Position numbers and translations under genes: made by a program
Assembly: GCA_019637435.1 (NCBI GenBank)
Contig: JAHBVO010000002.1
Coordinates: 657,519-721,518 of the forward strand
Source: Candidatus Obscuribacterales bacterium
GTDB taxonomy: Bacteria > Cyanobacteriota > Vampirovibrionia > Obscuribacterales > Obscuribacteraceae
Length of the DNA stretch: 64,000 nucleotides
Reading direction: 5' to 3'
Shown here: positions 1 to 64,000 of the stretch, in pieces
Position numbering within the stretch: the first letter of the stretch is position 1
Layout of the letters: every line of letters begins with the position of its first letter
Notes under the pieces: generated by a model
The model's input: the letters and a program-made list of their open reading frames with translations, nothing else
What the model was told of the DNA's origin: nothing
The model's database searches: none

Positions 1-65
1 CTCCTGCTAAGTAGACTGCTGGAACTCAGTCCGCTTCGATCCCATCTCGATTGCATCTCCAGCTA

Positions 66-95
66 AATTGAAACGCGCCCCTGGTGGAGGCGCGA
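66..95 (-). terminator. Putative intrinsic terminator downstream of the metalloprotease gene
   Basis: GC stem cgcgcc (74-79) pairs with ggcgcg (89-94). Read on the minus strand it is followed by TTTCAATTT. Confidence 0.4.
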
Positions 96-127
96 TTCTG
101 CTTGAGGAGAGTGGAAAAAAACTTTTG

Positions 128-1207
128 TCAGTTATACCAGCCGCGTTGCTCTGCTGCACGACGCATGAATTCCCGCATGACTGCTTGCCTGTTCATTCCG
201 TGCCTGAAGCGCGGACCATGATGGACGTAACTTCTGTTGCCGTTTATCCATGGTGGCGCATATGGTGCCGAGTGCCCTCGAAGATCGCTGTTATCGAATG
301 GCACAATCCCGTCGTCGTCAGCGAACTCCCGTCTCATCATGCTGCTCCGAGTTGATGATGCAACAGTATTCCTGGCTCCTGTCGAATATAAGCGTGCCAG
401 CGTGTTTACGTCTCTCGCCTTAAGGCGTGCCACCTGGTGCTCGTTCACGGTGGGATACATTATATCGGTTGGAACATCAGAGTGACCTTGCAGGCCGAGC
501 GCATGTCCTACTTCATGGAGACAGGTTTTGCGCATAGCGTCCTCGTTGAAAGGGCGTCCCATCAGTTCGGTGAGAATGCTTATTTGTGCATTCATAATTT
601 TTCCATCGCCCGTTAACTTGTTCTGTTGAACAAGCGTTTTTGTTTGTCCCGCTTCTACTGCGCCCGGACGAATGTTCGGACTGCTAGTCCAGGAAACCAT
701 CACATCTGATTTGTTCGGGTTTTGAACTTCGCGCCAGCTCATGGTTCCACTTGAAGAATCGCACCAGGCATTGAATGCGTCGACCATCATCTGTCGATAG
801 CCTGGTTGGTAGCCGGAGACACCGTATCCATCAGCGATATAGACATCAATCGGCAGCTTGTCCGGCGACCAGCGAAAGTTTCCCTCGGTGTTAACTGCAT
901 CTAGATAGTCCGGCTCGTTAGCCGTTGATGGTCCATTGGTCGGCGCCATTCCTGGAGGTGCAAAACCTCCTGGATAGCCCTGTGGCGTTGAATACGCCTG
1001 ACGACGCTCACTGAAAACTGCCAGTATTTTCTCGCTTTTCCGCCCTGGGCGAGCGACGTGCTCAGATTCTTTCTTTGGAACTTGCGTCGCTGTTTGGTGA
1101 AGCGGAGGAGGCGTTTGAAAGAGATAGACGCCGGCGATTGCCCAGACGATTGCCACGATAGCGAATGGCACTGTCAGTGCCAGTGGCCAGAGTTTTCTGT
1201 TTTCCAT
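128..1207 (-). CDS. Membrane-anchored or secreted matrixin-like (M10) zinc metalloprotease
   Basis: 359-aa ORF with an N-terminal hydrophobic helix (LWPLALTVPFAIVAIVWAIAGVYLF). It carries the zinc-binding signature HEVGHALGLQGHSD (HExxHxxGxxH). Confidence 0.8.
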   Translation of the reverse strand: MENRKLWPLALTVPFAIVAIVWAIAGVYLFQTPPPLHQTATQVPKKESEHVARPGRKSEKILAVFSERRQAYSTPQGYPGGFAPPGMAPTNGPSTANEPDYLDAVNTEGNFRWSPDKLPIDVYIADGYGVSGYQPGYRQMMVDAFNAWCDSSSGTMSWREVQNPNKSDVMVSWTSSPNIRPGAVEAGQTKTLVQQNKLTGDGKIMNAQISILTELMGRPFNEDAMRKTCLHEVGHALGLQGHSDVPTDIMYPTVNEHQVARLKARDVNTLARLYSTGARNTVASSTRSSMMRREFADDDGIVPFDNSDLRGHSAPYAPPWINGNRSYVHHGPRFRHGMNRQAVMREFMRRAAEQRGWYN

Positions 1208-1473
1208 TTTGCACCCGAGAGAATTGCGCCCACGTTGCTACACGTGGGAAACCCCGCCCCGAGCCGCTCGTGCTCTGGGCATCTGATTAAGAACATTTGA
1301 CTATGTGCGAATCTTTTTGTTCCGCGAACATCGAGAAACTCGACGCAGATTTCGCTCACGTAATTTTCAGTATACTCAAAGGATTATCAAATCGGCGCGT
1401 GGCTTTTGAAACTTCCTCACCTACTACGCTTGGCATTTCCCGAGACTGTCATCGACCACGCCGTTTATGTGAT

Positions 1474-2082
1474 TTAAGCCGATGGGGTTGGAACCAGCTC
1501 GCTATGAATGCCATTCAAGAACACGGAGGTGGCAACGTCTGCAAACTGACTTTCGGAGATGGGACCCGTCGGTTTGAACCAGGTGTACGTCCAGTTAATC
1601 GCGCCCATCAAATACATTGATAGTGAGGTCACCATACTGTCGTTCAAATCCGGGCGAAGCTTTGTGAGAATATCTTTGATGGTTCGTAAAACCGACTTCT
1701 CAAGCCCTTTTATCGTTGCCTGTTGTTCTGCAGCAAGGCAGTGCAAATTGTTCAGCAACACGATGTGACGTTCTCTTGAACTCATGTACAACTTCATCAA
1801 AGCCCGTACCAACTGCTGGAGTTGCGCCTCTGGTTCGTCCGTTTGCTGCAGTGCCGTGTTCGCCGTATTAACCAAGATCTGGCAATGCGAATGCAGCATA
1901 TCGTAGAGCAGCGCATCTTTCGACGAGTAATAATGATACAGCAGCGCCTTCGAAACACCGCATCGTGCCGCGATGTCGGCGATCGATGTGCCATCATATC
2001 CGCGATCTGCGAACATGGTAGCTGCGGTGTCCAAAATTTCCTGGCGCCGCTGTTCATAATTGTCAGCGCGTGGTCTAGCCAT
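1474..2082 (-). CDS. TetR/AcrR family transcriptional regulator
   Basis: N-terminal HTH region RRQEILDTAATMFADRGYDGTSIADIAARCGVSKALLYHYYSSKDALL is typical of TetR. It lies 47 bp downstream of the di-iron gene on the same strand. Confidence 0.9.
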   Translation of the reverse strand: MARPRADNYEQRRQEILDTAATMFADRGYDGTSIADIAARCGVSKALLYHYYSSKDALLYDMLHSHCQILVNTANTALQQTDEPEAQLQQLVRALMKLYMSSRERHIVLLNNLHCLAAEQQATIKGLEKSVLRTIKDILTKLRPDLNDSMVTSLSMYLMGAINWTYTWFKPTGPISESQFADVATSVFLNGIHSELVPTPSA

Positions 2083-2129
2083 AATATGCGCCCCTTGATT
2101 GCATGTTTAAAACTGCGATTGGTTTCCGG

Positions 2130-3212
2130 TTAAAAAATTGGAACGATTTTGTCAGCGTCAAAAGCAACGTCTTCACCGTCAACGTCAATTTCCGGCAGCG
2201 CCGGGAACTTGACACCGTGCGGCTCTACGATAGTTTTCAGTCTGACGACTGCAGTTCTCCAGTTAGCTCTGCGCTCTTCGAGCGTGAGAATTCCAAATCC
2301 GGCCGTGCGAGCAACTTCTTCAAGCATGCGCTGTGCGGGCAGGAAGGTGGGCGGCAGATGCCAGAATTCTGCCGGCGGTTCGTAAAGAATTCCGGAGAGG
2401 AAAATAAATCCCGCTCGGAATTGTTTCGTCACCGTCATCTTCTCTTCTTCGCTCATCTTCGGAAGCACTTCTTTCAAAAGTGCCAGGCAGAAGCTCAGGT
2501 GGCGTCCTTCGTCTCGACCTATGTTGCGGAATGCTTCTTTGAAGACAGGGATGGTGGTGTTTTGATACATGCTGTGGAAAAGCGTGGATGATGCAACTTC
2601 GCCGAAGAGGAAGGAGCTGAACAGGATGCCCATCGGATACATCTCGACGGCGCGTTTGTAGCCGTTCCAATAACGTGCACCATTGTGATACAACCATTGG
2701 ATGTTGTTTCTTGCAAGCTTGCCGAGTTCTGTTTCCGGCTCGTAGCCTAGCGGGCCGTTGGGTGTTAACAACGTGATAGCCTTCCCACAAACTTCTTCGT
2801 GATTCATCTCGTCGCGCGTGACTGAGAAGAAGCACTTGCGAATTGCGTCTTCCTCGTGTGTTTCGTAAGCGTGGATCATTGCCCGTGCAAATACCGCGGG
2901 GCCTGACGCATCGAAAACCGAGAGCAGTGCAAACCAGTAGGCGATTGCGTAGCGTTGATCGAGAGTCATGCTCTCAACGTCCAATTCATGCCATGGCAGT
3001 TGAGCGGGCGACCAACCTGGATCGCGAGAGTCATTGTAAATCTCCATCAAGCGAGGAGTTTCTACGCGCCAATCGAAAGGAAACAGATTCAGCCTGTCGG
3101 TAATCTTCGGTGCCTCTTCTGCGTTGAGCAGAAGTTGTTCAGGACTCACCATCGCATCGAACTCGACCGGTGGTTTGACTAACTTGCTATCCTGCGCGTT
3201 TTTCGTCGCCAT
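2130..3212 (-). CDS. Ferritin-like di-iron carboxylate protein (R2/AurF-like oxygenase fold)
   Basis: 360-aa ORF with two ExxH motifs (RDEMNHEE and GRDEGRHLSF) and additional spaced Glu residues (THEEDAIRK, FGEVASS). The specific family was not recognised. Confidence 0.55.
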   Translation of the reverse strand: MATKNAQDSKLVKPPVEFDAMVSPEQLLLNAEEAPKITDRLNLFPFDWRVETPRLMEIYNDSRDPGWSPAQLPWHELDVESMTLDQRYAIAYWFALLSVFDASGPAVFARAMIHAYETHEEDAIRKCFFSVTRDEMNHEEVCGKAITLLTPNGPLGYEPETELGKLARNNIQWLYHNGARYWNGYKRAVEMYPMGILFSSFLFGEVASSTLFHSMYQNTTIPVFKEAFRNIGRDEGRHLSFCLALLKEVLPKMSEEEKMTVTKQFRAGFIFLSGILYEPPAEFWHLPPTFLPAQRMLEEVARTAGFGILTLEERRANWRTAVVRLKTIVEPHGVKFPALPEIDVDGEDVAFDADKIVPIF

Positions 3213-3356
3213 GTTTTGCTCTCTCTGAAGAGGGGATGAAACTGTTGCGGTTCAAATTGACTAGTGGTCGTCAATCTTAATTAACCAACCGACCGGTCGA
3301 TTAATATTATATCGCATTTTAGTCGAAAATCTAGTCCCATATAGCTAATCGGCGGC

Positions 3357-3385
3357 CTCTAATGGTTGCTTCTACTATTTATAGA
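3357..3385. repeat. Left arm of an imperfect 29-bp inverted repeat flanking the 33-bp tandem array
   Basis: ctctaatggttgcttctactatttataga matches the reverse complement of 3589-3617 at about 25-26 of 29 positions. Confidence 0.8.
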
Positions 3386-3424
3386 AAGCAAATTGAGCCT
3401 CTTAAGACTCTTGCGAAAGCCCTC

Positions 3425-3571
3425 ATGCTCGAAACCCTAACCCGTGCGCCGGCAATTATGCTCGAAACTCTGACCCGTGCGCCGGCAATTATGCTCGAAA
3501 CGCTGACCCGTGCGCCGACAATGATGCTCGAAACTCTGATCCGTGCGCCGGCACTTATGCTCGAAACTCTG
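3425..3571. repeat. Tandem repeat, 33-bp unit, 4 full copies plus a 15-bp partial copy
   Basis: Units begin at 3425, 3458, 3491, 3524 and 3557. Consensus is atgctcgaaactctgacccgtgcgccggcaatt. Units are directly abutting with no spacers. Confidence 0.95.
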
Positions 3572-3588
3572 GCAGGAAGTTTTTCAAG

Positions 3589-3617
3589 TCTATAAATGAT
3601 AGAAGTAACCATAAGAG
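3589..3617. repeat. Right arm of the imperfect 29-bp inverted repeat
   Basis: tctataaatgatagaagtaaccataagag is the reverse complement partner of 3357-3385. Confidence 0.8.
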
Positions 3618-3712
3618 TTCATTAGAGAGAGGGCAATGGCGTCTGCTATAACCGCAACCCCTGAAAAATTGCCAGTGGCAAGAAAGCTTCTAAGATGCGC
3701 TAAATCCTAAAT

Positions 3713-4228
3713 ATGAACCAAGAATTTCAAGAGATTCATATACGCAATCTGCACAAGGTCAACGATTGGCTCTACCGCGGCGGTCAGCCTGACGAGGTGG
3801 GTTTGCGCGAACTCTATAATCACGGCATTCGGGCGGTCATCAGTTTCCGCTGGCGCGATTCGGTCAATCAATGGGAGCGCGCCGCCTGCGAAAAGATTGG
3901 TCTGAAATTCTATTCGATTCCGTTGAACTACATGAAGGTGCCGCGAGCGCATCATATTGAAACATTCTTTCAAATCCTGGACGACCTCGGAAATAGATCG
4001 GTCTTTGTTCACTGCTTCCACGGATCAGATCGGACCGGTTTGATGTGCGGCATCTATCGCATTACGAGAGACGGATGGACTGTCAAAGAAGCATACAAAG
4101 AAATGAAAGCCTGCGGATTTCATCGCTTCAGAATTCGACCATTCAAGTGGTGTCTCTGGCAGTACTACGCTTCTCATCTCAAATCACAAGCGGCCGCCGA
4201 TCGAGCTTTGAAACAAGCTCAAGGTTAA
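3713..4228 (+). CDS. Cysteine-dependent protein tyrosine / dual-specificity phosphatase family protein (cytoplasmic paralogue)
   Basis: P-loop VHCFHGSDRTGLMCGIYR (HCx5R). Clear paralogue of 23006-23653. No signal peptide. Confidence 0.8.
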   Translation: MNQEFQEIHIRNLHKVNDWLYRGGQPDEVGLRELYNHGIRAVISFRWRDSVNQWERAACEKIGLKFYSIPLNYMKVPRAHHIETFFQILDDLGNRSVFVHCFHGSDRTGLMCGIYRITRDGWTVKEAYKEMKACGFHRFRIRPFKWCLWQYYASHLKSQAAADRALKQAQG

Positions 4229-4352
4229 ACAGACTCTTCCTGCGACGTCTCTGGCTTGGCTGGAGCGATGAATCTGATTAGACGCGACTCTATTTTTAGC
4301 ACTCGACTTTCGGATGCTCATGAACTGTTTTGAAGTCGCGGTGCTTGTTGGC

Positions 4353-5348
4353 TCAGGTCGCCGTAGCTCGTGGAACGTAGATATCCACTGCAGCAGGCAG
4401 TACTGATACCGTCACTGGTGTCGTTCCAAATTCGTCACCGTCGAGCATTGTGGTCGGTTGCTTATCGTCTTCATCGACGGGAGCGGCGGCTTCCTGCGGC
4501 ACCGGAAGTGCACTTGCGATCAGCTGAGGCGTGCTCAATTCGTGTAATGCTTCGATTGTCACCGTGCTGACATCGAACATCTTGTACGGGACGTTATCGG
4601 TTTCCGCGCTCCCGAGGAACCAGGCGCCGAAGCGCATGGCGATGCCAACGTATTCATCGAGATTTTGAGGGTCGAGAATGATCAGGTTCAACTTCCCATC
4701 TTGCAAACTGCTGGCGTCGGCGCGTTGACCGATTCCGAGTTCTTGCGGATTTGTGACAAAGATGGCCGAGGCATTGCACTCGACAGTTTTTCCGTCGGCG
4801 ACGATGCGAAATTTGTAAGGGCGCTCGAACATCGCTTTCATTAATGGTCTGACGTAGCTAAACATTCCGTGCGCTCCCTTCTCCGACTTGCCAGGTGTGG
4901 TGACAGCCATGGCGATCGGACCAACTGCGACGTCTAGCGCAAATGGAACGCCGTTTGCTTCTCCCAGGTCAATTGGGAGAAGACGACCGTTTTTGATAGT
5001 ATCCAGTGCCAGTTCAAGCATCTCCTCTTTGTTTTCTGTTTTCAAACCTAAACAGTCGGCAAACAAATTTCCGGTTCCAGCTGGAATGATGCCGATTGGT
5101 ATTCGCTTTGGTGCGCGAGCCAGTTTTGCAAGAACCCGACCGACGGTGCCGTCCCCGCCCATCGCAATCGCCCGGTCAGCTGCCAGAAGCTGCTCTTCGG
5201 TCACTTTGTCTGTTTCAACGATGACGGACTCATCGCCGGTCATCTCGTGTAAATACTCTGAAATTGAACCCATTTGTTCTGTGCAGGACTCGAAAGAACC
5301 CGCTTCCTGATTGCAGAACACCAGCGTCGTCATTATTTCCGTCCTCAA
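4353..5348 (-). CDS. Diacylglycerol/lipid kinase family protein (YegS/DAGK catalytic domain)
   Basis: Motifs GGDGTVGRVL and IIPAGTGNLF are characteristic of the DAGK_cat fold. The true start may be the internal Met at 5333. Confidence 0.8.
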   Translation of the reverse strand: MRTEIMTTLVFCNQEAGSFESCTEQMGSISEYLHEMTGDESVIVETDKVTEEQLLAADRAIAMGGDGTVGRVLAKLARAPKRIPIGIIPAGTGNLFADCLGLKTENKEEMLELALDTIKNGRLLPIDLGEANGVPFALDVAVGPIAMAVTTPGKSEKGAHGMFSYVRPLMKAMFERPYKFRIVADGKTVECNASAIFVTNPQELGIGQRADASSLQDGKLNLIILDPQNLDEYVGIAMRFGAWFLGSAETDNVPYKMFDVSTVTIEALHELSTPQLIASALPVPQEAAAPVDEDDKQPTTMLDGDEFGTTPVTVSVLPAAVDIYVPRATAT

Positions 5349-5581
5349 TATTTGGTTTGTTAAAACCAGCTATCACCTCGTGGTAATAGCGACTATCTCG
5401 TTTTTAGCCTACTTTGAAAGGAATGATGCCGCAGCAGTTTGTAGCTGAACGGCCACACTCTTATCGTTTCTCAGTGTAACCGCATGTGGTGCTCCGGAAG
5501 GAAACAGCCTTCCTCATTGCGGCGCGCTCAGGAATATGGTGCTAGGCTTGAGGCATAGAGTGAAAACGGAGGCGCAACCGG

Positions 5582-6157
5582 TTGAAAACCAGGAAAGTTT
5601 TTTCGGCTCTAATGCTCATTTTGACCTGCACGGCGAGTTTCAATTTCGCCGCAAGTGCTGCACTTTCGAAGAATGAAAAGGCGATTGCCCAGAAGAAGGA
5701 GGTTGAGACAAAAGCCGGTGGAGCAAAAAACGCGATCGAGGCCAAAGTTGATAACCAGGCGAAAAACCGTTCCGACAGCTACTGGAAGAAAAAGCTCGAC
5801 CCAAAAGTTTATGAGGTCACAAGGTGCAGCGCTACAGAAGCTCCGTTTACAGGCAAGTACTGGGATAACCATAAGCCGGGCGAGTACAAGTGCAGCAATT
5901 GCGGCGAGCTTTTATTCGACTCCAGAGATAAGTTCGATTCAGGCTCAGGCTGGCCGAGTTTTTCAAAACCGACTGGTGCCTCCGTCGACAAAAAGGTCGA
6001 TAAGTCGCATGGTATGGTACGCGACGAAGTTATTTGCAAAAACTGCGGGGCGCACCTGGGTCATGTGTTTAATGACGGTCCGACTGCCACAGGAATGAGA
6101 TACTGCATCAACTCAGCTTCTCTGGATTTCGACGAGGATAAATCCCGCAAGAAGTAG
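5582..6157 (+). CDS. msrB: Peptide-methionine (R)-S-oxide reductase MsrB with N-terminal signal peptide
   Basis: SelR/MsrB signature: two CxxC zinc motifs (CSNCG, CKNCG), GWPSF, HLGHVFNDGP and RYCINS. Signal-like N-terminus KVFSALMLILTCTASFNFAASA. TTG start preceded by ggagg. Confidence 0.9.
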   Translation: MKTRKVFSALMLILTCTASFNFAASAALSKNEKAIAQKKEVETKAGGAKNAIEAKVDNQAKNRSDSYWKKKLDPKVYEVTRCSATEAPFTGKYWDNHKPGEYKCSNCGELLFDSRDKFDSGSGWPSFSKPTGASVDKKVDKSHGMVRDEVICKNCGAHLGHVFNDGPTATGMRYCINSASLDFDEDKSRKK

Positions 6158-6216
6158 TTGTCCATCCCGTCGCGTTTTCGCTCCACTGCTGTTTTCAAAC
6201 CAGTCGTTTTAGAGAG

Positions 6217-6273
6217 CCGAAAAAAATCCCCAAAATTAGAGCCGCCCGGGCTCCTGGATTCCCGAGCGGCTCT
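6217..6273 (-). terminator. Strong intrinsic terminator read on the minus strand
   Basis: A 13-bp stem (agagccgctcggg / cccgggcggctct, one G-U pair) with a 10-nt loop. On the minus strand it is followed by AATTTTGGGGATTTTTTTCGG. Confidence 0.7.
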
Positions 6274-6747
6274 ATCCTTCGGACAGACTTTCCGAGCACA
6301 GCGCCTGAATGGTCAAGTGAAATCATCTTGAATGCGCGATGCCAGCCATACTCGGTAGCCAGTGTCCAATGCTGTAAGAGGATAGGGTCTCGCGCCTGCG
6401 ATTGATTTTTCGCCATGGTCGCTCGGTGTGTACCTTTCAACGTCTTACCGGCGACCCTATCCTTTAAAATCCGTCCTCCTCACTAGTGATTTGTCCCGCT
6501 GGGCTTCGTTCCCCTCGGTAAATTCATCATCGTTCGGACGGGCGTAAAGGAAACATCAAAATTTTCCTGAAATTCGTAAAGTCCGTGCAAGACCGCCGCT
6601 CGGACGTTTCCGGCTGCGAATTGTTCCTTCGGGTGATTACGCAAATCAGAGAAATGCTCTATGCTGGGTATGCGTGTGCATCGCTGAAAGATGGATTAGC
6701 CCTCCATCCCGGGTTTACGCCGGTTCTTTCGGCGACAGACAGGTATC

Positions 6748-8268
6748 ATGAGCAGAATCCTACGACCGGAAGACATCAGCGAAGATGATCTCGTAGTGCC
6801 CGAAAGGGCGCTTTATCGTGTATTGCTGGTGCGTGGACGTGATGAGAATGCTATCGTCCTCAATCACCTCGAGACGACCGCCTGTCGCGAGTTCGACTTC
6901 AGCGTTGCCGATAGTGTTGAGGACGCCCTTGCCGTTTTAGCAGATCAGACTTTTGACCTGCTGGTTCTTGGGGTGAATGCCCCGGCCGGGCAAGAATTTG
7001 ACGCGTTTGACTGCATTAAAAAAGTGTCTTCTGATTTGCCGGTCGTTATCCTCTCTAATACAAAGGATAGAGAAATCGCGATAGCGGCGGTAAAACGCGG
7101 AGCTCACGATTTCTTGATGACCAATTCTTCTTATCCTATCGAGTTGGTCAAACTGCGTTTGCTTTATTCTATTGAACGCAGTCGCACAGAACGCGCGGCT
7201 CGGTCGCTTGCAAAAACAGAAAAGTTTGCGCTGCGAAGCGTAGTCGAAAATTCGCCGCTGATGTTTCTCCGCCTCGATCGAAATTACGTAATTCGTGATT
7301 GCAACAGAAACTTCGCCGATGTGCTTCAGCGACCGCGATCGCAAATTCGACGCCGGTCGATTTTTGATTTTCTTCCCGAATTTTCGGAAAGAGAGATTGA
7401 TACTTTGTCCGCCGGCGGACAACTTCCTCGTAAAAATTTCACCCTTAAAGATCACGAAACGGGCGAACAGCGAGAAGTTTATTGGAATTGCTTTGGCTGG
7501 CCTTTTTATAAAACCAATCGCGACGAACGCGAACACATCATCGTTTCAATCGACGTTACGCGCGAAGTGCAGTTGGACCAGTTTAGAGAAGAGTTTTTAG
7601 CTGCAGTCGCTCACGATATTAAGAACCCCGTGGTCGGTCAGGAGCGTATACTTTCAGCTCTTTTGAAGACCTACCCGAATCTGCCGCCTGATGTCACCGC
7701 ATCCCTCACCACGATGCGAAACAGCGGTCTGCAATTGCTGAACCTGTTAAGTACTCTGGTTGAAATCTATCGATTTGATTCCGGTGAATTCCCGGCTCTG
7801 AGCGGTGGCGCTTCGCTCAACGAAGCAATCGAATCGCAGTTTGAAGAACTCCAATGCATCGCTATCGCTTCAGACCGAAATGTTACTTTGCAGTTGGAAG
7901 AAAATCTTCCTCCTGCTTCCGTCGATCCTACAGCGGCTTATCGACTCGTGGCAAACCTGGTCCACAACGCGCTTCAACACGCGGCGAAAAAGACGGATAT
8001 CATCGTGCGAACTCATTCCGACAGCGATTTCGTCACCATCGAAGTTAATAATCAAGGACCGCCTATCAAGCCCGCGACAATGGCAAAACTCTTCCAACGA
8101 TTTACGCGTGCATCTAACGGTGCAGTGAGAGCTAACTCGTCAGGTTTGGGGTTGTATCTCTGCAAGCAGACCGTCGAAAAATGCGGCGGTTCGATCATGT
8201 GTGTTTCCGAAGATGGAACAGGTACAACATTCGTTGCCACATTGCCCAGAGCGCTTTCGCTTTTATAA
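6748..8268 (+). CDS. Sensor histidine kinase with N-terminal degenerate receiver domain and a PAS-like domain
   Basis: REC-like N-terminus (DLLVLGVNAP, PVVILSNT), H-box AAVAHDIKNPV, and HATPase motifs (HNALQHA, NNQGPPI, GLGLYLCKQ). Confidence 0.85.
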   Translation: MSRILRPEDISEDDLVVPERALYRVLLVRGRDENAIVLNHLETTACREFDFSVADSVEDALAVLADQTFDLLVLGVNAPAGQEFDAFDCIKKVSSDLPVVILSNTKDREIAIAAVKRGAHDFLMTNSSYPIELVKLRLLYSIERSRTERAARSLAKTEKFALRSVVENSPLMFLRLDRNYVIRDCNRNFADVLQRPRSQIRRRSIFDFLPEFSEREIDTLSAGGQLPRKNFTLKDHETGEQREVYWNCFGWPFYKTNRDEREHIIVSIDVTREVQLDQFREEFLAAVAHDIKNPVVGQERILSALLKTYPNLPPDVTASLTTMRNSGLQLLNLLSTLVEIYRFDSGEFPALSGGASLNEAIESQFEELQCIAIASDRNVTLQLEENLPPASVDPTAAYRLVANLVHNALQHAAKKTDIIVRTHSDSDFVTIEVNNQGPPIKPATMAKLFQRFTRASNGAVRANSSGLGLYLCKQTVEKCGGSIMCVSEDGTGTTFVATLPRALSLL

Positions 8269-8295
8269 CTGATGAGAGACCTGAGCAGCTCGGGT

Positions 8296-9330
8296 CTAAG
8301 GTTCCGAAACCTTGATCAACAATTTGCCGACGTTGCCGCCGTCGAAGAGTTTGTTCAATGCAGTCGGTGCATTTTCCAGACCATCCACGATTGTTTCTCT
8401 ATGCTTGATTTTTCCTTGCGCGATCCAACCTGCTAATTTCGTAATCGCTTCAACATTTTTTTCTGCAAAGTCCATGACGATAAAACCTTGAATGCGAATT
8501 CGTTTCATCAACGCCTTCGCAAGCGGCAAGCGCGTTTTGGAGTCGTCTGTTTCGTTGTAGCCGGAAATCAAACCGCACAGAACCATTCTGCTGAACAGAT
8601 TCATTCGATCGTAAACCGCCTCCATTATTTCGCCGCCGACATTTTCGAAATTGATGTCAACGCCATTCGGTGTGGCTGCTTCTAGCTGTTTCTTCCAGTT
8701 GGAATTTTTGTAGTCGATGGCAGCGTCGAAACCAAGTTCCTTAGTCAGCCAGTTGCATTTTTCTTCACCGCCGGCGATACCAACTACGCGCAAACCGTGA
8801 ATTTTGCCAAGTTGACCGACAATGCTTCCAACCGCTCCAGCTGCGGCGGAAACGACTAGAGTCTCACCCTCTTTAGGGCTCCCCAGTTCGAGTAGACCAA
8901 AATATGCGGTGAGACCAGTCATGCCGGCTGCGCCTCCAAATACTTGCAGGGGAACTCCCGCTACATTAGGAAGTTTCGCCAGGCTCTTACTTTCAGCCTC
9001 ATCTGCATGATAGTAATCTTGCCAGCCCAACAAACCGCTGACGTAATCGCCTTCCTTGAAATTGGGATTGTTTGATTTCTCGACTTTGCCGATGCCCAAT
9101 CCACGCATCACCTCTCCGATCTGTACTGGTGGCATGTACTGATCCACATCGCTCATCCAGATTCGGTTGGTTGGGTCAAGAGAGAGGTAGACAACTCTGA
9201 CGAGAACCTCGTTCCCGCCCAATTCCGGAATGTCTTCCTCGCGGAAATCGAAGTTATCCGGCGAGACGCGTTCGACAGGACGTGTTTTCAATCGAAATTG
9301 GCGGTTCTTGGTTTTAGTCGTGCTTGTCAT
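8296..9330 (-). CDS. NADP-dependent oxidoreductase, medium-chain dehydrogenase/reductase family (YncB / alkenal reductase-like)
   Basis: 344 aa with Rossmann motif VSAAAGAVGSIVGQLGK. The overall pattern is typical of zinc-independent MDR enone reductases. Confidence 0.85.
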   Translation of the reverse strand: MTSTTKTKNRQFRLKTRPVERVSPDNFDFREEDIPELGGNEVLVRVVYLSLDPTNRIWMSDVDQYMPPVQIGEVMRGLGIGKVEKSNNPNFKEGDYVSGLLGWQDYYHADEAESKSLAKLPNVAGVPLQVFGGAAGMTGLTAYFGLLELGSPKEGETLVVSAAAGAVGSIVGQLGKIHGLRVVGIAGGEEKCNWLTKELGFDAAIDYKNSNWKKQLEAATPNGVDINFENVGGEIMEAVYDRMNLFSRMVLCGLISGYNETDDSKTRLPLAKALMKRIRIQGFIVMDFAEKNVEAITKLAGWIAQGKIKHRETIVDGLENAPTALNKLFDGGNVGKLLIKVSEP

Positions 9331-9647
9331 ACGCTTACCCTCATCTTTCTATTGGTTATCTCATCGGCGCGGCGCAAAAGCATACCAGAACCAGGCAAAG
9401 GCTGCGTTAGTTCGCTTCGTTCACACTCGTAAGGTCGCCGGCTCGCTGATGCCGTTGGATTTAATGTAGCTGCGGTCGGTGTTAAACCCAAGCGCAACCA
9501 ATGTTTCACTCCTGTCGAAAGTTTATGAGCGATTCCAAGTGACTAACGGTGGGGTCCGATGGGCATATGATGAAAGGCGGTAAAAAGCCAGCGTTTTTGG
9601 CAAGTTCCGGCTTGTCGTGAATGTTCGGATAATTGGAGGTTGGCGAC

Positions 9648-9917
9648 ATGAGCGAAAAGCACAGAAGAGAAATGGAACAGCAGGCTATCGCCCGCGCGGA
9701 GCGAGAGCGTGAAGAGCGAAGACGGCGTGAAGAAGCCGAACGGCAGCGCAATAAGAAGGAGCACGAACGTTATCGTATGCAAATGATGGCTGTCGATAAA
9801 CAGAATGCCAACAAGAAGCAAGAAGAGTTGGACATCGCCAAGAAAAACGATGCGATGATGGACGAATTAGAGCGCCAGAAAGAAGAAGAGCGTTTGCGGA
9901 AAATTTTTGGCGATTAA
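9648..9917 (+). CDS. Hypothetical highly charged coiled-coil protein
   Basis: E/R/K-rich ORF (REREERRRREEAERQRNKKEHERYR). ggagg lies 9 nt upstream of the ATG at 9648, and a clean terminator follows. Confidence 0.5.
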   Translation: MSEKHRREMEQQAIARAEREREERRRREEAERQRNKKEHERYRMQMMAVDKQNANKKQEELDIAKKNDAMMDELERQKEEERLRKIFGD

Positions 9918-9937
9918 ACCAAATCATCACAAGTCTT

Positions 9938-9975
9938 AGCACCGCACTCTGATTTCAGGGGCGGTGCTTTTGTTT
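9938..9975 (+). terminator. Intrinsic terminator
   Basis: Stem agcaccgc (9938-9945) pairs with gcggtgct (9961-9968), followed by tttgttt. Confidence 0.7.
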
Positions 9976-10035
9976 GCGCTAAAATCTCTGCTCTGAAACC
10001 AATTTTGTTTCAGTTGTTGTATGCAGGAGGCTAGC

Positions 10036-10662
10036 ATGAAAAAACAGTATCTGGCTTCGATTGTCTCTCTGACGATCGCGATTATGGGCGCAGCTTGTAC
10101 TGGCGCGAACGCTGGAGATGAAACTGCTAACACTGCCGATACGAATTCAGAGACCCCAGTTGAAGCAGGTAAGAACGAAGGGAGTGTGAAGAGAATGGGA
10201 TCGATTTACGATTTTGAAGCAAAGGCATTGAGCGGTGAAGAGATAAAATTTGATAAGTACAAAGATCATGTTCTTCTCATCGTCAACACTGCCAGCGCAT
10301 GTGGTTACACGCCTCAATATAAAGGATTAGAAGAACTGCACCAGAAGTTCAACTCCAAAGGATTGGACGTACTCGGTTTTCCCTGCAACCAATTCGGCGC
10401 TCAGGAGCCTGGCGATAACCACGCAATCGCTAACTTCTGCCAGAAGAATTACGGCGTCGATTTTCAGATGTTCGACAAAGTTGATGTTAACGGTGCCGGA
10501 GCTCATCCTCTCTGGAAATATCTTACGGACGGTCAAGACATCAAATGGAATTTCACCAAATTCTTGATCAACAAAAAGGGCGAGGTTGTTCAACGCTATG
10601 AGTCGAAAGTAACACCGGAACAAATTCAGGCGGATATCGAGAAAGCACTGCAAGACGGCTAA
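10036..10662 (+). CDS. gpx: Glutathione peroxidase family protein (Cys type), probable lipoprotein
   Basis: Motifs NTASACGYTPQY, LGFPCNQFGAQEPG and WNFTKFLI. Lipobox-like AIMGAACTG. aggagg precedes the ATG at 10036. Confidence 0.9.
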   Translation: MKKQYLASIVSLTIAIMGAACTGANAGDETANTADTNSETPVEAGKNEGSVKRMGSIYDFEAKALSGEEIKFDKYKDHVLLIVNTASACGYTPQYKGLEELHQKFNSKGLDVLGFPCNQFGAQEPGDNHAIANFCQKNYGVDFQMFDKVDVNGAGAHPLWKYLTDGQDIKWNFTKFLINKKGEVVQRYESKVTPEQIQADIEKALQDG

Positions 10663-10704
10663 CGAGTGTTTCGTCGAAGAGGTCGAAAAATCGAGTTAAA
10701 AAAC

Positions 10705-10738
10705 GAGCGGTACCATCACTGGTGCCGCTCATTTTTCG
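10705..10738. terminator. Bidirectional intrinsic terminator between convergent genes
   Basis: Stem gagcggtacca / tggtgccgctc, followed by atttttcg on the plus strand and GTTTTTTAAC on the minus strand. Confidence 0.7.
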
Positions 10739-10782
10739 TCCTGTTAAACTCGTGGATTAGTTTGAAGGACCTGGAAAGTCAT

Positions 10783-11820
10783 TTAAACCAGAGCAGGCAC
10801 GGGAAGCGGATTGCGCTCCACGAATTGGCGTTGATGCCAGTAAGGATAAATTGGGGTTTTATCACTAGCCCGATCTAATCGTGCAACTTGTTCTTCGGTT
10901 AGATTCCAACCGACCGCTCCAAGGTTTTGCTTCAGCTGCTCTTCGTTGCGTGCACCGATAACAATGTTTGCCACGGTTGGGCGCTGTAGAAGCCAGTTTA
11001 GCGAGATTTGCGGTATCGTCTTACCGGTTTCCGCTGCAATCTCATCGAGAACATCGACAACGTCATACAAATATTCGTTGTCTACCGGAGGGCCAAAATC
11101 TGCTGTCTTGTGTAATCTGCTTACTTCCGGCAGTGGCTCATTGCGGCGGATTTTACCGGTCAGTCGTCCCCAACCAAGCGGGCTCCAAACCATTGTTCCA
11201 ACTTTCTGATCGATGGCGAGCGGCATCAATTCCCATTCGTACTCCCGACCAATGAGCGAGTAATAAGCCTGGTGCGAAATATATTTGCTCCATCCATACT
11301 TCTCTGATGTGTTTAGAGACTTCATCAGATGCCACCCTGAAAAATTCGAGCAGCCGATGTATCGTACTTTGCCGCTTTGAACCAGATTGTCCAAGGTGCT
11401 CAGGACTTCTTCAACCGGTGTCAGTGCGTCAAACCCATGCATGTGGTAGATGTCGATGTAATCGGTGCCGAGTCTTTTAAGGCTGGCATCAACAGCCTTG
11501 ATCAGATGGTGGCGTGATGAACCCAGATCGTTTGGACCATCGTCCATTTTGAACGTCGCTTTTGTCGAGATCAGGGTCTTGTCCCTGCGTTTGCCAATTG
11601 CTTTGCCGAGAATTTCTTCTGACATTCCTCTTGAATAAATATCGGCAGTGTCGAAAAAATTTACCCCGGCATCGAGGCAAAGATCGACGAGACGAGTAGC
11701 CTCTTTAACGTCTGAGTCCCCCCAGGCTTTGAACAATTCCCCGCCACCGCCGAAGGTGGCAGCACCAAAGCTGAGAACCGGGACTTTCAAACCTGAGCCG
11801 CCAAGTTGTCTAAATTCCAT
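10783..11820 (-). CDS. Aldo/keto reductase family oxidoreductase
   Basis: Motifs GVNFFDTADIYSRGMSEEILG and YIDIYHMHGFD. The 345-aa length is typical of Tas/YajO-like AKRs. Confidence 0.9.
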   Translation of the reverse strand: MEFRQLGGSGLKVPVLSFGAATFGGGGELFKAWGDSDVKEATRLVDLCLDAGVNFFDTADIYSRGMSEEILGKAIGKRRDKTLISTKATFKMDDGPNDLGSSRHHLIKAVDASLKRLGTDYIDIYHMHGFDALTPVEEVLSTLDNLVQSGKVRYIGCSNFSGWHLMKSLNTSEKYGWSKYISHQAYYSLIGREYEWELMPLAIDQKVGTMVWSPLGWGRLTGKIRRNEPLPEVSRLHKTADFGPPVDNEYLYDVVDVLDEIAAETGKTIPQISLNWLLQRPTVANIVIGARNEEQLKQNLGAVGWNLTEEQVARLDRASDKTPIYPYWHQRQFVERNPLPVPALV

Positions 11821-12066
11821 GAGTTTTTTACCTGCGTTTCAACCTAATATTTCGCCGCACATGTTGGAACGCCCTCGCTGTTTCTGCGCGAGGATGCCAT
11901 GATGTGCCGCTGTTTAACAGTTGCAACACCATACCAAATGCGTTCGTCTGTCGGATAGTCTGTTTGTATAATAGACCGGTCGTCTATATTTGTCAATACG
12001 CAAGTGTAGTACCATTTACAGCCGATAGAAATAGGGTTGCACGCTTTGTCAGTACGAGGGTTTTTC

Positions 12067-12663
12067 ATGAGCGCTTCACTGAAGATCGGCTTTTTTGTGA
12101 TTGGTTTAGTCACTGTTGTTTTCAACGCTCAAGTAGTCGACGCTCAGTCGCAGAGCTCAACCAAATCCGTATCGTCAGTTAACAGACCTCCCGATAAAAA
12201 GAAAACCTGCAAGCGTTTCGTGCAGGAGTTCTACAACTACTATGTGCCGCTTGTCGGCGGTGAGGGACCGACTGCGGAAAAGGCAATCGAAGAGAAGAAG
12301 GCGTTATTCGGGCAAGACCTCTACAAGAAGTTGAAGGAAGACTTCGATGCCCAGGCTAAGGTAACCGGTGAAATTGTCGGTCTGGATTTCGACCCATTTC
12401 TCAACTCGCAGGATCCGGCTCCACGCTATGTTGTTGGTGAGGTCACCGAGAGAGCGGGACATTACAGTGCGGCCGTGCACAGCGTATCTTCAGATGGAAA
12501 GAGAAATCCTAAACCGGATGTGGTACCGGAATTGGTGCAGAAAAACAACAAATGGATCTTTCTCAATTTTCATTACGGCAAGAGCTCTTTTCCAGAAAAT
12601 GAGAATCTGTTGAGCGTTCTCAAAGCGTTGAGCGATAGCAGAAAAAAGAATCCGGCACCGTAG
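12067..12663 (+). CDS. Hypothetical secreted protein (possibly DUF3828-like)
   Basis: Signal-like N-terminus MSASLKIGFFVIGLVTVVFNAQVVDA. The motif DFDPFLNSQD resembles DUF3828 proteins, but this is weak recall only. Confidence 0.5.
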   Translation: MSASLKIGFFVIGLVTVVFNAQVVDAQSQSSTKSVSSVNRPPDKKKTCKRFVQEFYNYYVPLVGGEGPTAEKAIEEKKALFGQDLYKKLKEDFDAQAKVTGEIVGLDFDPFLNSQDPAPRYVVGEVTERAGHYSAAVHSVSSDGKRNPKPDVVPELVQKNNKWIFLNFHYGKSSFPENENLLSVLKALSDSRKKNPAP

Positions 12664-12800
12664 TCTGCGAGACTGTCAGCGCCTTTCGTTCTCAAACCTT
12701 TCTGTACTGTTAAGAGTACAAAGAAATATCCGCTTATATGGAACAAAACGGAAAGTAGCCTCCTCTAGAAAAAAGACTTAAAACAGTTTTACAGGAGGCC

Positions 12801-13130
12801 ATGATGAGGAGAGTAGTTACTTTGGCTGTTATAGCCGGAATGTTTGCAACCGGATTTTTCCAATCGGCAGACGCGAAAAAGTGGACAATATACCAACGCC
12901 AGGCGGCGCTCAATAAGCGCGTTTCAGCAGCAGAGAGAGCGAAAGAACTGACGTTCAAAGAAGCGCAGAGTTTCAAGGATGACCTTGCCGACATCGAAGA
13001 AGATAAGTGCAAGATGATCACCAAGAACAATGGCAAGCTCAGCTACGAAGACGAAGAGAAGCTAGAAAAGCGACTCAACAAAGTAAGCGTCAAGATCCAA
13101 GATAAGAAACTTGAGAAGCGTCTTCGCTAA
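12801..13130 (+). CDS. Hypothetical secreted coiled-coil protein
   Basis: aggagg SD immediately upstream. Signal peptide RRVVTLAVIAGMFATGFFQSADA followed by K/E-rich helix-forming sequence. Confidence 0.5.
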   Translation: MMRRVVTLAVIAGMFATGFFQSADAKKWTIYQRQAALNKRVSAAERAKELTFKEAQSFKDDLADIEEDKCKMITKNNGKLSYEDEEKLEKRLNKVSVKIQDKKLEKRLR

Positions 13131-13145
13131 CATTGCCTGAGAAAG

Positions 13146-14162
13146 TTAGCTGCCTTTGAGGAAATCGAAGCGAGGAAGATCCATCGATCTTGTATATTCG
13201 CTATCGTCTTCGAACTTCATGATCTGTCCGACTGTCCGGCGGATTCCGGCGCAGATATTGTCTAACGGAAGGTCATCTCCATCATATCCGAACGGATCTT
13301 CGATGTCTTCCGCGATTAATTCGATTCCCACCAGGAAATAGGTTGCCGTTAATACAAGCGGCAAGCACCACCACATCGAAAAACTCTGTGACATGTACCA
13401 GGGCATCGCGAGCAGATTGAGCGCGATCCCCTGTCGCATGAAGGCTCTGTACGAAATCGCAATCGGACTGTTTTTAATCCGTTCGCAGCCCCCGGCGATA
13501 TCCATGAACGCGAGTGCGTGACGGTCAAACTGAAGCATGAGCATGCCGTCGACCTGGCCATCTCGACGCCATTTTTGCATTAATTCGAATATTTTCCCGG
13601 CGATGTGAACAGGGATGTTCTGGGCATCTACATCTGATACCACTCCCACTCCCGGAAGTGGGCGACTCGGTTTCGTGCCGCGCAAATGATGTTTTAGCGC
13701 GTATGCGAAAGAGATCACGAGCTCTCCCAGGCGAGCTTTGTCAGTATTTCTGATACCGTCTATGGAGCGTACCTTCAAACAAATGTTGCGAGAATCATTG
13801 ACCAGTTGTCCCCAGAGCTTTCGACCTTCCCACCAGCGTTCATATGCCGAATTGGTGCGGAATACCAGCAGCAAACCAAGTATGATACCGCTGGAAGAAA
13901 CAGCGCTGAATTCTTTGAACATGTGCGCCGGGAAGGTTTCCTCGGCAAACCAGTCAACTGCAATTGTGTAAACAGCCATTATTGCTACCCACACCCAGAT
14001 TCGCTTCACGACCGGAATTTTGTGCATGAGAACGAACGGGCGAGTCCATGAACGAATCCCTTTGATAAAACCGGGAGGTTCAGGTTGGCTCGATGGTGCG
14101 GTTGTAAAAGACAGCTCGATGTCGTCGGCGTCATCGAAACTGGGTGAAGCTGTAGAGGACAC
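13146..14162 (-). CDS. Bestrophin-family (UPF0187/YneE-like) anion channel
   Basis: Family hallmark FRTNSAYERWWEGRKLWG, plus several TM segments. Confidence 0.8.
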   Translation of the reverse strand: MSSTASPSFDDADDIELSFTTAPSSQPEPPGFIKGIRSWTRPFVLMHKIPVVKRIWVWVAIMAVYTIAVDWFAEETFPAHMFKEFSAVSSSGIILGLLLVFRTNSAYERWWEGRKLWGQLVNDSRNICLKVRSIDGIRNTDKARLGELVISFAYALKHHLRGTKPSRPLPGVGVVSDVDAQNIPVHIAGKIFELMQKWRRDGQVDGMLMLQFDRHALAFMDIAGGCERIKNSPIAISYRAFMRQGIALNLLAMPWYMSQSFSMWWCLPLVLTATYFLVGIELIAEDIEDPFGYDGDDLPLDNICAGIRRTVGQIMKFEDDSEYTRSMDLPRFDFLKGS

Positions 14163-14367
14163 AGTTGACTTCCTTGTGCTTGACTCCGTCTGATTATTCC
14201 TTATCAGGGAGTTCTTGCCAAGCAGCGAGGCTCTGATACGTCAATCTTCGCAACAGGAGGACCGGAGTTACTCGCTGAAACCTTGACTGGTTCAGCGATT
14301 GCGTGAATGTTAGATTGGATTCTATGAACTTCAGGTGAACAATTTCATCCGGCTGATTAGCGCGGGT

Positions 14368-15360
14368 TCAGGAGTCTGGATCCAATTTTTTCAATTCTAA
14401 GAACGGTTTGTCCGGCTGCGGCGTCACGTCCTCCAGCACCTCATCTCCGGTCGCTTCTTCCAGAGGTACATCGGAATCGATGCTGAAGAGAATGTCTCTC
14501 AGATGATGAGTCATCAACTCAGCTACTGTTGATACATCATCAATCATGCTTATCTGATCGGCTAAATCGTCGAGAGTCATCACCTTCGCGTTAACTGCGA
14601 CACCACATACGATATCAAGCTTCAGCTTCTCTCTCTTCGAATTGTGCGGTTCTAAATGCCCACGTTGGATCCAGTTGCGTTCCATCGCCTGCGCTCGAGT
14701 CAGACCGGACGAATCATGAAGGCTCGAATGCATAAACCGCCAGACGCTTTCCGGAAAACTAGTTTCACTGTTTGTGGGACGCCCGAAAAGTTCGGCAAGA
14801 ACTGTCGGGCTTCCCTCTCGAATGGCTTTAGAACCGGACTGTTGCTTCAAAGAATAAGTCGACATGCCTGTGGACACTACGCCGGACATCATCTGATTGA
14901 AGTTACCAGGGAACGGTGAAATAGAATCGGTGAAACCCAAAATCGAACCTATTGTGTTCAATGTGCCTGATGCGATGAAATTTATTGCGTTGTTGTACTC
15001 GATGGCACGGTCTCGGCGTTGCTCGAGCATGTCCTGTATGGCGATGAGCAGACCTTGTTCACGGTCCGCCTCTGCTTGCACGCTGGCTGCGTCAAAATAC
15101 GCCTCCAAAACGGTTTCCAGGATTTTCGAACGTAGCATCGCGCGACGCTCCGTAGATGCTACGGGTTTTTTGTAGAGCTCTTGAAGTAGTGGAAGAATCT
15201 CAAGCTTTTCGGCGAGGTCACGAGTTTGAGCCGAAAGCGTGTGCACCTTGACGACGTGAAACAGTTCACGGTGAGGACGCTCGGCTAGTCTGCTCTGGGC
15301 GCGTAGCGGCTGTACCGTCAGTGTCAGCAGCGCTAGCAAGCAGAGGGCGAACCTGGACAT
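14368..15360 (-). CDS. Hypothetical secreted protein
   Basis: 330-aa ORF with signal peptide MSRFALCLLALLTLTVQPLRAQ. No recognised domain. Confidence 0.5.
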   Translation of the reverse strand: MSRFALCLLALLTLTVQPLRAQSRLAERPHRELFHVVKVHTLSAQTRDLAEKLEILPLLQELYKKPVASTERRAMLRSKILETVLEAYFDAASVQAEADREQGLLIAIQDMLEQRRDRAIEYNNAINFIASGTLNTIGSILGFTDSISPFPGNFNQMMSGVVSTGMSTYSLKQQSGSKAIREGSPTVLAELFGRPTNSETSFPESVWRFMHSSLHDSSGLTRAQAMERNWIQRGHLEPHNSKREKLKLDIVCGVAVNAKVMTLDDLADQISMIDDVSTVAELMTHHLRDILFSIDSDVPLEEATGDEVLEDVTPQPDKPFLELKKLDPDS

Positions 15361-15474
15361 GAAAATGCTCCAATCCGATTACCAAAATCAGCAGCGCAAG
15401 CATAGCAAAATTGAGGGTAGACTTGAAGCTCGCTATAGTTTTTGAGAAGCGGTTTTACTCGTTTTGAGGGCGTC

Positions 15475-16350
15475 ATGGTAAAAGCTGAGCACGCGTTAAA
15501 AGTTGGGGCGAAATTGGGGGAGGGACCGCTGTGGCGTGCGCGGGAAAACGCTCTTTATTGGTTGGATATCGTGAACTGCGCTATTCACAGATGGGAGCCG
15601 GCGACCGGCAAGCGGGATACGGCGACATTCAATCAGTGGGTCTGCGCCCTGGTCTCGTGCGACGACGGCCGATTGGTCGGCGCTGTCGAAGATGGGCTTG
15701 CATTCCTAGATTTTGCAACTGGAACTTTTGAGATTATTGCGAATCCGCTTCCGGATCGCACTATGCGTTTTAACGATGCGTCTGCCGATCGACTGGGGCG
15801 GTTGTGGACTGGGACGATGCAGAGGGAGAACCAGAAACCGGTGGCATCGTTTTACAAGCTCGATCGTGATTTGAGCCTTACTGAAATGGATTACGGTTTG
15901 TCGCTTTCGAACGGGATTGGTTTCAGTCCGGATGATTCGATTTTATATCTTTCAGATTCGGTACAGAACTCAGTCTTCGCTTACGACTTCGATCTGGAGC
16001 ATGGCACAATCGCGAACAAGCGCCAGTTAATATGGGTCGATCCAAAGCGTGATGGCTATCCTGATGGTCTGACTGTTGACGCCGAAGGGTTTATCTGGCT
16101 TTGTCATTATGATGGTTGGAAAGTAACTCGCCATGCGCCAGATGGCAAACAGGTCGATTCTATCGACATGCCGGTACCGCGTCCGACAAGTTGCATGTTT
16201 GGTGGCGCAAATTTGACGGAGCTGTATATTACATCAGCTATCGAGGACTTGAGCGTTGAACAGCTCGAGAATGCTCCGATGAGTGGTGACGTGTTTGTGG
16301 CGACGCTACCCGTTCCAGGGACTCCGGAGTTCACATTCAGACCTGGTTAA
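15475..16350 (+). CDS. SMP-30/gluconolactonase/LRE family protein
   Basis: Motifs GEGPLW..ALYWLDI, SNGIGFSPD and PDGLTVDAEGFIW indicate a six-bladed propeller lactonase. The ATG at 15475 is preceded by gaggg. Confidence 0.85.
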   Translation: MVKAEHALKVGAKLGEGPLWRARENALYWLDIVNCAIHRWEPATGKRDTATFNQWVCALVSCDDGRLVGAVEDGLAFLDFATGTFEIIANPLPDRTMRFNDASADRLGRLWTGTMQRENQKPVASFYKLDRDLSLTEMDYGLSLSNGIGFSPDDSILYLSDSVQNSVFAYDFDLEHGTIANKRQLIWVDPKRDGYPDGLTVDAEGFIWLCHYDGWKVTRHAPDGKQVDSIDMPVPRPTSCMFGGANLTELYITSAIEDLSVEQLENAPMSGDVFVATLPVPGTPEFTFRPG

Positions 16351-16367
16351 ACGCGTACGCAACCACA

Positions 16368-18254
16368 TCAAGACCGAGGCAACGTGAACCAGAAAATGCT
16401 TCCGGTTTTTTCAGGGGATTTCGAAGATTCTTTAGCAACAACAGGCTTTGCAAACGGTTCTGCTGACTGTCTTTCTATTTTTCCGGTCTGACTTTGAACG
16501 TCATGCATCGATGTGCCCGAAACGCCAATTTTGCCGCCATGAGCATCGACTATCAATTTGCAGATTGCTAAACCCAATCCGGTTCCTTCTTTGGATCTTT
16601 GAGATGGAACCTCGAAAAATGCGTCAAAGATTTGCTCTCGATATTCGATTGGCACTCCGGGACCGCTGTCGATTACGCGAATCTCGACGGTTGAGGAAGT
16701 CCAGGCCGCAACTAATTCTACCTCACTTCCGCTTGGTGCATGGCCGATTGCATTGCTCAACAAATTAACCAGAAGCTGTTGAAGTTTGTTTCTGTCACCA
16801 TATACGGTGGTGGATGCATCGGGTAAAACTAAACTGATCGCTTTTTCTTTTGCGTCGGACTTGACCGCTTCAATCGCCGAATCAATTAGCTCTTGAAGTT
16901 CGAAGTTGACTCGTTCCAGCTGCATACGCCCGGACTTCAGCTTTTGGAAGTCCAGCAGATCATTGATAAAGTCAACGAGCTGCTCCACGTTTCTTACAGC
17001 CGATTCAATTTCGGTTTGGGCTTCCGCCGGTAGCGGTCCTTTGGCTCCCTGCTCGATCATTCCGAGCGATCCAAGCATTGATGTTAAAGGACTTCGCAGG
17101 TCATGGCTGATCATATCTACGAAATCTTGCTTAAGTCGCTCGATGTTTTTCTCCTCAGTAATGTCGCGAACAAGGGCGAAAAGCGCGTCGTCTCTCTCCG
17201 ACCATACGCATGACCACCGAGTGTCGACGGGCGAGCCATCTGTGCGTAAAAGAGTTAACTCAAATGTTCTCATGTCATTGCGTTCGACCGAGGTTCGGAT
17301 TTCGTCATCTGCCTTGACGGTGTCTTCGGGACGGCAGATATCCAGAAGTGATTTCGTGAGTAGATCTTCCTGCGAATACCCTAGTAAGCTGCTACATGAT
17401 CTGTTGGCTTTCAAAAATGCACCGTCACCGCTCAGCGAGCAAATCAAATCGCGAGCGTTTTCAATCATTGCCTTCTCTGCGTCCAGCGTGCCGCGCACGC
17501 TATGTGCCATGTTGTGAAACAATCTGTCTAGCCCGCTCAATTCATCGCGACCCGTGAGCGCCGGAAGCAGCTGCTCATCAGTCGCCATTCGCCTGCAGTT
17601 CTCTTGAATGCGTGTTAAAGGTCGCTTGATGGTTATTGCCAGAGCCGTAGCTTGTAGAATGCCAAAGAGCACACTGACAGCGATTGCCAGGTATGGAAGT
17701 TGTTGGAATCGCTCCCACCTTTCGCTCACTGCTGACGCTGCGATAGTATTTTTCTCTGCGCGGATCAAAGTGGTAAATTTGGTCAGGAATTCATCGCAGA
17801 GAGCTACCAGGCGAAACGGAAAATCGTTGTTGACTCGTTTCCAATGAAGTTCACCGTGACTTTGCGCGTCGAGGAACCAGTCGATGAATGGTTCTCCCTT
17901 GTAAATCCAGAAATCCTGTACCGCCTGTGCCAGTTTTAGTTTCTCAGGCGAATCCTGATAAGTTCGAACAATATCTGCAAGGGTTTTCTTTGTCTGGGCG
18001 AAGCGCTTGAGCGATTCCGTTCTGTCGACCAAACCGTCGTCGGTCGTGCTGGTCCTCAATTCGCAGAATGCCTCGATGACCTCGCTCTCAAGTTTATAGC
18101 CCGTATTGACGTGCTTCCAGGAACGGGTCTCATCTTCCACCGACTCGATCACCTGATTCATCTGCATGAGGAGCACTACAGACAGTACCACGAGGCAGGC
18201 TAGTGGCACTAGAGTAAAAACGACTATTTGAAACTTAAGCGTATATGGTTTCAA
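16368..18254 (-). CDS. Membrane sensor histidine kinase (TM sensor, HAMP-like, PAS, HisKA, HATPase)
   Basis: H-box MISHDLRSPLTSM and HATPase motifs (LSNAIGHA, DSGPGVP, GTGLGLAICK). The N-terminus carries a TM helix. Confidence 0.85.
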   Translation of the reverse strand: MKPYTLKFQIVVFTLVPLACLVVLSVVLLMQMNQVIESVEDETRSWKHVNTGYKLESEVIEAFCELRTSTTDDGLVDRTESLKRFAQTKKTLADIVRTYQDSPEKLKLAQAVQDFWIYKGEPFIDWFLDAQSHGELHWKRVNNDFPFRLVALCDEFLTKFTTLIRAEKNTIAASAVSERWERFQQLPYLAIAVSVLFGILQATALAITIKRPLTRIQENCRRMATDEQLLPALTGRDELSGLDRLFHNMAHSVRGTLDAEKAMIENARDLICSLSGDGAFLKANRSCSSLLGYSQEDLLTKSLLDICRPEDTVKADDEIRTSVERNDMRTFELTLLRTDGSPVDTRWSCVWSERDDALFALVRDITEEKNIERLKQDFVDMISHDLRSPLTSMLGSLGMIEQGAKGPLPAEAQTEIESAVRNVEQLVDFINDLLDFQKLKSGRMQLERVNFELQELIDSAIEAVKSDAKEKAISLVLPDASTTVYGDRNKLQQLLVNLLSNAIGHAPSGSEVELVAAWTSSTVEIRVIDSGPGVPIEYREQIFDAFFEVPSQRSKEGTGLGLAICKLIVDAHGGKIGVSGTSMHDVQSQTGKIERQSAEPFAKPVVAKESSKSPEKTGSIFWFTLPRS

Positions 18255-20071
18255 GACGTCGCATCCTCTGAACTAGTCGGAATGCGAATCCAGAATGTGC
18301 TGCCTTTGCCGACCTCGCTATCCACACCGACTTCACCGCCATGGGCCTCTGCGATTGCTTTGACGATTGCAAGACCAAGCCCGGTACTCTTCATTGATGA
18401 CTGTTTTGCCGTTGCCGATTGTCTGAATTTTTCGAAAATCAAGTTCGCATCTTCTTGAGGAATGCCTGGTCCCTCATCGACTATTCGCAATTCAACGTGG
18501 TTTGCACTTCTCACTATTGCAAGTGTGACGGTGCCATTTTTAGGCGAAAATTTAATCGCGTTGGATAATAGATTTATCACCGCTTGAACTAGACGCAGTT
18601 CATCACCAAATATGGTGGCGTCTTCAGCGGGACCGACGACTTTCACGTATGCACTGTTGGCCATTGCTTCTAGTGCCTCCTTTGCGGAAACGCAGACCGC
18701 AGAAGCTCGTAAAGGCGCTCTGTTGAGGACGAGCTTTCCGGCTTCCAGTTTGTCGAGTTCCAGCAGGTCGTTCACAAGCTCTGTTAAACGTACAATGCTT
18801 GTTTCAGTTCGCTCTAAAATCTTGAGGACGCCTTCAGAGAGCTTCCCTCGTTCGCCCCGTATCAGTAGACCTATACTATTGCTGGTGGCAGTCACAGGAG
18901 TACGCAAGTCGTGGCTGACCATCGAAAGAAACTGCTGTTTCAATTTCTCCAGCGCTCGACGTTCCGTCACGTCATGTGCTACGCAAAAGTAAGTCTTCTG
19001 GCTTTGTGACCAGTTTACCGACCACGAGAAATTTCTGAAGCCACCATCTTTACACCGGATGACATTTTCCAATTCCCCCTGAGGAGAAGGTAGAGTGGAT
19101 ATTCGCACGAAATCGGCGAGCGAATTTGCCTGCTCGCTCTTGGGTACCAACGCCATAAGTGGACTGCCGAGCAATTCCTCTTGAGTGTAGCTCCATAAAC
19201 GATTCACTGTTGCACTGACACCTGTAAATCGAAGCTTTTCGTCAAAAGAGCAGATTACATCCGCTGCGTTCTCTAAAATTGCCAGTTCCCGATGCCTTGC
19301 TTCGCCGAGGATTTCGTTGGTCTCGTGTACGACTCGGTCTAACCTGGCAATCTCGTCATTGCCATTTTGTACCGGCGCGAGCGGTTTGTATGCAGAAACC
19401 AGATGAAGGTTTCTTTCGATCCTTTGCAAACGTCCGAGGATATCCCGCACGAGAAGCATCGCTAAAATGGTTTGTATGACTGTAACAGCAAGAAGTCCTG
19501 AGAGGATTATGGTCTGGGTCGTGTGCCGAAAATTAGCGAGTTGCGCTGGCTCTTCATTCAACAGGCGTGATTCGATTCGAACAATCTTTTGAGATAGTTC
19601 GTGCATGTTCAAGATAACACCAGCCAGTGTTTTCGTAGAAAAGCGTTTCTGTCTTTCATTCGCATCGATCTTCTGATCCGTGATCGTTTTCTCGATGTCG
19701 TCAAGGTATTGCACCATCGCTCTTCGAATTGACTGGGAGTCATCGACAATTTCACTGAGTTCCGGATCTAATCTTTCCAGATCGCGCCACTGAGCGCCTA
19801 CTATGAAATACCTCTTCAGGTTTCTCAACTGAGGAATGATGATGTCGGGGCTGGGATTTGCAGGATTTGTTATGACCAGGATGCCGCGCGCGACGTCGGA
19901 TTCGAATTCGTGCAGTTTCAGTAAAACAGCTTTGCTTGCCTGAAGGTCTGCTTGTTGCCGCTGTTTGTCGGAAATGACTTGCGAGAGACCAATAAAGAAG
20001 ACTATCTCAAAAAAAACTGGTACCACAACTAGTATCAGCAGTTTTTGAGTGACAGTAAGACTCGCAAACAA
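18251..20071 (-). CDS. Membrane sensor histidine kinase, paralogous architecture to 16368-18254
   Basis: H-box MVSHDLRTPVTAT and HATPase motifs (LSNAIKFS, DEGPGIP, STGLGLAIVK). Its stop overlaps the downstream kinase start by 4 nt. Confidence 0.85.
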   Translation of the reverse strand: MFASLTVTQKLLILVVVPVFFEIVFFIGLSQVISDKQRQQADLQASKAVLLKLHEFESDVARGILVITNPANPSPDIIIPQLRNLKRYFIVGAQWRDLERLDPELSEIVDDSQSIRRAMVQYLDDIEKTITDQKIDANERQKRFSTKTLAGVILNMHELSQKIVRIESRLLNEEPAQLANFRHTTQTIILSGLLAVTVIQTILAMLLVRDILGRLQRIERNLHLVSAYKPLAPVQNGNDEIARLDRVVHETNEILGEARHRELAILENAADVICSFDEKLRFTGVSATVNRLWSYTQEELLGSPLMALVPKSEQANSLADFVRISTLPSPQGELENVIRCKDGGFRNFSWSVNWSQSQKTYFCVAHDVTERRALEKLKQQFLSMVSHDLRTPVTATSNSIGLLIRGERGKLSEGVLKILERTETSIVRLTELVNDLLELDKLEAGKLVLNRAPLRASAVCVSAKEALEAMANSAYVKVVGPAEDATIFGDELRLVQAVINLLSNAIKFSPKNGTVTLAIVRSANHVELRIVDEGPGIPQEDANLIFEKFRQSATAKQSSMKSTGLGLAIVKAIAEAHGGEVGVDSEVGKGSTFWIRIPTSSEDATS

Positions 20072-20236
20072 TGAAAATCCCTTACGCGCAAATTTTATAA
20101 ATGAGCATGCGGTGCCGATTTTACCATGAATGGTAAAGCGATGACGTCCAAGTTGTTTATTGTGAATAACGGTGCCGCGGAATCATGGTATAAGTTTTGT
20201 CCCGAAGCACGTCGAACTACTTTATGAGGAACAGCA

Positions 20237-20638
20237 ATGGGTACAAGTGTTGAGCTTAACGACACTCTTTTGATAAGCGAAGCGCAGGGGTTTCCCTCGG
20301 GACTCTTGAATAGAGATGCTCATGTTCGCGACAGGGTCGGTGCTCGGAAGTTTGCAAATGAACTGTTCAAGTTTCAGGAGAAGGATGGAGCACGCATTTT
20401 TCATCTTGATCCAGTTCGCGTCTATCTTGTTGAAAACATTGATGGGAAGTGGCTTTTCTGGGGTAAGGCGTTTGTTGTAAGTCAAACCATTGAGAAAAAA
20501 ATCGGTCCCGATGGCGACTGGAAAGTGGGTGATTGGGTGACATCCGGTTTATTCAAAATCGTCGAAGTTTTTGAACCCGAATATCAGGAGATGTTCACTA
20601 CGCGAGAGTCACCGCCAGGGAAGAGCTTTTTTGCGTGA
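20237..20638 (+). CDS. Hypothetical protein
   Basis: 133-aa ORF with ordinary composition and no recognised motif. Confidence 0.45.
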   Translation: MGTSVELNDTLLISEAQGFPSGLLNRDAHVRDRVGARKFANELFKFQEKDGARIFHLDPVRVYLVENIDGKWLFWGKAFVVSQTIEKKIGPDGDWKVGDWVTSGLFKIVEVFEPEYQEMFTTRESPPGKSFFA

Positions 20639-20650
20639 ACGTTCTTCGAC

Positions 20651-21544
20651 TTATTTATTGTCGGGACCAAGCATCATTTGTTCTAACAAGGGGCTTCTTT
20701 TCTTTCTGTTCGGCGCGTTGTTCAATCGCGCATCTGCAGGACCGCCCAATTTCTTCGTGCTTGATTGAAACAGGAAGTCTGGCGAGTTGACCATGTCTTT
20801 GTAAGAGCCGAAACCGACTGCGTTGCCCATAACGGAACGATTGTTGTCCGTAAATTTTGCATCAGGTGGTACTGAGAAGACAGAGTCCGGAACTTTCACC
20901 TTTTTTACAGCAGTTGTGTCAAAAACGGTCATCAACCCGCCGTCCGGATCTGTATCGCCGACTACGATCGAATCACGGGGTGTCACGAACTGCTTTAATC
21001 TGAGCGGTATTCCCAGGTTGTAAGGCAAAGCGCTGTGAGTTGTGATCATGCGTATCATCGGCGCCGGCCACGATTTTTCCTTCAGCACATAATAGTTCAT
21101 CCAGCTTCGGTTCGGAGTTCTCTTCGTGTATTGAAGAGATTCAACACCGCAGAAAAGCACCTCCTTCGGCTTGGAGAAGGTTGCGTCAGTGAACTCGCCT
21201 GTTGTCTCGAGGAGAAACTCGATATTTTTCATATTGTCGAGCGCGCGTTCCATCTTGAGCTTGATGTACTGCTTTTTCTTCGGATTGTAGACAGCCACCT
21301 CCGTAAACGGTTCACGCGAAAACATGATCACACCCGAACTGGAATGTTCGTATCGCAATGCCTTTTTTGATATCAAGATCTTTTGCCGTCCACCGACGTT
21401 GTGCGACTGATGCAATTCAAGCGCGTCCTGAACAGTCGCGGTTGCCGCGGCTGAGGCTGATTGCGTGAGAATAAGTGCTAGCGAGATTGTCGCGAAAAGT
21501 TTGTTCATGAGATAATTATCCCACGAGCCTGTCTTTCCGTTCAT
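20651..21544 (-). CDS. Hypothetical secreted protein
   Basis: 297-aa ORF with signal-like segment LFATISLALILTQSASAAA. Confidence 0.5.
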   Translation of the reverse strand: MNGKTGSWDNYLMNKLFATISLALILTQSASAAATATVQDALELHQSHNVGGRQKILISKKALRYEHSSSGVIMFSREPFTEVAVYNPKKKQYIKLKMERALDNMKNIEFLLETTGEFTDATFSKPKEVLFCGVESLQYTKRTPNRSWMNYYVLKEKSWPAPMIRMITTHSALPYNLGIPLRLKQFVTPRDSIVVGDTDPDGGLMTVFDTTAVKKVKVPDSVFSVPPDAKFTDNNRSVMGNAVGFGSYKDMVNSPDFLFQSSTKKLGGPADARLNNAPNRKKRSPLLEQMMLGPDNK

Positions 21545-21573
21545 CTCCTGTTCGTCTCAGTCTTCGGCAACCC

Positions 21574-21614
21574 AACGAAATACGCTACGGCGTAATTCGG
21601 TAGCGTATTTCGTT
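21574..21614. promoter_or_regulatory. Perfect 15-bp stem-loop in the gap between two minus-strand genes
   Basis: aacgaaatacgctac (21574-21588) pairs with gtagcgtatttcgtt (21600-21614), with an 11-nt loop. There is no U-tract on either strand. Confidence 0.6.
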
Positions 21615-21640
21615 CTGTATGACAGTAAATGGTGATTATT

Positions 21641-22768
21641 CTACTGAAGGGTGTCCAGTGGGATACTCGTATGCCGGAAGTAGGTCCGTGAGCCGGGCTC
21701 AATCGAGCTGCCTGCAGGCAGGGATGCATCGGACTGTTTATCCGCCGACGCTACCTCCGGTGCGGGCAAAGCAGCCACGCGATTGGTGGCGTGGTCTTCA
21801 ATAAATGACCCAATAGAGTAGGTCACAAGATTCTTCGGCGACGGAGTGCCGATCAATATGTGCCCACAGTTCGGGACCATCACAAGTTGTTTATCAAAAG
21901 TGTTGAACGCTGAGAAAACTTTTTTCGCGGATTTCGGCGTCAAAGTTTTATCGCAGTCACCGTGCACCACCAACACTGAAATACGCGGGTCTAATTTCTT
22001 AGCATACTTTGGATTCTTGGCTATAAAGAACTTCGCTTTTAAAATCTCCCTGAACGAGAATGTTTTTCGCTGGTCAGGGTCATCGATTGTTTTCTGAAGA
22101 GCAACCAGATCGTCTGTTCCATACTTTTTCTGATAGCGAACGATGTTCACTGGTCTGCGAAACAAGCACTTTGTCATATCCGTCAGCATCCAGAGAATAT
22201 TCGCGTGTCCCGCTTTCGAACCGGCCCCACATAAAACAAGTCCATCCAGAACTTCTGGTGAGTCGTTCGCTGCCCTCAGGGCAACTGCCGAGCCAACGCT
22301 CTCTCCTAACAAATACAGCGGAAGGTCAGGATTCTCTTCCTTAATGGCATGAAGAACTTTGCCTACATCCGCCTGCGACTTTTTGTAGTTACAGCGGTAT
22401 CCGTCTTTGCACTTCTCTTGTTTGTGCCACCAACCGTGTCCGCGCAGATCCATACCGTATGTGATGAACCCCTGCGAGGCCAGCTGGTCCGCAACGGTCC
22501 TCAACGTATAGGCTCGTTGTGAAATTCCATGCAGCATTAAAACAGCTGCGCGTGGCCGACGTTCATCATCGCTCCACTCATATACCGGGAGATTAGTCTC
22601 ATTCGCGATGGCAGGATGCTCGTCATAAATGACTTCGGCAAACGCCTGGGTGGGAGATGATACTGAGGCTGCCGCAATTGCGAATGATAAGAGCCTTGCT
22701 TTCTGCGAGGTGCTTGTGAAGGGCTTCTTCCTGGATTGCGTAGCCTCGTTCGAACGCTTTGCTTTCAT
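21641..22768 (-). CDS. Secreted alpha/beta hydrolase (lysophospholipase / monoacylglycerol lipase-like)
   Basis: Nucleophile elbow LLGESVGSAVA (GxSxG), HGISQRAY oxyanion region and C-terminal NCGHIL. Signal-like N-terminus. Confidence 0.8.
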   Translation of the reverse strand: MKAKRSNEATQSRKKPFTSTSQKARLLSFAIAAASVSSPTQAFAEVIYDEHPAIANETNLPVYEWSDDERRPRAAVLMLHGISQRAYTLRTVADQLASQGFITYGMDLRGHGWWHKQEKCKDGYRCNYKKSQADVGKVLHAIKEENPDLPLYLLGESVGSAVALRAANDSPEVLDGLVLCGAGSKAGHANILWMLTDMTKCLFRRPVNIVRYQKKYGTDDLVALQKTIDDPDQRKTFSFREILKAKFFIAKNPKYAKKLDPRISVLVVHGDCDKTLTPKSAKKVFSAFNTFDKQLVMVPNCGHILIGTPSPKNLVTYSIGSFIEDHATNRVAALPAPEVASADKQSDASLPAGSSIEPGSRTYFRHTSIPLDTLQ

Positions 22769-23005
22769 GAGGTTGAACCGAACTAGGTGCTACAACCAGG
22801 GAATAGCACAGGTTTTCGCGAACAATGACATCTTCCGCTCTGCCATAGTCGTTCCACAGCGGTGAAACTCGAATTAGGAAAAATCCCCGCACCCAGGGAA
22901 GTGCAGGGATTATCCTATCTATCGGTTTTGTTATCGATCGTTCAGTAAAATTCAGCGGAGATTTTACCGCAAGGAGAGTCACCGGGGGTGGTGGCGCAGC
23001 TACGG

Positions 23006-23653
23006 TTAGATGCTGCTCAGCGCCCGTTTAAACCTGGTTTTCAGATCGGTGTAGATGTGTGTCGGACTTGGTGGATTTTCAGGTCTGCCGAGGTCGCTAG
23101 CGGCCGCGTAGACTGAGGACGTTAAGCCGACGAAGAAAGGATGAAAGCCGAAGGAAAGCATTTCGTCATACGCTCTACTGGCTGTCCAGCCCTCTTCCGT
23201 GATTCGGTAAATCGCGACCATCGTTCCGGCGCGATCCTGACCTTGATTGCAATGCACGAAGACCGGCTGGTTCTCAGGATCTCTAACGGCTGCCAAAAAT
23301 TTGTCCGTCTGTTCCTTCTTCGTCATTTTGAAGTGATTCAATGGAATGTGAATGAAATTCATTCCAAGCTCGCGAGTCTCAGCTCGCTCGTTTTCGACGG
23401 CTTGTCCGTCTTGCATAAGATTGACGATGGTTTTGACACCGGCTCTCTTGAGTTCTCCTACGCCTCCATGTTTGGGCACGCCGCCGCGCCACAGTTGTGG
23501 TGAAACAACCGCGAAGTTCGGCACAAGTCCGCCAAGATCCGGCTGGAGTGCAGATGCCAGCGGATTGCTACGAGCGTAACTCGGTGATGACATGAAACCC
23601 ATTGTGAACGAGACAGTAACGAGAAGAAATAACCAAGCGTGTTTGTATGCCAA
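23006..23653 (-). CDS. Cysteine-dependent protein tyrosine / dual-specificity phosphatase family protein (secreted paralogue)
   Basis: P-loop VHCNQGQDRAGTMVAIYR (HCx5R). Signal peptide AWLFLLVTVSFTMGFMSSPSYA. Confidence 0.8.
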   Translation of the reverse strand: MAYKHAWLFLLVTVSFTMGFMSSPSYARSNPLASALQPDLGGLVPNFAVVSPQLWRGGVPKHGGVGELKRAGVKTIVNLMQDGQAVENERAETRELGMNFIHIPLNHFKMTKKEQTDKFLAAVRDPENQPVFVHCNQGQDRAGTMVAIYRITEEGWTASRAYDEMLSFGFHPFFVGLTSSVYAAASDLGRPENPPSPTHIYTDLKTRFKRALSSI

Positions 23654-23999
23654 TTACGTCCCTCCGAGAAATACTCTCACATGATTTGAGTGTAACAAAA
23701 GTTTCTAAAGTTGGGTTGATCCTTTTATTGAAAAACCAGTCCACGAGCGAGTCTTCATCTCTTGCTGCCTTTCGAGTAATTTGCAAAAATGTCCTGGACT
23801 GTTTCCTTCGAAGGAATACAGTATTTGGAAATCCTGTTTCAGACTCACTTGCTGTTATCGACGTGCTATCGCATGCATTGTTTCGCAGGCTTCATCTTTT
23901 TTACCAGGCGCAACAGATTGCGTTTATATTCAAATAAAGAGCCCGAATATGTTTGCGTTCTGGCGCCTGCTGCACCCATACTTTTCCAGGTGGTGTTCA

Positions 24000-25121
24000 A
24001 TGAAAATCCCGTTTCGATGTCTCGCTGCGCTTAGTTCTCTGTTGATTGCTGCTTCCAGTCTGCCTATTGAGGGCGCCTTCGCCGGAACGCTTACCAATAA
24101 AAATCGGTTGACCAGGTCTACATCACCGGGTGCGCCTACCACAAGTACGCAGTTCGAAGTGCAACCTGCTTTCGATCGAAGTCGCCCACTGGAAGGAAAA
24201 GTTGAGAGGCAGGAAGGATCTGAGCTGGTAGATGTTGATCAGTTTAAAGGCGGTGTTGGACAGATTGACAGCAGTCGTCAACCTCGAACTGCAGCGATCA
24301 ATACATCTGGTTTGCGCAGTGGTGTCGGGCAAAGTCAGCTGCATGGCGGAGCGAATACGAATAATTTGCAAGGCGGTCTCGGCAACGAGAATTTCGGAGC
24401 GAGTGTTCCGAGCTATGGCGGAAGACCTCCGTTCAACTTGGGTGCCCCTAAGACACATCTGTCGGGAGATATTTCCGACAAGGAAATGAAACTGATCAGT
24501 AACTATGATGTCGTCGTTATGCAGGATCGTTCTAGTTCTATGGGAGAAGATGAGAACATCTTGCTTCGCAATGGTATGGGAATGCGCAAAATGTCGCGTT
24601 GGGATTGGTGCTTATATGAGGCCGCAGACTTCACGCGACAGACAAGCTTTCTTCCGAACTGGGCATTCACGCTAGTGCTGTTTTCCAGCAAGTATGACGT
24701 TTTTCACCGAGTTGCGTTCAATCAACTGCCGGCAATCTATAACAGAACAGGCATTTATATCGGTACTAAACTCGCCGACCCACTGGCGGAACAGATTTCG
24801 ATGTACTTTCGCCGGCGTCAAATGGGCGAAAAGCGCCCGTTACTTGTTGCCGTAATTACTGATGGAAAGCCACAGGACGATGAGAATCTTCGAGATTTGC
24901 TGATTCAGACGACCTATCAAATGCGCGACCCCCGAGAAGTTAAGATCGTTTTCTTGCAGGTCGGTACGTCGGATGAGGGTAGTCACAAACTGTTTAAACT
25001 TGATCGCAAGTTGCAGACAAAAGGTGCCAAGTACGACATCGTCTCAGTGAAGCCCTTCTACGAGATTGCAAATGTAGGTTTGACTCGCGCGCTGCTTGAT
25101 ACCATTCGCAGTGGCGGGTAA
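24000..25121 (+). CDS. Secreted von Willebrand factor A (vWA)-like domain protein
   Basis: The internal ATG at 24000 gives signal peptide MKIPFRCLAALSSLLIAASSLPIEGAFA. MIDAS-like VVVMQDRSSSMG (DxSxS) and a downstream VITDG. Confidence 0.65.
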   Translation: MKIPFRCLAALSSLLIAASSLPIEGAFAGTLTNKNRLTRSTSPGAPTTSTQFEVQPAFDRSRPLEGKVERQEGSELVDVDQFKGGVGQIDSSRQPRTAAINTSGLRSGVGQSQLHGGANTNNLQGGLGNENFGASVPSYGGRPPFNLGAPKTHLSGDISDKEMKLISNYDVVVMQDRSSSMGEDENILLRNGMGMRKMSRWDWCLYEAADFTRQTSFLPNWAFTLVLFSSKYDVFHRVAFNQLPAIYNRTGIYIGTKLADPLAEQISMYFRRRQMGEKRPLLVAVITDGKPQDDENLRDLLIQTTYQMRDPREVKIVFLQVGTSDEGSHKLFKLDRKLQTKGAKYDIVSVKPFYEIANVGLTRALLDTIRSGG

Positions 25122-25166
25122 CAGGAACTTTTGTTGAACCGCATTCTATCGATGGCATAACGCGCA

Positions 25167-25212
25167 AATCACGCGACGTGTAGATTCAAACCGTCGCGTG
25201 ATTGCTTTTGTT
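25167..25212 (+). terminator. Intrinsic terminator
   Basis: A 12-bp perfect stem, aatcacgcgacg (25167-25178) with cgtcgcgtgatt (25192-25203), followed by gcttttgttctt. Confidence 0.8.
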
Positions 25213-25405
25213 CTTGCGTCGTTCGATTCATCGCTCAAGGCTCTCAATCGATCGATGCAATAACGTTTTTTTGAGGCAACTCTGGTCGAATCTTTTACAG
25301 ACCAGCGCACACTCTTGATTTTTTTCTTCTTCCGTTCTCACGATGTATATAGCGTAGAATGTTTCTGTCGAAGCCAAAAGTTTTTTTGCGTTTGAAGGAG
25401 AGCAA

Positions 25406-26872
25406 ATGGGCGATTCTGTGGGCATCGTGTGGTTCCGATTCGATCTGAGATTGTCGGATAATCTGGCGTTGCACGAAGCCGTTTCAACTTGCGATTTCGT
25501 CGTGCCGCTTTATATCTGGAGCGAGACTGAATCTGAAAACGCCCACTGGGCGCCGGGTGCTGCGACTAAGTGGTGGCTACATCAATCGTTGAAAGCGCTG
25601 GGTGAACAACTGGTGAACGTCGATTCGGAACTTGTTATTAGAGAGGGCAACTCCTTAAAAGTTCTGCAGGATTTGATCAAAGAGACAGGCGCAGACAAGG
25701 TCTTCTGGAATCGCAGATTCGATCCGGCAGGACGCAAAGTTGATGAGCAGCTGCAAAAGAAATTAGAAGAAAATGGTATCTCGGTACACGCATTTAACTC
25801 TAATTTGCTTCACGATCCGGACCGTGTCCTCACGAAAAGCGGCACCCCCTTTAAAGTTTTCACACCATTCTGGAAGAATTTCACGGAAAATATTGAGCCT
25901 GAAGTTCCAAAGGGAAAAAATAAGAGGATTCCGTTTCCGAAGAAAAAATTGAAGTCGATCAAGTTGGACGAGCTTGCCTTGGAGCCGAAGATTGACTGGG
26001 CATCTGGCTTCCGGGATTACTTTGAACCCGGAGAAATAGGTGCGCACAAACGATTGAAAGAATTTTTGAAAGATGGCATCAACCATTACGCTACGGGGAG
26101 GAATCTTCCGAACGAGGATGGTGTCTCCATGCTTTCTCCGTATCTGCATTTTGGAGAAATCAGTCCACGTCAAATTTGGCACGAAGTTCTTGGTACCGAC
26201 ATCAAACCGGATCATCGAAAAGATGCTCAGACCTATCTGAAAGAAATAGGGTGGCGGGAATTCGCTCACCACGTGCTTTATCATTTCCCACATACCTGCG
26301 ACAAACCATTACGAACTCAATTCGCGAAATTTCCCTGGGCACACAGTAAGAAAAATCTGGAGCTCTGGCAAAAAGGGAAAACCGGCTACCCCATAGTTGA
26401 TGCCGGCATGCGTCAGCTCTGGCACACCGGTTGGATGCACAATCGCGTTCGCATGATAGTTGCCTCCTTTCTCACCAAGGATCTATTAATCAGCTGGAAG
26501 GACGGAGCCGAATGGTTTTGGGACACACTAGTTGACGCAGATCTTGCAAATAACACGTTAGGGTGGCAGTGGGCCGGCGGGTGTGGGGCGGATGCTGCAC
26601 CTTACTTTCGAATTTTCAATCCGGAGTTGCAAGGCGAAAAATTTGATCCGCATGGCGAATATGTTCGACAATGGGTTCCTGAACTGAAGCGACTCGAATC
26701 TAAGTTTATCCACAACCCTTCCAAGGCACCGCCACTGGTGCTCCATGCCGCTGGTATCGAACTCGGCGAGACGTATCCAAAGCCGATGATTGACCACTCC
26801 GCCGCGAGGAAGCGTGCGCTCGAGGCGCTCGCCTCTATAAAAGGAGCCGGGGATGACGGTGATGATTATTGA
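25406..26872 (+). CDS. phrB: Deoxyribodipyrimidine photolyase (class I CPD photolyase/cryptochrome family)
   Basis: N-terminal IVWFRFDLRLSDNLAL. FAD-binding region WREFAHH, TGYPIVDAGMRQLWHTGWMHNRVRMIVASFLTKDL and GWQWAGGCGADAAPYFRIFNP. Confidence 0.92.
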   Translation: MGDSVGIVWFRFDLRLSDNLALHEAVSTCDFVVPLYIWSETESENAHWAPGAATKWWLHQSLKALGEQLVNVDSELVIREGNSLKVLQDLIKETGADKVFWNRRFDPAGRKVDEQLQKKLEENGISVHAFNSNLLHDPDRVLTKSGTPFKVFTPFWKNFTENIEPEVPKGKNKRIPFPKKKLKSIKLDELALEPKIDWASGFRDYFEPGEIGAHKRLKEFLKDGINHYATGRNLPNEDGVSMLSPYLHFGEISPRQIWHEVLGTDIKPDHRKDAQTYLKEIGWREFAHHVLYHFPHTCDKPLRTQFAKFPWAHSKKNLELWQKGKTGYPIVDAGMRQLWHTGWMHNRVRMIVASFLTKDLLISWKDGAEWFWDTLVDADLANNTLGWQWAGGCGADAAPYFRIFNPELQGEKFDPHGEYVRQWVPELKRLESKFIHNPSKAPPLVLHAAGIELGETYPKPMIDHSAARKRALEALASIKGAGDDGDDY

Positions 26873-26921
26873 GATTATGCGGCGAGTGTATAATTGAGAT
26901 AGCTCTTCCAGCGAGATCCTT

Positions 26922-27140
26922 ATGGCCTTTAATGACGATGTTCACGTTCTTTCAATCCGCTATCCGAGCCTCGCAAAAGGTTTAGGGCAGTGCGTGAATC
27001 TGGACAAGGCATTTCGGTTCCTGGAATCGGAAAATTTCCCTCTGGCGCAAATGGATGTCATTGCGCAAGATGAGTTTAGTCATGATGTCTGCGTGCCGTT
27101 CCCTGACAATCAAGCCTTCATCGTGATCGGCGCAACATGA
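26922..27140 (+). CDS. Hypothetical protein ending at an in-frame TGA, with the frame open for 58 further codons to 27317
   Basis: 72-aa ORF. After the TGA at 27138-27140 the same frame reads VGHLTNVSVWDYKPSPDELLQKRLTDGWKPQCSELKEGLVILGHAACLMSNDDLPTQQ before a TAA at 27315-27317. Confidence 0.4.
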   Translation: MAFNDDVHVLSIRYPSLAKGLGQCVNLDKAFRFLESENFPLAQMDVIAQDEFSHDVCVPFPDNQAFIVIGAT

Positions 27141-27356
27141 GTAGGACATCTGACCAATGTCTCCGTGTGGGATTACAAACCGTCTCCTGATGAGTTGCTC
27201 CAGAAGCGATTAACGGATGGTTGGAAACCGCAGTGTTCTGAACTGAAAGAGGGATTGGTCATACTCGGGCACGCTGCATGTTTGATGAGCAACGATGACC
27301 TGCCCACGCAGCAATAACTGTGACCGTTCCAATAGCAGGCGATACACGTGCGCGGT

Positions 27357-28523
27357 TCAGGCAGAAAGTTTTTTCTGAATCCTGGTTCTCTTCCGTTTGA
27401 AAGTTAGCAGTGAGTTCTCGTCATCTAAGTGGGGAAGCAGGATTGAGAGACGCATCTCGTCCCTCGTCAGGCCTGCAGTTCGTATGGCTTTGCCTTCGAC
27501 AGCCCGAATCAATTTCGGAAGGCTCCCGCGTTCCGCATGTGCGAGGATAGCAGAGTGAATGTAGCTCTGCCGACAGACAGCCATTGTGTTTCCTAGCGCA
27601 GTGGCTGCGGCTCTGACGGCCTCGACGATTGCTCGTTTTCTTGCCGTTTTACTCAACTCTTCTTCCATTCTGGCCAATTCCGCAAGCGCGATCACGCTTC
27701 CTCGCCATGTCCTGAAATCTTTTGCCGTAATGTGCTCATTTGAAATCTCGAGTAAATATGCGTTTACGTCAGCGGAGTTTACGGCCACAAGTTCATTCTC
27801 TTCGTTATGGTACGAGAACAGGAATTCCGACTCGTTGCTTTCGCAATCAGCAATTACTGCTGCCAATCCACTATCGCGACATTCAAGCTCAATTTGTTTT
27901 CCTGATTTGCCTTTGAAGTTCAAACTAATTCTGTCCATCGAGCACTCCACGTGCTCTGTCAACAAAGTCGTCGCACCATGCGATTCGTTTTCCTGGACAT
28001 AACGTTTGTTTCCTATTCTGATCGAAGCTTTGTCCAACAGTCGAACAACGGCGGCGATTACTCTGCGTTTAGATAATTCCGGTGTTTTTAAATCCTTACG
28101 CACTTGATTCCGAATCTTGGTCAGCAAGCCCGCAAATATTTGCAGGCGACCATATTTGTAAGCAGCGCTCGCTTCGTGCCAGCGCGCGTGATAAATGTAC
28201 TGCTTCCGCCCGGCGTCATCGTAGCCGGTCGCTTGAATGTGACCATCCGGGTTTAAACAGATCCAAACGTCCTTCCACGCCGGCGGTATCACCAACGCCT
28301 TGACTCGACTCTTCGTAATTTTGCACGTGACAGTTGAGCCGTCCGAAGCAATATATTTGAAACCTTTCCCGCTTTTCTTTCTGGTGAGGCCTTGACCAAA
28401 TTCCTGGATATACTCGAGTCCGGCGCTTGCTGCCCGTTCCATCCAGGCAAGTTGTTTCTCTGTGATCGTATTATGAGTTGCCATTGTTTTCTTGCCTTCT
28501 ACTTCGTGTCCGGTATGTAGCAC
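27357..28523 (-). CDS. Type IB DNA topoisomerase (poxvirus/eukaryote-like bacterial TopIB)
   Basis: N-terminal KGFKYIASDGS..WKDVWIC, RKQYIYHARW, DFRTWRGS and the C-terminal catalytic-tyrosine context VCRQSYIH. The start could be the Met at 28484. Confidence 0.8.
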   Translation of the reverse strand: MLHTGHEVEGKKTMATHNTITEKQLAWMERAASAGLEYIQEFGQGLTRKKSGKGFKYIASDGSTVTCKITKSRVKALVIPPAWKDVWICLNPDGHIQATGYDDAGRKQYIYHARWHEASAAYKYGRLQIFAGLLTKIRNQVRKDLKTPELSKRRVIAAVVRLLDKASIRIGNKRYVQENESHGATTLLTEHVECSMDRISLNFKGKSGKQIELECRDSGLAAVIADCESNESEFLFSYHNEENELVAVNSADVNAYLLEISNEHITAKDFRTWRGSVIALAELARMEEELSKTARKRAIVEAVRAAATALGNTMAVCRQSYIHSAILAHAERGSLPKLIRAVEGKAIRTAGLTRDEMRLSILLPHLDDENSLLTFKRKRTRIQKKLSA

Positions 28524-28833
28524 GCATATGCGATCTTGGACCTGCTTTCGCGAAGGAAAGCCTAGTCCAATTTTTGGAGCGGTTGCGGCTTTGCGTTCAC
28601 TTAGCGTTCGTTTGCCGTCACTATTGCACCATGGACGGTGGCATGCCCCAAGTTGAGCGCTAACTTGCGATGATTTTGTGATCGCAAATTGCTTGCGATG
28701 GGACTCTTCCTAGAAATCATTTCTAATCAGTACTCAGTATATGTATCTATTGGTATATTATTTTTACTCGACTCTGCTCGGACAAACTGTTTTCTCTCCG
28801 CCCATTTGCGCTATTTCTCTCTTCCGCGCCTCA

Positions 28834-29313
28834 ATGAAAAAAGTTCTTTATTTGGAAGACAGTCTTCTGGACTCGACCCTGGTCGAGACTGCTTTGCGGG
28901 CAAAGCTACCGGAGATTCAGCTGAAAATTGTCTCGAACATAGAGACATTTAGAAGCGCTCTGGAGACCGAAAAGTTCTTCGCGGTTCTTTGTGACAACAC
29001 CACTGTAGACGAGGATGAGCTCACCTCGGTAAAGCTAGCGAAGAAAACTCAGCCCGCGGTTCCAGTAATCGTTGTTTCCGGTCACAACGATGAACTTCGT
29101 GCGGCTGGAGCGATCAATGAAGGAGCCTTTGCCTACCTCAACAAGAGCGAGTTGTGGCGTTTGACCTTCATACTTTCAAGGCTGTCGGCGGGTCGTCCAC
29201 TGAGTACAAATAATTTGCCTCCGCCGCCGGGCATTGTCACGGCATTCGCGGAGACGGAGTTTGCTGGTAATGATCTGGGTGATGAAGAATCGCCTGCAAG
29301 TTGCGATTACTGA
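28834..29313 (+). CDS. Single-domain response regulator (receiver) with a short C-terminal tail
   Basis: KKVLYLEDS, FAVLCDNT (acceptor Asp), PVIVVSGHND and AFAYLNKS (Lys) make an intact CheY-like signature. Confidence 0.75.
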   Translation: MKKVLYLEDSLLDSTLVETALRAKLPEIQLKIVSNIETFRSALETEKFFAVLCDNTTVDEDELTSVKLAKKTQPAVPVIVVSGHNDELRAAGAINEGAFAYLNKSELWRLTFILSRLSAGRPLSTNNLPPPPGIVTAFAETEFAGNDLGDEESPASCDY

Positions 29314-29321
29314 TATCTAGC

Positions 29322-29705
29322 TTAGTGCCAACGCGCGCATTTTGGAAAACAAATCGAGCCGCTAGCTTCTGTGCGGAGATCTGACATGCGAATGATCTGA
29401 CCTTTCTCGATATCGTTGCGTGCAAAATTGTCCGTCGCGATAGTCACGATTGGAAGCGCGTCCTCTGGCTGTTTCCATCGTTCGATCGAGCGTTCGCCGA
29501 GCATGAAATCTTCGATTTTTGTGTCGCGAGCGATCGGTTGTAACGCGTATACCACCTGTGCTTGATTGGATTGAAAGTAGTATTCGCCATGTTCGCTGGC
29601 ATGGCTCGCGTACTCTTCCGGCATTGAGTATTTGATGCCGAAAATCACGCCGCCTATCAAGCACAGGACGATTAGAAACATGGCGGCAGGTTTTGTCATA
29701 TACAA
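29322..29705 (-). CDS. Hypothetical membrane-anchored protein
   Basis: 127-aa ORF with N-terminal TM segment AAMFLIVLCLIGGVIFGI. No firm domain call. Confidence 0.45.
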   Translation of the reverse strand: MYMTKPAAMFLIVLCLIGGVIFGIKYSMPEEYASHASEHGEYYFQSNQAQVVYALQPIARDTKIEDFMLGERSIERWKQPEDALPIVTIATDNFARNDIEKGQIIRMSDLRTEASGSICFPKCARWH

Positions 29706-29888
29706 GGATTATAGCCTGGGAAAGGTTTTGAAGGTTTTATCTGAAATCTGATCAGTTTTAAGCGCGGGGTGTTATATTTAACGATATGGTTAAGCATTGC
29801 CAACCGCTAACATAATCGAAGGCGGTAATGCGCTGTGTTGTTAGCTCCAGCTCCAGACAAATAAAAACGATTTCCACAGGAATTGAAC

Positions 29889-30455
29889 ATGGTCAAGAAA
29901 GTTGTTTTAACAGTACTCGCTCTAGTCGGCGTCGCTGCTGCGGCTATAGTCGCTATCGCCGCCGCTAAGCCTGATCACTTCTCGTTCGAGCGGAAGGCGA
30001 TCGTCAAAGCCCCTCCTGAACGCGTTTACCCTCTCATAAGTAATTTCCACGAGTGGCCCAGATGGTCGCCATGGGAGAAGCTCGATCCAAAGATGAAGCG
30101 AGATTACAGCGGTCCAGAGTCAGCCGTCGGATCGGTTTATGCCTGGGACGGAAATAACGACGCCGGTGTCGGAAAGATGACCATAACTGAACTCTCCGCT
30201 CCCAATCTGGTTAAACTCAATCTCGATTTCATCAAGCCGTTTGAGGCCAAAAATCAAGTAACGTTCCAGATCACGCCGCTAAACGAAAATGAATCGCAGG
30301 TCAGTTGGAAAATGGAGGGAGATTCTCAGCTGTTTCCATGCAAGATAGTAAGCGTCTTTTGCAGCATGGATGATATGTGCGGCAAAGATTTTGACGCGGG
30401 ATTGGCCAGCATCAAATCGATTGCAGAGAAACAGAAAGTAGCATCGCAAGAGTAA
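29889..30455 (+). CDS. SRPBCC (START/polyketide cyclase-like) family protein with N-terminal anchor
   Basis: The pattern KAPPERVYPLISNFHEWPRWSPW is typical of SRPBCC proteins. N-terminal hydrophobic segment. Confidence 0.7.
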   Translation: MVKKVVLTVLALVGVAAAAIVAIAAAKPDHFSFERKAIVKAPPERVYPLISNFHEWPRWSPWEKLDPKMKRDYSGPESAVGSVYAWDGNNDAGVGKMTITELSAPNLVKLNLDFIKPFEAKNQVTFQITPLNENESQVSWKMEGDSQLFPCKIVSVFCSMDDMCGKDFDAGLASIKSIAEKQKVASQE

Positions 30456-30507
30456 TGAGCTCGGCTTGTGATTAAGTCCAACGCACAATGGTTCAACCTG
30501 GCACACA

Positions 30508-30927
30508 ATGGTTAAACACTACAGCGAACAACTCGATAGAACATTTTTCGCACTATCTGATCCCACGCGCAGAGCGATTATCGGAAATCTTGCGAAAAAG
30601 GGACCTTGCTCCGTACTTGAGCTTGCAGAGCCGTTCAACATGTCTTTGCCTGCGATTTCAAAACATTTGAAATTACTTGAAAATGCAAACCTTGTTACTC
30701 GCGAACGCAAAGGACGCGTTCACTACCTGACACTTGTGGGAGGACCCATGTCAGAGGCTAATGATTGGCTCGAGGCCTATAGCCGTTTTTGGCAGACGCA
30801 CCTGGATGCGTTTGAAGAATACTTGAATGAAACAGGAGAATCTGAAAATGACGACGACGTGCAAAGTACAGCCCACGGTGCTGGAGATAACGAAAGTTCT
30901 CAAGGCCCCGGTCGAGAGAGTTTATAA
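30508..30927 (+). CDS. ArsR/SmtB family transcriptional regulator
   Basis: LSDPTRRAIIGNLAKKGPCSVLELAEPFNMSLPAISKHLKLLENANLV is a winged-HTH ArsR signature. Confidence 0.85.
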   Translation: MVKHYSEQLDRTFFALSDPTRRAIIGNLAKKGPCSVLELAEPFNMSLPAISKHLKLLENANLVTRERKGRVHYLTLVGGPMSEANDWLEAYSRFWQTHLDAFEEYLNETGESENDDDVQSTAHGAGDNESSQGPGRESL

Positions 30928-31309
30928 AACATGGACGGAACCGGAGCACATGGCGAAGTGGTTCGGTTGCGCAAAGACTGGAACTGTGCAGATCGAACAG
31001 GATTTGCGCGTCGGCGGAAACTTCAGAGTCGAAATGCACTGCACCGATGGCGAGATTGCAATTGTGCATGGAACCTTCAAGGAAATTGAACCGAACAAGA
31101 AGCTCGTCTACACATGGACTAATAATTCACAAGAATTTCCTGCCGAAGACACTCTTGTCACTGTGCTCTTCATGGGCAATGGAAAGGAAACCGAGTTGCG
31201 TTTGAAGCACCAGAATTTCGCCAAAGAAATTTCGGCTCAGGGTCACAGCATGGGTTGGGGCGCATCGCTTGATAAGTTTGAAAGCTTGTTCAGTGATGAC
31301 GCTGCTTGA
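30848..31309 (+). CDS. SRPBCC family protein, AHSA1 (activator of Hsp90 ATPase homologue)-like
   Basis: APVERVYKTWTEPEHMAKWFG together with the usual ArsR-AHSA1 gene pairing. aggagaa lies 7 nt before the ATG at 30848. Confidence 0.8.
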   Translation: MTTTCKVQPTVLEITKVLKAPVERVYKTWTEPEHMAKWFGCAKTGTVQIEQDLRVGGNFRVEMHCTDGEIAIVHGTFKEIEPNKKLVYTWTNNSQEFPAEDTLVTVLFMGNGKETELRLKHQNFAKEISAQGHSMGWGASLDKFESLFSDDAA

Positions 31310-31402
31310 CGCGAGTTTTGAAACTAGCGTGAATGCTCGCGCGAAACCTTGTTCGAATCTTGATAAACACACGAGCGTGACGCTCATCATAGGAGAGTAA
31401 AG

Positions 31403-31888
31403 ATGTCACAAGAAAAATGGATTCCGGATGGTATCACGTCCGTTACGCCGCATTTTGTTAGAAAGGATGCCGCAAAGGCGATCGAGTTTTACGAAAAGGC
31501 CTTTGGTGCCGAGGTGAAGCAGCGCTTGAACACGCCGGACGGCAGAGTTATGCACGCTTGTCTGAAATTCGGAAACGCTGCAATTTTTATCTGCGATGAA
31601 TTTCCTGAATGCGGTCCTGCTCTAGAACCACAAACAGAAAAGAACGCGCATGTGACCATTCACTTGTTTGTAGAAGATGTAGATGCCGCCTTCAAGCGTG
31701 CCACTGAAGCCGGTGCTAAAGCGCTGATGCCGCCAACCGATATGTTCTGGGGTGATCGTTATAGCCGTTTGCAAGACCCCTTTGGTCAGATGTGGAGCAT
31801 TGCAACTCATAAAGAACAGCTCAGCCAGGAGCAGTTGGAGAAGAATATGGCCGAAGCTATGCAACAAATGGCTGGCGCCGCCAAGTAA
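31403..31888 (+). CDS. VOC (glyoxalase/bleomycin resistance, PhnB-like) family protein
   Basis: VTPHFVRKDAAKAIEFYEKAFGAEV and MFWGDRYSRLQDPFGQMWSI are typical of PhnB-like VOC proteins. Good SD (aggag). Confidence 0.8.
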   Translation: MSQEKWIPDGITSVTPHFVRKDAAKAIEFYEKAFGAEVKQRLNTPDGRVMHACLKFGNAAIFICDEFPECGPALEPQTEKNAHVTIHLFVEDVDAAFKRATEAGAKALMPPTDMFWGDRYSRLQDPFGQMWSIATHKEQLSQEQLEKNMAEAMQQMAGAAK

Positions 31889-31939
31889 TCTTAACCGGCC
31901 TTGTGATTAGGCGCGTACTCGAGTGAGAATCTCAGAAAA

Positions 31940-31983
31940 GTAAACAGAGTCAGATGGTTCGTCTGACTCTGCTACTGTTTACG
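31940..31983 (-). terminator. Intrinsic terminator for the minus-strand epimerase gene (hairpin shared with the convergent gene)
   Basis: A 10-bp stem, cagagtcaga (31945-31954) with tctgactctg (31962-31971). On the minus strand it is followed by TTTTCTGAG. Confidence 0.6.
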
Positions 31984-32041
31984 CGTCGGGTAAACTCTTT
32001 TTGTGGCGTCGCGGCTTGCGGTGCTGCGAACGCGACCAAGC

Positions 32042-32938
32042 CTAGTGGGTTAATGCGTGTTTCAACGCCGCTTCAAGCTCCGGATATCTGAATTTGTAGC
32101 CTGATTCCTCGAGCTTTGTAGGTTTAACGAGTGTGCTGGAGAGAAGCAGTTCATCAGCCATCTCGCCCAGTAAGAGCCGCAACCCAAAGGCTGGGACTGG
32201 GAAAACTGTCGGGCGATGTACAACACTACCCAGCGTATTCGTAAATTCTTTATTGGTCACCGCATGTGGTGCTACAAGGTTGACCGGACCGGATAAACTT
32301 TCTGTGTTCAAGATGTGAATAATGGCTCCGACCTCGTCGTCCATGGAGATCCAGCTCATGTATTGTCGTCCATCACCGAGCGGTCCGCCCAGCCCCGACA
32401 TGATAGGTGGAAGCATCTTTGCTAACGCACCTCCTCTCTTTGATAGCACAACTCCGGTTCGAAGATTTACTACTCGGATTCCTGCTTTCTTCGCCGCTTC
32501 CGTAGCATTTTCCCAGTCCTTGCATACCTCGGAGAGAAAGTCGAAACCGCCACTCGCCGATTCGTCGACAATAGTGTCACCACGCTCACCGTAAAAACCG
32601 ATTGCAGAGCCGCAGATAAAAACTTTGGGCGGATTTTTCAACGCGGCGAGCGCCTTGGAAAGTTGGTTGGTGGAGCGAACGCGACTCTCGCGTATTTCTT
32701 TCTTCTTCTCATCCGTCCATCTTCCCGACGATATATTTTCTCCTGCGAGATGAATGACGGCGTCGACCCCTTCCAGACAAACAAGATTTTCGCCCTCACC
32801 GTTCTGGTCCCAGAATATCTCACTGGGTGATTCGCTCGCCTTCCGAACTAGATGAATGACTTGATGTCCATCATTGGTGAGTCTGGTTGCGAGCTCGGAA
32901 CCTATTAGCCCGTGCGAGCCGCTGATTGCTATCTTCAT
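32042..32938 (-). CDS. TIGR01777/YfcH-like NAD-dependent epimerase family protein (with DUF1731-type C-terminus)
   Basis: From the internal Met: MKIAISGSHGLIGSELA (GxxGxxG). The length of about 299 aa matches this family. The upstream ORF extension to 33055 is probably not translated. Confidence 0.8.
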   Translation of the reverse strand: MKIAISGSHGLIGSELATRLTNDGHQVIHLVRKASESPSEIFWDQNGEGENLVCLEGVDAVIHLAGENISSGRWTDEKKKEIRESRVRSTNQLSKALAALKNPPKVFICGSAIGFYGERGDTIVDESASGGFDFLSEVCKDWENATEAAKKAGIRVVNLRTGVVLSKRGGALAKMLPPIMSGLGGPLGDGRQYMSWISMDDEVGAIIHILNTESLSGPVNLVAPHAVTNKEFTNTLGSVVHRPTVFPVPAFGLRLLLGEMADELLLSSTLVKPTKLEESGYKFRYPELEAALKHALTH

Positions 32939-33140
32939 GCTCTCGTCCTCTCTACCCATCTGTCTGAGCCTCTCGTCCACCAGCCGAGACTCGACTTCTT
33001 CTCTTATTAGACCGGGTTGAGGTGAACGTTGGGTGAGCGGAGGGGGTAAATTCAAGCTCGTCTCGACTTCCGTACCAGGTGGCCCGACCGCCCCGTCCGG
33101 ACCTGCGTGTTCACCGCCTGTTCACGCAGCGGGAATATAA

Positions 33141-34331
33141 TTGGAGAAAGACTCTAACCGCCCGAGGGCGGCGCCTGAAAACCACGTGGGAATTCTCATG
33201 AAGCCGGATACCGACAATCATATTAAGACAAGCCCGTTCGGTACTCTGAAGGCCTCCGAGCACCATCTCCGAGTACTTGAGAACGCGGTGCAGTCAGCGC
33301 GCAACGGCATAGTAATAACGGATCCCTTACTACCGGACAATCCAATCATCTTCTCCAACATTGCATTCAGCGAATTGACCGGATACGAGTTGAGCGAAAT
33401 CATTGGAAAGAATTGCCGCTTCTTACAGGGGATGGACAGCGATCAGGCTGAGCTCGATGTTCTCCGCTCTGCGATTAAAGAAGAGAAACCGTGCATCGTG
33501 ACGCTGCGAAACTATAAGAAGGATGGCACACTCTTCTGGAATGAATTGAGCGTAGCTCCAGTGATGAACGAAGATGGGATTTGTGTCAACTTCATAGGCG
33601 TCCAGAACGATATAACTGCAAGAAAAGAGGCTGAACGACAAGTATCCGAGTTTCATTCCATGGTCTCCCATGAGTTACGCACGCCACTCACGTCTATCAA
33701 AGCTTCACTGGGTCTGGTTGAGGACGGTGACGCCGGACACATCCCCGCACCAGCGAAGCGACTTATACAGATAGCAACGCAAAACGCCCAGCGCCTTTTG
33801 AAACTTGTCGACGACATTCTGGACCTGAAAAGAATGGAGTCTGGAAAGCTTCAATTGAACTTCACCATCGTCAATCCGGACGAACTTGTGGAGGATGCAG
33901 TGAATTCGCTTAACGAACTAGCGAAGGCGAATGGTGTTTCCTTTGAAAAGGAAATTGCTACAACTCGTGCTTTCTGCGCGGATCCGGAGCGTGTCACGCA
34001 AGTGCTCTTCAATCTAATCGGAAATGCGATTAAGTTTTCCCCGTCGAATGGGAAAATAACTATCAGAGTTGAAGATGAGGGCAAACAAATCCGATTCTCA
34101 GTAAAGGACGAAGGACCGGGCATCGCTCAGGATCAACAAGGCAAGCTGTTTCACAAGTTTTCACAGGTTGACTCCTCCGATACGCGACCGCAGCCTGGAA
34201 GTGGTTTGGGTCTTTCAATTTCCAAAAAGATTTTGGATTTGCATGGGGGCGAGATAGGCGTAGTTAGTAGGCACGGTGAGGGTGCGCTCTTCTGGTTCGC
34301 ACTGCCAGTAGTGCCAAAGGTGAATGGTTAA
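33141..34331 (+). CDS. LOV-domain (blue-light, FMN-binding) sensor histidine kinase
   Basis: Canonical LOV core NGIVITDPLLPDNPIIFSNIAFSELTGYELSEIIGKNCRFLQG...NYKKDGTLFWNEL...GVQNDIT, with the photoactive Cys codon at 33414-33416. H-box MVSHELRTPLTSI plus an HATPase domain. The start codon is uncertain (33141 TTG or the Met at 33198). Confidence 0.9.
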   Translation: MEKDSNRPRAAPENHVGILMKPDTDNHIKTSPFGTLKASEHHLRVLENAVQSARNGIVITDPLLPDNPIIFSNIAFSELTGYELSEIIGKNCRFLQGMDSDQAELDVLRSAIKEEKPCIVTLRNYKKDGTLFWNELSVAPVMNEDGICVNFIGVQNDITARKEAERQVSEFHSMVSHELRTPLTSIKASLGLVEDGDAGHIPAPAKRLIQIATQNAQRLLKLVDDILDLKRMESGKLQLNFTIVNPDELVEDAVNSLNELAKANGVSFEKEIATTRAFCADPERVTQVLFNLIGNAIKFSPSNGKITIRVEDEGKQIRFSVKDEGPGIAQDQQGKLFHKFSQVDSSDTRPQPGSGLGLSISKKILDLHGGEIGVVSRHGEGALFWFALPVVPKVNG

Positions 34332-35037
34332 GGTTATGGCAAAAATTCTAGTAGCTGAGGATGACCGAGACCTGGCAGAAGTGGTGAGCTTCGCTCTGCA
34401 ATCTAAGGGGCACATGGTGCAGGTCGTTCATGACGGCAAACAGTGCAGCGATTATCTCAGCACCTGCGAGTACGACCTAATAATACTAGATTGGATGATG
34501 CCCTGGAAATCTGGTTTGGAGATATGCCAGTGGTTTAGAGCTAAAGGCGGCCGCACTCCAATTTTGATGCTGACCGCCAAGACTAAGATGGACGACCGCG
34601 AACTTGGTCTCGACAATGGTGCCGACGATTATTTGACCAAGCCATTCGATCAACGCGAACTTGCTGCGCGTGTGCGGGCCTTACTACGCCGCCCGGATGT
34701 GGTTGTGGGAAATGTTCTGAAAGCTCATGATATTCAACTTGATACAGTTTCTTGCATTGTCACCAGGGGCGGTGCCGAAATTCATTTGCGACCGAAAGAG
34801 TTCAGTCTGCTCGAATTCTTCATGCGACATCCTAATCAAACCTTTTCCACTGATGCATTACTCCGGCGTGTTTGGCTTGATGACTCAGCCGCTACGCCCG
34901 ACAATCTGAAGACGCATATCAAGATGTTGCGTCAGAAACTCGATACCAATCGAGCGGAATCGATGATAAAGACCATCCGCCGGCGCGGATATGTGATGAC
35001 GACTCAGGATGGGATGTCGGAGTTCGCCGACGAGTGA
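34324..35037 (+). CDS. OmpR/PhoB-family DNA-binding response regulator
   Basis: KILVAEDDRDLAE, DLIILDWMMP, ILMLTAK and DDYLTKPF form the receiver, followed by a winged-helix output (LRPKEFSLLEFF, IRRRGY). It overlaps the kinase stop. The start is 34324 or 34336. Confidence 0.9.
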   Translation: MVKVMAKILVAEDDRDLAEVVSFALQSKGHMVQVVHDGKQCSDYLSTCEYDLIILDWMMPWKSGLEICQWFRAKGGRTPILMLTAKTKMDDRELGLDNGADDYLTKPFDQRELAARVRALLRRPDVVVGNVLKAHDIQLDTVSCIVTRGGAEIHLRPKEFSLLEFFMRHPNQTFSTDALLRRVWLDDSAATPDNLKTHIKMLRQKLDTNRAESMIKTIRRRGYVMTTQDGMSEFADE

Positions 35038-35282
35038 ACTATCGTTGTCTCGCTGACTGGGAATAAACGCCTCGCAACATCTCGTAAAGATTTCTGTAAT
35101 GAGCCGGACTGGTTTTTCTCACGCCTTTCCGTCGCTGCGGCGTTTCGAGCAACCTTCGTTTGAGCTGGCTTGAAAGGCCATCTTTAATATTGCTAACGAT
35201 TGGGAGAAGTCAAGTCTTGGGTGTTACTATCCTTAAACGCCCGAGTGGCGCAGCATAGACACGTCTTCTCCAGGAGTTTCCA

Positions 35283-38200
35283 ATGCCGAAGTGGAACAAA
35301 CCCCTTGCGCTTGGCGCAGCGCTTATCTCTTTCCTGCAACCATCTGCGGCATGGGCTGACGGTCGCGGTCAAAATCGTGGACAAGACTGGCAGGCAGCGC
35401 ATTTCCTGGAGCTTCACGGGATGTCGCGCGCTGAGCGACATTTGATGCGAGCGGAACAGCGTGATGCTCGCATTGAGGCTCGCATGGATCGTGTTCCTCG
35501 ATCGTCAGTCGATGCCAGCACCATGGTGCGCAACTTGAGCCGACCTGTACAACCGGCTTTTAGTCTAGGCATGCTGCCGAATAATCTCAACTTGAAGTCG
35601 ATGAAGAACACCATCAACTTGAAAAAGTTTGGTTTGTTGGAACCGGTAACCATCACTGCCGGCGGCAAGCAAATCGTTATAGACGGTTCCTCAAGACTGA
35701 CAGCGGCTGAGGCTGTTGCGGTCCGGCAAATATTAACCACTGGAACGCAAACCATCGAGCTTTCCGCAAAAGGTGAAGCCGTCGGCGGCTCGATGGTGCT
35801 CAACCAAGATTCCGGTCAGCAACTCGGTCGTTTGATTATTCCGACTGGTGTCACTGTCATCGATAACGGCACCACAGGCGAGATTTCTGTGCGTGGCAAC
35901 ATCATCAACCAGGGTTCGTTGTATGCACTTTCGAGTAGCGACGGAAACTCTACGACGATCACCGCGCGCAACATCATCAACAGCAAAGGCGGTCTAGTTA
36001 CCGGCGCAGTGCCGACGACGCCCAGCGTCGACTTTGGCGATCTCACGCATGGCGTGGACCTTACGCTCATCGCGCAGAATGGCATCTATAACTCTGGTGA
36101 TATCACAGGTGGTGCTGGAAATTCGAACGTTCACCTGACCACCAACAATCTTCAGAACAATGGTTCAATTTCGTCCATCGACGGTTCGCTGAACATTGAC
36201 GCGCTCAACAGCCGCGGTAACGTGCGAATCAATAACGTCGGCGGAACGATGTCCGCCACCGCTGGCGATATCAACATTGGAAGCAACAACCTCGCGTTCA
36301 CCAGAGAGATAAACATTCTTGGAGGCGATTACAACTCCAAGAACTTGAATTTGAACGGTGGTAATGGCGTTATCAACGGCGTCTTGGGTAATGTCAGCGG
36401 CAAAATGAATACGTCGGCGCGTATCGCGCACGTCGGAACCAATACGGAAACGCTGGTGCTCGGTAACACTTGTATCACAGGCGACCCGACCTTTTGGAAT
36501 ACTGGAAACATCGATATACAGGGCGATATTATTGTCAACGAAGCGCTATCGATATTAGCAACGGGCAATATTACTGACACATCCGGTGTTCAGCACATAA
36601 TTAGAGCAAGAGCCGACAACGGTTCCGGAAAAGAAATCAATATTATCGCTGGTGCGGACCTGACCTCATCGTCAGGAACCAAGAGCCCGATAATCGGACC
36701 TTTTCCAGGCACCGGTTCAGCGATACCGAATGGCGCCAAAGTGACCGTTAAGGGACCGTCTGCAGGGGGTGGCAACATAGATCTAGGGATCAGCATAATC
36801 GACGCTAGCGCGCAGAAACAGACCAATGGCAACGGTGGGAATGTCACACTCATTGCGTATTCGGATACGAACGGCGCTAACGGAAAAATAAAGATCTTAG
36901 GTTTTGACTCCAGTGTGCCCGGTGATGTGAAAACCAGCATCAATACAGGTGCTAGCGGTTTTGGAGTGGATGGGCACGTCATGATAATTGGCGGCGGCAC
37001 GGGTGCTGACGCGATTAACATTGGTTCGATAAACACCATTGGTGGTGGCGGTGGCGTCGGCAACGTGACGATTTCCAACTCCAATGCGGTTGGGACCGGA
37101 ATCGCGTCCAGTAACGGGACTCTCGCAGGAAACCTTGCTCCGGGGGCACTCCTTGGTGGAACTATAACAACCAATATTATTCAAACCGGTGGCGGTTTCC
37201 TCAAAATCGAAACTGGTGGAACAGCTGACCTTGGTAAAACGCTTGGTAGTACCAACGGTATCACTTCAACGATCTCCGCGTTCTATATAGGAACTGGCGG
37301 CGCGCTCACTGTTAATGCGGACAAAATAAATGTGCTGGGTGACGTCCGTGCCGATGGTGGGCCTGGAGTTCCTGGTCTCAGTGCGGGCGCCGGAGGAAAA
37401 GGCGGATCTGGAACTATTGCCGGGAATGGAGGCGCTCTAACCCTCGCATCCGGTGCCGGTGGTGTCACAGTATCTTCGGGTAAGTTTGTTCTCGCCATCG
37501 GTGGATCGGGTGGCGTAGGAACTGCGGGTGGAACAGCCAAACCCGGGAAGGGCGGATTGAGTGGCGGTGATGGTGGCGATGGTGGAAATGGCGGAAAAGT
37601 TACAATAACCTCTACCACTGGAGATATCGTCGTAAATTCCGGAGCGATAATTGCAGCGTCCGGTGGAGCCGGTGGCAATGGTGGTGCTGGCAGTGCTGGC
37701 TCTAGCGGAGCCAAGGGTGGCGCCGGAGGTTCAGGTGGCAACGGCGGAGCGGCCGGAGACGGCGGCACATTGCTGATTCAAACGGGATCCGGCAACATCA
37801 ATCTTGCGCTTGCCAGTCAGGTTTTAGCTGGTGGTGGCATCTCGCCGCTTAACCAGGGTGGAAATGGCGGTGCTGGTGGAGCCGGTGGAGCAGGTACCGC
37901 TGGAGCCGGCGGCAATGGCGGTGCCGGTGGTAACTCTGGAAATGGTGGAGCGGCAGGTAAGCTTACGATTACATCTTCTTCCGGGAACATAAGTCTTGGC
38001 GCGATTCAGAACAATGGCGGAGCCGCTGGAACTGCAGGCGCTGGCGGTGGTGGCGGTTCCGGTACAGGTGGTAATGGTGGCAAAGGCGGTGCCGGTGGCG
38101 CTGGTGGTAATGGTAGCGCCGGTGGTGTTCTGACAATTGACGCCAACGGGTCTGGAACTATTACGACCAACAATGCCATACAGAGTTTCGGCGGCAGCGG

Positions 38201-40577
38201 TGCCAGTGGTGGCGCAGGCGGTGCTGGCGGATCCGGAAGTGTTGCCGGTGGTTCTGGCGGCGCAGGTGGTGCTGGCGGTCAAGGTGGCAATGCCTCGATT
38301 GTCGATATGTCTACTGAGTCAGGAGCTATTCTCGTAAACAACGCATCCGGCGCGGCAAGCCTCGGTGGTAACGGTGGCAATGGTGGTGCGGGTGGTAATG
38401 CCGGCACGGGAGGCAGCGGTTCTGGTGGTAGTGGAGGCAACGGCGGCAACGCAGGAAGCGCTGGCAATGCCAACCTCGTAAAAGTGTCTTCAACCAGTGG
38501 TAATATTGGCATTACCGGCGATGGTACGAGCGCAGGCTTCATTGTTGGTGGTGGCTTGAGTGCTCAGGGCAGTGTCGCCGCTGGAAATGGTGGCGCAGGC
38601 GGTGCTGGTGCTAATGGTTTCAGCGGCGGTGCCGGCGGTTTCGGTGGTAATGGCGGCTCGGTCGGTAGTGCGGGAACGCTCCAGGTTACTTCAAACACTG
38701 GCAACATCGATTTCAGTCAAAAAATTGTCATCATTGCTGCAAGCGGAGATGCCGGAAGTGGAGGCAGTGGCGGCAAAGGCGGCGATGCCACCAACTCGGC
38801 TGGAGATGGCGGTAACGCAGGTAGTGGGGGTACTGGTGGTACCGGTGGCGTGGGTGGTACCATGAACATCAGCACCGGTGGATCGGTAACGACTGGTGAT
38901 AAGTTCACTGCGGATGGTTCCGCCGGCGGTGCCGGTGGTAACGGTGGTGTCGCAGGCAACGGCGGCAGCGCGTCCGGCGATGGCGGCTCCGGGGGCTCCG
39001 GTGGAAATGGTGGCGCCGCCAACAAAGGTGGCAGCATCACGATTTCGGCGCAGAACGTCAATATGAATAACTTCACTGCCAACGGATCAAGATCCGGCAA
39101 CGGTGGTAACGGTCAGAATGGTGGTACTGCAGGCTCCACCGGAAACGGTGGCAATGGTGGCAGTGGCGGAAACGGCGGAGCTGCAGCCGGCGGTGGTACT
39201 GTAAAAATTACATCCACTTCCAACACAAATGCGAACGGAATCACGGTATCCGTTAAAGGTACAACAGACGGAAGTCAAACCGGTGGTAACGGCGGAAACG
39301 CCGGAGCCGGAGCAGCAGCGGGTGCATCTGGAAGTAAAACCAGCGGTGGTAATGGCGGCAATGGTGGCAGTGCTGGCGGTGGTTCTACAGCTGTCGGCGG
39401 GAATATAATATTGACGACTACTGCGGGCACGATCACTGCAAACGCTCTTAGCGCCAACGGCAATCTTGCCGGACTCGCTCGGAACGGCGGCGTTGGTGGC
39501 AATGGTGGCACGACTTCCAGTAATGGTGATGGCGGAAACGGTGGAAGTGGCGGCACAACAGGAAAAGGCGGAGCGATTACTGTCGGGTCAACGACCGGCA
39601 CTATAAATGTTGTGGGTCTTTCTGCAGCGGGTCGAGCGGCCTCGGATGGAGGAAACGGAGGGAATGGTGGCAACACCGGGACCTCAGGCGGCGATGCCGG
39701 AAACGGGGGGGCTGGTGGCTCGTCCGGCGGCGGTGGAAGCATCACAGTAAGTACCACTACCGGAGCGATTACGGCCAATAATGCGAACGCTTCCGGTAAC
39801 GATAAAAATGGAAGTGGTGGAAATGGTGGCACTGGCGGTTCCTCTGGAAATGGAGCTGGCGGAGACGGCGGCGCTGGTGGGGCAACTGGTGGCACCGGTG
39901 GTGGTGGCTCTATCAGTATCACTTCGACATCCGGCGACATAACGGCCCTGGGCGCAGATGCGAGTGCCGGCGTGGCGACCGCTGGCACTGCCGGAAACGG
40001 TGGCACCGGCGGAGCCGGTACGACTTCAGGTGGAGGAGGCGGTGCAGCTGGCTCGACCGGTAATGGTGGCGCTGGTGGTTCCATCAAAATCACTACAGGT
40101 ACGTCCAACACGGTCACTCTGGATACCTTGAATGTATCAGGGGGAAGCATCTTCAGCCCGGGGGCGACTGGTGGCACCGGTGGAAGCGGACCAGGCAAAG
40201 GCGGAGGCTCGGGCGGTAAAGCTGGAAACGGTTCGTCGGGCGGATCCGGCGGAACCATCAATCTAACGGGGGCGGTAACCGGTCTGACTACAGTGACTGC
40301 TGACGGCGGCGATGCGCAAGCGGGCGGTGACGGCGGCGTCGGGGGCGCTGGCGGACCGAAAGGCGGCAAAGGCGGACCTGGAGCCACAGGCGGAAATGGC
40401 GGCAATGGCGGGACCGTCACGAGCAACGCTGCTCTGGGCGTAACTCCGACTGTCAGTGGTGGGACCGGCGGCGCTGCCGGTTCCGGCGGGACAGGTGGAA
40501 CCGGAACCAAACCCGGCAAAGCTGGAAAGCCCGGCAAAGCAGGCGTCGACGGCACCAATGGCTCCGTAACGCCATAG
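35283..40577 (+). CDS. Giant secreted glycine-rich modular repeat protein (putative beta-solenoid surface fibre or adhesin)
   Basis: 1764-aa ORF with aggag SD and signal peptide KPLALGAALISFLQPSAAWA. The N-terminal ~600 aa are N/T/G/I-rich and hemagglutinin-repeat-like (ITARNIINSKGG, LIAQNGIYNSGDITGG). About 19 modules follow, each a GGxGG-rich stretch plus a short strand such as GGSITISAQN or GGKVTITSTTGDI. The C-terminus is a short G-X-Y run. Confidence 0.85.
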   Translation: MPKWNKPLALGAALISFLQPSAAWADGRGQNRGQDWQAAHFLELHGMSRAERHLMRAEQRDARIEARMDRVPRSSVDASTMVRNLSRPVQPAFSLGMLPNNLNLKSMKNTINLKKFGLLEPVTITAGGKQIVIDGSSRLTAAEAVAVRQILTTGTQTIELSAKGEAVGGSMVLNQDSGQQLGRLIIPTGVTVIDNGTTGEISVRGNIINQGSLYALSSSDGNSTTITARNIINSKGGLVTGAVPTTPSVDFGDLTHGVDLTLIAQNGIYNSGDITGGAGNSNVHLTTNNLQNNGSISSIDGSLNIDALNSRGNVRINNVGGTMSATAGDINIGSNNLAFTREINILGGDYNSKNLNLNGGNGVINGVLGNVSGKMNTSARIAHVGTNTETLVLGNTCITGDPTFWNTGNIDIQGDIIVNEALSILATGNITDTSGVQHIIRARADNGSGKEINIIAGADLTSSSGTKSPIIGPFPGTGSAIPNGAKVTVKGPSAGGGNIDLGISIIDASAQKQTNGNGGNVTLIAYSDTNGANGKIKILGFDSSVPGDVKTSINTGASGFGVDGHVMIIGGGTGADAINIGSINTIGGGGGVGNVTISNSNAVGTGIASSNGTLAGNLAPGALLGGTITTNIIQTGGGFLKIETGGTADLGKTLGSTNGITSTISAFYIGTGGALTVNADKINVLGDVRADGGPGVPGLSAGAGGKGGSGTIAGNGGALTLASGAGGVTVSSGKFVLAIGGSGGVGTAGGTAKPGKGGLSGGDGGDGGNGGKVTITSTTGDIVVNSGAIIAASGGAGGNGGAGSAGSSGAKGGAGGSGGNGGAAGDGGTLLIQTGSGNINLALASQVLAGGGISPLNQGGNGGAGGAGGAGTAGAGGNGGAGGNSGNGGAAGKLTITSSSGNISLGAIQNNGGAAGTAGAGGGGGSGTGGNGGKGGAGGAGGNGSAGGVLTIDANGSGTITTNNAIQSFGGSGASGGAGGAGGSGSVAGGSGGAGGAGGQGGNASIVDMSTESGAILVNNASGAASLGGNGGNGGAGGNAGTGGSGSGGSGGNGGNAGSAGNANLVKVSSTSGNIGITGDGTSAGFIVGGGLSAQGSVAAGNGGAGGAGANGFSGGAGGFGGNGGSVGSAGTLQVTSNTGNIDFSQKIVIIAASGDAGSGGSGGKGGDATNSAGDGGNAGSGGTGGTGGVGGTMNISTGGSVTTGDKFTADGSAGGAGGNGGVAGNGGSASGDGGSGGSGGNGGAANKGGSITISAQNVNMNNFTANGSRSGNGGNGQNGGTAGSTGNGGNGGSGGNGGAAAGGGTVKITSTSNTNANGITVSVKGTTDGSQTGGNGGNAGAGAAAGASGSKTSGGNGGNGGSAGGGSTAVGGNIILTTTAGTITANALSANGNLAGLARNGGVGGNGGTTSSNGDGGNGGSGGTTGKGGAITVGSTTGTINVVGLSAAGRAASDGGNGGNGGNTGTSGGDAGNGGAGGSSGGGGSITVSTTTGAITANNANASGNDKNGSGGNGGTGGSSGNGAGGDGGAGGATGGTGGGGSISITSTSGDITALGADASAGVATAGTAGNGGTGGAGTTSGGGGGAAGSTGNGGAGGSIKITTGTSNTVTLDTLNVSGGSIFSPGATGGTGGSGPGKGGGSGGKAGNGSSGGSGGTINLTGAVTGLTTVTADGGDAQAGGDGGVGGAGGPKGGKGGPGATGGNGGNGGTVTSNAALGVTPTVSGGTGGAAGSGGTGGTGTKPGKAGKPGKAGVDGTNGSVTP

Positions 40578-40695
40578 AGCAGATTCTCTTCAATAATCCG
40601 GCACAAACGCTTTGATGTCTATTGAGGTTGCTGAGCTTTTTTGCCTGAGGACTTTTACAATCTAACAGACTGGGTGGGCACAGCGAGGAATCATT

Positions 40696-42840
40696 TTGAT
40701 TTGCAGATTGCACTCAAGCCGGGCGCGGGCGCTGTTGTCGATAGCAATCGTTTTGTCCGGACTCTTCCCATCTGTCTCGCTTGCAGAGAGCCGCTTCGAG
40801 AAGCAGGCACGGACGAATCAGCGAATGCTCGAGCGCGCATTGCTGAACGCCCCGAATGACGCCAACCTGCTAATGGCAAAAGTAAACTATTTAATAGCCC
40901 AGAAGAGTTATGATGCGGCCCTGTCAATTTGCGCCGAACAATTAAAAGTAGCTCCCGTTCAAGCTGTGCATGAACTCTCTGATTACGCTCTGCACTACTA
41001 CAGCTCCGTCCAAGCAGTCCCAACGAGAGGGAAGTGGTTGTGCCGCAAGGCCGAGATTGAATATGAGCTTGACCGCTTCGATGAAGCGCTAGAAGACTGC
41101 GAAGCGAGTCTAGCAACTTATTGCGAAGAACGGACGCGAGCGTACTTTCTTAAGAGCAGAATTCTATCTGCGATGGGCCGCCTGGGCGAATCCTGTAGTG
41201 CCTTTGACACCGGTGTTTATCTGGTTTCGGAGAGTTCAAGCCGCGATCGTTATCCGATTTCCCAGTACATGCGAGACACTGCACTTCAAATCGGCGTTCG
41301 CAAAGACCCGATAAAAGAAAGCGTTGACTCATACGTAGACAGTTATGCGGCAGAAAAATTCCAGCCGCGAATTGAACATGCCGATGATCTGCTGGAAATC
41401 ATTTATAAACTAGCTAATTTGAAGGCACCGGATTCGGTGGCTCAACTGAGGGGGGTCTTGAATTCAGAAGTATGCTACGAGACCCGTAAGAAAAATGCTG
41501 GTTATACTCTCTTTGCTCCGAGTGAAAGCTGGAGGAGCGGCTATTTTGTGAAAAATATTGGGACTTTTGCGAGAAACGAGCTAAATTTAAAACCAGACAT
41601 CTTGTATGCATGCGTATCTTCGGACAAGGTCAAGGCGAAGTTCGGTGAACCGTATCGTACAGATGGCATTGTCTTTCATTCTGATCCAACCTCGCTTCGA
41701 TACATCACACCGGAGTACGAGTTGATATTCAGCTTTAGTCATAGTGGAAGCAGGGCCCTAATGAACGTGCAAGTCCTCTGGAGCAGCGATGAGTATAAGA
41801 CTGCTGTCGCTGAGGCTAAGGTTAACCGTCAGACGCGGGAAGCAGCAGAAGGTATCGAGTCTGTTGCAATCGTTCAGAATGTTAGACAACTTATTGGAAT
41901 GGAGTTACCGACCAAGGAAGTCGTAGAGAAACTTTTTGGGCATAAACTCAACCCCTTCCGACTAACAGAACCCAGGAGTTGGTCCCTGGGTTATCAAAAT
42001 CCAAACTACAACGGCCCAGTTGATACCGACTATCAGCTCACTTTTGCGCCACTTGGCACGGTAGACACGGACGCCCAACTTCAAATTAGTCCAGGAACCC
42101 AGAATCACAAAATTAACAGAAAACAAGTCGAGTCAGTTTTCCCTTGCACCATCATAAGTACCGAGCCAAGCCCGAAACCAAGCAAGGCGCGGTTGACCAA
42201 AGCGAGCTACAAAGGTAAATTCGCTTCGCTGACTATGGAATTCGATAACAATCAACCGGGCTCGCCCGTGGGGCGAATTCTGTTGTGGTGGCAGGGCAAA
42301 AACGCGGCTCGAACACTTGAGGAATACGAGAAAGAACAATCGGTCAATACAATTCTTGTCGATGCCGATTGTGCGATTTCGCAACGCGACTTTGAGCGGG
42401 CTCGCTTCTTGTTGGACAGAGCGTTCAATCGGGCTGAGAATTCTGGTCAGAGAACGACAGCATTCGAGCAACTATCGAAGGTCAGAGCTGGTTACTTGAA
42501 ACTGTTCACTTATTTGAAGAAGCCGGGGGAAATAGCCTACCTGAAGAAGGTTTCTTGTGCGCAATTGCGAGGGGATTTACTAAACCCCGAGGAGCTTTCG
42601 CTGTATGACGGCGTATTCTTCCCAACAGACCGCCAGTTAAGGGGGCGATGGAGAGTGAACAAAAACTCATCTGGGAGTTCCTTGGAGTGCACAAAGCTTG
42701 GCATGTTCATGGCTCGGAATGCCGAAGATGAAACCGCGATGCGGAAACTTTATCCATACGGTACCGACGGCAGTTTCGACATTGAATGTCCTCCTGCGCA
42801 ACTGGTGGATTCCATGTACTTCGATTTGATGGCGAAATAG
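40696..42840 (+). CDS. Hypothetical secreted protein with N-terminal TPR-like helical repeats
   Basis: 714-aa ORF. Signal-like ALLSIAIVLSGLFPSVSLAES, then TPR-like helices (LLMAKVNYLIAQKSYDAALSICAEQL, AEIEYELDRFDEALEDCEASL). TTG start after gaggaa. Confidence 0.55.
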   Translation: MICRLHSSRARALLSIAIVLSGLFPSVSLAESRFEKQARTNQRMLERALLNAPNDANLLMAKVNYLIAQKSYDAALSICAEQLKVAPVQAVHELSDYALHYYSSVQAVPTRGKWLCRKAEIEYELDRFDEALEDCEASLATYCEERTRAYFLKSRILSAMGRLGESCSAFDTGVYLVSESSSRDRYPISQYMRDTALQIGVRKDPIKESVDSYVDSYAAEKFQPRIEHADDLLEIIYKLANLKAPDSVAQLRGVLNSEVCYETRKKNAGYTLFAPSESWRSGYFVKNIGTFARNELNLKPDILYACVSSDKVKAKFGEPYRTDGIVFHSDPTSLRYITPEYELIFSFSHSGSRALMNVQVLWSSDEYKTAVAEAKVNRQTREAAEGIESVAIVQNVRQLIGMELPTKEVVEKLFGHKLNPFRLTEPRSWSLGYQNPNYNGPVDTDYQLTFAPLGTVDTDAQLQISPGTQNHKINRKQVESVFPCTIISTEPSPKPSKARLTKASYKGKFASLTMEFDNNQPGSPVGRILLWWQGKNAARTLEEYEKEQSVNTILVDADCAISQRDFERARFLLDRAFNRAENSGQRTTAFEQLSKVRAGYLKLFTYLKKPGEIAYLKKVSCAQLRGDLLNPEELSLYDGVFFPTDRQLRGRWRVNKNSSGSSLECTKLGMFMARNAEDETAMRKLYPYGTDGSFDIECPPAQLVDSMYFDLMAK

Positions 42841-43116
42841 AGAGGAGGACGCCGGTTCAAAAGGTTGTCATGGTATTGCGTGAATCTGTTGAACCGAGCT
42901 GGCGAGCCGCAGAACGTAATCTGCCCCTGATTCAGTGTACCGGTATGAGCGATATGTCATACTGTGTCTTCCTAATCGAGGCAGCTTCGCTGTTAAGTCT
43001 CTGCGGGCTGTGGCGTCTTGACTGACCGCCTCGACGATTGGTGTTTGCCGATCATGGTGCACCACAGGTGGTGCAAGAAACCCGTCAGCATGCAGTTAAC
43101 TTCAAAGGAGAAGGTT

Positions 43117-43686
43117 ATGGTAAAACGGTTTTTGGGCGCATTTGCAATCGCGTCGCTCGTTGCGGCACCGGCGATTGCTGCGGACTATCCGAAGATCGCA
43201 TATGATGCGAAGTACACTATGAAGTCGCCACAGGGATCTTCTGAGATGCGCATGGCTTCGGACGGCGCAGGCAAACTTTTGACTGCCACAAAGATGGCTG
43301 GGATGTCGACAACCTCGATCGTGGATTACACGAATATGACCAGCACCACATTGATTGACGCCAACAAAATGGCGATGGTTAACAAACTTCCCGCGACTCA
43401 GAAGTACATGGGCGATGCCGATGCAATCAAGAAAAATGGTGGCAAAGATCTCGGCAGTAAAACTATCGCTGGTCATCCGTGCCACGGTTGGGAGTACACC
43501 ACTGATGGTGCCAAATCAGAGTGTTGGATTGGTGATGACATCAAAACGATGGTTCAATCAACGAGCACTACCAAGCAAGGCAAAACTGTCATGACGCTTA
43601 CGAGCTTCAAGGCTGGCGCTCCGGCTGCGAGTGATTTCAAAATTCCGGCAGGATACAAAATGATGAAGGTTCCTGGCGCTGGTTAA
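43117..43686 (+). CDS. Hypothetical secreted protein
   Basis: aggagaagg SD followed by an ATG at 43117. Signal peptide MVKRFLGAFAIASLVAAPAIAA. Confidence 0.55.
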   Translation: MVKRFLGAFAIASLVAAPAIAADYPKIAYDAKYTMKSPQGSSEMRMASDGAGKLLTATKMAGMSTTSIVDYTNMTSTTLIDANKMAMVNKLPATQKYMGDADAIKKNGGKDLGSKTIAGHPCHGWEYTTDGAKSECWIGDDIKTMVQSTSTTKQGKTVMTLTSFKAGAPAASDFKIPAGYKMMKVPGAG

Positions 43687-43924
43687 ATCCTGAAATGCTT
43701 ATCTATCGAGCGTTTGCAGTTTGATTCCAGTATCTGAAAAGTAACTGAGGATCCGATCGGATACCTGCTCGTCACGTTGGAGAGTAACAATTACCTCCCA
43801 CGGGACGGGCTTTTCCGCGATCATGGTTACCAAAAATTGGAGATCACAACTTATTCGTTGTAAGTCGTTTTAAAATTTGTCTGTTGCCATCGGCAATAGT
43901 CGTAGTTGGACATATGGAAAAAAT

Positions 43925-44779
43925 ATGAAACTCAAACCTCTATTCCTTTCAGTAGGCCTCGCATTCATGATTAACTCAGCTGCAACGGCTGCAGAAACGC
44001 CGAAACTTGAATTTCCTCAACCGAGCCCGTCCTGCACTCTCAAGCAACGCGTCGGTTTGACGGATGTCGAAGTCACTTATTCGAGACCCGGTAAAAAAGA
44101 TCGCGAGATTTTCGGAACGGTCGTACCATACGACAAGGTTTGGCGCACCGGAGCTAACGCAGCTACTAAACTGGTTTTCAGTACTCCCGTCAAATTGAAT
44201 GGCAATGAAGTTCCCGCTGGCACTTATGCATTGATGACCATTCCAGGCAAAGAAGAATGGACCGTTATAATCAACAAGAACACCGATCAGTGGGGCTCTT
44301 ACAAGTACGACGAGAAACAAGATCTTGTTCGGTTCAAGGTTAAACCGGTCGAACTCGCGAAATCAGTCGATGCATTCACAATTGAATTCAACGATATTCG
44401 CGATGAATCCTCGAACTTGAACCTCACATGGGACAAAACATCTGTTCCGATCAAGCTCGAAGTTTCTTACGTTGAAAAACTGATGGCTGACATCGATAAA
44501 GTGATGTCATCTGATGATGCTAAGAAACCGTACTTCCAAGCAGCGGCGTTTTATTTCAATCACGGCGGCGACCTGGCTAAGGCAAGCAAGTGGGTTGATC
44601 AAGCAATAGCTGAGCGCGAGGCGTTTTACATCGTTCACCTGAAGGCTCAAATTCTTGCAAAACAGGGCGAGAAAAAAGAAGCGCTTGCAGCTGCGAAACG
44701 TTCAAGCGAACTTGCTGAAAAAGCCAATGACGGCGCTTACATCAGATTGAACGACGAACTTATCAAAAAGCTCCAGTAG
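43925..44779 (+). CDS. DUF2911-family secreted protein with C-terminal helical (TPR-like) extension
   Basis: VEVTYSRPGKKDREIFGTVVPYDKVWRTGANAATKLVFSTPVKLNGNEVPAGTYALMTIP matches the DUF2911 pattern as I recall it. Signal peptide MKLKPLFLSVGLAFMINSAATA. Confidence 0.7.
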   Translation: MKLKPLFLSVGLAFMINSAATAAETPKLEFPQPSPSCTLKQRVGLTDVEVTYSRPGKKDREIFGTVVPYDKVWRTGANAATKLVFSTPVKLNGNEVPAGTYALMTIPGKEEWTVIINKNTDQWGSYKYDEKQDLVRFKVKPVELAKSVDAFTIEFNDIRDESSNLNLTWDKTSVPIKLEVSYVEKLMADIDKVMSSDDAKKPYFQAAAFYFNHGGDLAKASKWVDQAIAEREAFYIVHLKAQILAKQGEKKEALAAAKRSSELAEKANDGAYIRLNDELIKKLQ

Positions 44780-44794
44780 TTTAGTGGTAAAACG

Positions 44795-47392
44795 TTGAAG
44801 GTATCTAAGGAATCATCATTCAAGAAGTGGCGTTGTGCAATTGCCCTAATGGCTTGCGCAACGTCGCTTTTTGCGTGCTCCGATGTGCCGGCGCTTGGAG
44901 CGGATAAACCGAATTTGAGTTTAAAAATGCACACTGAATCTCCGAAAGAAATACTGCATCAGCTCGAGAGTTTTCGGCAGATGGGAAGCGTTCTCTATGT
45001 AGCGGCGCACCCGGACGACGAGAACACTGAGTTGCTGACTTATCTAGCGCGCGGCCGCAAATACCGCACTGCCTATTTGTCGCTCACTCGCGGAGATGGT
45101 GGGCAGAATGTGTTGGGCGCGGACTTGGGAGATAAACTTGGTCTGGCGCGAACTCAAGAACTTCTTGCTGCCAGGCAGATAGACGGCGCTCATCAGTTTT
45201 TCTCACGCGCAATTGATTTCGGTTTTTCGAAGAATTATCAGGAGACTCTTAGCGTTTGGGATAAACAAGAAATTCTTTCAGACGTTGTTCGAGTAATTCG
45301 TAAGTTTCGTCCGGATGTCGTTATTACTCGTTTTTCACCGAAGCCTGGTGGCACCCACGGACATCACACAACGTCAACAATTCTTGCGCAGGAAGCGTTT
45401 AAACTGGCTGGCGATCCGAAGGCGTTCCCTGAACAGAAGCTTGAACCCTGGCAGCCTAAGAGGATCTTCTGGAACTGCTCGATCTGGCAAAAGGACAAAA
45501 TAGGCGACGCTGAGATTTTGAAAATTGATGCGGGCGGAAAAGATTCGGTGACGGATGAGACGTATCATTCTCTTGCGAGAGCCAGTCGTGCAATGCACAA
45601 GACACAGGGATTCGATACTTTCCAATTCCCCGGCGACAAGAATGAGCAGCGCACCGAGCAGTTTCAATTACTCGATGGCGAGCCTGCTACGACCGACATC
45701 ATGGACGGTGTCATTACCAGCTGGAAACGTGTCGAAGGTGGCGATGCAATTGACAGGGAAATTGCGGATATCATCGGTCGATTTGATGTAATGAAACCGG
45801 CGAAAAGCGTGCCCGGAATACTGAAACTTCGCATAGCGCTGGACAAGCTGCCAAACAAAGACTCGATCGTCAACGAGAAGCGAGAGCAGCTTGATTTGAT
45901 ACTGCAAGAATGTCTCGGCTTGAAGACAGAGACAACTGTTTTCAACGCCGATGTTGTGCCCGGAGAGCAGATGAAATTGCACGGCTCTGCTGTGATCAAT
46001 TCTGATGCACCGAATGCGGTGAAGTGGATAGCGGTGAAGTATCCGCTGCTGAAGAAAGAAGTGATGCGAAATGTCGAGCTCAAGCCGTACGCCGCAAGTA
46101 CCTTCGAAGAGACGGAGACGATGCCGGAGCATGCGCCTTTGACGCAGCCGTACTGGCTTCGAGCGGAGGGAACGCCTGGTGTGTTTCATGTTGAAGAACA
46201 GGATTTAATAGGTACTCCTGAAAATGCGCCATCGTTTCCGATTGAAAACGTTTTTGAAATCGATGGACAGACGCTCGTCGTGCGAGATGAACCCGTACAG
46301 ATATCTACGGATGCTGCCGGAAATCAGATTCGTCGTCGGCTGGACATAATTCCTCCCGTATCCATGCGTTTCACCACTGAAGTAGCTATTATGAATCCGG
46401 GAGCTTCGAAATCTGTCGAGGTCGAGATTAAGGCGGCTCGCGGTGGCTCAAAGGGAAGTTTGAAGTTGGATGTGCCCTCTGGATGGAAAGTTGAGCCAGA
46501 TAAGCAAGCGTTCGACTTAGCTGATGTTGGTCAAGTGGGCCACTTTACGTTTAAACTCACCGCGCCGAACAAGCCTGGTTCTGCTCGCGTTCTGGCGGAA
46601 GCCGATATAAACGGTTTGAAGTATCACAATCAGCGTATCGAGATAAGCTATCCACACTTACCTCGTCAGTTGCTTCTGCCACCGACCGTAGTGAGAGCAG
46701 TTAGTCTGGATTTAAAAACGCTCGGCAAGTCAGTTGGTTATCTTCCTGGAGCCGGTGACAGTTTGGCCGAAAACCTTCAGCAAATGGGATATGCGGTAAA
46801 GATGCTTGATGATGCAAGCTTGACTGCTAAAGATCTTGAAGGACTCGATGCAGTCGTTCTTGGCGTGCGCGCCTTCAACGTACGGGTTAATATCGGTAAG
46901 GCGATGCCGGCTCTGATGTCGTATGTGGAAAATGGTGGCACGATGATTGTCCAATATAATCGCCCCGACCAGATGAAGACTGACAAAATCGCTCCGTTCG
47001 ATCTAAAAATTTCGCGAGATCGAGTCACTGACGAAAACGCGGCGATCACCTTTTTAGCGCCGGAAAGTCCGATTCTAAACACCCCAAACAAGCTGACTTC
47101 AGCTGACTTTGAAGGTTGGGTTCAGGAGCGGGGCCTGTATTTCCCGGACCGTTGGGACTCGCATTTCCTGCCGATTCTATCTTGCGCAGATCGAGATGAA
47201 GCGCCATCGAAAGGTGTTTTGCTTATCGCCCCTTATGGTAAAGGACACTACATCTATACAGGATTAAGTTTCTTCCGGCAGTTGCCTGCTGGAGTACCTG
47301 GCGCTTACAGGTTATTCGCGAATATGGTTTCGCTCAGCGCGGAAAGTTCATCAATCTCTGCGTCTACCCCGTCTAAAAATAATGAGCACTGA
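44795..47392 (+). CDS. Large PIG-L/LmbE-family deacetylase domain protein
   Basis: LmbE signature VAAHPDDENTELLTYLARGRKYRTAYLSLTRGDGGQN near the N-terminus, followed by about 600 aa more. The start codon is uncertain (TTG at 44795). Confidence 0.75.
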   Translation: MKVSKESSFKKWRCAIALMACATSLFACSDVPALGADKPNLSLKMHTESPKEILHQLESFRQMGSVLYVAAHPDDENTELLTYLARGRKYRTAYLSLTRGDGGQNVLGADLGDKLGLARTQELLAARQIDGAHQFFSRAIDFGFSKNYQETLSVWDKQEILSDVVRVIRKFRPDVVITRFSPKPGGTHGHHTTSTILAQEAFKLAGDPKAFPEQKLEPWQPKRIFWNCSIWQKDKIGDAEILKIDAGGKDSVTDETYHSLARASRAMHKTQGFDTFQFPGDKNEQRTEQFQLLDGEPATTDIMDGVITSWKRVEGGDAIDREIADIIGRFDVMKPAKSVPGILKLRIALDKLPNKDSIVNEKREQLDLILQECLGLKTETTVFNADVVPGEQMKLHGSAVINSDAPNAVKWIAVKYPLLKKEVMRNVELKPYAASTFEETETMPEHAPLTQPYWLRAEGTPGVFHVEEQDLIGTPENAPSFPIENVFEIDGQTLVVRDEPVQISTDAAGNQIRRRLDIIPPVSMRFTTEVAIMNPGASKSVEVEIKAARGGSKGSLKLDVPSGWKVEPDKQAFDLADVGQVGHFTFKLTAPNKPGSARVLAEADINGLKYHNQRIEISYPHLPRQLLLPPTVVRAVSLDLKTLGKSVGYLPGAGDSLAENLQQMGYAVKMLDDASLTAKDLEGLDAVVLGVRAFNVRVNIGKAMPALMSYVENGGTMIVQYNRPDQMKTDKIAPFDLKISRDRVTDENAAITFLAPESPILNTPNKLTSADFEGWVQERGLYFPDRWDSHFLPILSCADRDEAPSKGVLLIAPYGKGHYIYTGLSFFRQLPAGVPGAYRLFANMVSLSAESSSISASTPSKNNEH

Positions 47393-47534
47393 TAACAACG
47401 TTGAAACGGTTAACGACGAAGATGACCGTACCGGTCTTCCGTGGCCGTCTAGCTGGAAATCAGCTTACGCACTTGTAGTCTGTTGTTTTGGCCTCTGGCT
47501 TTCCCTACTAGTTGCCCTGGGGACTGTCAAATGA
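47382..47534 (+). CDS. Small (50 aa) single-TM protein translationally coupled to the symporter gene
   Basis: Not in the ORF track because it is under 60 aa. Reads MSTDNNVETVNDEDDRTGLPWPSSWKSAYALVVCCFGLWLSLLVALGTVK. It overlaps the upstream stop by 11 nt, and its TGA overlaps the symporter ATG (ATGA). Confidence 0.45.
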   Translation: MSTDNNVETVNDEDDRTGLPWPSSWKSAYALVVCCFGLWLSLLVALGTVK

Positions 47535-49399
47535 ACGAGCTCGATATCGCGGTACTCGTAGGCACCATATTTAGTATCTCCATATATGGCGTTTGGCGCA
47601 CCCGACATCGGCACGACCTGAATAGTTATTTGAAGGGAAAAGGTCAGATGCCCTGGTGGGCAATTGGGCTCTCCGTCATGGCGACTCAGGCTAGCGCAAT
47701 CACATTTCTCTCTACACCTGGTCAGGGTTATCTGAGCGGATTGAGCTTTGTACAGATATATTTTGGTGTGCCGTTAGCTCTTATCATCATATCTATCTTC
47801 TTCCTGCCAATTTTTCACAGGCTGAATGTATACACGGCGTATGAGTATCTGGAGAAACGATTTGATGCGAAGACGCGCTTGCTGGGTGCTGTCCTCTTTC
47901 TCCTTCAGCGTGGCATCGGTGCAGGACTCACTATTTACGCACCAGCTATAGTGCTCTCTACCGTATTCGGATGGTCGTTACAGGCGACAATCATTTGCAG
48001 CGGTTTAGTTGTTACCGCCTACACCATGATGGGTGGAACAGACGCTGTGACGGTCACTCAAAAGTATCAACTGACCATTATTTTTCTCGGCATGATTACT
48101 GCTGGGTGCCTTCTAATTTCCAAGCTTCCGGCGGATCTCTCGTTTGTTGATGCGATGAATGTAGCTGGCGGTTTTCAAAAGCTAAACGCAGTAAATTTTT
48201 CGACAAACATGAGCGAGCGTTACACCTTTTGGTCCGGATTGTTGGGCGGAACGTTCTTAATGCTTTCGTACTTTGGGGCTGACCAGTCTCAAGTTCAGCG
48301 TTATATATCCGGAACATCAGTACGCGAAAGTCGGCTTGGATTGCTGTTTAACGCGATCTTCAAGATTCCCATGCAATTTGGAATTTTAATGCTTGGGGTG
48401 CTGATGTTTGTGTTTTATCAATTTAAACAGCCGCCGTTATTTTTCGACACGACGGCAAATCGTTACGTTCAAAGTCAGCGTCAGGTTGCGCAGGAAGAAC
48501 CTGGAAGCAGCAACAGGTTGCTTGATTTAGAGAATCAGTTCCACTTGACGCATGCTACCACGAAGGGACACCTGGAAAGTTGGCTGCAAGCGAAACACGC
48601 GGGAGATCTTAAGACTGCAGAAATGGAATTTGCAGCAGCAGCTGCTGCTCAGGCCGAAGGAGAGAAAATTAGAGCGGCTGCGGCAGAACAACTGACAGCG
48701 AAGAGCCAGGTGGAAGCGAATGGTGCCGTGGAAACGAAAAGTTCAGCGACCGAGCCGGCGAGTTCATCAGCGAATGGCGCGACCAACGCGCCTGCCACCC
48801 GACAGACCACCAGTGCCGGTGCTAAAGTGCCTGTAACCGCGCCGACGAAGGCGAATAACGCTGACTATGTTTTCATAACATTCATTCTGCAAGAGCTTCC
48901 TCATGGGGTCATCGGTTTGCTCGTAACTGCGTTTTTCCTCGCGGCTTTATCATCCAAAGCCGCAGAGCTAAACGCGTTGGGTACGAGTACGACAATCGAT
49001 TTCTATAGAATGTTGATCAAGCGTGACGCGAGTGATAAAGAAAGTGTTCTGGTAACCCGTGCGTTCACAGCATTCTGGGGTGTCGTGGCCGTTTTAATCG
49101 CGCTTTATGCTCATTTGTCGGAAAATTTGATTCAAGCGGTCAACATTCTCGGTTCGATCTTTTACGGCGTTCTATTGGCACTATTTCTGGTGGCATTCTT
49201 CATTAAACGAGTAGGCGGAACGGCAATCTTCTGGTCTGCTCTCGTTGCGCAATTGATGGTCTTTTGCCTCTATTACACGCTTACAATTTCCTATCTCTGG
49301 TTTCCCCTCATTGGTTGCGCCGCATGTGTGATACTCAGCATCATCGTGCAGATGTTTATAGGTAAAAATCAAAAGGTAATCGAAAACTACGGAACATGA
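47531..49399 (+). CDS. Sodium:solute symporter (SSF) family transporter with a large hydrophilic insertion
   Basis: Multi-TM protein with SSF-like segments (WWAIGLSVMATQASAITFLSTPGQGY, YTAYEYLEKRFD, GADQSQVQRY). Start taken at the ATG at 47531. Confidence 0.85.
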   Translation: MNELDIAVLVGTIFSISIYGVWRTRHRHDLNSYLKGKGQMPWWAIGLSVMATQASAITFLSTPGQGYLSGLSFVQIYFGVPLALIIISIFFLPIFHRLNVYTAYEYLEKRFDAKTRLLGAVLFLLQRGIGAGLTIYAPAIVLSTVFGWSLQATIICSGLVVTAYTMMGGTDAVTVTQKYQLTIIFLGMITAGCLLISKLPADLSFVDAMNVAGGFQKLNAVNFSTNMSERYTFWSGLLGGTFLMLSYFGADQSQVQRYISGTSVRESRLGLLFNAIFKIPMQFGILMLGVLMFVFYQFKQPPLFFDTTANRYVQSQRQVAQEEPGSSNRLLDLENQFHLTHATTKGHLESWLQAKHAGDLKTAEMEFAAAAAAQAEGEKIRAAAAEQLTAKSQVEANGAVETKSSATEPASSSANGATNAPATRQTTSAGAKVPVTAPTKANNADYVFITFILQELPHGVIGLLVTAFFLAALSSKAAELNALGTSTTIDFYRMLIKRDASDKESVLVTRAFTAFWGVVAVLIALYAHLSENLIQAVNILGSIFYGVLLALFLVAFFIKRVGGTAIFWSALVAQLMVFCLYYTLTISYLWFPLIGCAACVILSIIVQMFIGKNQKVIENYGT

Positions 49400-50184
49400 C
49401 ATCACCAATAATATGTTTTGGCCAACAACCCTGCGGTTTCTTTCCGAAGCGATTTCTTGTTGCGAAGATACAGACTGCGCGGCGTCTGCAAAAGGAGATC
49501 GGCGGCGAGGTCGTCTTCTTCTTCCATGACAGTGATCATGACCCGCGTGAAACGAAAACGATTTTGCGCCACAAGACCACTGACGAAGTAGCTCAGCTCA
49601 ATTTCACTTATGAGAATAAAACGCAGCGAAAATTTTCGCCTCTGTATTTGAAACGCATTCCCGCCGATTGGCAGGAGAAAACCGCTGCTCAGCTGCGTAA
49701 CTACGTTGATGCTTCGATGATTGAATTGTTTAGGAGCGTCAAAGCTGACACCGTAGCCGACTTCTGTCTGGAAATGTACCGCTCCATGGGTTTCCTCGAA
49801 GGAGTAAGAATAGTCAGGTCTAGCGACAAGGAGTTTCGGCGAGGCGCCTGTGACATTGATGATTTTTTTGTAGACGTAGCGGTGAATGGGAATAGTAAGT
49901 TAGACCCTGAAATCGTCCGCGCGCGCTTTGCGGACAATGTTCTAAAACTCCACGAGGGCGGAGATAAGTTTTTGGACCTGCCGATGATTGATTTTACGAA
50001 AGAGCAAATTAGTCCGTCGCGTGACAGCCGCCTGAAGTGGATGCAGTCTGTTCTTCACTGCACGCATTACATTGCCGGAGCGAGTGAGCAGGACTATCTG
50101 CGCAAAGAGGATGCGCCCGAAATAGAGTATATTACGCGTGATACCATTGACCGCTCGGAGGAGGCGCACATTGAGCTCAGCTAA
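49396..50184 (+). CDS. Short BshC-like protein (N-terminal Rossmann-like part of the putative bacillithiol cysteine ligase family)
   Basis: CFGQQPCGFFPKRFLVAKIQTARRLQKEIGGEVVFFFHDSDHDPRE parallels the B. subtilis BshC core GGQQAGLLTGPLYTIHK...LAK...VIPIFWVAGEDHDLDE. The start overlaps the symporter stop (ATGA). At 262 aa it is about half the ~540 aa of BshC. Confidence 0.5.
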   Translation: MTSPIICFGQQPCGFFPKRFLVAKIQTARRLQKEIGGEVVFFFHDSDHDPRETKTILRHKTTDEVAQLNFTYENKTQRKFSPLYLKRIPADWQEKTAAQLRNYVDASMIELFRSVKADTVADFCLEMYRSMGFLEGVRIVRSSDKEFRRGACDIDDFFVDVAVNGNSKLDPEIVRARFADNVLKLHEGGDKFLDLPMIDFTKEQISPSRDSRLKWMQSVLHCTHYIAGASEQDYLRKEDAPEIEYITRDTIDRSEEAHIELS

Positions 50185-50887
50185 TTCTGTCTTGATCTTC
50201 GGAGCGCATCCGGACGATATTGAATTCGGTTGCGGTGGAGTCATTAAGATTGAAACAAAGAATGGTCGGAAGGCTCACTTCGTCGTGACCTCTAAAGGCG
50301 AGGCCGGTACCAGCGGAACGCCGGAAACCCGTGTTGCGGAATCTAAAAAAGCGGCCGAGATTCTTGGCGCAACCATTGAGTTCATCGAGTTCGAGGGGGA
50401 CTCTCATCTTGAAATGAAGGTCGAGCATACGATAAAGCTAGCTGAGATCATTCGACGCGAGCAACCATCGACCGTGCTTGCTCCTACGTGCGTGGAGAAT
50501 CAACATCCGGATCATGCTCGCTTGGGTAAACTGGTGCGAGACGCGGCTCGCCTTGCTCGATACGGAGGTCTGAAGGAGCTTCTGGCATTGAAGGCTCATG
50601 CGATCGAACAATTGCTGTTTTACGCAGTGACACCGGAAGCGGTGCCACGTGATGTTACGTCGATTTTGATAGATATTTCCGAACCTGATGTCCTGAACGC
50701 CTGGACCGATGCGATGAAGGCTCATGCTTCTCAAGCTTCCACTCGCAACTATCTTGAGATGCAGTTGACTCGCGCCAGACTCCTTGGAGCGCAGGCGGGT
50801 CTAGAGCACGCTATCGCGCTTTACCCTAACGACCCTCTCATATTCGATTCGCTTTCTCAAACCGGTAAAGGAGCGCGACGTTTTTAA
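50138..50887 (+). CDS. bshB: PIG-L family deacetylase, BshB-like (GlcNAc-malate deacetylase)
   Basis: VLIFGAHPDDIEFGCGG and ENQHPDHARLG are zinc-ligand motifs of the LmbE/BshB family. It sits immediately upstream of bshA. The start may be the TTG at 50171. Confidence 0.75.
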   Translation: MIPLTARRRRTLSSANSVLIFGAHPDDIEFGCGGVIKIETKNGRKAHFVVTSKGEAGTSGTPETRVAESKKAAEILGATIEFIEFEGDSHLEMKVEHTIKLAEIIRREQPSTVLAPTCVENQHPDHARLGKLVRDAARLARYGGLKELLALKAHAIEQLLFYAVTPEAVPRDVTSILIDISEPDVLNAWTDAMKAHASQASTRNYLEMQLTRARLLGAQAGLEHAIALYPNDPLIFDSLSQTGKGARRF

Positions 50888-50888
50888 C

Positions 50889-52070
50889 ATGACCCCCAGG
50901 AATCCATTGAAAATTGGCATCAGCTGTTATCCGTCGGTCGGCGGAAGCGGTGTGATTGCGACGACGCTTGGAATTGAGCTTGCTCAGCGTGGACACGAAG
51001 TGCACTTCATCAGTTATGAGCGACCATTTCGTCTGCCGGAGAACGCTCCGAGAATTCACTTTCATCAGGTTGTAATTAACAGCTACGGTCTTTTCAAATA
51101 TCCCGACTACACCCTGCCGCTGTCTGTGGAGATGGCGCGCGTGAGTTGCGTGCACGACCTCGATATCATGCATGTGCATTACGCTGTTCCTCACGCCACA
51201 GCAGCTATTCTTGCGCGGTGCATGTTGCCGCAGGATAAACAGCCGAAGGTTGTCACCACGCTGCACGGCACCGACACTACGCTGCTCGGTGCAGACCCTG
51301 GTTATGGACCGGCTATTCATCACGCTCTTACGCAATCGGATGCGGTTACTAACGTATCATCATTTTTGGAAGCGGAAACTCAGCGCGTGATTGGATACAA
51401 AGGAGCGATGCAAGTAATTTATAACTTCTTCGAGCCGAAACAGCCGTTACGGACTCGCGAAGATGTACGCCGAGAGCTGGGCGTCGGTGACGAGGTGCTG
51501 ATTTTGCACTCGTCGAATTTGCGCCCTATGAAGCGGGTCGATATGCTTTTGGAAACAGTCTCTCGCATTCAACCACGCGATAAAGTCAAACTCCTGATTC
51601 TTGCTGGAGCAGATTTCAAGCCGTTTAGCGACGATGTAAGCCGGCTTGGTTTGGCGGACAGTATTATCGTACGCGAGAACGTACTCGACATCGAAGAGTA
51701 TTTGCAAGCCGCTGACCTCTCGCTGTATACATCGGAAAGCGAAAGTTTTTGCTTGAGTATTTTGGAAGCGATGTTCTTCGGCTGCCCAAGCGTCGCCACT
51801 AATGTCGGTGGCATCCCAGAGGTTGTGGAGAACGGTGTTGACGGTTTGCTCGTGCCGTTTGGAGATGTTGATGGCTTAGCTCGCGAAGTCCAGCGCTTAG
51901 TTGATGATGTTGATGAGCGGAAAAAATTAGGTGCAGCTGCCCTCGCGAACGCGCGCAAACGATTTTCTGCTGATGCTATTATTCCGCAATATGAGGATCT
52001 CTATTGGGCGTTGCTGCGGAAACCGCCTGTGGCTGCTGGAAGTGCGGTCGTTTCTTGTTCAGACGAGTAA
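50889..52070 (+). CDS. bshA: N-acetyl-alpha-D-glucosaminyl L-malate synthase BshA (GT4 glycosyltransferase)
   Basis: LKIGISCYPSVGGSGVIATTLGIELAQRGHEVHFIS...FKYPDYTLPL...HVHYAVPHA...VTTLHGTDTTLLG closely parallels B. subtilis BshA. C-terminal ESESFCLSILEAMFFGCP..GGIPEVV. Confidence 0.85.
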   Translation: MTPRNPLKIGISCYPSVGGSGVIATTLGIELAQRGHEVHFISYERPFRLPENAPRIHFHQVVINSYGLFKYPDYTLPLSVEMARVSCVHDLDIMHVHYAVPHATAAILARCMLPQDKQPKVVTTLHGTDTTLLGADPGYGPAIHHALTQSDAVTNVSSFLEAETQRVIGYKGAMQVIYNFFEPKQPLRTREDVRRELGVGDEVLILHSSNLRPMKRVDMLLETVSRIQPRDKVKLLILAGADFKPFSDDVSRLGLADSIIVRENVLDIEEYLQAADLSLYTSESESFCLSILEAMFFGCPSVATNVGGIPEVVENGVDGLLVPFGDVDGLAREVQRLVDDVDERKKLGAAALANARKRFSADAIIPQYEDLYWALLRKPPVAAGSAVVSCSDE

Positions 52071-52218
52071 TTAAACGGTTCTCCGCCGTCCTCTTCTGTG
52101 GTTCCCAACTTCTAAACAACAATTCTCGGACGCTCGTGTTTCAATGGCTTCCTAATTTACTAACTTGGCGATGTATGATTGGTGTCGCTATCCGCTATCG
52201 AGTATTTCAGGATTGAAT

Positions 52219-52902
52219 ATGAAACTCAAAAACGCGCTTATATCATCCCTTGTCTTTTGGTCTTGTGCGACGGCTGCGCAGGCGTCGAACATACTTGAGC
52301 TGTTTGAGTATCATGGTGATGAAGTCAAAATCAAACCAGGTCAAAGCTGGCTTGGACTGTACAGCTCTGGCGGCAAGTACGAGTTGAAACCCACAAAGGT
52401 TGCGGTGACGACGGTGCAGGATCAGATTCTTGATGAAGAGGCAGGGCAGAAGACGGGGAAGAAAATTTCGGTTCCTGGAAAGGAGAAACCGATTTATGTT
52501 ATCGGTGGTGTTTCTGGTCTGAAAGCTGGAGCTGTTCCTGCCGGGGTGCCTCTCAAGAAAGAGTTTCTGGACGTTGGGCAGAAGCTGAATTTGAAGGTTG
52601 GTAGCAGTCAGGCGACGCTCGTGATCTCCGGCACTAAGAAAGGTGAGTATCGCAATAACTATTCGATTACGCTTGAAAGTGGCGGCACTAAACAGCTCAT
52701 CATGAAGGCGTCGCAGATTGGCGAGGACACTACGCCAAAACTTTTGTGGTGCGGCGACCTGGATGGTGACGGTAAGTTAGATTTGATTATGGACACGACC
52801 GACAACTACAACGTAAGCAACGTTGTGCTGCTCTTGTCCAGCAAAGCTAAGCCCGGAAAACTTGTTGAGCAAGTTGCCGTGCAACATTCAACAGGTTGCT
52901 AG
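52219..52902 (+). CDS. Hypothetical secreted protein
   Basis: Signal peptide MKLKNALISSLVFWSCATAAQA. Contains a DLDGDGKLD calcium-loop-like motif. Confidence 0.5.
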   Translation: MKLKNALISSLVFWSCATAAQASNILELFEYHGDEVKIKPGQSWLGLYSSGGKYELKPTKVAVTTVQDQILDEEAGQKTGKKISVPGKEKPIYVIGGVSGLKAGAVPAGVPLKKEFLDVGQKLNLKVGSSQATLVISGTKKGEYRNNYSITLESGGTKQLIMKASQIGEDTTPKLLWCGDLDGDGKLDLIMDTTDNYNVSNVVLLLSSKAKPGKLVEQVAVQHSTGC

Positions 52903-52936
52903 CCTTAATGTGTCGTTTAGCTCGAGCGTTTCGAAA

Positions 52937-54862
52937 TTAACGCGCCGATAAGCGAGATTTGAAACGCCCTTGCGTGCTTCCGGAATGTCGTCTGCCGTCC
53001 GCAGATGGTCTGCCGAAAGAAGGCTTGCCATCTTGGTTTTGACGCGGACCGCGACCGAATTTGTCACGGCGGTGATCACCGTTTGAAGGCTTGTCACCGT
53101 AGCGAGGTTTTTCGCCATAACGTGGTTTGTCACCGTTTGAAGGCTTGTCGCCGTAGCGAGGTTTTTCGCCGTAACGTGGTTTGTCACCGTTTGAAGGCTT
53201 GTCACCGTAGCGAGGTTTTTCACCGTAACGTGGTTTGTCACCGTTTGAAGGCTTGTCACCGTAGCGAGGTTTTTCGCCGTAACGTGGTTTATCACCGTTT
53301 GAAGGCTTGTCACCGTAGCGAGGTTTTTCACCGTAACGTGGTTTATCACCGTTTGAAGGCTTGTCACCGTAGCGAGGTTTTTCACCGTAACGTGGTTTGT
53401 CACCGTTCGACGGCTTGTCGCCATATCGAGCTCTTTCTCCGTAACGCGGCTTGTCTTTGAATGAACGTGCTGCACCACCAGTGGTTCGCTGTCCATTGCC
53501 TCGACCGCCGCTTTCGCGATTCTTCGTTCCGAATGCATTTCGCTCGTCTTCATCGAAACTGCGCTCCGCACGTACTGCTTCAGTGCGAACAGTTTTCGTA
53601 ACTTGAACAACTTCAACTGGCATTTCGCCAACTGCCGCGTCGTCGCCTTTCGCCAGATCTCCACCTTCACCGTGACGACCGGATCTATTGATCTTCCGCT
53701 GCTTTCTCGCTTTGCGTCTCTTCGAGTTCCCTTCGCCGGGCTCTGGCGTAGGTGCTTCACCGACCATCTCCATTTTTCTTCCCGTGACTTTCTCGATATC
53801 ACGGACGAGGTGGCGTTGCTCACGGCTCACGAACGAAAGCGCGATACCTGAACGACCAGCGCGACCGGTTCTACCAATACGGTGTACGAAGTCCGGTGCC
53901 GAATCCGGCAAGTCGTAGTTAATTACGTGACTGATTGAAGGAATATCTAACCCTCTTGCCGCAACGTCGGTTGCTACAAGAACGGAGAACTCGCCACTTC
54001 TATAGCGTTTCAACGTGGCATCGCGCTTGTTTTGCGAAACATCTCCGTGTATTTCTTCCGCCACCACATCCGATGCCGTTAAAAACTTTCGGACTCTTTT
54101 GACTCGGCCGCGAGTTCTTGCAAACACAATTACCGAATCGACTTCCGGTTTGTCTTTGATGAGCTCAATAAGGAGATTGTTCTTCTCGTCTTCGGTTACG
54201 TGGTAAGCCCGTTGCTCGATTGCGATCGGCTCCAAACGTTCGGTGTTTACAGCTACGCGAACGGGATCGGTTAGAAAGACTGCAGCAGTTTGCTCGATCT
54301 TCTTGTCGATGGTTGCTGAGAACATCAGCGTTTGCTCGCGGCTTTGCAGATATTTGACGATTTGCTTGACCTGAGGCATGAAGCCCATATCTAGCATTCT
54401 ATCCGCTTCGTCGAGTACGAGGGTTTTCACATTCGATAAGTCGACATTGTTCCGTTTAATGTGGTCGAACAGGCGTCCGGGAGTTGCAACTATGACATCA
54501 ACGCCGCGCTTGAGCAGGCGAGTCTGTTTGTCATAACCGGTGCCACCGTATATGGTGACGCTGCGCATGCCGCAACCGTTTGCGAAACGGTCGAACTCTG
54601 TTTGTACCTGAACGGCTAGCTCGCGAGTCGGCACTAAAACCAGAACGCGCGGCAGTTTTTCCGAGTTATTCTTGATGAACTGTAAGATTGGAACAGCGTA
54701 CGCCGCGGTCTTGCCGGAGCCGGTCTCCGCTGACGCCATCAAGTCCTGGCCAGCGAGAACGACCGGGATAGTCTTCTCTTGTATCTCCGTGGGCTCGACA
54801 AAGCCGATTTTTTCCAAGGCGCCGGTGGCTCGCTTGGACAACCCAAGATCACTAAAATTCAT
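52937..54862 (-). CDS. DEAD-box ATP-dependent RNA helicase with a repetitive basic C-terminal tail
   Basis: Q-motif region FSDLGLS..GFVEPTEIQ, AETGSGKT, PTRELA, DEAD (LVLDEADRMLD), SAT and HRIGRTGRAG. The tail is (RYGDKPSNGDKPRYGEKP)x6. Start taken at the Met at 54862. Confidence 0.9.
   Translation of the reverse strand: MNFSDLGLSKRATGALEKIGFVEPTEIQEKTIPVVLAGQDLMASAETGSGKTAAYAVPILQFIKNNSEKLPRVLVLVPTRELAVQVQTEFDRFANGCGMRSVTIYGGTGYDKQTRLLKRGVDVIVATPGRLFDHIKRNNVDLSNVKTLVLDEADRMLDMGFMPQVKQIVKYLQSREQTLMFSATIDKKIEQTAAVFLTDPVRVAVNTERLEPIAIEQRAYHVTEDEKNNLLIELIKDKPEVDSVIVFARTRGRVKRVRKFLTASDVVAEEIHGDVSQNKRDATLKRYRSGEFSVLVATDVAARGLDIPSISHVINYDLPDSAPDFVHRIGRTGRAGRSGIALSFVSREQRHLVRDIEKVTGRKMEMVGEAPTPEPGEGNSKRRKARKQRKINRSGRHGEGGDLAKGDDAAVGEMPVEVVQVTKTVRTEAVRAERSFDEDERNAFGTKNRESGGRGNGQRTTGGAARSFKDKPRYGERARYGDKPSNGDKPRYGEKPRYGDKPSNGDKPRYGEKPRYGDKPSNGDKPRYGEKPRYGDKPSNGDKPRYGEKPRYGDKPSNGDKPRYGEKPRYGDKPSNGDKPRYGEKPRYGDKPSNGDHRRDKFGRGPRQNQDGKPSFGRPSADGRRHSGSTQGRFKSRLSAR
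53081..53458. repeat. 54-bp tandem repeat, 6 near-identical copies plus a degenerate seventh, within the helicase C-terminus
   Basis: Units start at 53081, 53135, 53189, 53243, 53297 and 53351. Unit sequence is gtttgaaggcttgtcaccgtagcgaggtttttcgccgtaacgtggtttgtcacc. Confidence 0.9.
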
Positions 54863-55107
54863 TGTTGATTCCTTTGTGTGCGTCTGCTGGTGCGCTTTGA
54901 CTGTCAGTTCCAAGTCCAAAAATTGACCAGCCTGACTCAGACTTGCCGCCTAGTATGGCATACCGGCTCATGACATGTGGGGGATTGTGAAGTTATGCGC
55001 GTGAGAAGATAGTCAGGAGCGATGGTACTGAGTCTCTGAGCCAGTCTTGGAGAAGACAAGAAGCTGTTTTCTTCGCCGGAGATGTCTTGTGAAACCGGCA
55101 TCGCGCA

Positions 55108-55425
55108 TCACAGTTGCTTCAAGGTCTCCTGAACATCTATAAGATGATTGTTGAAAATCTCTTTGGCGACGTCGAGAAGCCTGAAAACAGTAGGGTCTAT
55201 GCAGGAATAGTAAATGTTGTTGCCTTGTTTGCGAGCGGCGACAAGATTCTTGCTTTTCAGCACCGCGAGCTGCTGGGAGACGTTTGGCATCTCAACCTCG
55301 AGACGCTCGGTGATCTCCGAAACCGTTAACTCTTGTTCGCGCAACTGATCGAGAATTCTGATTCTCAGCGGGTTTGCGAGTGCTTTGAAGAACTCGGCTT
55401 TGAATTTTGCTAATTTCTCTGCCAT
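55108..55425 (-). CDS. ArsR/SmtB family transcriptional regulator, divergent from the Hyf-like operon
   Basis: FKALANPLRIRILDQLREQELTVSEITERLEVEMPNVSQQLAVLKSKNLV is a winged-HTH ArsR signature. Confidence 0.85.
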   Translation of the reverse strand: MAEKLAKFKAEFFKALANPLRIRILDQLREQELTVSEITERLEVEMPNVSQQLAVLKSKNLVAARKQGNNIYYSCIDPTVFRLLDVAKEIFNNHLIDVQETLKQL

Positions 55426-55651
55426 TTGTCTTTGACTGAGTGTTTCCTACGAACCTCATTCTACATGCTTTGCATTGGCTGAAAGGTAGTTGTGATCAAC
55501 TTGTGTTCGCCGGAAGTGCCTATCTTGCACGATTTCGGGCGCTTTGCCAGGTTCGCCTCAAGTTGGATGTTTGAACCCGCTGACATCCATGATAAGCTGA
55601 TTGCATAGTTTCGCAATTGCGTAATTAGTTTCGATTAAATCCGGCTTCCTA

Positions 55652-57634
55652 ATGAATCCCTCCCTGATCTCTTCTCTTTGTTTGACAACCGCCCTAATGG
55701 CATTGCCAACATTGTTCTTCAGGAAGGCGAATAGCGTCGCTCTCTCTCTTCTGACGTTGATGTTCTCTCTTTTGCTCAGCGCTCTGGTAGTTGCCACAGC
55801 CATCGATGCGCGCTGGGCCGCCCCCGCGTGGCTGTCGGTCGGCTCTTTTCCGATGACGTTCCAGCTCGATAACTTGTCGGTTGCCTTCATCTTGCTACTC
55901 ACGGTACTGGCTTCAGCTGTGGCTCTTTTCTCGCCTGGATATTTGAAACACTTTGACGAAACCGTCAATCGCGGCTTGTACTGGGCTTCTTTCCTTGTCT
56001 TCGTATCCTCGATGGCGCTCGTGGTGTTAAGTGCCGATGCTGTGACTTTCCTGGTCTTCTGGGAGCTGATGTCGATATCTTCCGGCGCACTGGTCGCCAC
56101 TAATCATCAGAACCACAGCGTCCAAAAAGCATCGCTGATATATCTGGGAGCGACCAGGGTCGCTACCGGTTTTCTCGCGGGTGGTTTTCTCTGGATGCAT
56201 TCGCTTACGAACAGTTGGGCTTTTCAAGATTGGCACTTCATCACAAATGCGAGCGCTCAACTTGGTGCCTCAACAAGTGGTGCACATTTTGCCGCTTTTC
56301 TGATTTTTATCGGATTCGCCATCAAAGCTGGCATCTGGCCCTTCCACTTATGGTTGCCCTACGCTTACCCGGCTGCTCCATGCACGGTGTCATCTCTAAT
56401 GAGTGCCGTGAGCAAAATTGCGTTGTATGGACTTATCCGCATTCTTGTTCTTGGCGATCTCGATTCCCCGATTTTAGGTTATCTCGCTATTTTTCTTGGA
56501 ACCATCTCTGCCTTCTGGGGGGTCTTATTCGCGCTTATCCAAACTGATTTGAAGAAAACTCTGGCGTACTCGAGTGTCGAAAATGTAGGACTTATCCTGC
56601 TTGCGATAGGCGTTTGCCTGGTCGCAAAGACGAACGGTTTATTGTCGGTAGCTGCGATTGCGCTTTCCGCTGGTTTGTTTCATGCCATCGGACATGGCGT
56701 ATTCAAAGCCTTGATGTTCTTAGGTGTTGGCACCGTTCAATGCGCTACGCATACATCGCGTATCGGGCACCTCGGCGGTCTATTGAAAAAAATGCCTACA
56801 ACCTCCACTTGTTTCCTAGTAGGTGCTATGGCTATTTGTGCGTTGCCGCCGCTAAACGGTTTTATGGGCAAATGGATGCTGTATCAGTCTTTGATGCAGA
56901 ATACGTGGCTTTCAGGTTCGCCGGTCGGAGCCGGCGTCTCGCTGAGCGTCATTTGCGTGTTAGCTCTCGTTGGAGGTCTGTCTATCGCCTGTTTTGCAAA
57001 TGCATTTTCTGTCTCATTCCTGGGTGAACCGCGCTCCTCATCCGCTGCGCGTGCCTTCGAGGGAGATATTGGAAGCAGTTGCGCTCAGGTCTTTCTTGCC
57101 GCTCTATGTCTCGCGCTCGGCTTGTTTGCTGTGCCCGTCATAGGATTTCTGAAACCGATATGTGATGCGGCCTTGCATTCGGACACCACCGTCGCAGCGA
57201 CGATTCACTTCTCTCTCTCGTCGGTACTTATTGTTTTTACTTCGCTTTTCGCTTTGATATATCTTCTAATTTTGAAACCTTCCAAGGTGCGGCGCGGGAT
57301 TATCTGGGAGTGTGGTTTCGGAAGTGTTTCTGCCAGGGCGCAGGTAACTGCGGACTCGTTCGCGCAGCCAATTGCACGCATCTTTAACAAACTGCTGAGT
57401 TACAGCGTTACCTGCGAAATCGAGGGCAGTGACAGGCGCCACTTCCCGGAGCGAATAACCGTCGCACCGCATACGGCATCACATATCGAGCGCCGGATTT
57501 ACCAGCCCTTTTTGAAACTTATTTCGTTCATCGCACGCTCGCTGGCTAAGTTGCAGTCCGGAAGTATTCATCTTTATCTCGTATACCTCTGCGTGACGCT
57601 GATTGCGCTCTTGATTGTCGGAAGGAGTTTCTAA
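55652..57634 (+). CDS. HyfB/NuoL-like antiporter-type membrane subunit of a group-4 hydrogenase-related (Ehr-type) complex
   Basis: 660-aa polytopic protein with the PF00361-like core (FWELMSISS, GFAIKAGIWPFHLWLPYAYPAAP, LAYSSVENVG). First gene of a tightly packed six-gene operon. Confidence 0.8.
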   Translation: MNPSLISSLCLTTALMALPTLFFRKANSVALSLLTLMFSLLLSALVVATAIDARWAAPAWLSVGSFPMTFQLDNLSVAFILLLTVLASAVALFSPGYLKHFDETVNRGLYWASFLVFVSSMALVVLSADAVTFLVFWELMSISSGALVATNHQNHSVQKASLIYLGATRVATGFLAGGFLWMHSLTNSWAFQDWHFITNASAQLGASTSGAHFAAFLIFIGFAIKAGIWPFHLWLPYAYPAAPCTVSSLMSAVSKIALYGLIRILVLGDLDSPILGYLAIFLGTISAFWGVLFALIQTDLKKTLAYSSVENVGLILLAIGVCLVAKTNGLLSVAAIALSAGLFHAIGHGVFKALMFLGVGTVQCATHTSRIGHLGGLLKKMPTTSTCFLVGAMAICALPPLNGFMGKWMLYQSLMQNTWLSGSPVGAGVSLSVICVLALVGGLSIACFANAFSVSFLGEPRSSSAARAFEGDIGSSCAQVFLAALCLALGLFAVPVIGFLKPICDAALHSDTTVAATIHFSLSSVLIVFTSLFALIYLLILKPSKVRRGIIWECGFGSVSARAQVTADSFAQPIARIFNKLLSYSVTCEIEGSDRRHFPERITVAPHTASHIERRIYQPFLKLISFIARSLAKLQSGSIHLYLVYLCVTLIALLIVGRSF

Positions 57635-57636
57635 CG

Positions 57637-58605
57637 ATGTGGCAATCAATGTCGACGGAGACATTTTTATTTGAAACCGCACGATGGATCCTATTTGCCG
57701 TAATCACTTTTGTTATGCCGATCTTGACGATCGGTGTTGTTAGGAAAACCAGAGCTCGAATGCAAGGGCGGATGGGCGCGCCCCTTTTGCAGGCGCTTTT
57801 CGACCTTCGCAAGTTGATGCAGAAAAGTGAAGCAGTAAGTTCCACGGCAACGTGGATATTCCGCTCCGGCGCGGGTATTGAACTGGCAAATATGCTTTTA
57901 CTTTCCACTCTTGTTCCCTGGATCGCGAATAAGCCGGATGGTGTGAGCAGCGATTTGTTTCTCATCGTTTATCTCTTTGCGCTCAGCCGATTGTTTGCAA
58001 TCCTTGCAGCGTTAGACTCCGGCTCGCCTTTCGGTGCCTTCGGAAGCAGCAGGGATGCGACGTTAGCCATGCTTGTTGAACCCGCTTCACTTCTCGCTCT
58101 TGTCTCCCTTGCAGTCGTCGCCAAGTCAACCGAGATGAATGTGATTTTCTCATTGACAAACGTTTTACTGGCGCACGATCCGGGTCTGTGGTTTCTCGCC
58201 GGCACCGCAATTGTGATGGCTAGTCTGGTTGAGCTATCGCGCATGCCGGTTGACGATCCTGCAACTCACCTGGAGTTGACGATGATTCACGAGGCGATGC
58301 TCCTCGAAAGTTCCGGTCGAAATCTCGCCCTTCGTGAGTTCACCAGAGCGCTCAAGATGACTGTGTTGTTCGGACTTTCCGCCCAGTGTTATCTGCGCGC
58401 CTGGGATGATTTCTGGCATTTTCCAGTTGTGGCGCAGGTCTGGCTAAGTATTGGTGGCATTCTCGGACTCGCTCTGCTAGTGGGTCTGTTCGAGAGTGTC
58501 TCGGTGAAGCTTCAGTGGCGTAAAGTGCCTGAATTCATATCTTACTGCATGACGCTCAGCTTACTAGCCGCAATGGTGGCAGTGGCTCGGGGGGTAGTAC
58601 ATTGA
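57637..58605 (+). CDS. HyfC/HycD/NuoH-like membrane subunit
   Basis: 322 aa. RKTRARMQGRMGAPLLQALFDLRKLMQK resembles the NuoH/HycD N-terminal signature. SD aggag. Confidence 0.75.
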   Translation: MWQSMSTETFLFETARWILFAVITFVMPILTIGVVRKTRARMQGRMGAPLLQALFDLRKLMQKSEAVSSTATWIFRSGAGIELANMLLLSTLVPWIANKPDGVSSDLFLIVYLFALSRLFAILAALDSGSPFGAFGSSRDATLAMLVEPASLLALVSLAVVAKSTEMNVIFSLTNVLLAHDPGLWFLAGTAIVMASLVELSRMPVDDPATHLELTMIHEAMLLESSGRNLALREFTRALKMTVLFGLSAQCYLRAWDDFWHFPVVAQVWLSIGGILGLALLVGLFESVSVKLQWRKVPEFISYCMTLSLLAAMVAVARGVVH

Positions 58606-59252
58606 GTTTCACGCCTGCGGAATGGAGTTTGATTGCATCGGCGACTGTCGCGATTTTGATGGTCGGCTCGTTGCATGTGCGAGTAAATCTTTTCGGCTAT
58701 TGTGTCCTAACCGTGCTGATTTCGCTTGCTACCATGTTCTCAGCCATCGATCATCACGAAACCTCCATGTTCTACCTTGCTGGCGCGATAGCTCTTCTAA
58801 AAGGAATATCAATTCCGTTGTTTTTGTACTGGATCATCGGTAAGTTAAAGCTTGGTAGCGATAGTGGTGCTGTCCTCTCTGCACCACTGGCGATGCACTT
58901 GAATATCGGTCTCACTATCATGAGTTATTTCCTCGTCTCGGAATTTCCTGTTCCTTTAGGTGAGTTGCGAACATGGGTCGGCGCTATGGCGGCTATCTCT
59001 ATGGTTTTGACAGGAATCGTGTTAATGCTTATTCGGCGATTGGCAATCAGTCAGATCATCGGATTTCTCGTGTTGGAAAATGGAATTTATATTTTTGCTC
59101 TCACCCAAACACGCGGAATGCCGCTAATCATAGAGATGGGGGTGGTGCTTGATGTGCTGGTCGGGGTAATGATTGCAGGTCTATTGATGTTTCGAATTCA
59201 GAGCAGTTTTGAGCACATAGACGTGTCGAAGCTAACCGATTTGAGAGATTAG
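58602..59252 (+). CDS. HyfE-like small membrane subunit
   Basis: 216-aa polytopic ORF with the position and size of hydrogenase-4 component E. Its start overlaps the upstream stop. Confidence 0.6.
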   Translation: MSFTPAEWSLIASATVAILMVGSLHVRVNLFGYCVLTVLISLATMFSAIDHHETSMFYLAGAIALLKGISIPLFLYWIIGKLKLGSDSGAVLSAPLAMHLNIGLTIMSYFLVSEFPVPLGELRTWVGAMAAISMVLTGIVLMLIRRLAISQIIGFLVLENGIYIFALTQTRGMPLIIEMGVVLDVLVGVMIAGLLMFRIQSSFEHIDVSKLTDLRD

Positions 59253-59256
59253 ACAA

Positions 59257-60690
59257 ATGGAAACCATCGGCTTCATCAGTTTAACTCCATGCTTGATCGT
59301 CCTGACGGTGTTGTTGGTGCGGCACAAACCGTTTGTACGATTTGTCTTGCCTATCTTATTTTGGATACAGCTAGCGGCCGTGGTTTACGTTGTGGCGCCT
59401 CTGTTTCAGCGAAATGCTGTTTCACTCGCTCTGACTCCCGATTTCAAAATTGATTCTCTTGGCTCTCTATTCATGACCTTGACTGCGTTCGTCACTGCTT
59501 GCGCAATGTCTCATGCAAGAGTATTTTTTGAAGTGGAAGACGCGCGCGCTGGAGAGTCATATCAGTTTGAACATGAGCGCATCTTTTACGCATGCGCGGC
59601 GCTGTTTTTGCTCGCAATGAATTTCGTGTTCATCTCCGATAATCTAGGATTTCTCTGGATCAGTATAGAAGCGACCACACTCTCGTCGGCTGCCTTGATC
59701 TATTACGGACGAACAAAACATACTCTGGAAGCGACGTGGAAGTATCTCGTCGTTTGTTCCGTCGGAATCGCATTTGCATTGTTTGGCACTATTCTTCTCT
59801 TTGCTTCCAGCCAGCATGGTGCGATCGAGCATGGGTCACTGAATCTGAGCGAACTGACGGCACATGCTGACGCTTTGGAGTTTCGCTTGCTCCGGCTTGG
59901 ATATATTTTCTGTCTGGTCGGTTATGGTACCAAAGCTGGTGTCTTTCCGCTTCATAGCTGGTTGCCTGATGCGCATTCGGAAGCGCCGGCCCCAGCGTCA
60001 GCGATTCTTTCCGGCGCGCTACTCAACTGTGCTCTCTTCGCAATCTGGCGTTTGTCGCAACTTGTCAGCGCCGCGCATCATGAGGCTCTCGCAACTAATT
60101 TGCCGTTGGCGCTTGGAACCGTCACCGCTCTGGCAGCAAGTTTCTTCCTGATTCACCAACATGGTATAAAGCGATTGTGGGCTTACTCGAGTATTGAGAA
60201 TGTCGGCATAATGCTGGTTGCAATTGGTTTGAGCAGCGGACCTCTATTTTTCTTGCAGGCGCTCAACCACAGTATTGCCAAAGTTGCTCTGTTTCTTTTA
60301 GCCGGAAACATCATCCAATCTGCGGGAACCAAAAATCTTGCAGACATCCGGGGATTACTACAATCTGCGCCATCGTGGGCGGTGCTATTTGCCGTCGCTG
60401 CTCTTGCCGTGACGGGAGCTCCCCCGAGTGGCGCCTTCCTCAGCGAACTGCTTATACTCCTTCAAGCGATGGATCAGAAACGGTTTATTGTTGTAATCTC
60501 ATTGATAGTCGCTTTGAGCATCAGTTTCATCGCTGTATCCGTGCACGTTTGCAGAATTCTCTTTGGTTCGGAAAAATCGAATTTTGCAAAGCTTAAACCG
60601 TTTTCTACCAGTATAGTTCCGGCTCTGCTTGTCGCCCTTTCGCTACTATGCGGTGTGACTGCTCTTCCTATATTATTGTCTAAGCCATGA
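59257..60690 (+). CDS. HyfF/NuoM/NuoN-like antiporter-type membrane subunit
   Basis: 477 aa with the PF00361-like core (GYGTKAGVFPLHSWLPDAHSEAPAPASAILSG, WAYSSIENVG). Confidence 0.8.
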   Translation: METIGFISLTPCLIVLTVLLVRHKPFVRFVLPILFWIQLAAVVYVVAPLFQRNAVSLALTPDFKIDSLGSLFMTLTAFVTACAMSHARVFFEVEDARAGESYQFEHERIFYACAALFLLAMNFVFISDNLGFLWISIEATTLSSAALIYYGRTKHTLEATWKYLVVCSVGIAFALFGTILLFASSQHGAIEHGSLNLSELTAHADALEFRLLRLGYIFCLVGYGTKAGVFPLHSWLPDAHSEAPAPASAILSGALLNCALFAIWRLSQLVSAAHHEALATNLPLALGTVTALAASFFLIHQHGIKRLWAYSSIENVGIMLVAIGLSSGPLFFLQALNHSIAKVALFLLAGNIIQSAGTKNLADIRGLLQSAPSWAVLFAVAALAVTGAPPSGAFLSELLILLQAMDQKRFIVVISLIVALSISFIAVSVHVCRILFGSEKSNFAKLKPFSTSIVPALLVALSLLCGVTALPILLSKP

Positions 60691-62201
60691 TTGAAAACGC
60701 GCACATAGTTAGAATCAACGTCGACGGTCAAGAGCGGATGACCCGTTTGAAAACCATGCTGCACGTGCCTGGAAATCGTCTTGGATTGATAACTTCGATT
60801 GATGGCTCCCAGCTTGTGACTTTGCTTCTCGATACTAACACCGGTCGAAGCACAGTGTGGGAGACTCCCCTATCATCCGACGTCTATCCTTCTCTAACTA
60901 TGATGATTCCGCAGTGCCACTGGTTTGAGCGGTCCACATGGGACATGTTCGGTTTGAAGCCGAATGGCCATCCTCGTTTAAAACACAATCTGCTCCATGA
61001 ACCTTATGACGCATCGCTCTTTCCGCTGAAGACAGACCATGAAGTTGAGTCTCATGATACAGACCGTTTCTATAAGTGTCTGGAAGTCCGCGGGCAGGGT
61101 GTTTACGAAATTCCGGTCGGTCCTATCCATGCCGGCATCATAGAGCCAGGTCACTTCAGATTCAGTTGTCTGGGAGAAGTGATACTGAACCTCGAGATTC
61201 GACTCGGATATGTTCATCGCGGTGTTGAAAAGCGAATTGTCGAAGTACCGCTCAGTCGAATGCGATTCGTCGCTGAATCGGCTGCTGGGGACATGATCGC
61301 GGCGAATGCCCTTGCTCACGCTGTGGCGGTGGAATCTTGTTTACAGATCGAAGAGTCTCCACGTGCCCGTGCTTTCAGAACAATTTCTCTGGAACTGGAG
61401 CGCATCGCCATGCATGTGAGCGATCTGGGAGGTCTTGCCGGTGATATCGGATTTGCTGCTGTTAGCACTTCGATGGCGATCCTTCGCGGCGATGTTCTCG
61501 GATGCGCTGAACTCCTTACTGGAACCAGATTTCAGAAGGGCTTTATTGCTCCTGGTGGCATATCACGAGAGCCGTCGGACAAAAATTTGTCCCAGCTACG
61601 AACGAATTTGAAAAAGATTCAACTGAAGTTAAAACCGATTGTAGACTTTCTGTTTTCGAATCAGGTCGCTCGCGATCGAATGACCAACGTTGGCATTTTG
61701 ACTCCAAAACTAGCAGCAGACTTCGGGGTAGTCGGTGTGGCCGGCCGAGCTAGTGGTATTGCCTATGATGCCCGAAAGTCATTTGTCCATGGCTGTTTTC
61801 CCCGGCAAAATATGGTGCTTCCGGTGCAGCAGGCTGGAGATGTTTTAAGTCGCGCCAAAGTTCGCGCTGAAGAATTGCGAAGTAGTCTTGAAATAATTTA
61901 TGAAATTTTGGAGACCTTGCCCGGGGGAGATACTGCTGGTGCCCATCACGACCTTCGCTCTCTGAATCGGTTTAAGTTTAAGACAAATGATTGCGGAATA
62001 GGTATTGTCGAGTCTTTTCGCGGCGAACTGATTCATCTGTTCTTCACCGACGGCGATGGCAAGATTATTCGATATGCAATAAAAGATCCCAGTGTGAACA
62101 ATTGGACTGCGTTGGCTATCGCTGTTAGAAACAATTTGCTGTCCGACTTTCCTCTCTGCAACAAGAGTTTTGGTCTGTCATACAGCGGTCATGATTTGTG
62201 A
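60687..62201 (+). CDS. HycE/HyfG-like fused NuoC-NuoD 'large subunit' homologue lacking NiFe-binding cysteines
   Basis: NuoC-like HWFERSTWDMFGLKPNGHP. VGPIHAGIIEPGHFRF..RLGYVHRGVEKR aligns with E. coli HycE IGPLHVTSDEPGHFRL..FYVHRGMEKL. Where HycE has DRVCGICGFAH this ORF has ESAAGDMIAAN, and the C-terminal DPCYSCTDR is GLSYSGHDL. Confidence 0.8.
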   Translation: MIENAHIVRINVDGQERMTRLKTMLHVPGNRLGLITSIDGSQLVTLLLDTNTGRSTVWETPLSSDVYPSLTMMIPQCHWFERSTWDMFGLKPNGHPRLKHNLLHEPYDASLFPLKTDHEVESHDTDRFYKCLEVRGQGVYEIPVGPIHAGIIEPGHFRFSCLGEVILNLEIRLGYVHRGVEKRIVEVPLSRMRFVAESAAGDMIAANALAHAVAVESCLQIEESPRARAFRTISLELERIAMHVSDLGGLAGDIGFAAVSTSMAILRGDVLGCAELLTGTRFQKGFIAPGGISREPSDKNLSQLRTNLKKIQLKLKPIVDFLFSNQVARDRMTNVGILTPKLAADFGVVGVAGRASGIAYDARKSFVHGCFPRQNMVLPVQQAGDVLSRAKVRAEELRSSLEIIYEILETLPGGDTAGAHHDLRSLNRFKFKTNDCGIGIVESFRGELIHLFFTDGDGKIIRYAIKDPSVNNWTALAIAVRNNLLSDFPLCNKSFGLSYSGHDL

Positions 62202-62209
62202 GGTTCTAG

Positions 62210-63127
62210 ATGATTAGACTCTTGAATTATCTGATCACGAGGAAAATCGCCACGTCCAAAGCACTTTTCGCACCACTTGGTGATGGCGTGCGTGGTTTGC
62301 CCATGCTTACAGGCGAGTCGATTTCTGAAGCTGAGGCAGTCGAGTTGGCGGAAGGTTGCCCGGCTGGGGCGATTCGTGTGCTGGAGAAGGAGGATGGTCG
62401 CCAAGTATTGGAGATGGACCGTGGAGCCTGCACAACATGCGGTTTTTGCCTGGATGTTTATCCAACTGCTGCGATAAAAAGCGATCCTAACACCATGATT
62501 GCAACTCGCAAACGCGATCAACTTATTTCGAGCGTGGCTTTGAATGATACTTCCCTAGATACTGCATCTGGTGTCGCAGGTGATACTGCTTGTAAGACTG
62601 CATCTGGTGTCAAAACCGATACTGCAGGCGGTGTACATGAGTTTTTTGAAGCCGCCGACAACTTGCCACAAGACGCCATTGAGTCGGATCTCGCTCGGGA
62701 AAATTTGATTTCGAAAATTTTCGGGCGCTCAATTGCAATCAGAGTGGTCTCAACCGGATGTAGTTCCTGTGACCTCGAGATTGGAGCCGCAGGCAATCCA
62801 ATCTTCGACATGGAGCGATTCGGAATGCATGTCGTAGCGTCCCCGCGTTTCGCCGATGTCTTATTGGTTACCGGACCTGTGCCGAAAGCGATGCACGAGC
62901 CATTGAGGCTTTGCTATGAGGCGATGTCGGAACCTCGGCTTGTGGTCGCAGTTGGAAGCTGTGCGATTTCAGGAGGCGTGCTCAAAGACAGCTACGCGCA
63001 AGCTAATGGAGTCGGGGCGGTATTACCGGTCGACGTTTTCATCCCGGGGTGTCCTCCCCATCCTTGGAGCATAATTGACGGCATCGCCATGGCTATGGGG
63101 CGAAAGCGTCAGGGGCGCCTAAAGTAG
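62210..63127 (+). CDS. Fusion of a degenerate ferredoxin (HycF/NuoI-like) module to a HycG/NuoB-like small subunit
   Basis: The N-terminus has GCPAGAI and CTTCGFCLDVYP. The C-terminus has NuoB-type ligand motifs GCSSCDLE, GSCAISGG and GCPPHP. The linker contains TASGV/DTA repeats. Confidence 0.75.
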   Translation: MIRLLNYLITRKIATSKALFAPLGDGVRGLPMLTGESISEAEAVELAEGCPAGAIRVLEKEDGRQVLEMDRGACTTCGFCLDVYPTAAIKSDPNTMIATRKRDQLISSVALNDTSLDTASGVAGDTACKTASGVKTDTAGGVHEFFEAADNLPQDAIESDLARENLISKIFGRSIAIRVVSTGCSSCDLEIGAAGNPIFDMERFGMHVVASPRFADVLLVTGPVPKAMHEPLRLCYEAMSEPRLVVAVGSCAISGGVLKDSYAQANGVGAVLPVDVFIPGCPPHPWSIIDGIAMAMGRKRQGRLK

Positions 63128-63311
63128 GTGTGGATTGTTAAAACCTGTAATTGCATAATTGCGCAAGCGGTTTGATTCAGCTTAGAATGGCTATCAAATG
63201 AGTCAGATTTTCGGGGCAGTTTTCTTTTAGACGCCAGGTTTGAACTATCTGAAATCGGCGGCGTGTGCCAAGATCATTCTGTGTCTCAACATTTTTCAAA
63301 CGGTCGATCGC

Positions 63312-63962
63312 ATGACAATGAACATTCCTCCGCCTCTAAGGGGCGATGAAAAGTATCGTGATTTGCTAATTCACATAGAGTCGATTCCGGATGTGCCGGT
63401 TCAGTGGAAGGGCACGCCTATTGAGTCGTTTATCATGGCACAGAACTTTGGCTGGCCTATTCAGGGCTCTGGCAAGGTCGAACTGCTCATCTCTACATGT
63501 ATCGAGTTTCGATACGCACTGCCAATCCCGCGAATGTACGCTTATGTAATTCGTAGAGCCAGCGGGCGCGTTCTCGGCTCTGAGTTTAGCGTTGGTTACA
63601 CGATGGCGCAAGGCGTTAAGTATCTCGCATTGATTGGTCATAACGATTGCGGTATGGCGAAGGCGCTCACCAATGCACCACGAGTGGTGGCGGCTCTTGT
63701 CGAGCAAGGCTGGGATGCCGACCTCGCGCAGCAGTACGTTGAAAATCAGCTAAAGCGTCACGCGATCAACGATGAGCTGGATGCGCTCCGCGAAGAGTTT
63801 ATTCGATTAAAACGTGTTTTTCGGAAACTGTTGATTGCGCCACTGTTCGTTTGTCTTCATGACAGTAAATTATATGTTCCTGCTTGGTATGACAGTTTGA
63901 ACACGGAGCTTGATGCCGAAGAGCCGAACGCGCCTCGAGATCTTATCGAAAATTTGCTGTAG
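63312..63962 (+). CDS. Beta-carbonic-anhydrase-like protein
   Basis: STCIEFRY (CxExR in place of CxDxR), YVIRRASGRV (compare FVxRNAGNxV) and LALIGHNDCGM (HxxCG) occur in the order and spacing of beta-class carbonic anhydrases. Start taken at the ATG at 63312. Confidence 0.5.
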   Translation: MTMNIPPPLRGDEKYRDLLIHIESIPDVPVQWKGTPIESFIMAQNFGWPIQGSGKVELLISTCIEFRYALPIPRMYAYVIRRASGRVLGSEFSVGYTMAQGVKYLALIGHNDCGMAKALTNAPRVVAALVEQGWDADLAQQYVENQLKRHAINDELDALREEFIRLKRVFRKLLIAPLFVCLHDSKLYVPAWYDSLNTELDAEEPNAPRDLIENLL

Positions 63963-64000
63963 CCGGCTGTTTTAGATCAACTGTCGTTTAAACCGGTTGG

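Follow-up and report, generated by a model that had tools for sequence, protein, structure and literature searches.

Blue-light LOV kinases such as Caulobacter LovK, Brucella LOV-HK and Erythrobacter EL346/EL368 signal by phosphotransfer to a response regulator; they are HWE/HisKA_2 kinases that act on the single-domain LovR or on PhyR in the general stress response (see also PMC12148442, PMC10359499). YF1, an engineered kinase joining the LOV domain of B. subtilis YtvA to the kinase part of FixL, is partnered with FixJ. Among DNA-binding regulators, a tandem direct repeat with an 11-bp period is a hallmark of OmpR/PhoB dimers, and at PhoB-activated promoters the operator (pho box) lies ~10 nt upstream of the -10 and replaces the -35 element. 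Cyanobacterial RpaB is likewise an OmpR-type regulator, and its direct repeats (HLR1) lie upstream of light-stress genes. ThyD, a cyanobacterial TIGR01777 protein, is strongly induced by high light in Anabaena and required for high-light acclimation (PMC11711299).

We analysed a window of 64,000 nt from an uncultured member of the Obscuribacterales (Melainabacteria), a non-photosynthetic sister lineage of Cyanobacteria. A sequence-only reading of this stretch had described a LOV kinase and an OmpR-type regulator beside a giant surface protein gene, taken to be their obvious target, and an ORF check of the window recovered all of its ORFs in place. The pairing of a LOV kinase with a DNA-binding regulator stood, whereas the giant gene as the obvious target did not. 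The likeliest reading, to which we give a probability of roughly 0.6, is an autoregulated blue-light photoprotection regulon under the control of this pair, whose genes are as follows.

33198..34331, plus strand: soluble LOV-HisKA-HATPase histidine kinase, 377 aa (motifs, Pfam, 32-homologue alignment and PDB match)
~33306-33620, plus strand: LOV core, within the kinase gene
33414-33416, plus strand: codon of the adduct Cys73, within the kinase gene
33669-33671, plus strand: codon of the phospho-acceptor His158 (SHELRTPL), within the kinase gene
34324..35037, plus strand: OmpR/PhoB-family response regulator, receiver and winged-helix Trans_reg_C (Pfam and structure matches)

The mechanical ORF of the kinase covers 33141-34331 and opens with TTG 33141; the true start is most likely ATG 33198, as the resulting 377-aa product matches its relatives. 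The product matched PAS_9 (E 1e-19), HisKA (E 3.5e-16) and HATPase_c (E 2.5e-30) in Pfam and carries GKNCRFLQG, NYKKDGTLFWNEL and GVQNDIT. The LOV core proposed earlier was borne out by an alignment of 32 kinase homologues (48-98% identity), in which N72, C73, R74, F75, L76 and Q77, the flavin-contacting N105, N115 and Q136 and the SHELRTPL H-box were all invariant. N105, N115 and Q136 are the equivalents of YtvA N94, N104 and Q123 and align with them in the YtvA segment of YF1, the closest solved structure (4GCZ, E 4e-51); YtvA itself, Brucella LOV-HK and the LOV domains of aureochrome and phototropin were also matched. Scores stayed below the cut-offs of the NCBIfam equivalogs YtvA_fam (170 vs 250) and BluLightHisKinLov (137 vs 450). 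Judged from its sequence, the protein is a genuine LOV histidine kinase of the HisKA type. As Melainabacteria are non-photosynthetic and many of them live in dark habitats (PMC3787301), the LOV-like domain might be thought to sense redox state, or to be a vestigial PAS domain, with the system responding to a signal other than light. We consider this very improbable, given the invariance of the adduct Cys and the canonical flavin-contacting positions across such divergent homologues, the close alignment of the LOV segment with YtvA of YF1, and a neighbourhood and predicted regulon rich in photolyase and photolyase-related genes.

The kinase resembles YF1 in its order of a single N-terminal LOV domain, a helical linker and a dimerisation/histidine-phosphotransfer plus ATPase module, and its LOV core is highly similar to that of YtvA, GKNCRFLQG included. 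It differs in being natural, in having an OmpR-type partner instead of FixJ and in a linker from DIT to the phospho-His that is ~16 residues shorter (counted from the sequences), owing to which the signal polarity of YF1 is not transferable to it. Membership of the LovK/LovR type was rejected, as the kinase core belongs to HisKA (PF00512), not to HWE/HisKA_2, and the partner carries a winged-helix DNA-binding domain.

The regulator matched Response_reg (E 3e-27) and Trans_reg_C (E 4e-22), the receiver residues E12/D13, acceptor D56, T84 and K106 are readable in its sequence, and DrrD and MtrA are the closest solved structures. It fell short of the NCBIfam equivalogs PhoB (202 vs cut-off 296) and RpaB (149 bits vs 330). 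With a start at 34324 it shares 8 nt with the end of the kinase gene, in agreement with the gene overlap noted earlier, but it may start at the alternative ATG 34336, leaving a 4-nt gap instead. The recognition helix is conserved among 12 LOV-linked orthologues, whereas L094, an unrelated OmpR-type regulator, has a different one. All Obscuribacterales-type loci that contained a regulator had a full-length OmpR-type protein, whereas in a sample of 73 LOV-kinase loci outside the order every match to an adjacent regulator was limited to the receiver domain, which upholds the wiring of a LOV kinase to a DNA-binding regulator as unusual. The kinase-regulator pair is conserved throughout the Obscuribacterales, although the gene order around it shifts.

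A direct repeat, GTTCAC-N5-GTTCAC, accompanies this pair, and the following sites and genes of the window bear on it.

33109..33125, plus strand: exact direct repeat GTTCACCGCCTGTTCAC, putative operator of the kinase-regulator operon, conserved in all relatives
33136..33141, plus strand: TATAAT (-10 hexamer), following this repeat after 10 nt and preceding the kinase ATG by 57 nt
33022..33038, minus strand: second direct repeat GCTCACCCAACGTTCAC with one mismatch, towards the divergent oxidoreductase, invariant in L084-L087
32042..32938, minus strand: oxidoreductase of the TIGR01777 (YfcH/ThyD-like) family, NAD-dependent and epimerase-fold, carrying a DUF1731 domain (NCBIfam, Pfam)
14324..14340, minus strand: direct repeat with one mismatch upstream of the bestrophin-family gene, with a TAACAT hexamer 11 nt downstream
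13146-14162, minus strand: bestrophin-family gene, downstream of that repeat
25406..26872, plus strand: CPD-type DNA photolyase (Pfam)
25602-25618, minus strand: exact GTTCAC-N5-GTTCAC site inside the photolyase ORF, antisense to it (motif scan)

The non-redundant Obscuribacterales-type loci (254 kb) contained 24 repeat sites, 12 exact and 12 with one mismatch, whereas shuffled sequences averaged 0.83 and never exceeded 3; the other LOV-kinase loci had two one-mismatch sites and no exact one in 1.28 Mb. The repeat is confined to the clade having the LOV-linked OmpR-type regulator, where L092 carries it with two mismatches only. Most sites are intergenic and lie directly upstream of the kinase, regulator or oxidoreductase gene wherever these have moved, and in L005, L006, L009 and L093 the repeat stands between the regulator and oxidoreductase genes. 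A TAnnnT hexamer follows 10-11 nt downstream at 13/27 sites, about half being without a well-placed -10.

This arrangement, which points to GTTCAC-N5-GTTCAC as the putative operator of the LOV-linked regulator, recalls PhoR-PhoB in the family of the regulator, in a tandem direct repeat of 11-bp period ~10 nt upstream of the -10 and in the presence of the repeat upstream of the system's own operon. It departs from PhoR-PhoB in motif (GTTCAC vs the CTGTCAT-type pho box) and in input, light in place of phosphate. The likeness to RpaB/HLR1 extends to an OmpR-type regulator, direct repeats before light-stress genes and, with ThyD, a related TIGR01777 protein as conserved neighbour; the regulator is however not an RpaB orthologue, it takes its input from a LOV kinase and its host is non-photosynthetic. 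HLR1 is a GTTACA-type repeat whose spacing differs from that of GTTCAC-N5-GTTCAC.

Another regulator could bind the repeat and co-regulate the kinase locus with the photoprotection genes, for instance if the repeat were a sigma-factor promoter element, while the LOV-linked regulator bound something else. A sigma-70-family gene does follow the kinase in L005, L009 and L093, and some of the sites lack promoter geometry. We nevertheless hold this to be decidedly improbable, as the -10 is separated from the two hexamers by 10 and 21 nt, where 16-18 nt would be expected of a -35, as the 11-bp period is typical of OmpR/PhoB dimers, and as the repeat is restricted to the clade of the LOV-linked regulator and tracks its gene through the rearrangements in L005, L006, L009 and L093.

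For the photoprotection regulon under the LOV-linked pair, the genes that follow the repeats are informative. The oxidoreductase, divergent from the kinase, is the neighbour most often kept beside it; its mechanical ORF extends to 33055, but translation probably begins at ATG 32938. It scored 354 bits for TIGR01777 (cut-off 207) and 267 for the ThyD equivalog, below the cut-off of 400. Repeats precede ferrochelatase, SOUL haem-binding protein, oxidoreductase, photolyase and NmrA-like genes in L023, amine oxidase and AhpC (peroxiredoxin) genes in L007, and a photolyase-related gene (DPRP) in L090. The conserved partners of the pair are the ThyD-like oxidoreductase and other photoprotection genes, and since repeats precede the kinase operon, the oxidoreductase and light-damage genes, the output would be a photoprotection or photo-oxidative-stress regulon. 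The bestrophin gene of the window is a possible third target. Pfam also confirmed the photolyase gene that the sequence-only reading had reported; the exact antisense site within this ORF does not fit the promoter model.

We propose that blue light would drive adduct formation between Cys73 and FMN in the LOV domain, which is predicted to bind the flavin. The short helical linker would relay the change to the dimerisation helix of the HisKA domain, which bears His158, so that the net kinase/phosphatase activity is altered, and phosphoryl groups would be transferred to Asp56 of the co-transcribed regulator. The regulator may then bind GTTCAC-N5-GTTCAC in the -35 region as a head-to-tail dimer, in the manner of PhoB at the pho box. 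Its targets in the window would be the kinase-regulator operon itself (autoregulation) and the ThyD-like oxidoreductase, with bestrophin as a candidate; in relatives they would include the photolyase operon, the SOUL protein, the amine oxidase with the peroxiredoxin and the photolyase-related gene. What the analysis shows directly are the domain identities, the conservation and the statistics and geometry of the repeat; flavin binding, phosphotransfer, binding of the repeat by the regulator and the sign of the light response, which is not readable from the sequence, are inferred.

Downstream of the pair, the features on which the surface part of the earlier proposal turned are these.

35038..35282, plus strand: 245-nt region between regulator and giant gene (conserved-block comparison)
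35074-35089, plus strand: conserved block GCAACATCTCGTAAAG in this region
35178-35196, plus strand: conserved block CCATCTTTAATATTGCTAA in this region
35222-35230, plus strand: extended -10 TGTTACTAT in this region
35283..40577, plus strand: secreted giant protein, 1764 aa (Sec signal, composition, structure comparison)
40696..42840, plus strand: 714-aa ORF, N-terminus hydrophobic, TPR matches weak and below threshold

A secreted repeat protein of 1764 aa is indeed encoded 245 nt beyond the regulator on the same strand, as had been described. A Sec-type signal (AWA|D) at the N-terminus is followed by an all-beta beta-solenoid region of ~600 aa and ~19 C-terminal modules, commonly 55-70 residues long but ranging from roughly 45 to 110, each with a GGxGG-rich tract and a short 'xITITSTSGNI' strand; Gly makes up 29% overall and 37% beyond residue 650. 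It had no match in Pfam or NCBIfam, one distant homologue had a single Fil_haemagg repeat match, and the Foldseek list was dominated by the beta-helical adhesins HxuA, Ag43 and HMW1, all non-significant (E > 0.5). Secretion and the N-terminal all-beta solenoid recall FHA/TpsA, autotransporter and PE_PGRS giants, and the long Gly-rich repetitive C-terminus the PGRS composition, but Pfam recognised no TPS, autotransporter or PE domain, nor any other. A two-partner-secretion adhesin was rejected, there being no TPS (Haemagg_act) domain, and no transporter-partner domain, TpsB included, was found among the Pfam-annotated genes nearby (DUF4412, DUF2911, PIG-L). The protein's family, one of secreted beta-solenoid proteins, is large and restricted to the Obscuribacterales.

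The earlier proposal, that kinase and regulator directly control the giant gene and perhaps the TPR-like gene so that light alters the surface or adhesion, draws on the shared strand and the 245-bp gap, and on an arrangement shared by all members of the genus-level clade (window, L085-L087, L084, L001). This is however the only clade with the adjacency: ten kinase-regulator loci further removed from the window have no giant gene beside the pair, and five other loci with giant-family homologues had no LOV system (5/5) and mostly no repeat (4/5). No repeat with up to two mismatches was found in 35000-35300, and a conserved extended -10 of its own precedes the giant gene, L084 retaining TGn and TAnnAT with different bases. 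In view of this one-genus adjacency, the separate extended -10 and the lack of a repeat, the giant gene is not an obvious target; it is probably transcribed from its own extended -10 as a genus-specific neighbour, and direct control appears unlikely. As no convincing terminator, stable RNA structure or unusual RNA fold was found in 35038-35282, a point in favour of the circuit, read-through from the regulator is possible and the two genes may be co-transcribed. The repeat-preceded photolyase-related gene of L090 is closely followed by two giant-family genes, which hints at a recurrent link of light genes with this family. The ORF at 40696-42840 has a hydrophobic N-terminus, but the TPR label did not stand, all matches (residues 40-190) being below the Pfam cut-offs; the L084 homologue just passes TPR_19 (26.4 vs 25). 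Its presence varies among strains and it is missing where the kinase is 98% identical, which argues against its direct control.

More tentatively, and at well short of an even chance, the autoregulated photoprotection system may represent an order-wide natural LOV-HisKA/OmpR-type blue-light switch with a simple pho-box-like operator and a regulon built around the ThyD-like protein and photolyase, from which read-through may also reach the giant surface proteins in this genus and the L090 lineage. If so, light-stress control of ThyD-type genes would be independent of photosynthesis, and the kinase-regulator system would offer a natural two-component module ready for optogenetic use.

The LOV histidine kinase that a sequence-only reading had placed in this window is encoded there, and it lies among the following features:

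32042-32938, minus strand, divergent ThyD-like (TIGR01777) oxidoreductase gene
33022-33038, direct repeat with one mismatch, on the opposite strand to the 33109 copy and facing the oxidoreductase gene
33109-33125, exact direct repeat GTTCAC-N5-GTTCAC, 10 nt upstream of a TATAAT hexamer
33141-34331, plus strand, kinase ORF with PAS_9, HisKA and HATPase_c domains (Pfam)
34324-35037, plus strand, OmpR/PhoB-type regulator, made up of a receiver with a complete set of phosphorylation-site residues and a winged helix (Trans_reg_C)
35283-40577, plus strand, giant gene for a secreted glycine-rich protein
40696-42840, plus strand, gene described earlier as TPR-like

The kinase translation contains the LOV motifs GKNCRFLQG, NYKKDGTLFWNEL and GVQNDIT, and its relatives start at an ATG equivalent to 33198, which gives a protein of 377 aa. 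Its top match among solved structures was YF1, the engineered YtvA-LOV/FixL kinase (4GCZ, E 4e-51), followed by YtvA, the Brucella LOV-HK, the short LOV proteins of Pseudomonas, aureochromes and phototropins. An alignment of 32 homologues (48-98% identity) revealed that the adduct cysteine and its NCRFLQ motif, the three residues that contact flavin (Asn, Asn and Gln) and the SHELRTP H-box are all invariant. The search recovered 7099 homologues at E <= 1e-20, and, of the 120 best, those that carry a name belonged mostly to Candidatus Obscuribacterales or Melainabacteria. The linker, as counted from the sequences, is about 16 residues shorter than that of YF1, and the idea of reading signal polarity off the alignment with YF1 was dropped, as HMMER pairs the H-box of the window kinase with a non-H-box histidine of YF1. 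Elsewhere in the window, a neighbouring pair of large ORFs (628 and 606 aa; 16368-20071, minus strand) had tblastn matches to histidine-kinase cores.

The nearest solved relatives of the regulator are DrrD, MtrA and RegX3, and its identification as an RpaB orthologue was rejected (it scored 149 bits, the cut-off being 330). Most characterised LOV kinases of bacteria provide input to the general stress response via receiver-only or PhyR-type partners. The gene neighbourhoods gathered from 17 related contigs showed that in 16 the kinase has an OmpR-type regulator no more than about 1.7 kb away, full-length and with 52-84% identity to that of the window, its position and orientation relative to the kinase differing among contigs; the locus of the sole exception, L008, stops 1.4 kb past the kinase. 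In 73 LOV-kinase loci of other phyla taken from the same scan, by contrast, the nearest regulator, where it matched at all, matched over the receiver domain only. The suggestion that a LOV kinase joined to a DNA-binding regulator is unusual wiring therefore holds, and as judged from these neighbourhoods the order as a whole has this wiring. In the full-text literature, we found no paper joining "LOV histidine kinase" with OmpR, no natural LOV-kinase/OmpR pair, and no account of either LOV kinases or photolyase from Melainabacteria or Obscuribacter.

A genus-wide alignment of the DNA separating the kinase from the divergent oxidoreductase gene brought out the putative operator, GTTCAC-N5-GTTCAC, which is invariant there. 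In every Obscuribacterales-type locus but one the repeat adjoins the kinase, the regulator or the oxidoreductase, whatever the gene order; the exception, L092, has only a copy with 2 mismatches. The non-redundant Obscuribacterales-type loci (254 kb) held 12 exact and 12 one-mismatch sites, as compared to 0 exact and 2 one-mismatch sites in 1.28 Mb of other LOV-kinase loci, and shuffled versions of the 254-kb set averaged 0.83 sites and never exceeded 3. Of 27 sites, 13 have a TAnnnT hexamer on the downstream side at a distance of exactly 10-11 nt, a spacing like that of PhoB-activated promoters, where the box takes the place of the -35 element. At distances of 10 and 21 nt to the -10, the GTTCAC hexamers are not placed as a -35 element would be. 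The LOV-linked regulators share a conserved recognition helix, which is different in the unrelated OmpR-type regulator of locus L094.

Besides the kinase-regulator operon and the ThyD-like oxidoreductase gene, the repeat precedes several other genes in the window and in the related loci (L-numbers):

Window, 13146-14340, minus strand, bestrophin-family channel gene; one-mismatch repeat, then a TAACAT hexamer after 11 nt
L023, regulator gene, with a ferrochelatase gene next after it
L023, SOUL haem-binding protein gene
L023, apparent operon of oxidoreductase, photolyase and NmrA/DUF2867 genes
L007, amine oxidase and AhpC peroxiredoxin genes
L001 and L084, receiver-GAF-HisKA-HATPase kinase gene
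L090, photolyase-related DPRP gene, directly preceded by a one-mismatch repeat

The light- and singlet-oxygen-inducible regulons of other non-phototrophs comprise a similar set of genes. ThyD of Anabaena, itself a TIGR01777 protein, is strongly induced by high light and is needed for high-light acclimation (PMC11711299). The bestrophin gene of the window may be a member of the regulon; in L084 a bestrophin gene is present within the LOV neighbourhood. The counterpart of the L001/L084 receiver-GAF kinase is shortened in the window (28595-29313) to a receiver-only ORF (ATG at 28834, about 75% identity over 148 aa), as also in L085 and L087, and a weak repeat remnant with 2 mismatches lies beside it at 28595-28611. 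A sigma-70-family gene (regions 1.2, 2 and 3) directly follows the LOV kinase in L005 (7439-8437), L009 (11140-12117) and L093 (11224-12237). A further GTTCAC repeat occurs just past this gene in L005 and L009, the L005 copy being the identical 17-mer to that at window 33109.

The photolyase gene proposed at 25406-26872 was confirmed, and an exact repeat lies inside it:

25602-25618, minus strand, GTTCACCAGTTGTTCAC, antisense to codons 66-71 of the photolyase (GEQLVN)

The two hexamers persist unchanged in L001 (GEHLVN), L085 and L087, while the residues encoded at this position differ in the photolyases of L023 and L093. No -10-like hexamer follows the internal repeat, for which a roadblock, repression and chance are the candidate explanations. 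A bacterial type IB topoisomerase gene (27357-28523, minus strand; Top1B_N_bact and a eukaryotic-type Topoisom_I core) is also present, at the same position in L001, L084, L085 and L087.

The sequence-only reading had further proposed a light-to-surface circuit in which the pair controls the giant gene. The genes and the unusual wiring stood, and the giant gene does begin 245 nt past the regulator, but its role as a conserved partner did not survive, since its place beside the pair is limited to the genus and it lacks the repeat. A giant homologue follows the regulator only in the genus-level clade of the window, namely L085-L087, L084 and L001 (kinase identity to the window of 98%, 83% and 76%, respectively), and is absent beside the pair in ten more distant kinase-regulator loci; five loci with giant homologues (L088, L089, L090, L094 and L095) have no LOV system. 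In L090 (region 6271-18302), tandem glycine-rich paralogues of the giant gene, for proteins of 1670 and 1662 aa, begin 164 bp after the DPRP gene and on the same strand; they are a second instance of giant-family members close behind a gene that is related to light and associated with the repeat. The regulator-giant spacer has no GTTCAC repeat at <= 2 mismatches, and with relaxed mismatches and spacers of 4-6 the best regulator-site candidate upstream of the giant gene had at least 3 mismatches. The spacer does contain the conserved blocks GCAACATSTCGTAA, CCATCTTTAATATTGCTAA and GGGTGTTACTATCC, the last of which reads as an extended -10 (TGTTACTAT; TGCTAATAT in L084, with the pattern preserved) about 55 nt upstream of the ATG, and AGGAG is present 7 nt upstream of the start codon. 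Rfam families had no match at gathering thresholds anywhere in the window, nor within 32900-35400 when the scan was made permissive; the predicted fold of the spacer RNA is no better than those of shuffled sequences (z = 0.17), and the sole terminator-like hairpin of the spacer is weak and not conserved. The giant gene thus very likely has its own promoter, and read-through from the regulator gene is possible.

The giant protein (1764 aa, Sec-type signal peptide) is 29% glycine overall and 37% past residue 650, and is built of about 19 modules of roughly 45-110, commonly 55-70, residues, each with a GGxGG-rich tract and, after it, a short strand (KVTITSTTGDI, for example). Tandem Repeats Finder detected only two short 18-bp arrays in the gene; the modules are therefore old and diverged rather than the product of recent duplication or an assembly artefact. 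A word-indexed search with the N-terminus returned only 4 homologues and an exhaustive search was needed for the family: HMMER with residues 1-700 recovered 1032 cluster representatives (286 at E <= 1e-30), most top matches being about 1000-3700 aa and every named one a "hypothetical protein [Candidatus Obscuribacterales]". For this protein and seven homologues, the only Pfam or NCBIfam hit was a single Fil_haemagg repeat. AlphaFold on residues 1-800 (shallow alignment) predicted a confident all-beta solenoid only at about 200-430, with low confidence elsewhere, and the single-sequence model of the glycine-rich repeats was not usable (pLDDT 37). Foldseek against the PDB found no significant match (best E 0.5), and its non-significant list consisted mainly of beta-helical secreted proteins (HxuA, Ag43, HMW1, RsaA and an antifreeze protein). 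From these models the protein may be read as a secreted beta-solenoid fibre or adhesin-like member of an Obscuribacterales-specific family. The window and L085 (12086-17401) giant proteins share 81% identity as against 98% for the kinases, the differences falling mostly in the glycine-rich modules with the N-terminal 430 residues nearly identical, a pattern that would fit a fast-evolving exposed protein.

The gene named TPR-like is a real ORF of 714 aa, but its TPR matches were sub-threshold only. It is a strain-level presence/absence difference (window 40578-43017 region), being found in the window and L084 (50% identical) and absent from L085 and L086, where a DUF4412 gene directly follows the giant gene; L001 has a 180-aa ORF in its place.

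The likeliest reading of the locus is a photoprotection mechanism in which blue light would lead the LOV kinase to phosphorylate the OmpR-type regulator, which would act at the pho-box-like GTTCAC repeats for autoregulation and control of photoprotection genes. Beside the pair, the giant surface protein probably stands as a lineage-specific neighbour and bystander. A natural LOV kinase with a classical DNA-binding regulator and a predictable operator is a wiring without prior characterisation. If the predicted operator is true, the circuit would comprise a single kinase, a single regulator and a site of 17 bp, could be tested by reporters and might serve as a blue-light expression switch. The ThyD-like oxidoreductase would thereby enter a light regulon outside photosynthetic organisms. 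Melainabacteria are the non-photosynthetic sister group of Cyanobacteria (PMC3787301), and these non-photosynthetic cyanobacterial relatives appear to sense light and to defend themselves against it.

Follow-up and report, generated by a model that had tools for sequence, protein, structure and literature searches.

In cyanobacteria, which form the sister lineage to the organism under study, NDH-1MS is a complex-I-family machine coupled to CO2 hydration on the cytoplasmic side of an antiporter-like subunit, and the NDH-1MS/MS' forms with CupA/CupB were reportedly described by Schuller et al. in 2020. CupA/B do not have the fold of β-carbonic anhydrases (β-CAs), and the quinone site of NDH-1, a plastoquinone reductase, is of the NuoD type. 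The MBS complex of Pyrococcus furiosus also lacks a NiFe site and carries out non-hydrogen redox chemistry. Fusions of SulP transporters with carbonic anhydrases, said to have been described by Felce and Saier in 2004, make the classic case for a bicarbonate transport metabolon. DAB2 is a PMF-gated β-CA-like hydratase bound to a PF00361 subunit (PMC13144422). Finally, Ehr complexes have already been reported in Melainabacteria, and the statement of an earlier, sequence-only reading of the locus that they have no assigned function matches the literature (PMC6349859; PMC6728331; PMC10284858).

We analyzed a 64-kb stretch of DNA, hereafter the window, from a Candidatus Obscuribacterales bacterium, and all coordinates are window positions (Table 1). 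The ORF map and the family matches confirmed the six tightly packed Hyf genes, including a fused HyfH/HyfI, that the sequence-only reading had described; they lie on the + strand at 55652-63127, separated by 2 to 8 bp or overlapping by 4 bp, and the divergent ArsR gene reported upstream was found as well. The HyfE-like gene has a TTG start and overlaps the preceding stop, and its relatives carry the same 216-aa gene call. Profile searches matched PF00361, PF00346 and PF01058, gave a subthreshold score for PF00484 and no match for PF10070, and the NCBIfam scores of the complex subunits were all under the equivalog cut-offs. In agreement with the reported absence of Hyp, HycI and formate dehydrogenase genes, no family match to these or to DabA (PF10070) was detected in the locus genes or among the window's 30 largest upstream ORFs, and none within 10 kb past the window end, as read in a relative with 95 % identity. 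Nor is the pairing of FDH with Ehr that has been suggested for Margulisbacteria and Saganbacteria seen at this locus.

Table 1. Features of the locus, in window coordinates
Feature	Position	Strand	Basis
ArsR/SmtB-family regulator, Rv0081 type, divergent	55108..55425	-	PF01022, NF033788; 6jmi_A 9.6e-19
Operator-like palindrome TTGCATAGTTTCGCAA (TTGC-N8-GCAA)	55601..55616	.	divergent ArsR/complex promoter region, 36 bp before first complex gene
HyfB/NuoL-like antiporter-type subunit, 660 aa	55652..57634	+	PF00361 3e-57, PF00662; NCBIfam hydrogenase 4 subunit B 4e-149
HyfC/NuoH-like membrane subunit, 322 aa	57637..58605	+	PF00146 2e-32
HyfE-like membrane subunit, 216 aa	58602..59252	+	NCBIfam NF008556 hydrogenase 4 membrane subunit 8e-17; weak PF00420
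HyfF/NuoM-N-like antiporter-type subunit, 477 aa	59257..60690	+	PF00361 9e-50; NCBIfam hydrogenase 4 subunit F 1e-97
Large subunit, HycE/HyfG-like NuoC+NuoD fusion, without NiFe ligands	60687..62201	+	PF00329+PF00346; 7z0s_E 3e-55
Fused HyfH-like ferredoxin + HyfI/NuoB-like (HI) protein, 305 aa	62210..63127	+	PF01058 3e-30, Fer4 families
Operator-like palindrome, second copy TTGCATAATTGCGCAA	63151..63166	.	27 bp past HI stop codon, 146 bp ahead of CAL start
CAL, 216 aa, predicted derived Cab-type β-carbonic-anhydrase fold	63312..63962	+	fold and profile matches; PF00484 subthreshold

The nearest solved homologue of the large subunit belongs to the E. coli Hyf/Hyc formate hydrogenlyase (7Z0S, E 3e-55), with which the locus shares the logic of gene order and the HyfB, C, E, F, G and H/I subunit types. 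Unlike that system, the window has no HyfA/HycB, FdhF, Hyp or HycI, its HyfH and HyfI homologues are fused, and the distal Fe-S cluster is lost. The claim that the catalytic subunit cannot bind NiFe was borne out by the alignment to HycE (7z0s_E), where A200, M203, S498 and G501 stand in place of the four NiFe cysteines, with CGIC read as AGDM and DPCYSC as GLSYSG. These cysteines are replaced in about 90-95 % of 102 family members, the residues that take their place are almost invariant, and the C-terminus DFPLCNKSxxLSYSGHDL is conserved. Moreover, a family-specific pair, Cys161/Cys491, co-varies (both present in 73 sequences, a single one in 4) and is confined to NiFe-less sequences. After HycE, the next-best PDB matches were the membrane-bound hydrogenase MbhL (6cfw_L) and 6u8y_L, which we take to be P. 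furiosus MBS; Mbx/MBS (6U8Y) and MBH (6CFW) are likewise respiratory complexes derived from group 4 hydrogenases, although the identity of the window subunit to them is lower than to HycE, their Mrp-type membrane module is much larger, and they lack a CA partner. Where complex I has its quinone tyrosine, the window subunit appears to have Gly/Ser, as judged by eye from the HycE alignment and not from one with Nqo4 itself. Collectively, homology supports the assignment of the complex as an Ehr-type, NiFe-less Hyf homologue: Ehr complexes, including M. tuberculosis Rv0081-Rv0087, have the same Hyf/Hyc-type and antiporter-like subunits and a large subunit without CxxC NiFe motifs.

The HI protein, whose domains are joined by a low-complexity linker of about 60 aa, keeps the NuoB-type 4Fe-4S ligands, and the distal ferredoxin-type cluster was lost in the lineage of the window. 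When the Fe-S cysteine columns were compared over 70 HI homologues, all 12 cysteines (three 4Fe-4S clusters) were kept in most of them, and the NuoB/N2-type cluster was missing in L093-095, L098, L134 and L153. Ligand loss has occurred independently in several lineages, that of the window's distal cluster included, suggesting that electron transfer may not be the sole energy input. Both antiporter-like subunits retain the Glu/Lys residues of the proton channel, namely E138, K225, K352 and K407 in the HyfB-like subunit and E137, K225, K341 and E397 in the HyfF-like one.

Downstream of the complex, the mechanical ORF of CAL spans 63240-63962; the start was reset to an ATG at 63312 or 63318 because the homologues begin at MNIPPP, and this leaves a gap of 184 bp after the HI gene. 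The sequence-only reading had seen here a β-CA-like gene with Cys/His/Cys zinc ligands. The fold stood: the AF2 model (pLDDT 89.4) retrieved only β-CAs or CS2/COS hydrolase relatives among its top 50 Foldseek matches in the PDB, and the family profile matched M. thermautotrophicus Cab (1g5c) with an E-value of 1.4e-5 and the motifs in exact register, which supports a β-CA fold. The ligand pattern stood too, since C63-x-E65-x-R67 and H110-x-x-C113 (CIEFR, HNDCGM) are invariant in 39 homologues down to 50 % identity, with C63/H110/C113 as putative Zn ligands and a putative Glu65-Arg67 dyad. What did not hold is a canonical assignment, as PF00484 matched with E 0.035 and 14.8 bits, under the gathering score of 25.7, and a Glu occupies the place of the catalytic Asp; for both reasons, the activity of CAL is in doubt. 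Cab (1G5C) is the best fold and profile match and shares C-x-[DE]-x-R and G-H-x-D-C-G-M, whereas CAL has an invariant Glu at Asp34 of Cab and is longer at both ends, with a conserved stretch of about 40 aa (DIPxxWxxTPIExxIxxQNFGWPI) at the N-terminus and additional helices at the C-terminus. The Asp is retained in relatives from other phyla (29-35 % identity). No conserved context surrounds the paralogues of CAL that lie elsewhere in the same genomes.

The sequence-only reading had asked whether the CA-like gene co-occurs with the cluster in relatives, and the neighborhood of the complex proved to be strongly conserved. Among 107 complex loci, which come from phylogenetically related MAGs and do not represent independent events, the commonest flanking families were CAL (26 loci), ArsR (24) and PF00484 genes (17). 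All CAL orthologues of at least 60 % identity to the window copy adjoin the complex or, on short contigs, its ArsR, in at least four gene orders: CAL co-directional downstream, divergent bCA-CAL-ArsR, ArsR-CAL and bCA on opposite sides, and CAL-ArsR in divergent orientation. Three types of β-CA-fold genes were found at these loci, i.e., CAL, a PF00484 'CSE(M/V)...HxxC' type and the canonical CSDSR...HSxCG type, with up to three such genes per locus (all three types in L054), and canonical, apparently cytoplasmic β-CAs adjoin many complexes. In an unbiased sample, with loci chosen by the large subunit and both flanks available, a CA-family gene was adjacent in 6/10 loci of the near clade (≥45 % identity), i.e., in 6/7 ArsR-bearing and 0/3 ArsR-less ones, and it was absent in the other 4/10 and in 20/20 distant loci.

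In the PDB, the regulator matched M. tuberculosis Rv0081 best (6jmi_A, over the full length, E 9.6e-19), followed by NolR (6e-13), so the locus resembles the M. tuberculosis Ehr locus in having an ArsR-family repressor at its head whose closest solved relative is Rv0081 itself. Inspection of the ArsR sequence revealed a single Cys, and neither an α3 CxC nor an α5 metal site. Just two copies of the palindrome TTGC-N8-GCAA are present in the 64-kb window, one ahead of the complex and the other ahead of CAL. In the promoter windows of 38 loci, 28 sites were observed against 1.35 expected (20-fold, p = 7e-24), and the palindrome was upstream of the complex in 24/29 ArsR-bearing and 0/9 ArsR-less loci. 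The 16-mer TTGCATAATTGCGCAA recurs identically upstream of the complex in L085, and an equivalent second palindrome precedes the downstream CA gene in L001, L002, L015 and L085. We infer that ArsR binds TTGC-N8-GCAA, which differs from the reported M. tuberculosis operator half-sites TATCT/TCTTC. Given its own operator copy and the 184-bp gap, CAL is likely to be a separate transcription unit in the window. What sets the window-type complex apart from other Ehr complexes is its consistent link to β-CA-fold genes, with the palindrome common to both; no published Ehr-CA link was found in the searchable literature.

Another link involves SulP-STAS proteins. CAL-type domains were found fused C-terminally to Sulfate_transp+STAS (P0269 and fragments), as in the SulP-CA fusions, and also to a PTS-HPr domain, and SulP-STAS and HTH+PTS_EIIA2 genes lie upstream of distant NiFe-less complexes. 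The CAL of the window differs from those fusions in being free-standing, with the Hyf-like complex and not a SulP transporter as its synteny partner.

The reading that we tentatively place first, at somewhat less than even chances, is that the locus encodes an ion-translocating NiFe-less complex working jointly with cytoplasmic CO2/HCO3− interconversion. One regulon would comprise the ArsR repressor of the Rv0081 type, the group-4-hydrogenase-like membrane complex of six subunits, which has two antiporter-like channels for protons or sodium, and CAL, which would bind zinc via Cys63/His110/Cys113 and hydrate CO2 on the cytoplasmic face; a canonical β-CA and/or a second CA-like protein of the Glu type would contribute too in relatives. 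The released proton may leave through the antiporter-like subunits, or ion influx may drive the reverse reaction, and CO2, once trapped as bicarbonate, would serve carboxylations and/or the homeostasis of pH and inorganic carbon. In this reading CAL would be catalytically active and would touch the complex, and the direction and energy source of the coupling are likewise proposals. The shared cis-element, the Rv0081-type regulator and the SulP-STAS fusions support a functional link to CO2/HCO3−, and the locus is proposed as a possible functional analogue, made of different parts, of DabAB and NDH-1MS/CupA. As in DAB, there is a genetic link between PF00361 antiporter-like subunits and a cytoplasmic protein with a β-CA-type Cys2His zinc site, and the proposed logic is CO2 hydration gated by ion flux (PMC13144422). 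In contrast to DAB, PF10070 DabA is absent from the locus, CAL is small, single-domain and Cab-type, has no transmembrane 'fingers' and carries the Asp-to-Glu change, and its partner is not a lone DabB but six subunits with a peripheral Fe-S arm. The comparison with NDH-1MS is limited by the absence of CupA/B here and by the hydrogenase type of the complex, with HycE as its best match. Of the CO2 module suggested by the sequence-only reading, then, the Ehr-type complex, the β-CA fold and the gene linkage remain, whereas a strict DAB/CupA-like pump is argued against, since canonical cytoplasmic β-CAs would short-circuit a disequilibrium pump. The CA-less loci, the context-free CAL paralogues, the relatedness of the MAGs and the fact that SulP transporters are not bicarbonate-specific also count against the favored reading.

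The three 4Fe-4S clusters, the conserved former NiFe pocket and the new Cys pair, all kept by most family members, point to a redox reaction with no obvious tie to CO2. The complex could be a redox-driven ion pump, an oxidoreductase taking electrons from ferredoxin or another low-potential donor, much like a minimal complex I or Pyrococcus Mbx/MBS, which we regard as a somewhat unlikely but serious contender. Electrons would pass via the 4Fe-4S chain to a new site in the large subunit, formed by Cys161/Cys491 and conserved Asp/Glu/Lys/Asn/Tyr, with a quinone, a disulfide or a sulfane-sulfur compound as the acceptor, and the CA-type genes would be accessory, equilibrating CO2 from ferredoxin-producing decarboxylases such as PFOR or buffering protons/bicarbonate on the cytoplasmic face. 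The 12 cysteines kept in most HI subunits, the near-invariant residues at the former NiFe site, the Cys pair limited to NiFe-less sequences and the MbhL and 6u8y_L matches fit this pump; soluble canonical β-CAs suit an equilibrating role over a vectorial one, and in one locus a convergent PFOR lies directly 3' of the complex. Against it, no electron-donor module or ferredoxin gene is conserved around the complex loci, the Fe-S ligands are eroded in the lineages listed above, the quinone tyrosine is apparently Gly/Ser in the HycE alignment, and it is left unexplained why the most conserved partners should be atypical CA-like proteins of the Glu type and not ordinary CAs. A genuine formate hydrogenlyase or energy-converting hydrogenase, with maturation and formate dehydrogenase genes elsewhere, would suit the subunit set, the best NCBIfam and PDB matches to Hyf/Hyc and the source annotation of relatives as 'Ni,Fe-hydrogenase III large subunit', but it is effectively refuted by the missing NiFe ligands in the window and in most of the family, and the scores under the equivalog cut-offs and the absence of hyp, hycI and fdh from the window and the next 10 kb agree with its near-zero probability.

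Two further explanations place the connection in gene control. Rv0081 is a hub regulator of hypoxia genes in M. tuberculosis (bioRxiv 10.1101/465575; PMC6728331), and an Rv0081-type stress regulon might simply hold an Ehr/Mrp-like complex and CAs that act separately in pH/sodium and carbon homeostasis, the stress being, e.g., hypoxia, acid or alkaline pH, or energy limitation as in M. tuberculosis. The separate operator copy and the 184-bp gap of CAL are consistent with this, as are the many loci where CA genes share an operon with ArsR rather than with the complex, and L086, L089, L170 and L171, where the complex has no CA genes. Yet the CA genes remain attached at either end of the complex through several rearrangements, both partners are independently linked to SulP-STAS, which suggests a common process and not timing alone, and the presence of only two operator sites in the 64 kb makes the regulon look local, not global, in the window; co-regulation alone is therefore judged rather improbable. 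Less credible by far is that CAL serves as a CO2/bicarbonate- or zinc-binding sensor partner, providing the missing ligand input to the repressor and so controlling expression of the complex. CAL and ArsR are adjacent and co-directional in many loci, with gaps down to about 28-50 bp, the Asp-to-Glu change could lock the zinc site, and the window regulator has no known sensory sites, as reported for Rv0081 (bioRxiv 10.1101/465575). In the window and other loci with CAL co-directional downstream, however, the complex lies between the two genes and separates them by 8 kb, and the zinc ligands and the dyad Arg are invariant, as one would expect of a catalyst. We know of no precedent for a β-CA as direct co-regulator of an ArsR protein, which also counts against a sensor.

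If the favored reading, joint work of the complex with CO2/HCO3− interconversion, is taken at the tentative strength given above, the orphan Ehr class, with one member in the tuberculosis bacterium, gains its first testable link to CO2/bicarbonate handling.

Annotation of the six-gene complex agreed with the sequence-only reading, which had described six Hyf-type genes, missing NiFe ligands and a carbonic-anhydrase-like gene downstream. Gene B was of the HyfB/NuoL type (PF00361 and PF00662) and matched the NCBIfam model 'hydrogenase 4 subunit B' at 4e-149, under its equivalog cut-off. It was followed by C (HyfC/NuoH type, PF00146), E (HyfE type, NF008556, 8e-17), F (HyfF type, PF00361), the large-subunit gene G, which is a HycE/HyfG-like fusion of NuoC and NuoD (PF00329 and PF00346), and HI, in which a ferredoxin-type domain (Fer4) and a NuoB/HyfI domain (PF01058) are fused. 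The Pfam and NCBIfam matches thus covered a Hyf-type membrane and small-subunit set with the proximal 4Fe-4S cluster. The source organism, an Obscuribacterales bacterium, belongs to the non-photosynthetic 'Melainabacteria'. The closest relative of the locus lies in a Candidatus Obscuribacterales MAG, on a contig of 2.59 Mb, where the proteins are 94-100 % identical and the gene order is the same. Searches for the Hyp, HycI, FDH and DabA families gave no match among the locus genes, among the 30 largest of the remaining window ORFs or, in the close relative L001, within the 10 kb that follow the window end.

Features of the locus, with positions in the window
Feature	Position	Strand	Remarks
ArsR-family gene	55108-55425		divergent from the complex; DEAD-box helicase beyond
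Palindrome copy 1	55601-55616		36 bp before the complex
Six-gene complex	55652-63127	+	ORFs spaced 2-8 bp or overlapping by 4 bp
Palindrome copy 2	63151-63166		27 bp past the HI stop, 146 bp before CAL
CAL (carbonic-anhydrase-like gene)	63240-63962 (mechanical ORF)	+	start at ATG 63312 or 63318; 184 bp past the HI stop

Among solved structures, the large subunit was closest to E. coli HycE (7z0s_E, E 3e-55, versus 1e-31 for NuoD of complex I). When aligned to 7z0s_E, RVCGICGFAH was replaced by SAAGDMIAAN and DPCYSC by GLSYSG, and all four NiFe cysteine positions of HycE were occupied by other residues (A200, M203, S498 and G501). The same positions carried A/S, T/S, S and G, i.e., non-Cys residues, in about 90-95 % of 102 aligned relatives, and the pocket that replaced the site was nearly invariant among them (E197, D202, N492-K493-S494, Y499 and D503). 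Two cysteines, C161 and C491, co-varied in this alignment: 73 sequences had both, 4 had a single one, and the four sequences keeping the NiFe cysteines had neither. The pair may form a dithiol or metal site that has newly arisen where the active site used to be. As read by eye from the HycE alignment, the first NiFe motif (...AAGDM...) appears to have no Tyr at the place expected for the quinone site. A genuine group 4 [NiFe]-hydrogenase (Hyf/Hyc/Ech) was rejected because the L1/L2 CxxC ligands are missing, and hydrogenase activity is hardly credible for this complex despite its Hyf-type subunits. By the literature definition (group-4-hydrogenase-like subunits, lost NiFe ligands and antiporter-like subunits), its sequences class it as an energy-converting hydrogenase-related (Ehr) complex. 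Such complexes, known from bioinformatics for over 10 years, are spread over many phyla and have been noted in Melainabacteria, comammox Nitrospira and M. tuberculosis, in the last of which the locus belongs to the dormancy response; no function has been assigned to them (PMC6349859; PMC10284858; PMC6728331). The proposed FDH-Ehr model (PMC6349859) was rejected, as fdhA and nuoEF-like genes are absent near these loci. No prior description of an Ehr-carbonic anhydrase link was found in searches of PMC and bioRxiv, which also covered Melainabacteria carbonic anhydrases (CAs) and hydrogenases and Obscuribacter hydrogenases.

The hallmark channel residues were kept in both antiporter-like subunits (E138, K225, K352 and K407 in B; E137, K225, K341 and E397 in F), so the membrane arm looks competent for ion translocation. 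In the window HI, the ligands of the NuoB-type cluster were all there (C184, C187, C251 and C281). The first ferredoxin motif, CxxCxxC, was missing in the window and in its 95 % identical relative, and the fourth Cys of motif 2 was gone in the window alone (Y84), so that no more than one ferredoxin-type cluster of the original two can remain; about 60 aa of low-complexity linker lie between the two domains. All 12 cysteines were kept in most of 70 HI homologues. The distal cluster was lost independently in at least four further lineages (L110, L112, L131 and L139) and the NuoB-type (N2-type) cluster in six sequences (L093-L095, L098, L134 and L153), a repeated erosion that would be unexpected in an obligately redox-driven enzyme.

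The start of CAL, a protein of 216 aa, was placed at one of two ATG codons because its homologues begin at MNIPPP. Searched alone, CAL gave no significant Pfam or NCBIfam match (PF00484: E 0.035, 14.8 bits, gathering cut-off 25.7) and only sub-threshold beta-CA hints among PDB sequences, and a family profile and structure prediction were needed. The family comprised 258 proteins by word-indexed search and just 248 by an exhaustive search of 1.84 billion representatives, and the segments C63-I-E65-F-R67 and G-H110-N-D-C113-G-M were invariant in 39 members down to 50 % identity. The AlphaFold2 model built from the family alignment reached a pLDDT of 89.4 and a pTM of 0.85, and its top 50 Foldseek PDB matches, each with probability 1.00, were without exception beta-CAs or CS2/COS hydrolases, led by 1g5c (Cab; E 9e-8). 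The family profile also matched 1g5c (E 1.4e-5) with the motifs in exact register, pairing C63 with Cys32, E65 with Asp34, R67 with Arg36, H110 with His87 and C113 with Cys90. The catalytic Asp-Arg dyad (CxDxR) was altered, since every Obscuribacterales CAL carried C-I-E-F/Y-R, with the Arg kept. This Glu-for-Asp change was confined to the Obscuribacterales family, and C-M-D-x-R persisted in relatives from Bacteroidota, Ignavibacteria, Chloroflexia and Omnitrophota that are 29-35 % identical. Fold, profile register and motifs indicate that CAL is a derived Cab-type beta-CA-fold protein with putative zinc ligands and the Arg kept and Glu in place of the catalytic Asp, a candidate for CO2 hydration. 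The earlier view of CAL as beta-CA-like therefore stood for the fold and the Cys/His/Cys ligands, and fell short at the sub-threshold PF00484 match and the Asp-to-Glu change.

A scan with the CAL alignment, taking one genome per species, gave 80 loci. Complex subunits adjoined CAL in 24 of them, and four more were short contigs with CAL abutting ArsR; every CAL at least 60 % identical to the window copy fell in one of these two sets, which bears out the expected co-occurrence of CAL with the complex in relatives. Obscuribacterales genomes carried two or three CAL paralogues (e.g., L022, L050 and L056 in one MAG; L051 and L062 on one contig; L026-L070 generally), and just one copy per genome was linked to the complex. 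Paralogues not linked to the complex, which are 41-59 % identical and number up to three in a genome, had no conserved neighbours, and apparent ArsR or odd-CA neighbours of such stray copies turned out to be short contigs of the complex-linked type.

When flanking ORFs of 107 complex-bearing loci were clustered, the three most recurrent neighbours were CAL (26 loci), ArsR (24 loci, divergent from or adjacent to the complex) and PF00484 genes (17 loci); these loci are related and their counts phylogenetically non-independent. Four arrangements were observed. In A, the order of the window, a minus-strand ArsR precedes B-C-E-F-G-HI and then CAL, with or without a PF00484 beta-CA gene (bCA) before it. 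In B, HI to B lie on one strand, divergent from CAL-ArsR, again with an optional bCA at the CAL side. In C (L065), ArsR-CAL is followed by the reversed complex and then bCA, and in D (L104, L168 and L169), ArsR and CAL stand together, divergent from the complex. The PF00484 neighbours were of two kinds: a canonical CynT-like CA (FITCSDSR...GHSxCGA, 162 bits), and an atypical one with C-[SA]-E-[MVL]-x ... HxxC (43 bits), in which Glu replaces Asp and the Arg is lost. The atypical gene lay directly upstream of CAL in L002 (9354-9983), L006, L009, L012-L014, L021, L022, L054, L065 and L085, and L054 had CAL, the canonical CA and the atypical gene at one locus. In the window, no CA gene other than CAL was found, and the atypical type was absent too.

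Most loci had been found through CAL, and sampling by the large subunit (metagenome scan and look-ups) was therefore added, with at least 1.5 kb required on both sides. A CA-family gene was adjacent at 3/4 loci with a large subunit at least 55 % identical, at 3/6 between 45 and 55 %, and at 0/20 below 45 %. In this unbiased sample, CA presence tracked ArsR (6/7 ArsR-bearing versus 0/3 ArsR-less loci). MAG bins are imperfect, and a few loci were labelled Proteobacteria, Chloroflexota, Bryobacterales or Oculatellaceae. L170 (10501-15220) had the complex with ArsR and without a CA gene, followed by convergent genes for dihydroorotate dehydrogenase and a 1240-aa pyruvate:ferredoxin oxidoreductase, the latter a possible source of ferredoxin and CO2.

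In most ArsR-bearing loci, a 16-bp palindrome, TTGC-N8-GCAA (consensus near TTGCRYAATTGCGCAA), preceded the first complex gene by 40-125 bp; its arms were kept while the N8 core varied across loci. The 64-kb window held exactly two copies, which is chance level (shuffle mean 2.09), so that significance comes only from their positions and from cross-locus conservation. The two gaps that bear them amount to 410 bp, and by our own arithmetic the chance of both random sites landing there is about 4e-5. In other arrangement-A loci (L001, L002, L015 and L085), a second copy likewise stood between the complex and the downstream CA gene, and divergent arrangements had a single copy in the gap shared by the complex and bCA/CAL. 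Across 38 loci, 28 palindromes fell in 300-bp promoter windows, where 1.35 would be expected from the remaining sequence of the loci (binomial p = 7e-24, a value that overstates independence because the loci are related), and the palindrome was present at 24/29 ArsR-bearing versus 0/9 ArsR-less loci. From this we infer that the palindrome is the predicted ArsR operator and that CAL/bCA and the complex would form one regulon. The sequence-only reading had taken as its central point that the CA-like gene belongs with the complex, and this is now backed by four independent kinds of evidence, all of it comparative.

A consensus scan of 54900-64000 detected no terminator-like or promoter-like features in the HI-CAL gap on the plus strand; its numbers were at or below shuffle expectation, and it is therefore uninformative on co-transcription. 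An Rfam scan of the locus gave no match. The 8-mers common to both intergenic regions were discarded, as they are not significant alone (63 % of shuffles share one). The HI-CAL gap measured 184 bp in the window (63128-63311) versus 364 bp in the 95 % identical L001 (9638-10000), i.e., an indel of about 180 bp, and the palindrome copy directly after HI was kept in both.

The best PDB sequence match of the ArsR protein was Rv0081 of M. tuberculosis (6jmi_A, E 9.6e-19, full length), followed by NolR (6e-13). It has a single Cys, lacks the alpha3/alpha5 metal ligands and shows neither the CxC nor the DxH...HxxE motif. Rv0081 is a metal-independent autorepressor and the first gene of the rv0081-rv0088 'hyc' locus, regarded as an Ehr complex (PMC6728331; bioRxiv 10.1101/465575). 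The window protein, closest to Rv0081, without metal ligands and heading a hyc/Ehr locus, is on sequence an Rv0081-type (metal-independent) ArsR/SmtB repressor, and for the same reasons regulator and complex together appear homologous to the mycobacterial locus. The reported M. tuberculosis Rv0081 half-sites differ from the palindrome, and there is thus no cross-support between the two. A persulfide/COS scheme, with a BigR-like ArsR and a COS/CS2 hydrolase, was rejected: the regulator has one Cys where two are needed, its BigR score was far under the cut-off, and CS2/COS hydrolases were no better fold matches to CAL than CAs.

Longer matches in the exhaustive CAL search were SulP transporters with a C-terminal CAL-type domain, which had CAL's N-terminal extension DIP...RGTPVES...NF and kept the Asp. 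One of them, P0269 (851 aa), consisted of Sulfate_transp, STAS and CAL-type domains; four were STAS and CAL-type fragments, and one further match was fused to a PTS-HPr domain. Among distant NiFe-less complexes (large subunit 36-40 % identity), a co-directional gene encoding HTH_17 and PTS_EIIA_2 preceded the complex in 11 loci (L100, L103, L109, L115, L118, L121, L122, L126, L141, L150 and L152), and a SulP-STAS transporter accompanied it in five (L089, L103, L109, L121 and L148); this module came without CA and without ArsR. Three separate links were thus obtained: complex to CAL by synteny and palindrome, complex to SulP/PTS by synteny, and CAL to SulP/PTS by domain fusion. SulP-CA fusions, reportedly treated by Felce and Saier in 2004, are the classical sign of bicarbonate transport metabolons.

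Elsewhere in the window, a bacterial bestrophin-family gene (13146-14162, minus strand; PF25539, 1e-59) is found 40 kb away from the locus. The bestrophin family consists of anion channels, which in some organisms conduct bicarbonate. A bacterial type IB topoisomerase gene (27357-28523, minus strand; PF01028 and PF21338) beside a DNA photolyase gene (25406-26872, plus strand) is unrelated to the complex. Two plus-strand ORFs of 1764 aa (35283-40577) and 714 aa (40696-42840) had no Pfam match at E 1e-5 and sit in a stretch of locally raised G+C (0.60 at 38-40 kb versus about 0.49-0.51 elsewhere) with strong positive GC skew.

The two PF00361 subunits are genetically linked, by synteny and common palindrome, to a protein with a Cys2His zinc site, a likeness to the DAB system; however, DabA (PF10070), with its two beta-CA-like domains and membrane fingers, was not found on any locus ORF, and CAL is a single 216-aa domain. 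The proteins that define DAB and NDH-1MS are absent, and the locus therefore belongs to neither. It may be a complex-I-family module tied to CO2 hydration apart from both, the coupling being our inference. In the reading that we favour, tentatively and at rather less than an even chance, the ion-translocating complex would work with cytoplasmic CO2/HCO3- interconversion, by analogy with DabAB and NDH-1MS/CupA. The intact ion channels, the eroded electron-input chain, the atypical and possibly gated Glu-type CA-like partners and the SulP links argue for it. Against it, a disequilibrium pump would be short-circuited by the canonical soluble beta-CAs that occur at many loci, the full set of Fe-S clusters is retained in most members, and the old NiFe pocket is strongly constrained and has gained the C161/C491 pair, which suggests a redox reaction.

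These same three observations make a ferredoxin-dependent redox pump, with the CAs as accessories, the main rival; the repeated loss of Fe-S ligands in HI speaks against it, and we consider it somewhat unlikely. That the complex and the CA genes, with their common palindrome, are co-regulated and nothing more seems improbable, and a sensor role for CAL very improbable. Coupling of the complex to CO2/HCO3- interconversion could be extended to the whole family: Ehr-type complexes would then join NDH-1MS/CupA and DabAB as a third class of energy-coupled CO2/bicarbonate machines, evolved independently, with derived Glu-Arg-dyad beta-CA subunits in Obscuribacterales and SulP-type transporters in other phyla, a proposal that we hold to be on the doubtful side.

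If true, this proposal would assign a function for the first time to an orphan family, one of whose members is the hypoxia-induced Rv0082-Rv0087 locus of M. tuberculosis, and would place a CO2-hydrating complex-I relative in the non-photosynthetic sister lineage of Cyanobacteria. Were the coupling vectorial, energised CO2 hydration would have been solved independently for a third time, with a bearing on the origin of the cyanobacterial CO2-concentrating NDH-1 variants. Should the complex instead prove to be a redox pump, the Glu-dyad CA-like proteins and the Cys161/Cys491 pair in place of the NiFe site would still offer new clues to how it works chemically and how it is regulated. Collectively, the beta-CA-fold link of three kinds, the common operator, the Rv0081-type regulator and the cross-phylum SulP-STAS link provide this orphan complex with an inorganic-carbon/pH hypothesis that is cheap to test.

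Follow-up and report, generated by a model that had tools for sequence, protein, structure and literature searches.

Close to the end of the 64,000-nucleotide stretch analysed here (the window), six genes, all with intact reading frames, form an energy-converting hydrogenase-related (Ehr) operon (55652-63127) whose content and gene order are conserved in about 70 loci (Table 1). The operon is preceded by a divergently transcribed regulator gene and followed by a gene for a carbonic anhydrase (CA)-like protein. The host is a bacterium of the Obscuribacterales (Melainabacteria), and the fifth of the six genes very probably encodes the large subunit, EhrL, of its Hyf-type Ehr complex.

Table 1. 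Genes and motifs of the Ehr locus (coordinates are those of the window)
Feature	Coordinates	Strand	Evidence
ArsR/SmtB-family HTH regulator, 105 aa, divergently transcribed	55108..55425	-	HTH_5 (Pfam) 1.1e-12; HTH_metalloreg (NCBIfam) 3.8e-26
HyfB/NuoL-type antiporter-like membrane subunit	55652..57634	+	Pfam Proton_antipo_N, Proton_antipo_M 3e-57; NCBIfam hydrogenase 4 subunit B 3.7e-149, under family cutoff
HycD/HyfC/NuoH-like membrane subunit	57637..58605	+	Pfam NADHdh 1.9e-32; aligned with HycD, HyfC, NuoH
HyfE-like small membrane subunit	58602..59252	+	NCBIfam hydrogenase 4 membrane subunit 7.7e-17, under family cutoff
HyfF/NuoN-type antiporter-like membrane subunit	59257..60690	+	Pfam Proton_antipo_M 9.2e-50; NCBIfam hydrogenase 4 subunit F 1.4e-97
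EhrL, NuoC+NuoD/HycE-type large subunit without NiFe ligands	60687..62201	+	Pfam Complex1_30kDa (PF00329), Complex1_49kDa (PF00346); HycE match
L1 motif remnant, EhrL residues 195-212 VAESAAGDMIAANALAHA	61269..61322	+	Cys replaced by A200, M203
L2 motif remnant, EhrL residues 494-504 SFGLSYSGHDL, then stop	62166..62201	+	Cys replaced by S498, G501
Fused HycF/NuoI-like and HycG/NuoB-like Fe-S subunit, 305 aa	62210..63127	+	Pfam Oxidored_q6 2.5e-30, Fer4_7
Divergent beta-CA-like protein, 214 aa	63318..63962	+	Family profile versus beta-CA 1g5c 1.5e-5

The EhrL reading frame runs for 504 codons to its stop and encodes a fusion of the NuoC+NuoD/HycE type. A phmmer search against PDB sequences returned HycE (7z0s_E, E = 2.7e-55, query residues 62-500) as the top match, with MbhL at 3e-38, and HycE was again the top Foldseek match (TM 0.81) of the AlphaFold2 model (pTM 0.84), in which residues 126-174 and 483-504, both elements of the pocket, are of low confidence. 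A first-pass annotation had claimed, from an alignment by eye, that all four NiFe-ligand cysteines are replaced in this protein. The sequence strings on which it drew (VAESAAGDMIAANALAH, SFGLSYSGHDL with the stop, GPIHAGIIEPGHFRF, LGYVHRGVEK and HWFERSTWDMFG) are all found in the ORF, its HycE ligand numbering agrees with the MG1655 hycE translation, and two independent alignments, by phmmer and by MAFFT L-INS-i (82 sequences, HycE, HyfG and NuoCD among them), gave the same four substitutions, namely C241 to A200, C244 to M203, C531 to S498 and C534 to G501. None of the eight cysteines of the protein (77, 131, 161, 218, 273, 370, 436 and 491) lies on or beside a ligand column of the alignment, and the ligand motifs of functional group 4 hydrogenases, L1 RxCGxCxxxH and L2 DPCxxCxxH/R, are not present. 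Nor is a true C-terminus hidden by a frameshift: the other two downstream frames are closed, the next gene begins 9 nt past the stop, and the same end, ...LSYSG[HN]D[LVM], closes 119 of the 120 nearest homologues, the remaining one being a fragment. The C-terminal extension that is cleaved by HycI is absent as well. A standard [NiFe]-hydrogenase is ruled out for the complex, in line with the annotation.

The substitutions extend far beyond this genome. None of the 120 nearest homologues (50-100% identity) has the NiFe ligands, and the same holds for all 72 of the cysteine-free large subunits compared, which come from about 15 phyla and include Obscuribacterales, Gastranaerophilales, Ignavibacteria, Planctomycetota, Acidobacteriota, Nitrospira, CPR bacteria, Spirochaetota and others. 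Within these 72 homologues the conservation of S498 and G501 is complete (100%), and position 200 varies among A, S, C and T, with Ala predominating in the nearest homologues; judging by this conservation, the four-ligand pattern is not due to chance. The cysteine-bearing sequences in the alignment have Cys at all four ligand columns (nine of nine). In a distance-based neighbour-joining tree of the 82 sequences, in which the only curated references were the three E. coli sequences HycE, HyfG and NuoCD, the cysteine-free large subunits, including those of Nitrospira, CPR bacteria and Gastranaerophilales, are monophyletic; their sister is a cysteine-bearing clade from Sporomusa, Thermincola and Ectobacillus, followed by HycE/HyfG, with NuoCD as the outgroup. 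Because the cysteines are missing in a single clade of many phyla, the loss is ancient. EhrL has descended from the large subunits of group-4 [NiFe]-hydrogenases. An alignment and a phylogenetic placement of the kind that the annotation had suggested as a check uphold the ligand loss and put EhrL in the cysteine-free clade. Its further statement, that the complex stands between group-4 hydrogenases and complex I, is sound as a concept and coincides with the published view of Ehr (Marreiros 2013, as cited in PMC4758237; PMC6349859), but it does not describe the tree, where EhrL is nested within group 4, off the branch toward NuoD, and is farther from HycE/HyfG than from its cysteine-bearing sister.

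The gene is also maintained, as had been proposed, and is no pseudogene. Relative to two homologues at 81-82% protein identity, non-synonymous difference is about 0.10 and synonymous difference, which is saturated, about 0.78; dN/dS is 0.09 between these two homologues and 0.07-0.09 wherever it could be estimated, values that point to strong purifying selection. EhrL of the window is a healthy, conserved and ordinary member of the Ehr class, and a ligand-free large subunit is not new as a kind, this class being known from many phyla. Ehr complexes, which are defined by the absence of the NiFe ligands, have been found in Melainabacteria (PMC6349859), CPR bacteria (PMC7304191) and Nitrospira, where they are close to group 4f (PMC10284858; PMC12542776). 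Since Ehr has been reported close to group 4f (PMC10284858), the cysteine-bearing sister clade probably corresponds to that group. It has the same six-gene Hyf-type order, a fused NuoC-NuoD large subunit (36-39% identity), the same unusual C-terminal pattern DFPL.NKSF.L.Y.... and likewise no C-terminal maturation extension; whereas it keeps ERICGACS...ELCYACLDR with four cysteines, the protein of the window has A, M, S and G there, with an Asp lying between the first two.

Both antiporter-like subunits retain their charged residues, E138, K225, H232, K301 and K352 in the HyfB/NuoL-type protein and E138, K226, H233, K305 and K342 in the HyfF/NuoN-type protein. As judged from these Glu/Lys/His chains and from the presence of the NuoH-like subunit and of the HyfE-like subunit (found in 73 related loci), the membrane arm is intact. 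The fused iron-sulfur subunit has been pared down. According to cysteine tables and alignments with relatives and HycF/HyfH, it keeps an N2-type site (C184, C187, C251 and C281) and one ferredoxin-type site (C50, C74, C77 and C80), that is, eight cysteines for two [4Fe-4S] clusters, while the second ferredoxin-type cluster is left without any of its four ligands, Y84 standing in place of the motif-2 cysteine. This surface-distal [4Fe-4S] site of the HycF-like domain, wholly lost in the window, is eroded in the closest relatives and has been lost independently in several other lineages. The N2-type ligands are kept in 60 of 69 relatives and are all or mostly gone at eight of the 69 loci; in the lineages L015, L018, L019 and L020 and in CPR bacteria they are all or mostly replaced with the fold conserved, so that electron delivery to the pocket cannot be a universal function of the family.

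The overall composition matches that of the Ehr complexes described from Melainabacteria, Margulisbacteria, CPR bacteria and Nitrospira, which have a group 4-homologous large subunit without the L1/L2 CxxC ligands, NuoL/M/N-like, NuoH-like and HyfE-like membrane subunits and a NuoB-like small subunit, and no NuoEFG; the window differs in the fusion of the HycF-like and HycG-like subunits with loss of the distal [4Fe-4S] site, and its subclade in the linkage to beta-CA-like genes and an ArsR regulator. Neither NuoEFG nor a formate dehydrogenase turned up at 16-52 kb of the window, in a 10-kb extension or in the flanks of related loci, so the formate dehydrogenase/NuoEF partner proposed for the Ehr of Margulisbacteria and Saganbacteria (PMC6349859) is not present here. 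The operon does not contain genes for HyfA/HycB, HyfD, FdhF, HycH or HycI, NuoA and NuoJ were found neither in it nor in its flanks, and no Hyp maturation or endopeptidase genes occur among the ORFs examined in the 64-kb window and the 10-kb extension. E. coli hydrogenase-4/-3 (HyfG, HycE; formate hydrogenlyase, 7Z0S) is the closest relative with a solved structure, and equivalents of HyfB, C, E, F, G and H/I are all present; EhrL, in contrast to hydrogenase-3/-4, lacks the NiFe ligands and the 32-residue tail cleaved by HycI. Complex I (NuoCD/Nqo4) is similar in its NuoC-NuoD fusion, in lacking NiFe ligands, in the Asp at Nqo4 position 139 and in an N2-type cluster in the partner subunit, but the operon and its flanks have no NuoEFG, NuoA or NuoJ, and NuoCD is more distant in the tree. 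Pyrococcus MBS/MBX, a respiratory complex derived from group 4, has given up H2 production. Its match to EhrL is significant (6U8Y, 2.6e-34) but weaker than that of HycE or MbhL, its MBS form has an Mrp-type multi-subunit membrane module unlike the Hyf-type arm, and it has no reported link to the EhrL clade.

The genes around the operon offer further clues. ArsR-type homologues occur within about 10 kb of related operons at 14 loci of several phyla, mostly directly adjoining, and SulP transporters (PF00916 + STAS) within 10 kb at 18 loci of at least four lineages in other phyla; together with PTS-EIIA-type regulators, these are the recurrent families among the 143 genes directly flanking related operons, and the same 143 genes include no enzyme for electron input and no redox partner. 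The 214-aa CA-like protein has no Pfam match, PF00484 included, although many of its relatives are named 'carbonic anhydrase' by JGI. Its family conserves C61-x-E63-x-R65 and H108-x-x-C111-G, with C61, R65, H108 and C111 invariant, and the profile match to 1g5c aligns the zinc ligands, with Glu (E63) in place of the catalytic Asp. Of the 10 genomes examined, eight have this gene adjoining an Ehr operon, in four or more different layouts, and genes for CA-like proteins of about 200 aa and PF00484 type are present at nine related loci; here, there is one CA-like gene fewer downstream of the operon than in the closest relatives. Since these genes travel with the operon, a link of Ehr activity with CO2/bicarbonate or pH handling is probable in this subclade of Obscuribacterales.

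How the complex works has to be read largely from the remodelled pocket and the surviving clusters. In the cysteine-free clade D202, S498 and G501 are invariant and D253 (97% conserved) and D467 nearly so; D202 lies within the former L1 motif between the two ligand positions, and on the alignment the clade has gained this Asp. The likeliest mechanism, which we put forward tentatively and at less than even confidence, would be that a soluble low-potential donor, such as ferredoxin, feeds electrons into the short two-cluster wire, which would pass them to an acceptor in the remodelled acidic pocket (D202, D253 and E197), and that turnover of the acceptor would drive H+/Na+ translocation via the Hyf-type membrane arm. 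The lack of a linked redox enzyme, the loss of the distal [4Fe-4S] site and the replacement of the N2-type ligands in some lineages count against this redox mechanism. An improbable alternative has menaquinone in the former NiFe pocket, making the complex a complex-I-like ferredoxin:quinone oxidoreductase. D253 does align with Nqo4 Asp139, a key residue of the quinone site, the N2-type cluster and the NuoH-like subunit are kept, and an intermediate place for Ehr on the way to complex I has been proposed (PMC4758237). Yet an Asp equivalent to D253 is also present in MbhL, a true hydrogenase, the beta1-beta2 loop (GPIHAGIIEPGHFRF) follows the hydrogenase pattern seen in HycE, and the proximal cluster motif is the hydrogenase-type CxxC rather than the tandem CC of NuoB. 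Tyr87 and His38 of Nqo4 (T. thermophilus numbering), which we take to be the quinone-headgroup ligands of complex I, both lack an equivalent, the former falling on G201 (MAFFT, also transitively via HycE) or D202 (phmmer) and the latter on I152, so that the annotation's suggestion of a quinone in the pocket is weakened. With neither a NiFe site nor this Tyr/His pair, the complex would be expected neither to make nor to oxidise H2 and not to bind quinone in the manner of complex I.

A different possibility, of fairly low probability, is that the complex is no oxidoreductase at all and that its hydrogenase-derived arm, repurposed or structural, serves to use or create an ion gradient for CO2/bicarbonate or pH handling, with the beta-CA-like proteins as partners here and SulP anion transporters in other phyla; its closest analogues in mechanism might then be NDH-1MS/CupA of cyanobacteria, the vectorial CO2 hydration of DabAB, or a cation/proton antiporter of the Mrp type. 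The mosaic loss of Fe-S sites, the missing redox partner, the CA and SulP linkages, the acidic residues gained in the former metal pocket and a hyfBCEFG cluster next to a beta-CA gene in Acidithiobacillus caldus (PMC3826726) would all fit. However, eight Fe-S cysteines remain in the window and the N2-type site persists in most of the family; the CA linkage is limited to one subclade, being absent from L006-L012 and from two of the 10 genomes with the 214-aa protein; SulP transporters also carry sulfate and other anions; and gene neighbourhood alone is weak evidence, the related loci not being phylogenetically independent. NDH-1MS (CupA) and DabAB are comparisons of mechanism and not of membership: the shared feature is the genetic coupling of PF00361 antiporter-like subunits to a CA-like protein with a zinc site (PMC6981117; PMC13144422), but the proteins here are small divergent beta-CAs with a Glu for the catalytic Asp, not homologous to CupA/DabA, the connection is one of genetic linkage, and no neighbour protein scanned had a Pfam match to DabA (PF10070) or CupA/CupB. 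Extended to the whole family, the idea appears rather unlikely that Ehr is not a redox enzyme at its core but an ion-gradient-coupled machine with a repurposed hydrogenase arm, which would handle CO2/bicarbonate or keep pH constant together with dedicated divergent beta-CA-like subunits here and SulP bicarbonate-type transporters in other phyla, and so parallel NDH-1MS/CupA and DabAB independently. It is very improbable that the operon is a decaying, non-functional remnant: one Fe-S site and one CA-like gene have indeed gone, but six intact reading frames, purifying selection on EhrL, intact proton-path residues of the membrane arm, 65 residues conserved across the cysteine-free family and common to cysteine-bearing relatives, and the detection of all Ehr subunits as proteins in Geobacter (PMC7894505) speak against it. 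Hardly credible, finally, is that the protein is still a metal-dependent hydrogenase or another metalloenzyme with non-cysteine or displaced ligands, or that misalignment or sequencing error has produced the ligand loss. Some conserved polar residues (E197, D202, H502/N502 and D503) could in principle bind metal, but position 501 always carries Gly and position 200 mostly Ala in the nearest homologues, neither of them metal-binding, two alignment methods agree with no cysteine nearby, and the same substitutions recur in more than 190 independent assemblies. To our knowledge, no [NiFe]-hydrogenase with non-thiolate ligation is known.

As it repeats the defining property of Ehr complexes, the ligand loss in itself changes little. 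Ehr is, however, a very large family spread over many phyla, and hypotheses on its function are narrowed by the invariant Asp gained in the former L1 motif, by the repeated, mosaic loss of Fe-S sites without a linked redox partner, and by the recurring linkage to CA-like genes and SulP transporters. If the connection to inorganic carbon or pH were true, Ehr would be a third independent complex-I-type module driving CO2 hydration, and one residing in the non-photosynthetic sister lineage of the Cyanobacteria.

The large subunit of the predicted complex, denoted EhrL after the energy-converting hydrogenase-related (Ehr) class, is a 504-aa protein encoded on the forward strand with the C-terminal end ...NKSFGLSYSGHDL directly before the stop codon. 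Pfam domains Complex1_30kDa (residues 30-122) and Complex1_49kDa (253-497) identify it as a NuoC-NuoD/HycE-type fusion, and a search against all PDB sequences yielded E. coli HycE as the top match (7z0s_E, E = 2.7e-55, query residues 62-500), followed by MbhL, MbsL and NuoD/Nqo4. With the HycE NiFe ligands verified on the MG1655 hycE translation (C241 and C244 in motif L1, C531 and C534 in motif L2), two independent alignments, a phmmer pairwise comparison with HycE and a MAFFT L-INS-i alignment of 82 large subunits including HycE, HyfG and NuoCD, agreed in matching these residues to A200, M203, S498 and G501, respectively, so that the replacement of all four ligands proposed in the first-pass annotation holds exactly as claimed. 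None of the eight cysteines in EhrL lies on or beside a ligand column. A frameshift concealing the true C-terminus is ruled out, given that both other downstream frames are closed, with the following gene beginning 9 nt past the stop codon.

Cysteine is missing from the four ligand columns in each of the 120 closest homologues in the database (50-100% identity), the named sources of which are Obscuribacterales, Melainabacteria or 'Cyanobacteria bacterium', and the near-invariant terminus DFPLCNKSF.LSYSG[HN]D[LVM] is found in all of them except one fragment. Compared with relatives that are 81-82% identical in protein sequence, EhrL shows a non-synonymous difference of about 0.10 and a synonymous difference of about 0.78; synonymous sites in the comparisons with the closest relatives are saturated, and dN/dS was therefore computed only for other pairs, those with estimable dS, giving 0.07-0.09. 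An AlphaFold2 model (pTM 0.84), for which 25 homologues were used, has HycE as its closest structural neighbour (TM 0.81), and the NuoCD proteins of E. coli and Aquifex come next; the model was used for fold assignment only, with pLDDT below 50 in the pocket elements 126-174 and 483-504. The conserved terminus, the low dN/dS and the predicted fold bear out the initial view of EhrL as a maintained protein.

The EhrL gene is the fifth in a compact operon with all genes on the same strand (see table). Scanning of the 54.9-64 kb region for promoters and terminators gave counts at or below shuffle expectation. The divergent ArsR/SmtB-type regulator contains no obvious metal-site motif; its homologues flank Ehr-type operons in 14 loci from Obscuribacterales, Acidobacteriota, Armatimonadota, Planctomycetota and Ectobacillus, and in 19 loci a protein combining HTH and PTS_EIIA_2 domains is encoded immediately upstream of the operon. 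Both antiporter-like subunits have kept the conserved charged residues of E. coli HyfB, HyfD and HyfF, namely, in the HyfB-like and HyfF-like subunit, respectively, the TM5 glutamate (E138 in both), the TM7 lysine (K225, K226), a histidine (H232, H233), the TM8 lysine (K301, K305) and the TM12 lysine (K352, K342), with the helix assignment presumed from the antiporter-like subunits of complex I. The predicted ion-translocation machinery looks intact.

Genes of the operon and its surroundings, and clade-specific positions of EhrL (72 cysteine-free compared with nine cysteine-bearing sequences)
Feature	Position	Strand	Remark
ArsR/SmtB-type regulator	55108-55425	-	divergent, upstream of operon; single Cys
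HyfB/NuoL-like subunit	55652-57634	+	operon gene 1
HycD/NuoH-like subunit	57637-58605	+	operon gene 2
HyfE-like subunit	58602-59252	+	operon gene 3
HyfF/NuoN-like subunit	59257-60690	+	operon gene 4
Large subunit EhrL	60687-62201	+	operon gene 5
Fused HycF/NuoI-like and HycG/NuoB-like Fe-S protein	62210-63127	+	operon gene 6
Divergent beta-carbonic-anhydrase-like protein, 214 aa	63318-63962	+	directly downstream of operon
EhrL D202	61290-61292		100% in cysteine-free; A, V or I in cysteine-bearing; between former L1 cysteines
EhrL S498			100% in cysteine-free; Cys in cysteine-bearing
EhrL G501			100% in cysteine-free; Cys in cysteine-bearing
EhrL D253			97% in cysteine-free; Gly or Phe in cysteine-bearing
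EhrL D467			94% in cysteine-free; Ser or Ala in cysteine-bearing
EhrL L504			90% in cysteine-free; Arg in cysteine-bearing

When one genome per species was scanned, 80 related loci were identified, about 70 of them with identical gene order, and the large subunit was extracted from each for comparison. The 72 cysteine-free large subunits, which carry [ASCT], [TSMAN], S and G at the four columns, come from Obscuribacterales, Gastranaerophilales, Armatimonadota, Ignavibacteria/Bacteroidota, Planctomycetota, Acidobacteriota, Nitrospira, Spirochaetota, Desulfovibrionaceae, Elusimicrobia, CPR/Patescibacteria and others, and seven sequences from Sporomusa, Thermincola, Ectobacillus and other Bacillota retain all four cysteines (ERICGACS...ELCYACLDR). 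In a neighbour-joining tree rooted with NuoCD, the cysteine-free sequences form a single clade whose sister is the cysteine-bearing clade; HycE and HyfG lie outside both. It follows from this topology that the ligand loss is ancient and, most simply, a single event. One locus labelled 'Proteobacteria bacterium' (L042, JAJPJO010000219.1), with a large subunit of 61% identity, groups within the Obscuribacterales subclade by its operon, its ArsR gene and both carbonic-anhydrase-like genes, and may represent a mis-binned contig or a transferred locus.

The cysteine-free clade is further distinguished by several positions identified by comparison with the cysteine-bearing set, which consisted of the seven Bacillota-type sequences, HycE and HyfG. 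Among these positions, D202 emerges from the alignment as a signature residue of the clade; D253 aligns with Asp139 of Nqo4, and the hydrogenase MbhL likewise has an aspartate there. The first-pass annotation had advised inspecting the pocket for NuoD-type quinone ligands, and EhrL has neither: the position of Nqo4 Tyr87 (the tyrosine of RIEYLGG in NuoCD) is occupied by G201 in the MAFFT alignment and transitively via HycE, or by D202 in the phmmer alignment, and I152 is aligned with His38. The beta1-beta2 loop of EhrL (GPIHAGIIEPGHFRF) is of the hydrogenase type. Because the ligand residues are absent and clade-specific aspartates are present, the pocket is predicted to form no NiFe site and no canonical quinone site, and to be more acidic than before.

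The NuoB-like domain of the iron-sulfur subunit keeps all four ligands of its N2-type [4Fe-4S] site (C184 and C187 in a hydrogenase-type CxxC, C251 and C281), and the HycF-like domain keeps one complete [4Fe-4S] site (C74, C77, C80 and C50, the latter in a CP motif). The other ferredoxin-type cluster, at residues 30-84 or so, has lost all four ligands (C1 to C3 of motif 1, and C4 of motif 2, replaced by Y84); by homology with NuoI/HycF we take it to be the surface-distal one. The closest relatives (L084, L086 and L087) keep only one of the three motif-1 cysteines, and all eight cysteines are present in Obscuribacter-type and most other relatives. Loss of Fe-S sites is a mosaic over the family: Acidobacteriota, some Gastranaerophilales and other lineages have also lost the distal site independently. 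Furthermore, all four N2-type ligands are replaced in four loci of sister lineages (L015, L018, L019 and L020; DSSD, DSSH, DAAG), and three of the four in the CPR loci L053, L060, L061 and L063 (DCDD, DCGD); in all these loci the rest of the NuoB fold is highly conserved and the large subunits are cysteine-free. Electron transfer to the pocket is therefore not universal in the family. Between its HycF-like and HycG-like domains, the window protein also has some 40 inserted residues of low-complexity sequence (DTSLDTASGVAGDTACKTASGVKTDTAGGV..., about 62546-62690) that are absent from close relatives.

For the neighbourhood survey, about 1,370 ORFs from 88 loci were clustered and 143 directly flanking genes were scanned against Pfam. 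Neither the ORFs of about 85 related loci nor the 143 flanking genes include a recurrent electron-input partner (formate dehydrogenase, NuoEF or HycB/HyfA). In 18 loci, which represent at least four lineages and include one cysteine-bearing locus, a SulP/SLC26 transporter (PF00916 with STAS) is encoded no more than 10 kb from the Hyf-type operon (examples include L022:2525-4917, L008:6662-8332, L054, L068 and L066), and in L014 a SulP gene is directly followed by a PF00484 carbonic anhydrase (CA). Two types of small CA-like proteins recur in the Obscuribacterales subclade to which the window belongs. The 214-aa type has no Pfam match and, when searched as a single sequence against PDB, only sub-threshold matches; a profile of 28 sequences of the family matched the beta-CA Cab (1g5c) at 1.5e-5, with C61, H108 and C111 aligned with the zinc ligands and the catalytic Asp replaced by Glu. 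The family has roughly 200 members, many labelled 'carbonic anhydrase' by JGI, and is apparently restricted to Obscuribacterales-type genomes; in 8 of the 10 genomes inspected its gene adjoins an Ehr operon, the arrangement taking at least four different forms, and in the other two it is non-adjacent. The second type, of about 200 aa (C-S-E-M-D ... H-Y-P-C), matches PF00484 at 1.5e-7 in L002 and is encoded between the Fe-S subunit and the 214-aa protein in the closest relatives (L084:11137-11745 and L086:9927-10529); it is absent from the window, which has a 190-nt gap at 63128-63317. In the literature on Ehr and CA, SulP or bicarbonate, we found nothing beyond a passing remark that an Acidithiobacillus caldus hyfBCEFG cluster lies beside a beta-CA gene (PMC3826726).

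Several other genes of the window deserve mention. For a 1,764-aa ORF (35283-40577, forward strand), Pfam gave nothing at E <= 0.001. On the forward strand, two genes for PIG-L-type deacetylases and one for a GT4 glycosyltransferase are found near one another (44795-47392, 50138-50887 and 50889-52070), in an arrangement reminiscent of BshB-BshA thiol biosynthesis of the bacillithiol/mycothiol type. A 660-aa protein (52937-54919, reverse strand) with DEAD-box RNA-helicase motifs recognised by eye carries at its C-terminus (around 52940-53400) an 18-residue unit (DKPRYGEKPRYGDKPSNG) repeated about six times in tandem, which gives long spurious ORFs in other frames.

Collectively, the data establish EhrL as a large subunit of the Ehr class that has neither NiFe nor quinone-type ligands. 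They also show, at the level of sequence, that the Hyf-type complex to which it belongs is intact, under selection and left with two Fe-S sites; we infer that this complex functions without H2 metabolism. Our tentatively preferred mechanism is that a soluble low-potential donor would serve as the electron source, with electrons passing via both clusters to an acceptor in the Asp-rich pocket and their transfer coupled to H+ or Na+ translocation. The main rival, in which redox chemistry would be a mere vestige and the complex would handle CO2/bicarbonate or pH as a device coupled to an ion gradient, draws on the mosaic loss of clusters, the missing redox partner gene and the CA and SulP neighbours; we consider it rather unlikely. 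A complex I-like quinone reductase, against which the missing Tyr and His argue, is less probable still. With every NiFe ligand replaced, a cryptic hydrogenase is unlikely, and the same applies to a decaying remnant, given a large subunit maintained to this extent.

Loss of NiFe ligands as in Ehr has been reported for CPR bacteria (PMC7304191), and PMC4758237 credits Marreiros et al. 2013 with the idea that Ehr complexes are intermediate between hydrogenases and complex I; the same interpretation in the first-pass annotation is right in substance, already published and a textbook description of Ehr. Since both the ligand loss and its interpretation are in the literature, EhrL belongs to an already known class. 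In Geobacter sulfurreducens, all Ehr subunits have been detected as protein, with the highest abundance on formate (PMC7894505). The side observations reported here make hypotheses about Ehr function easier to test.
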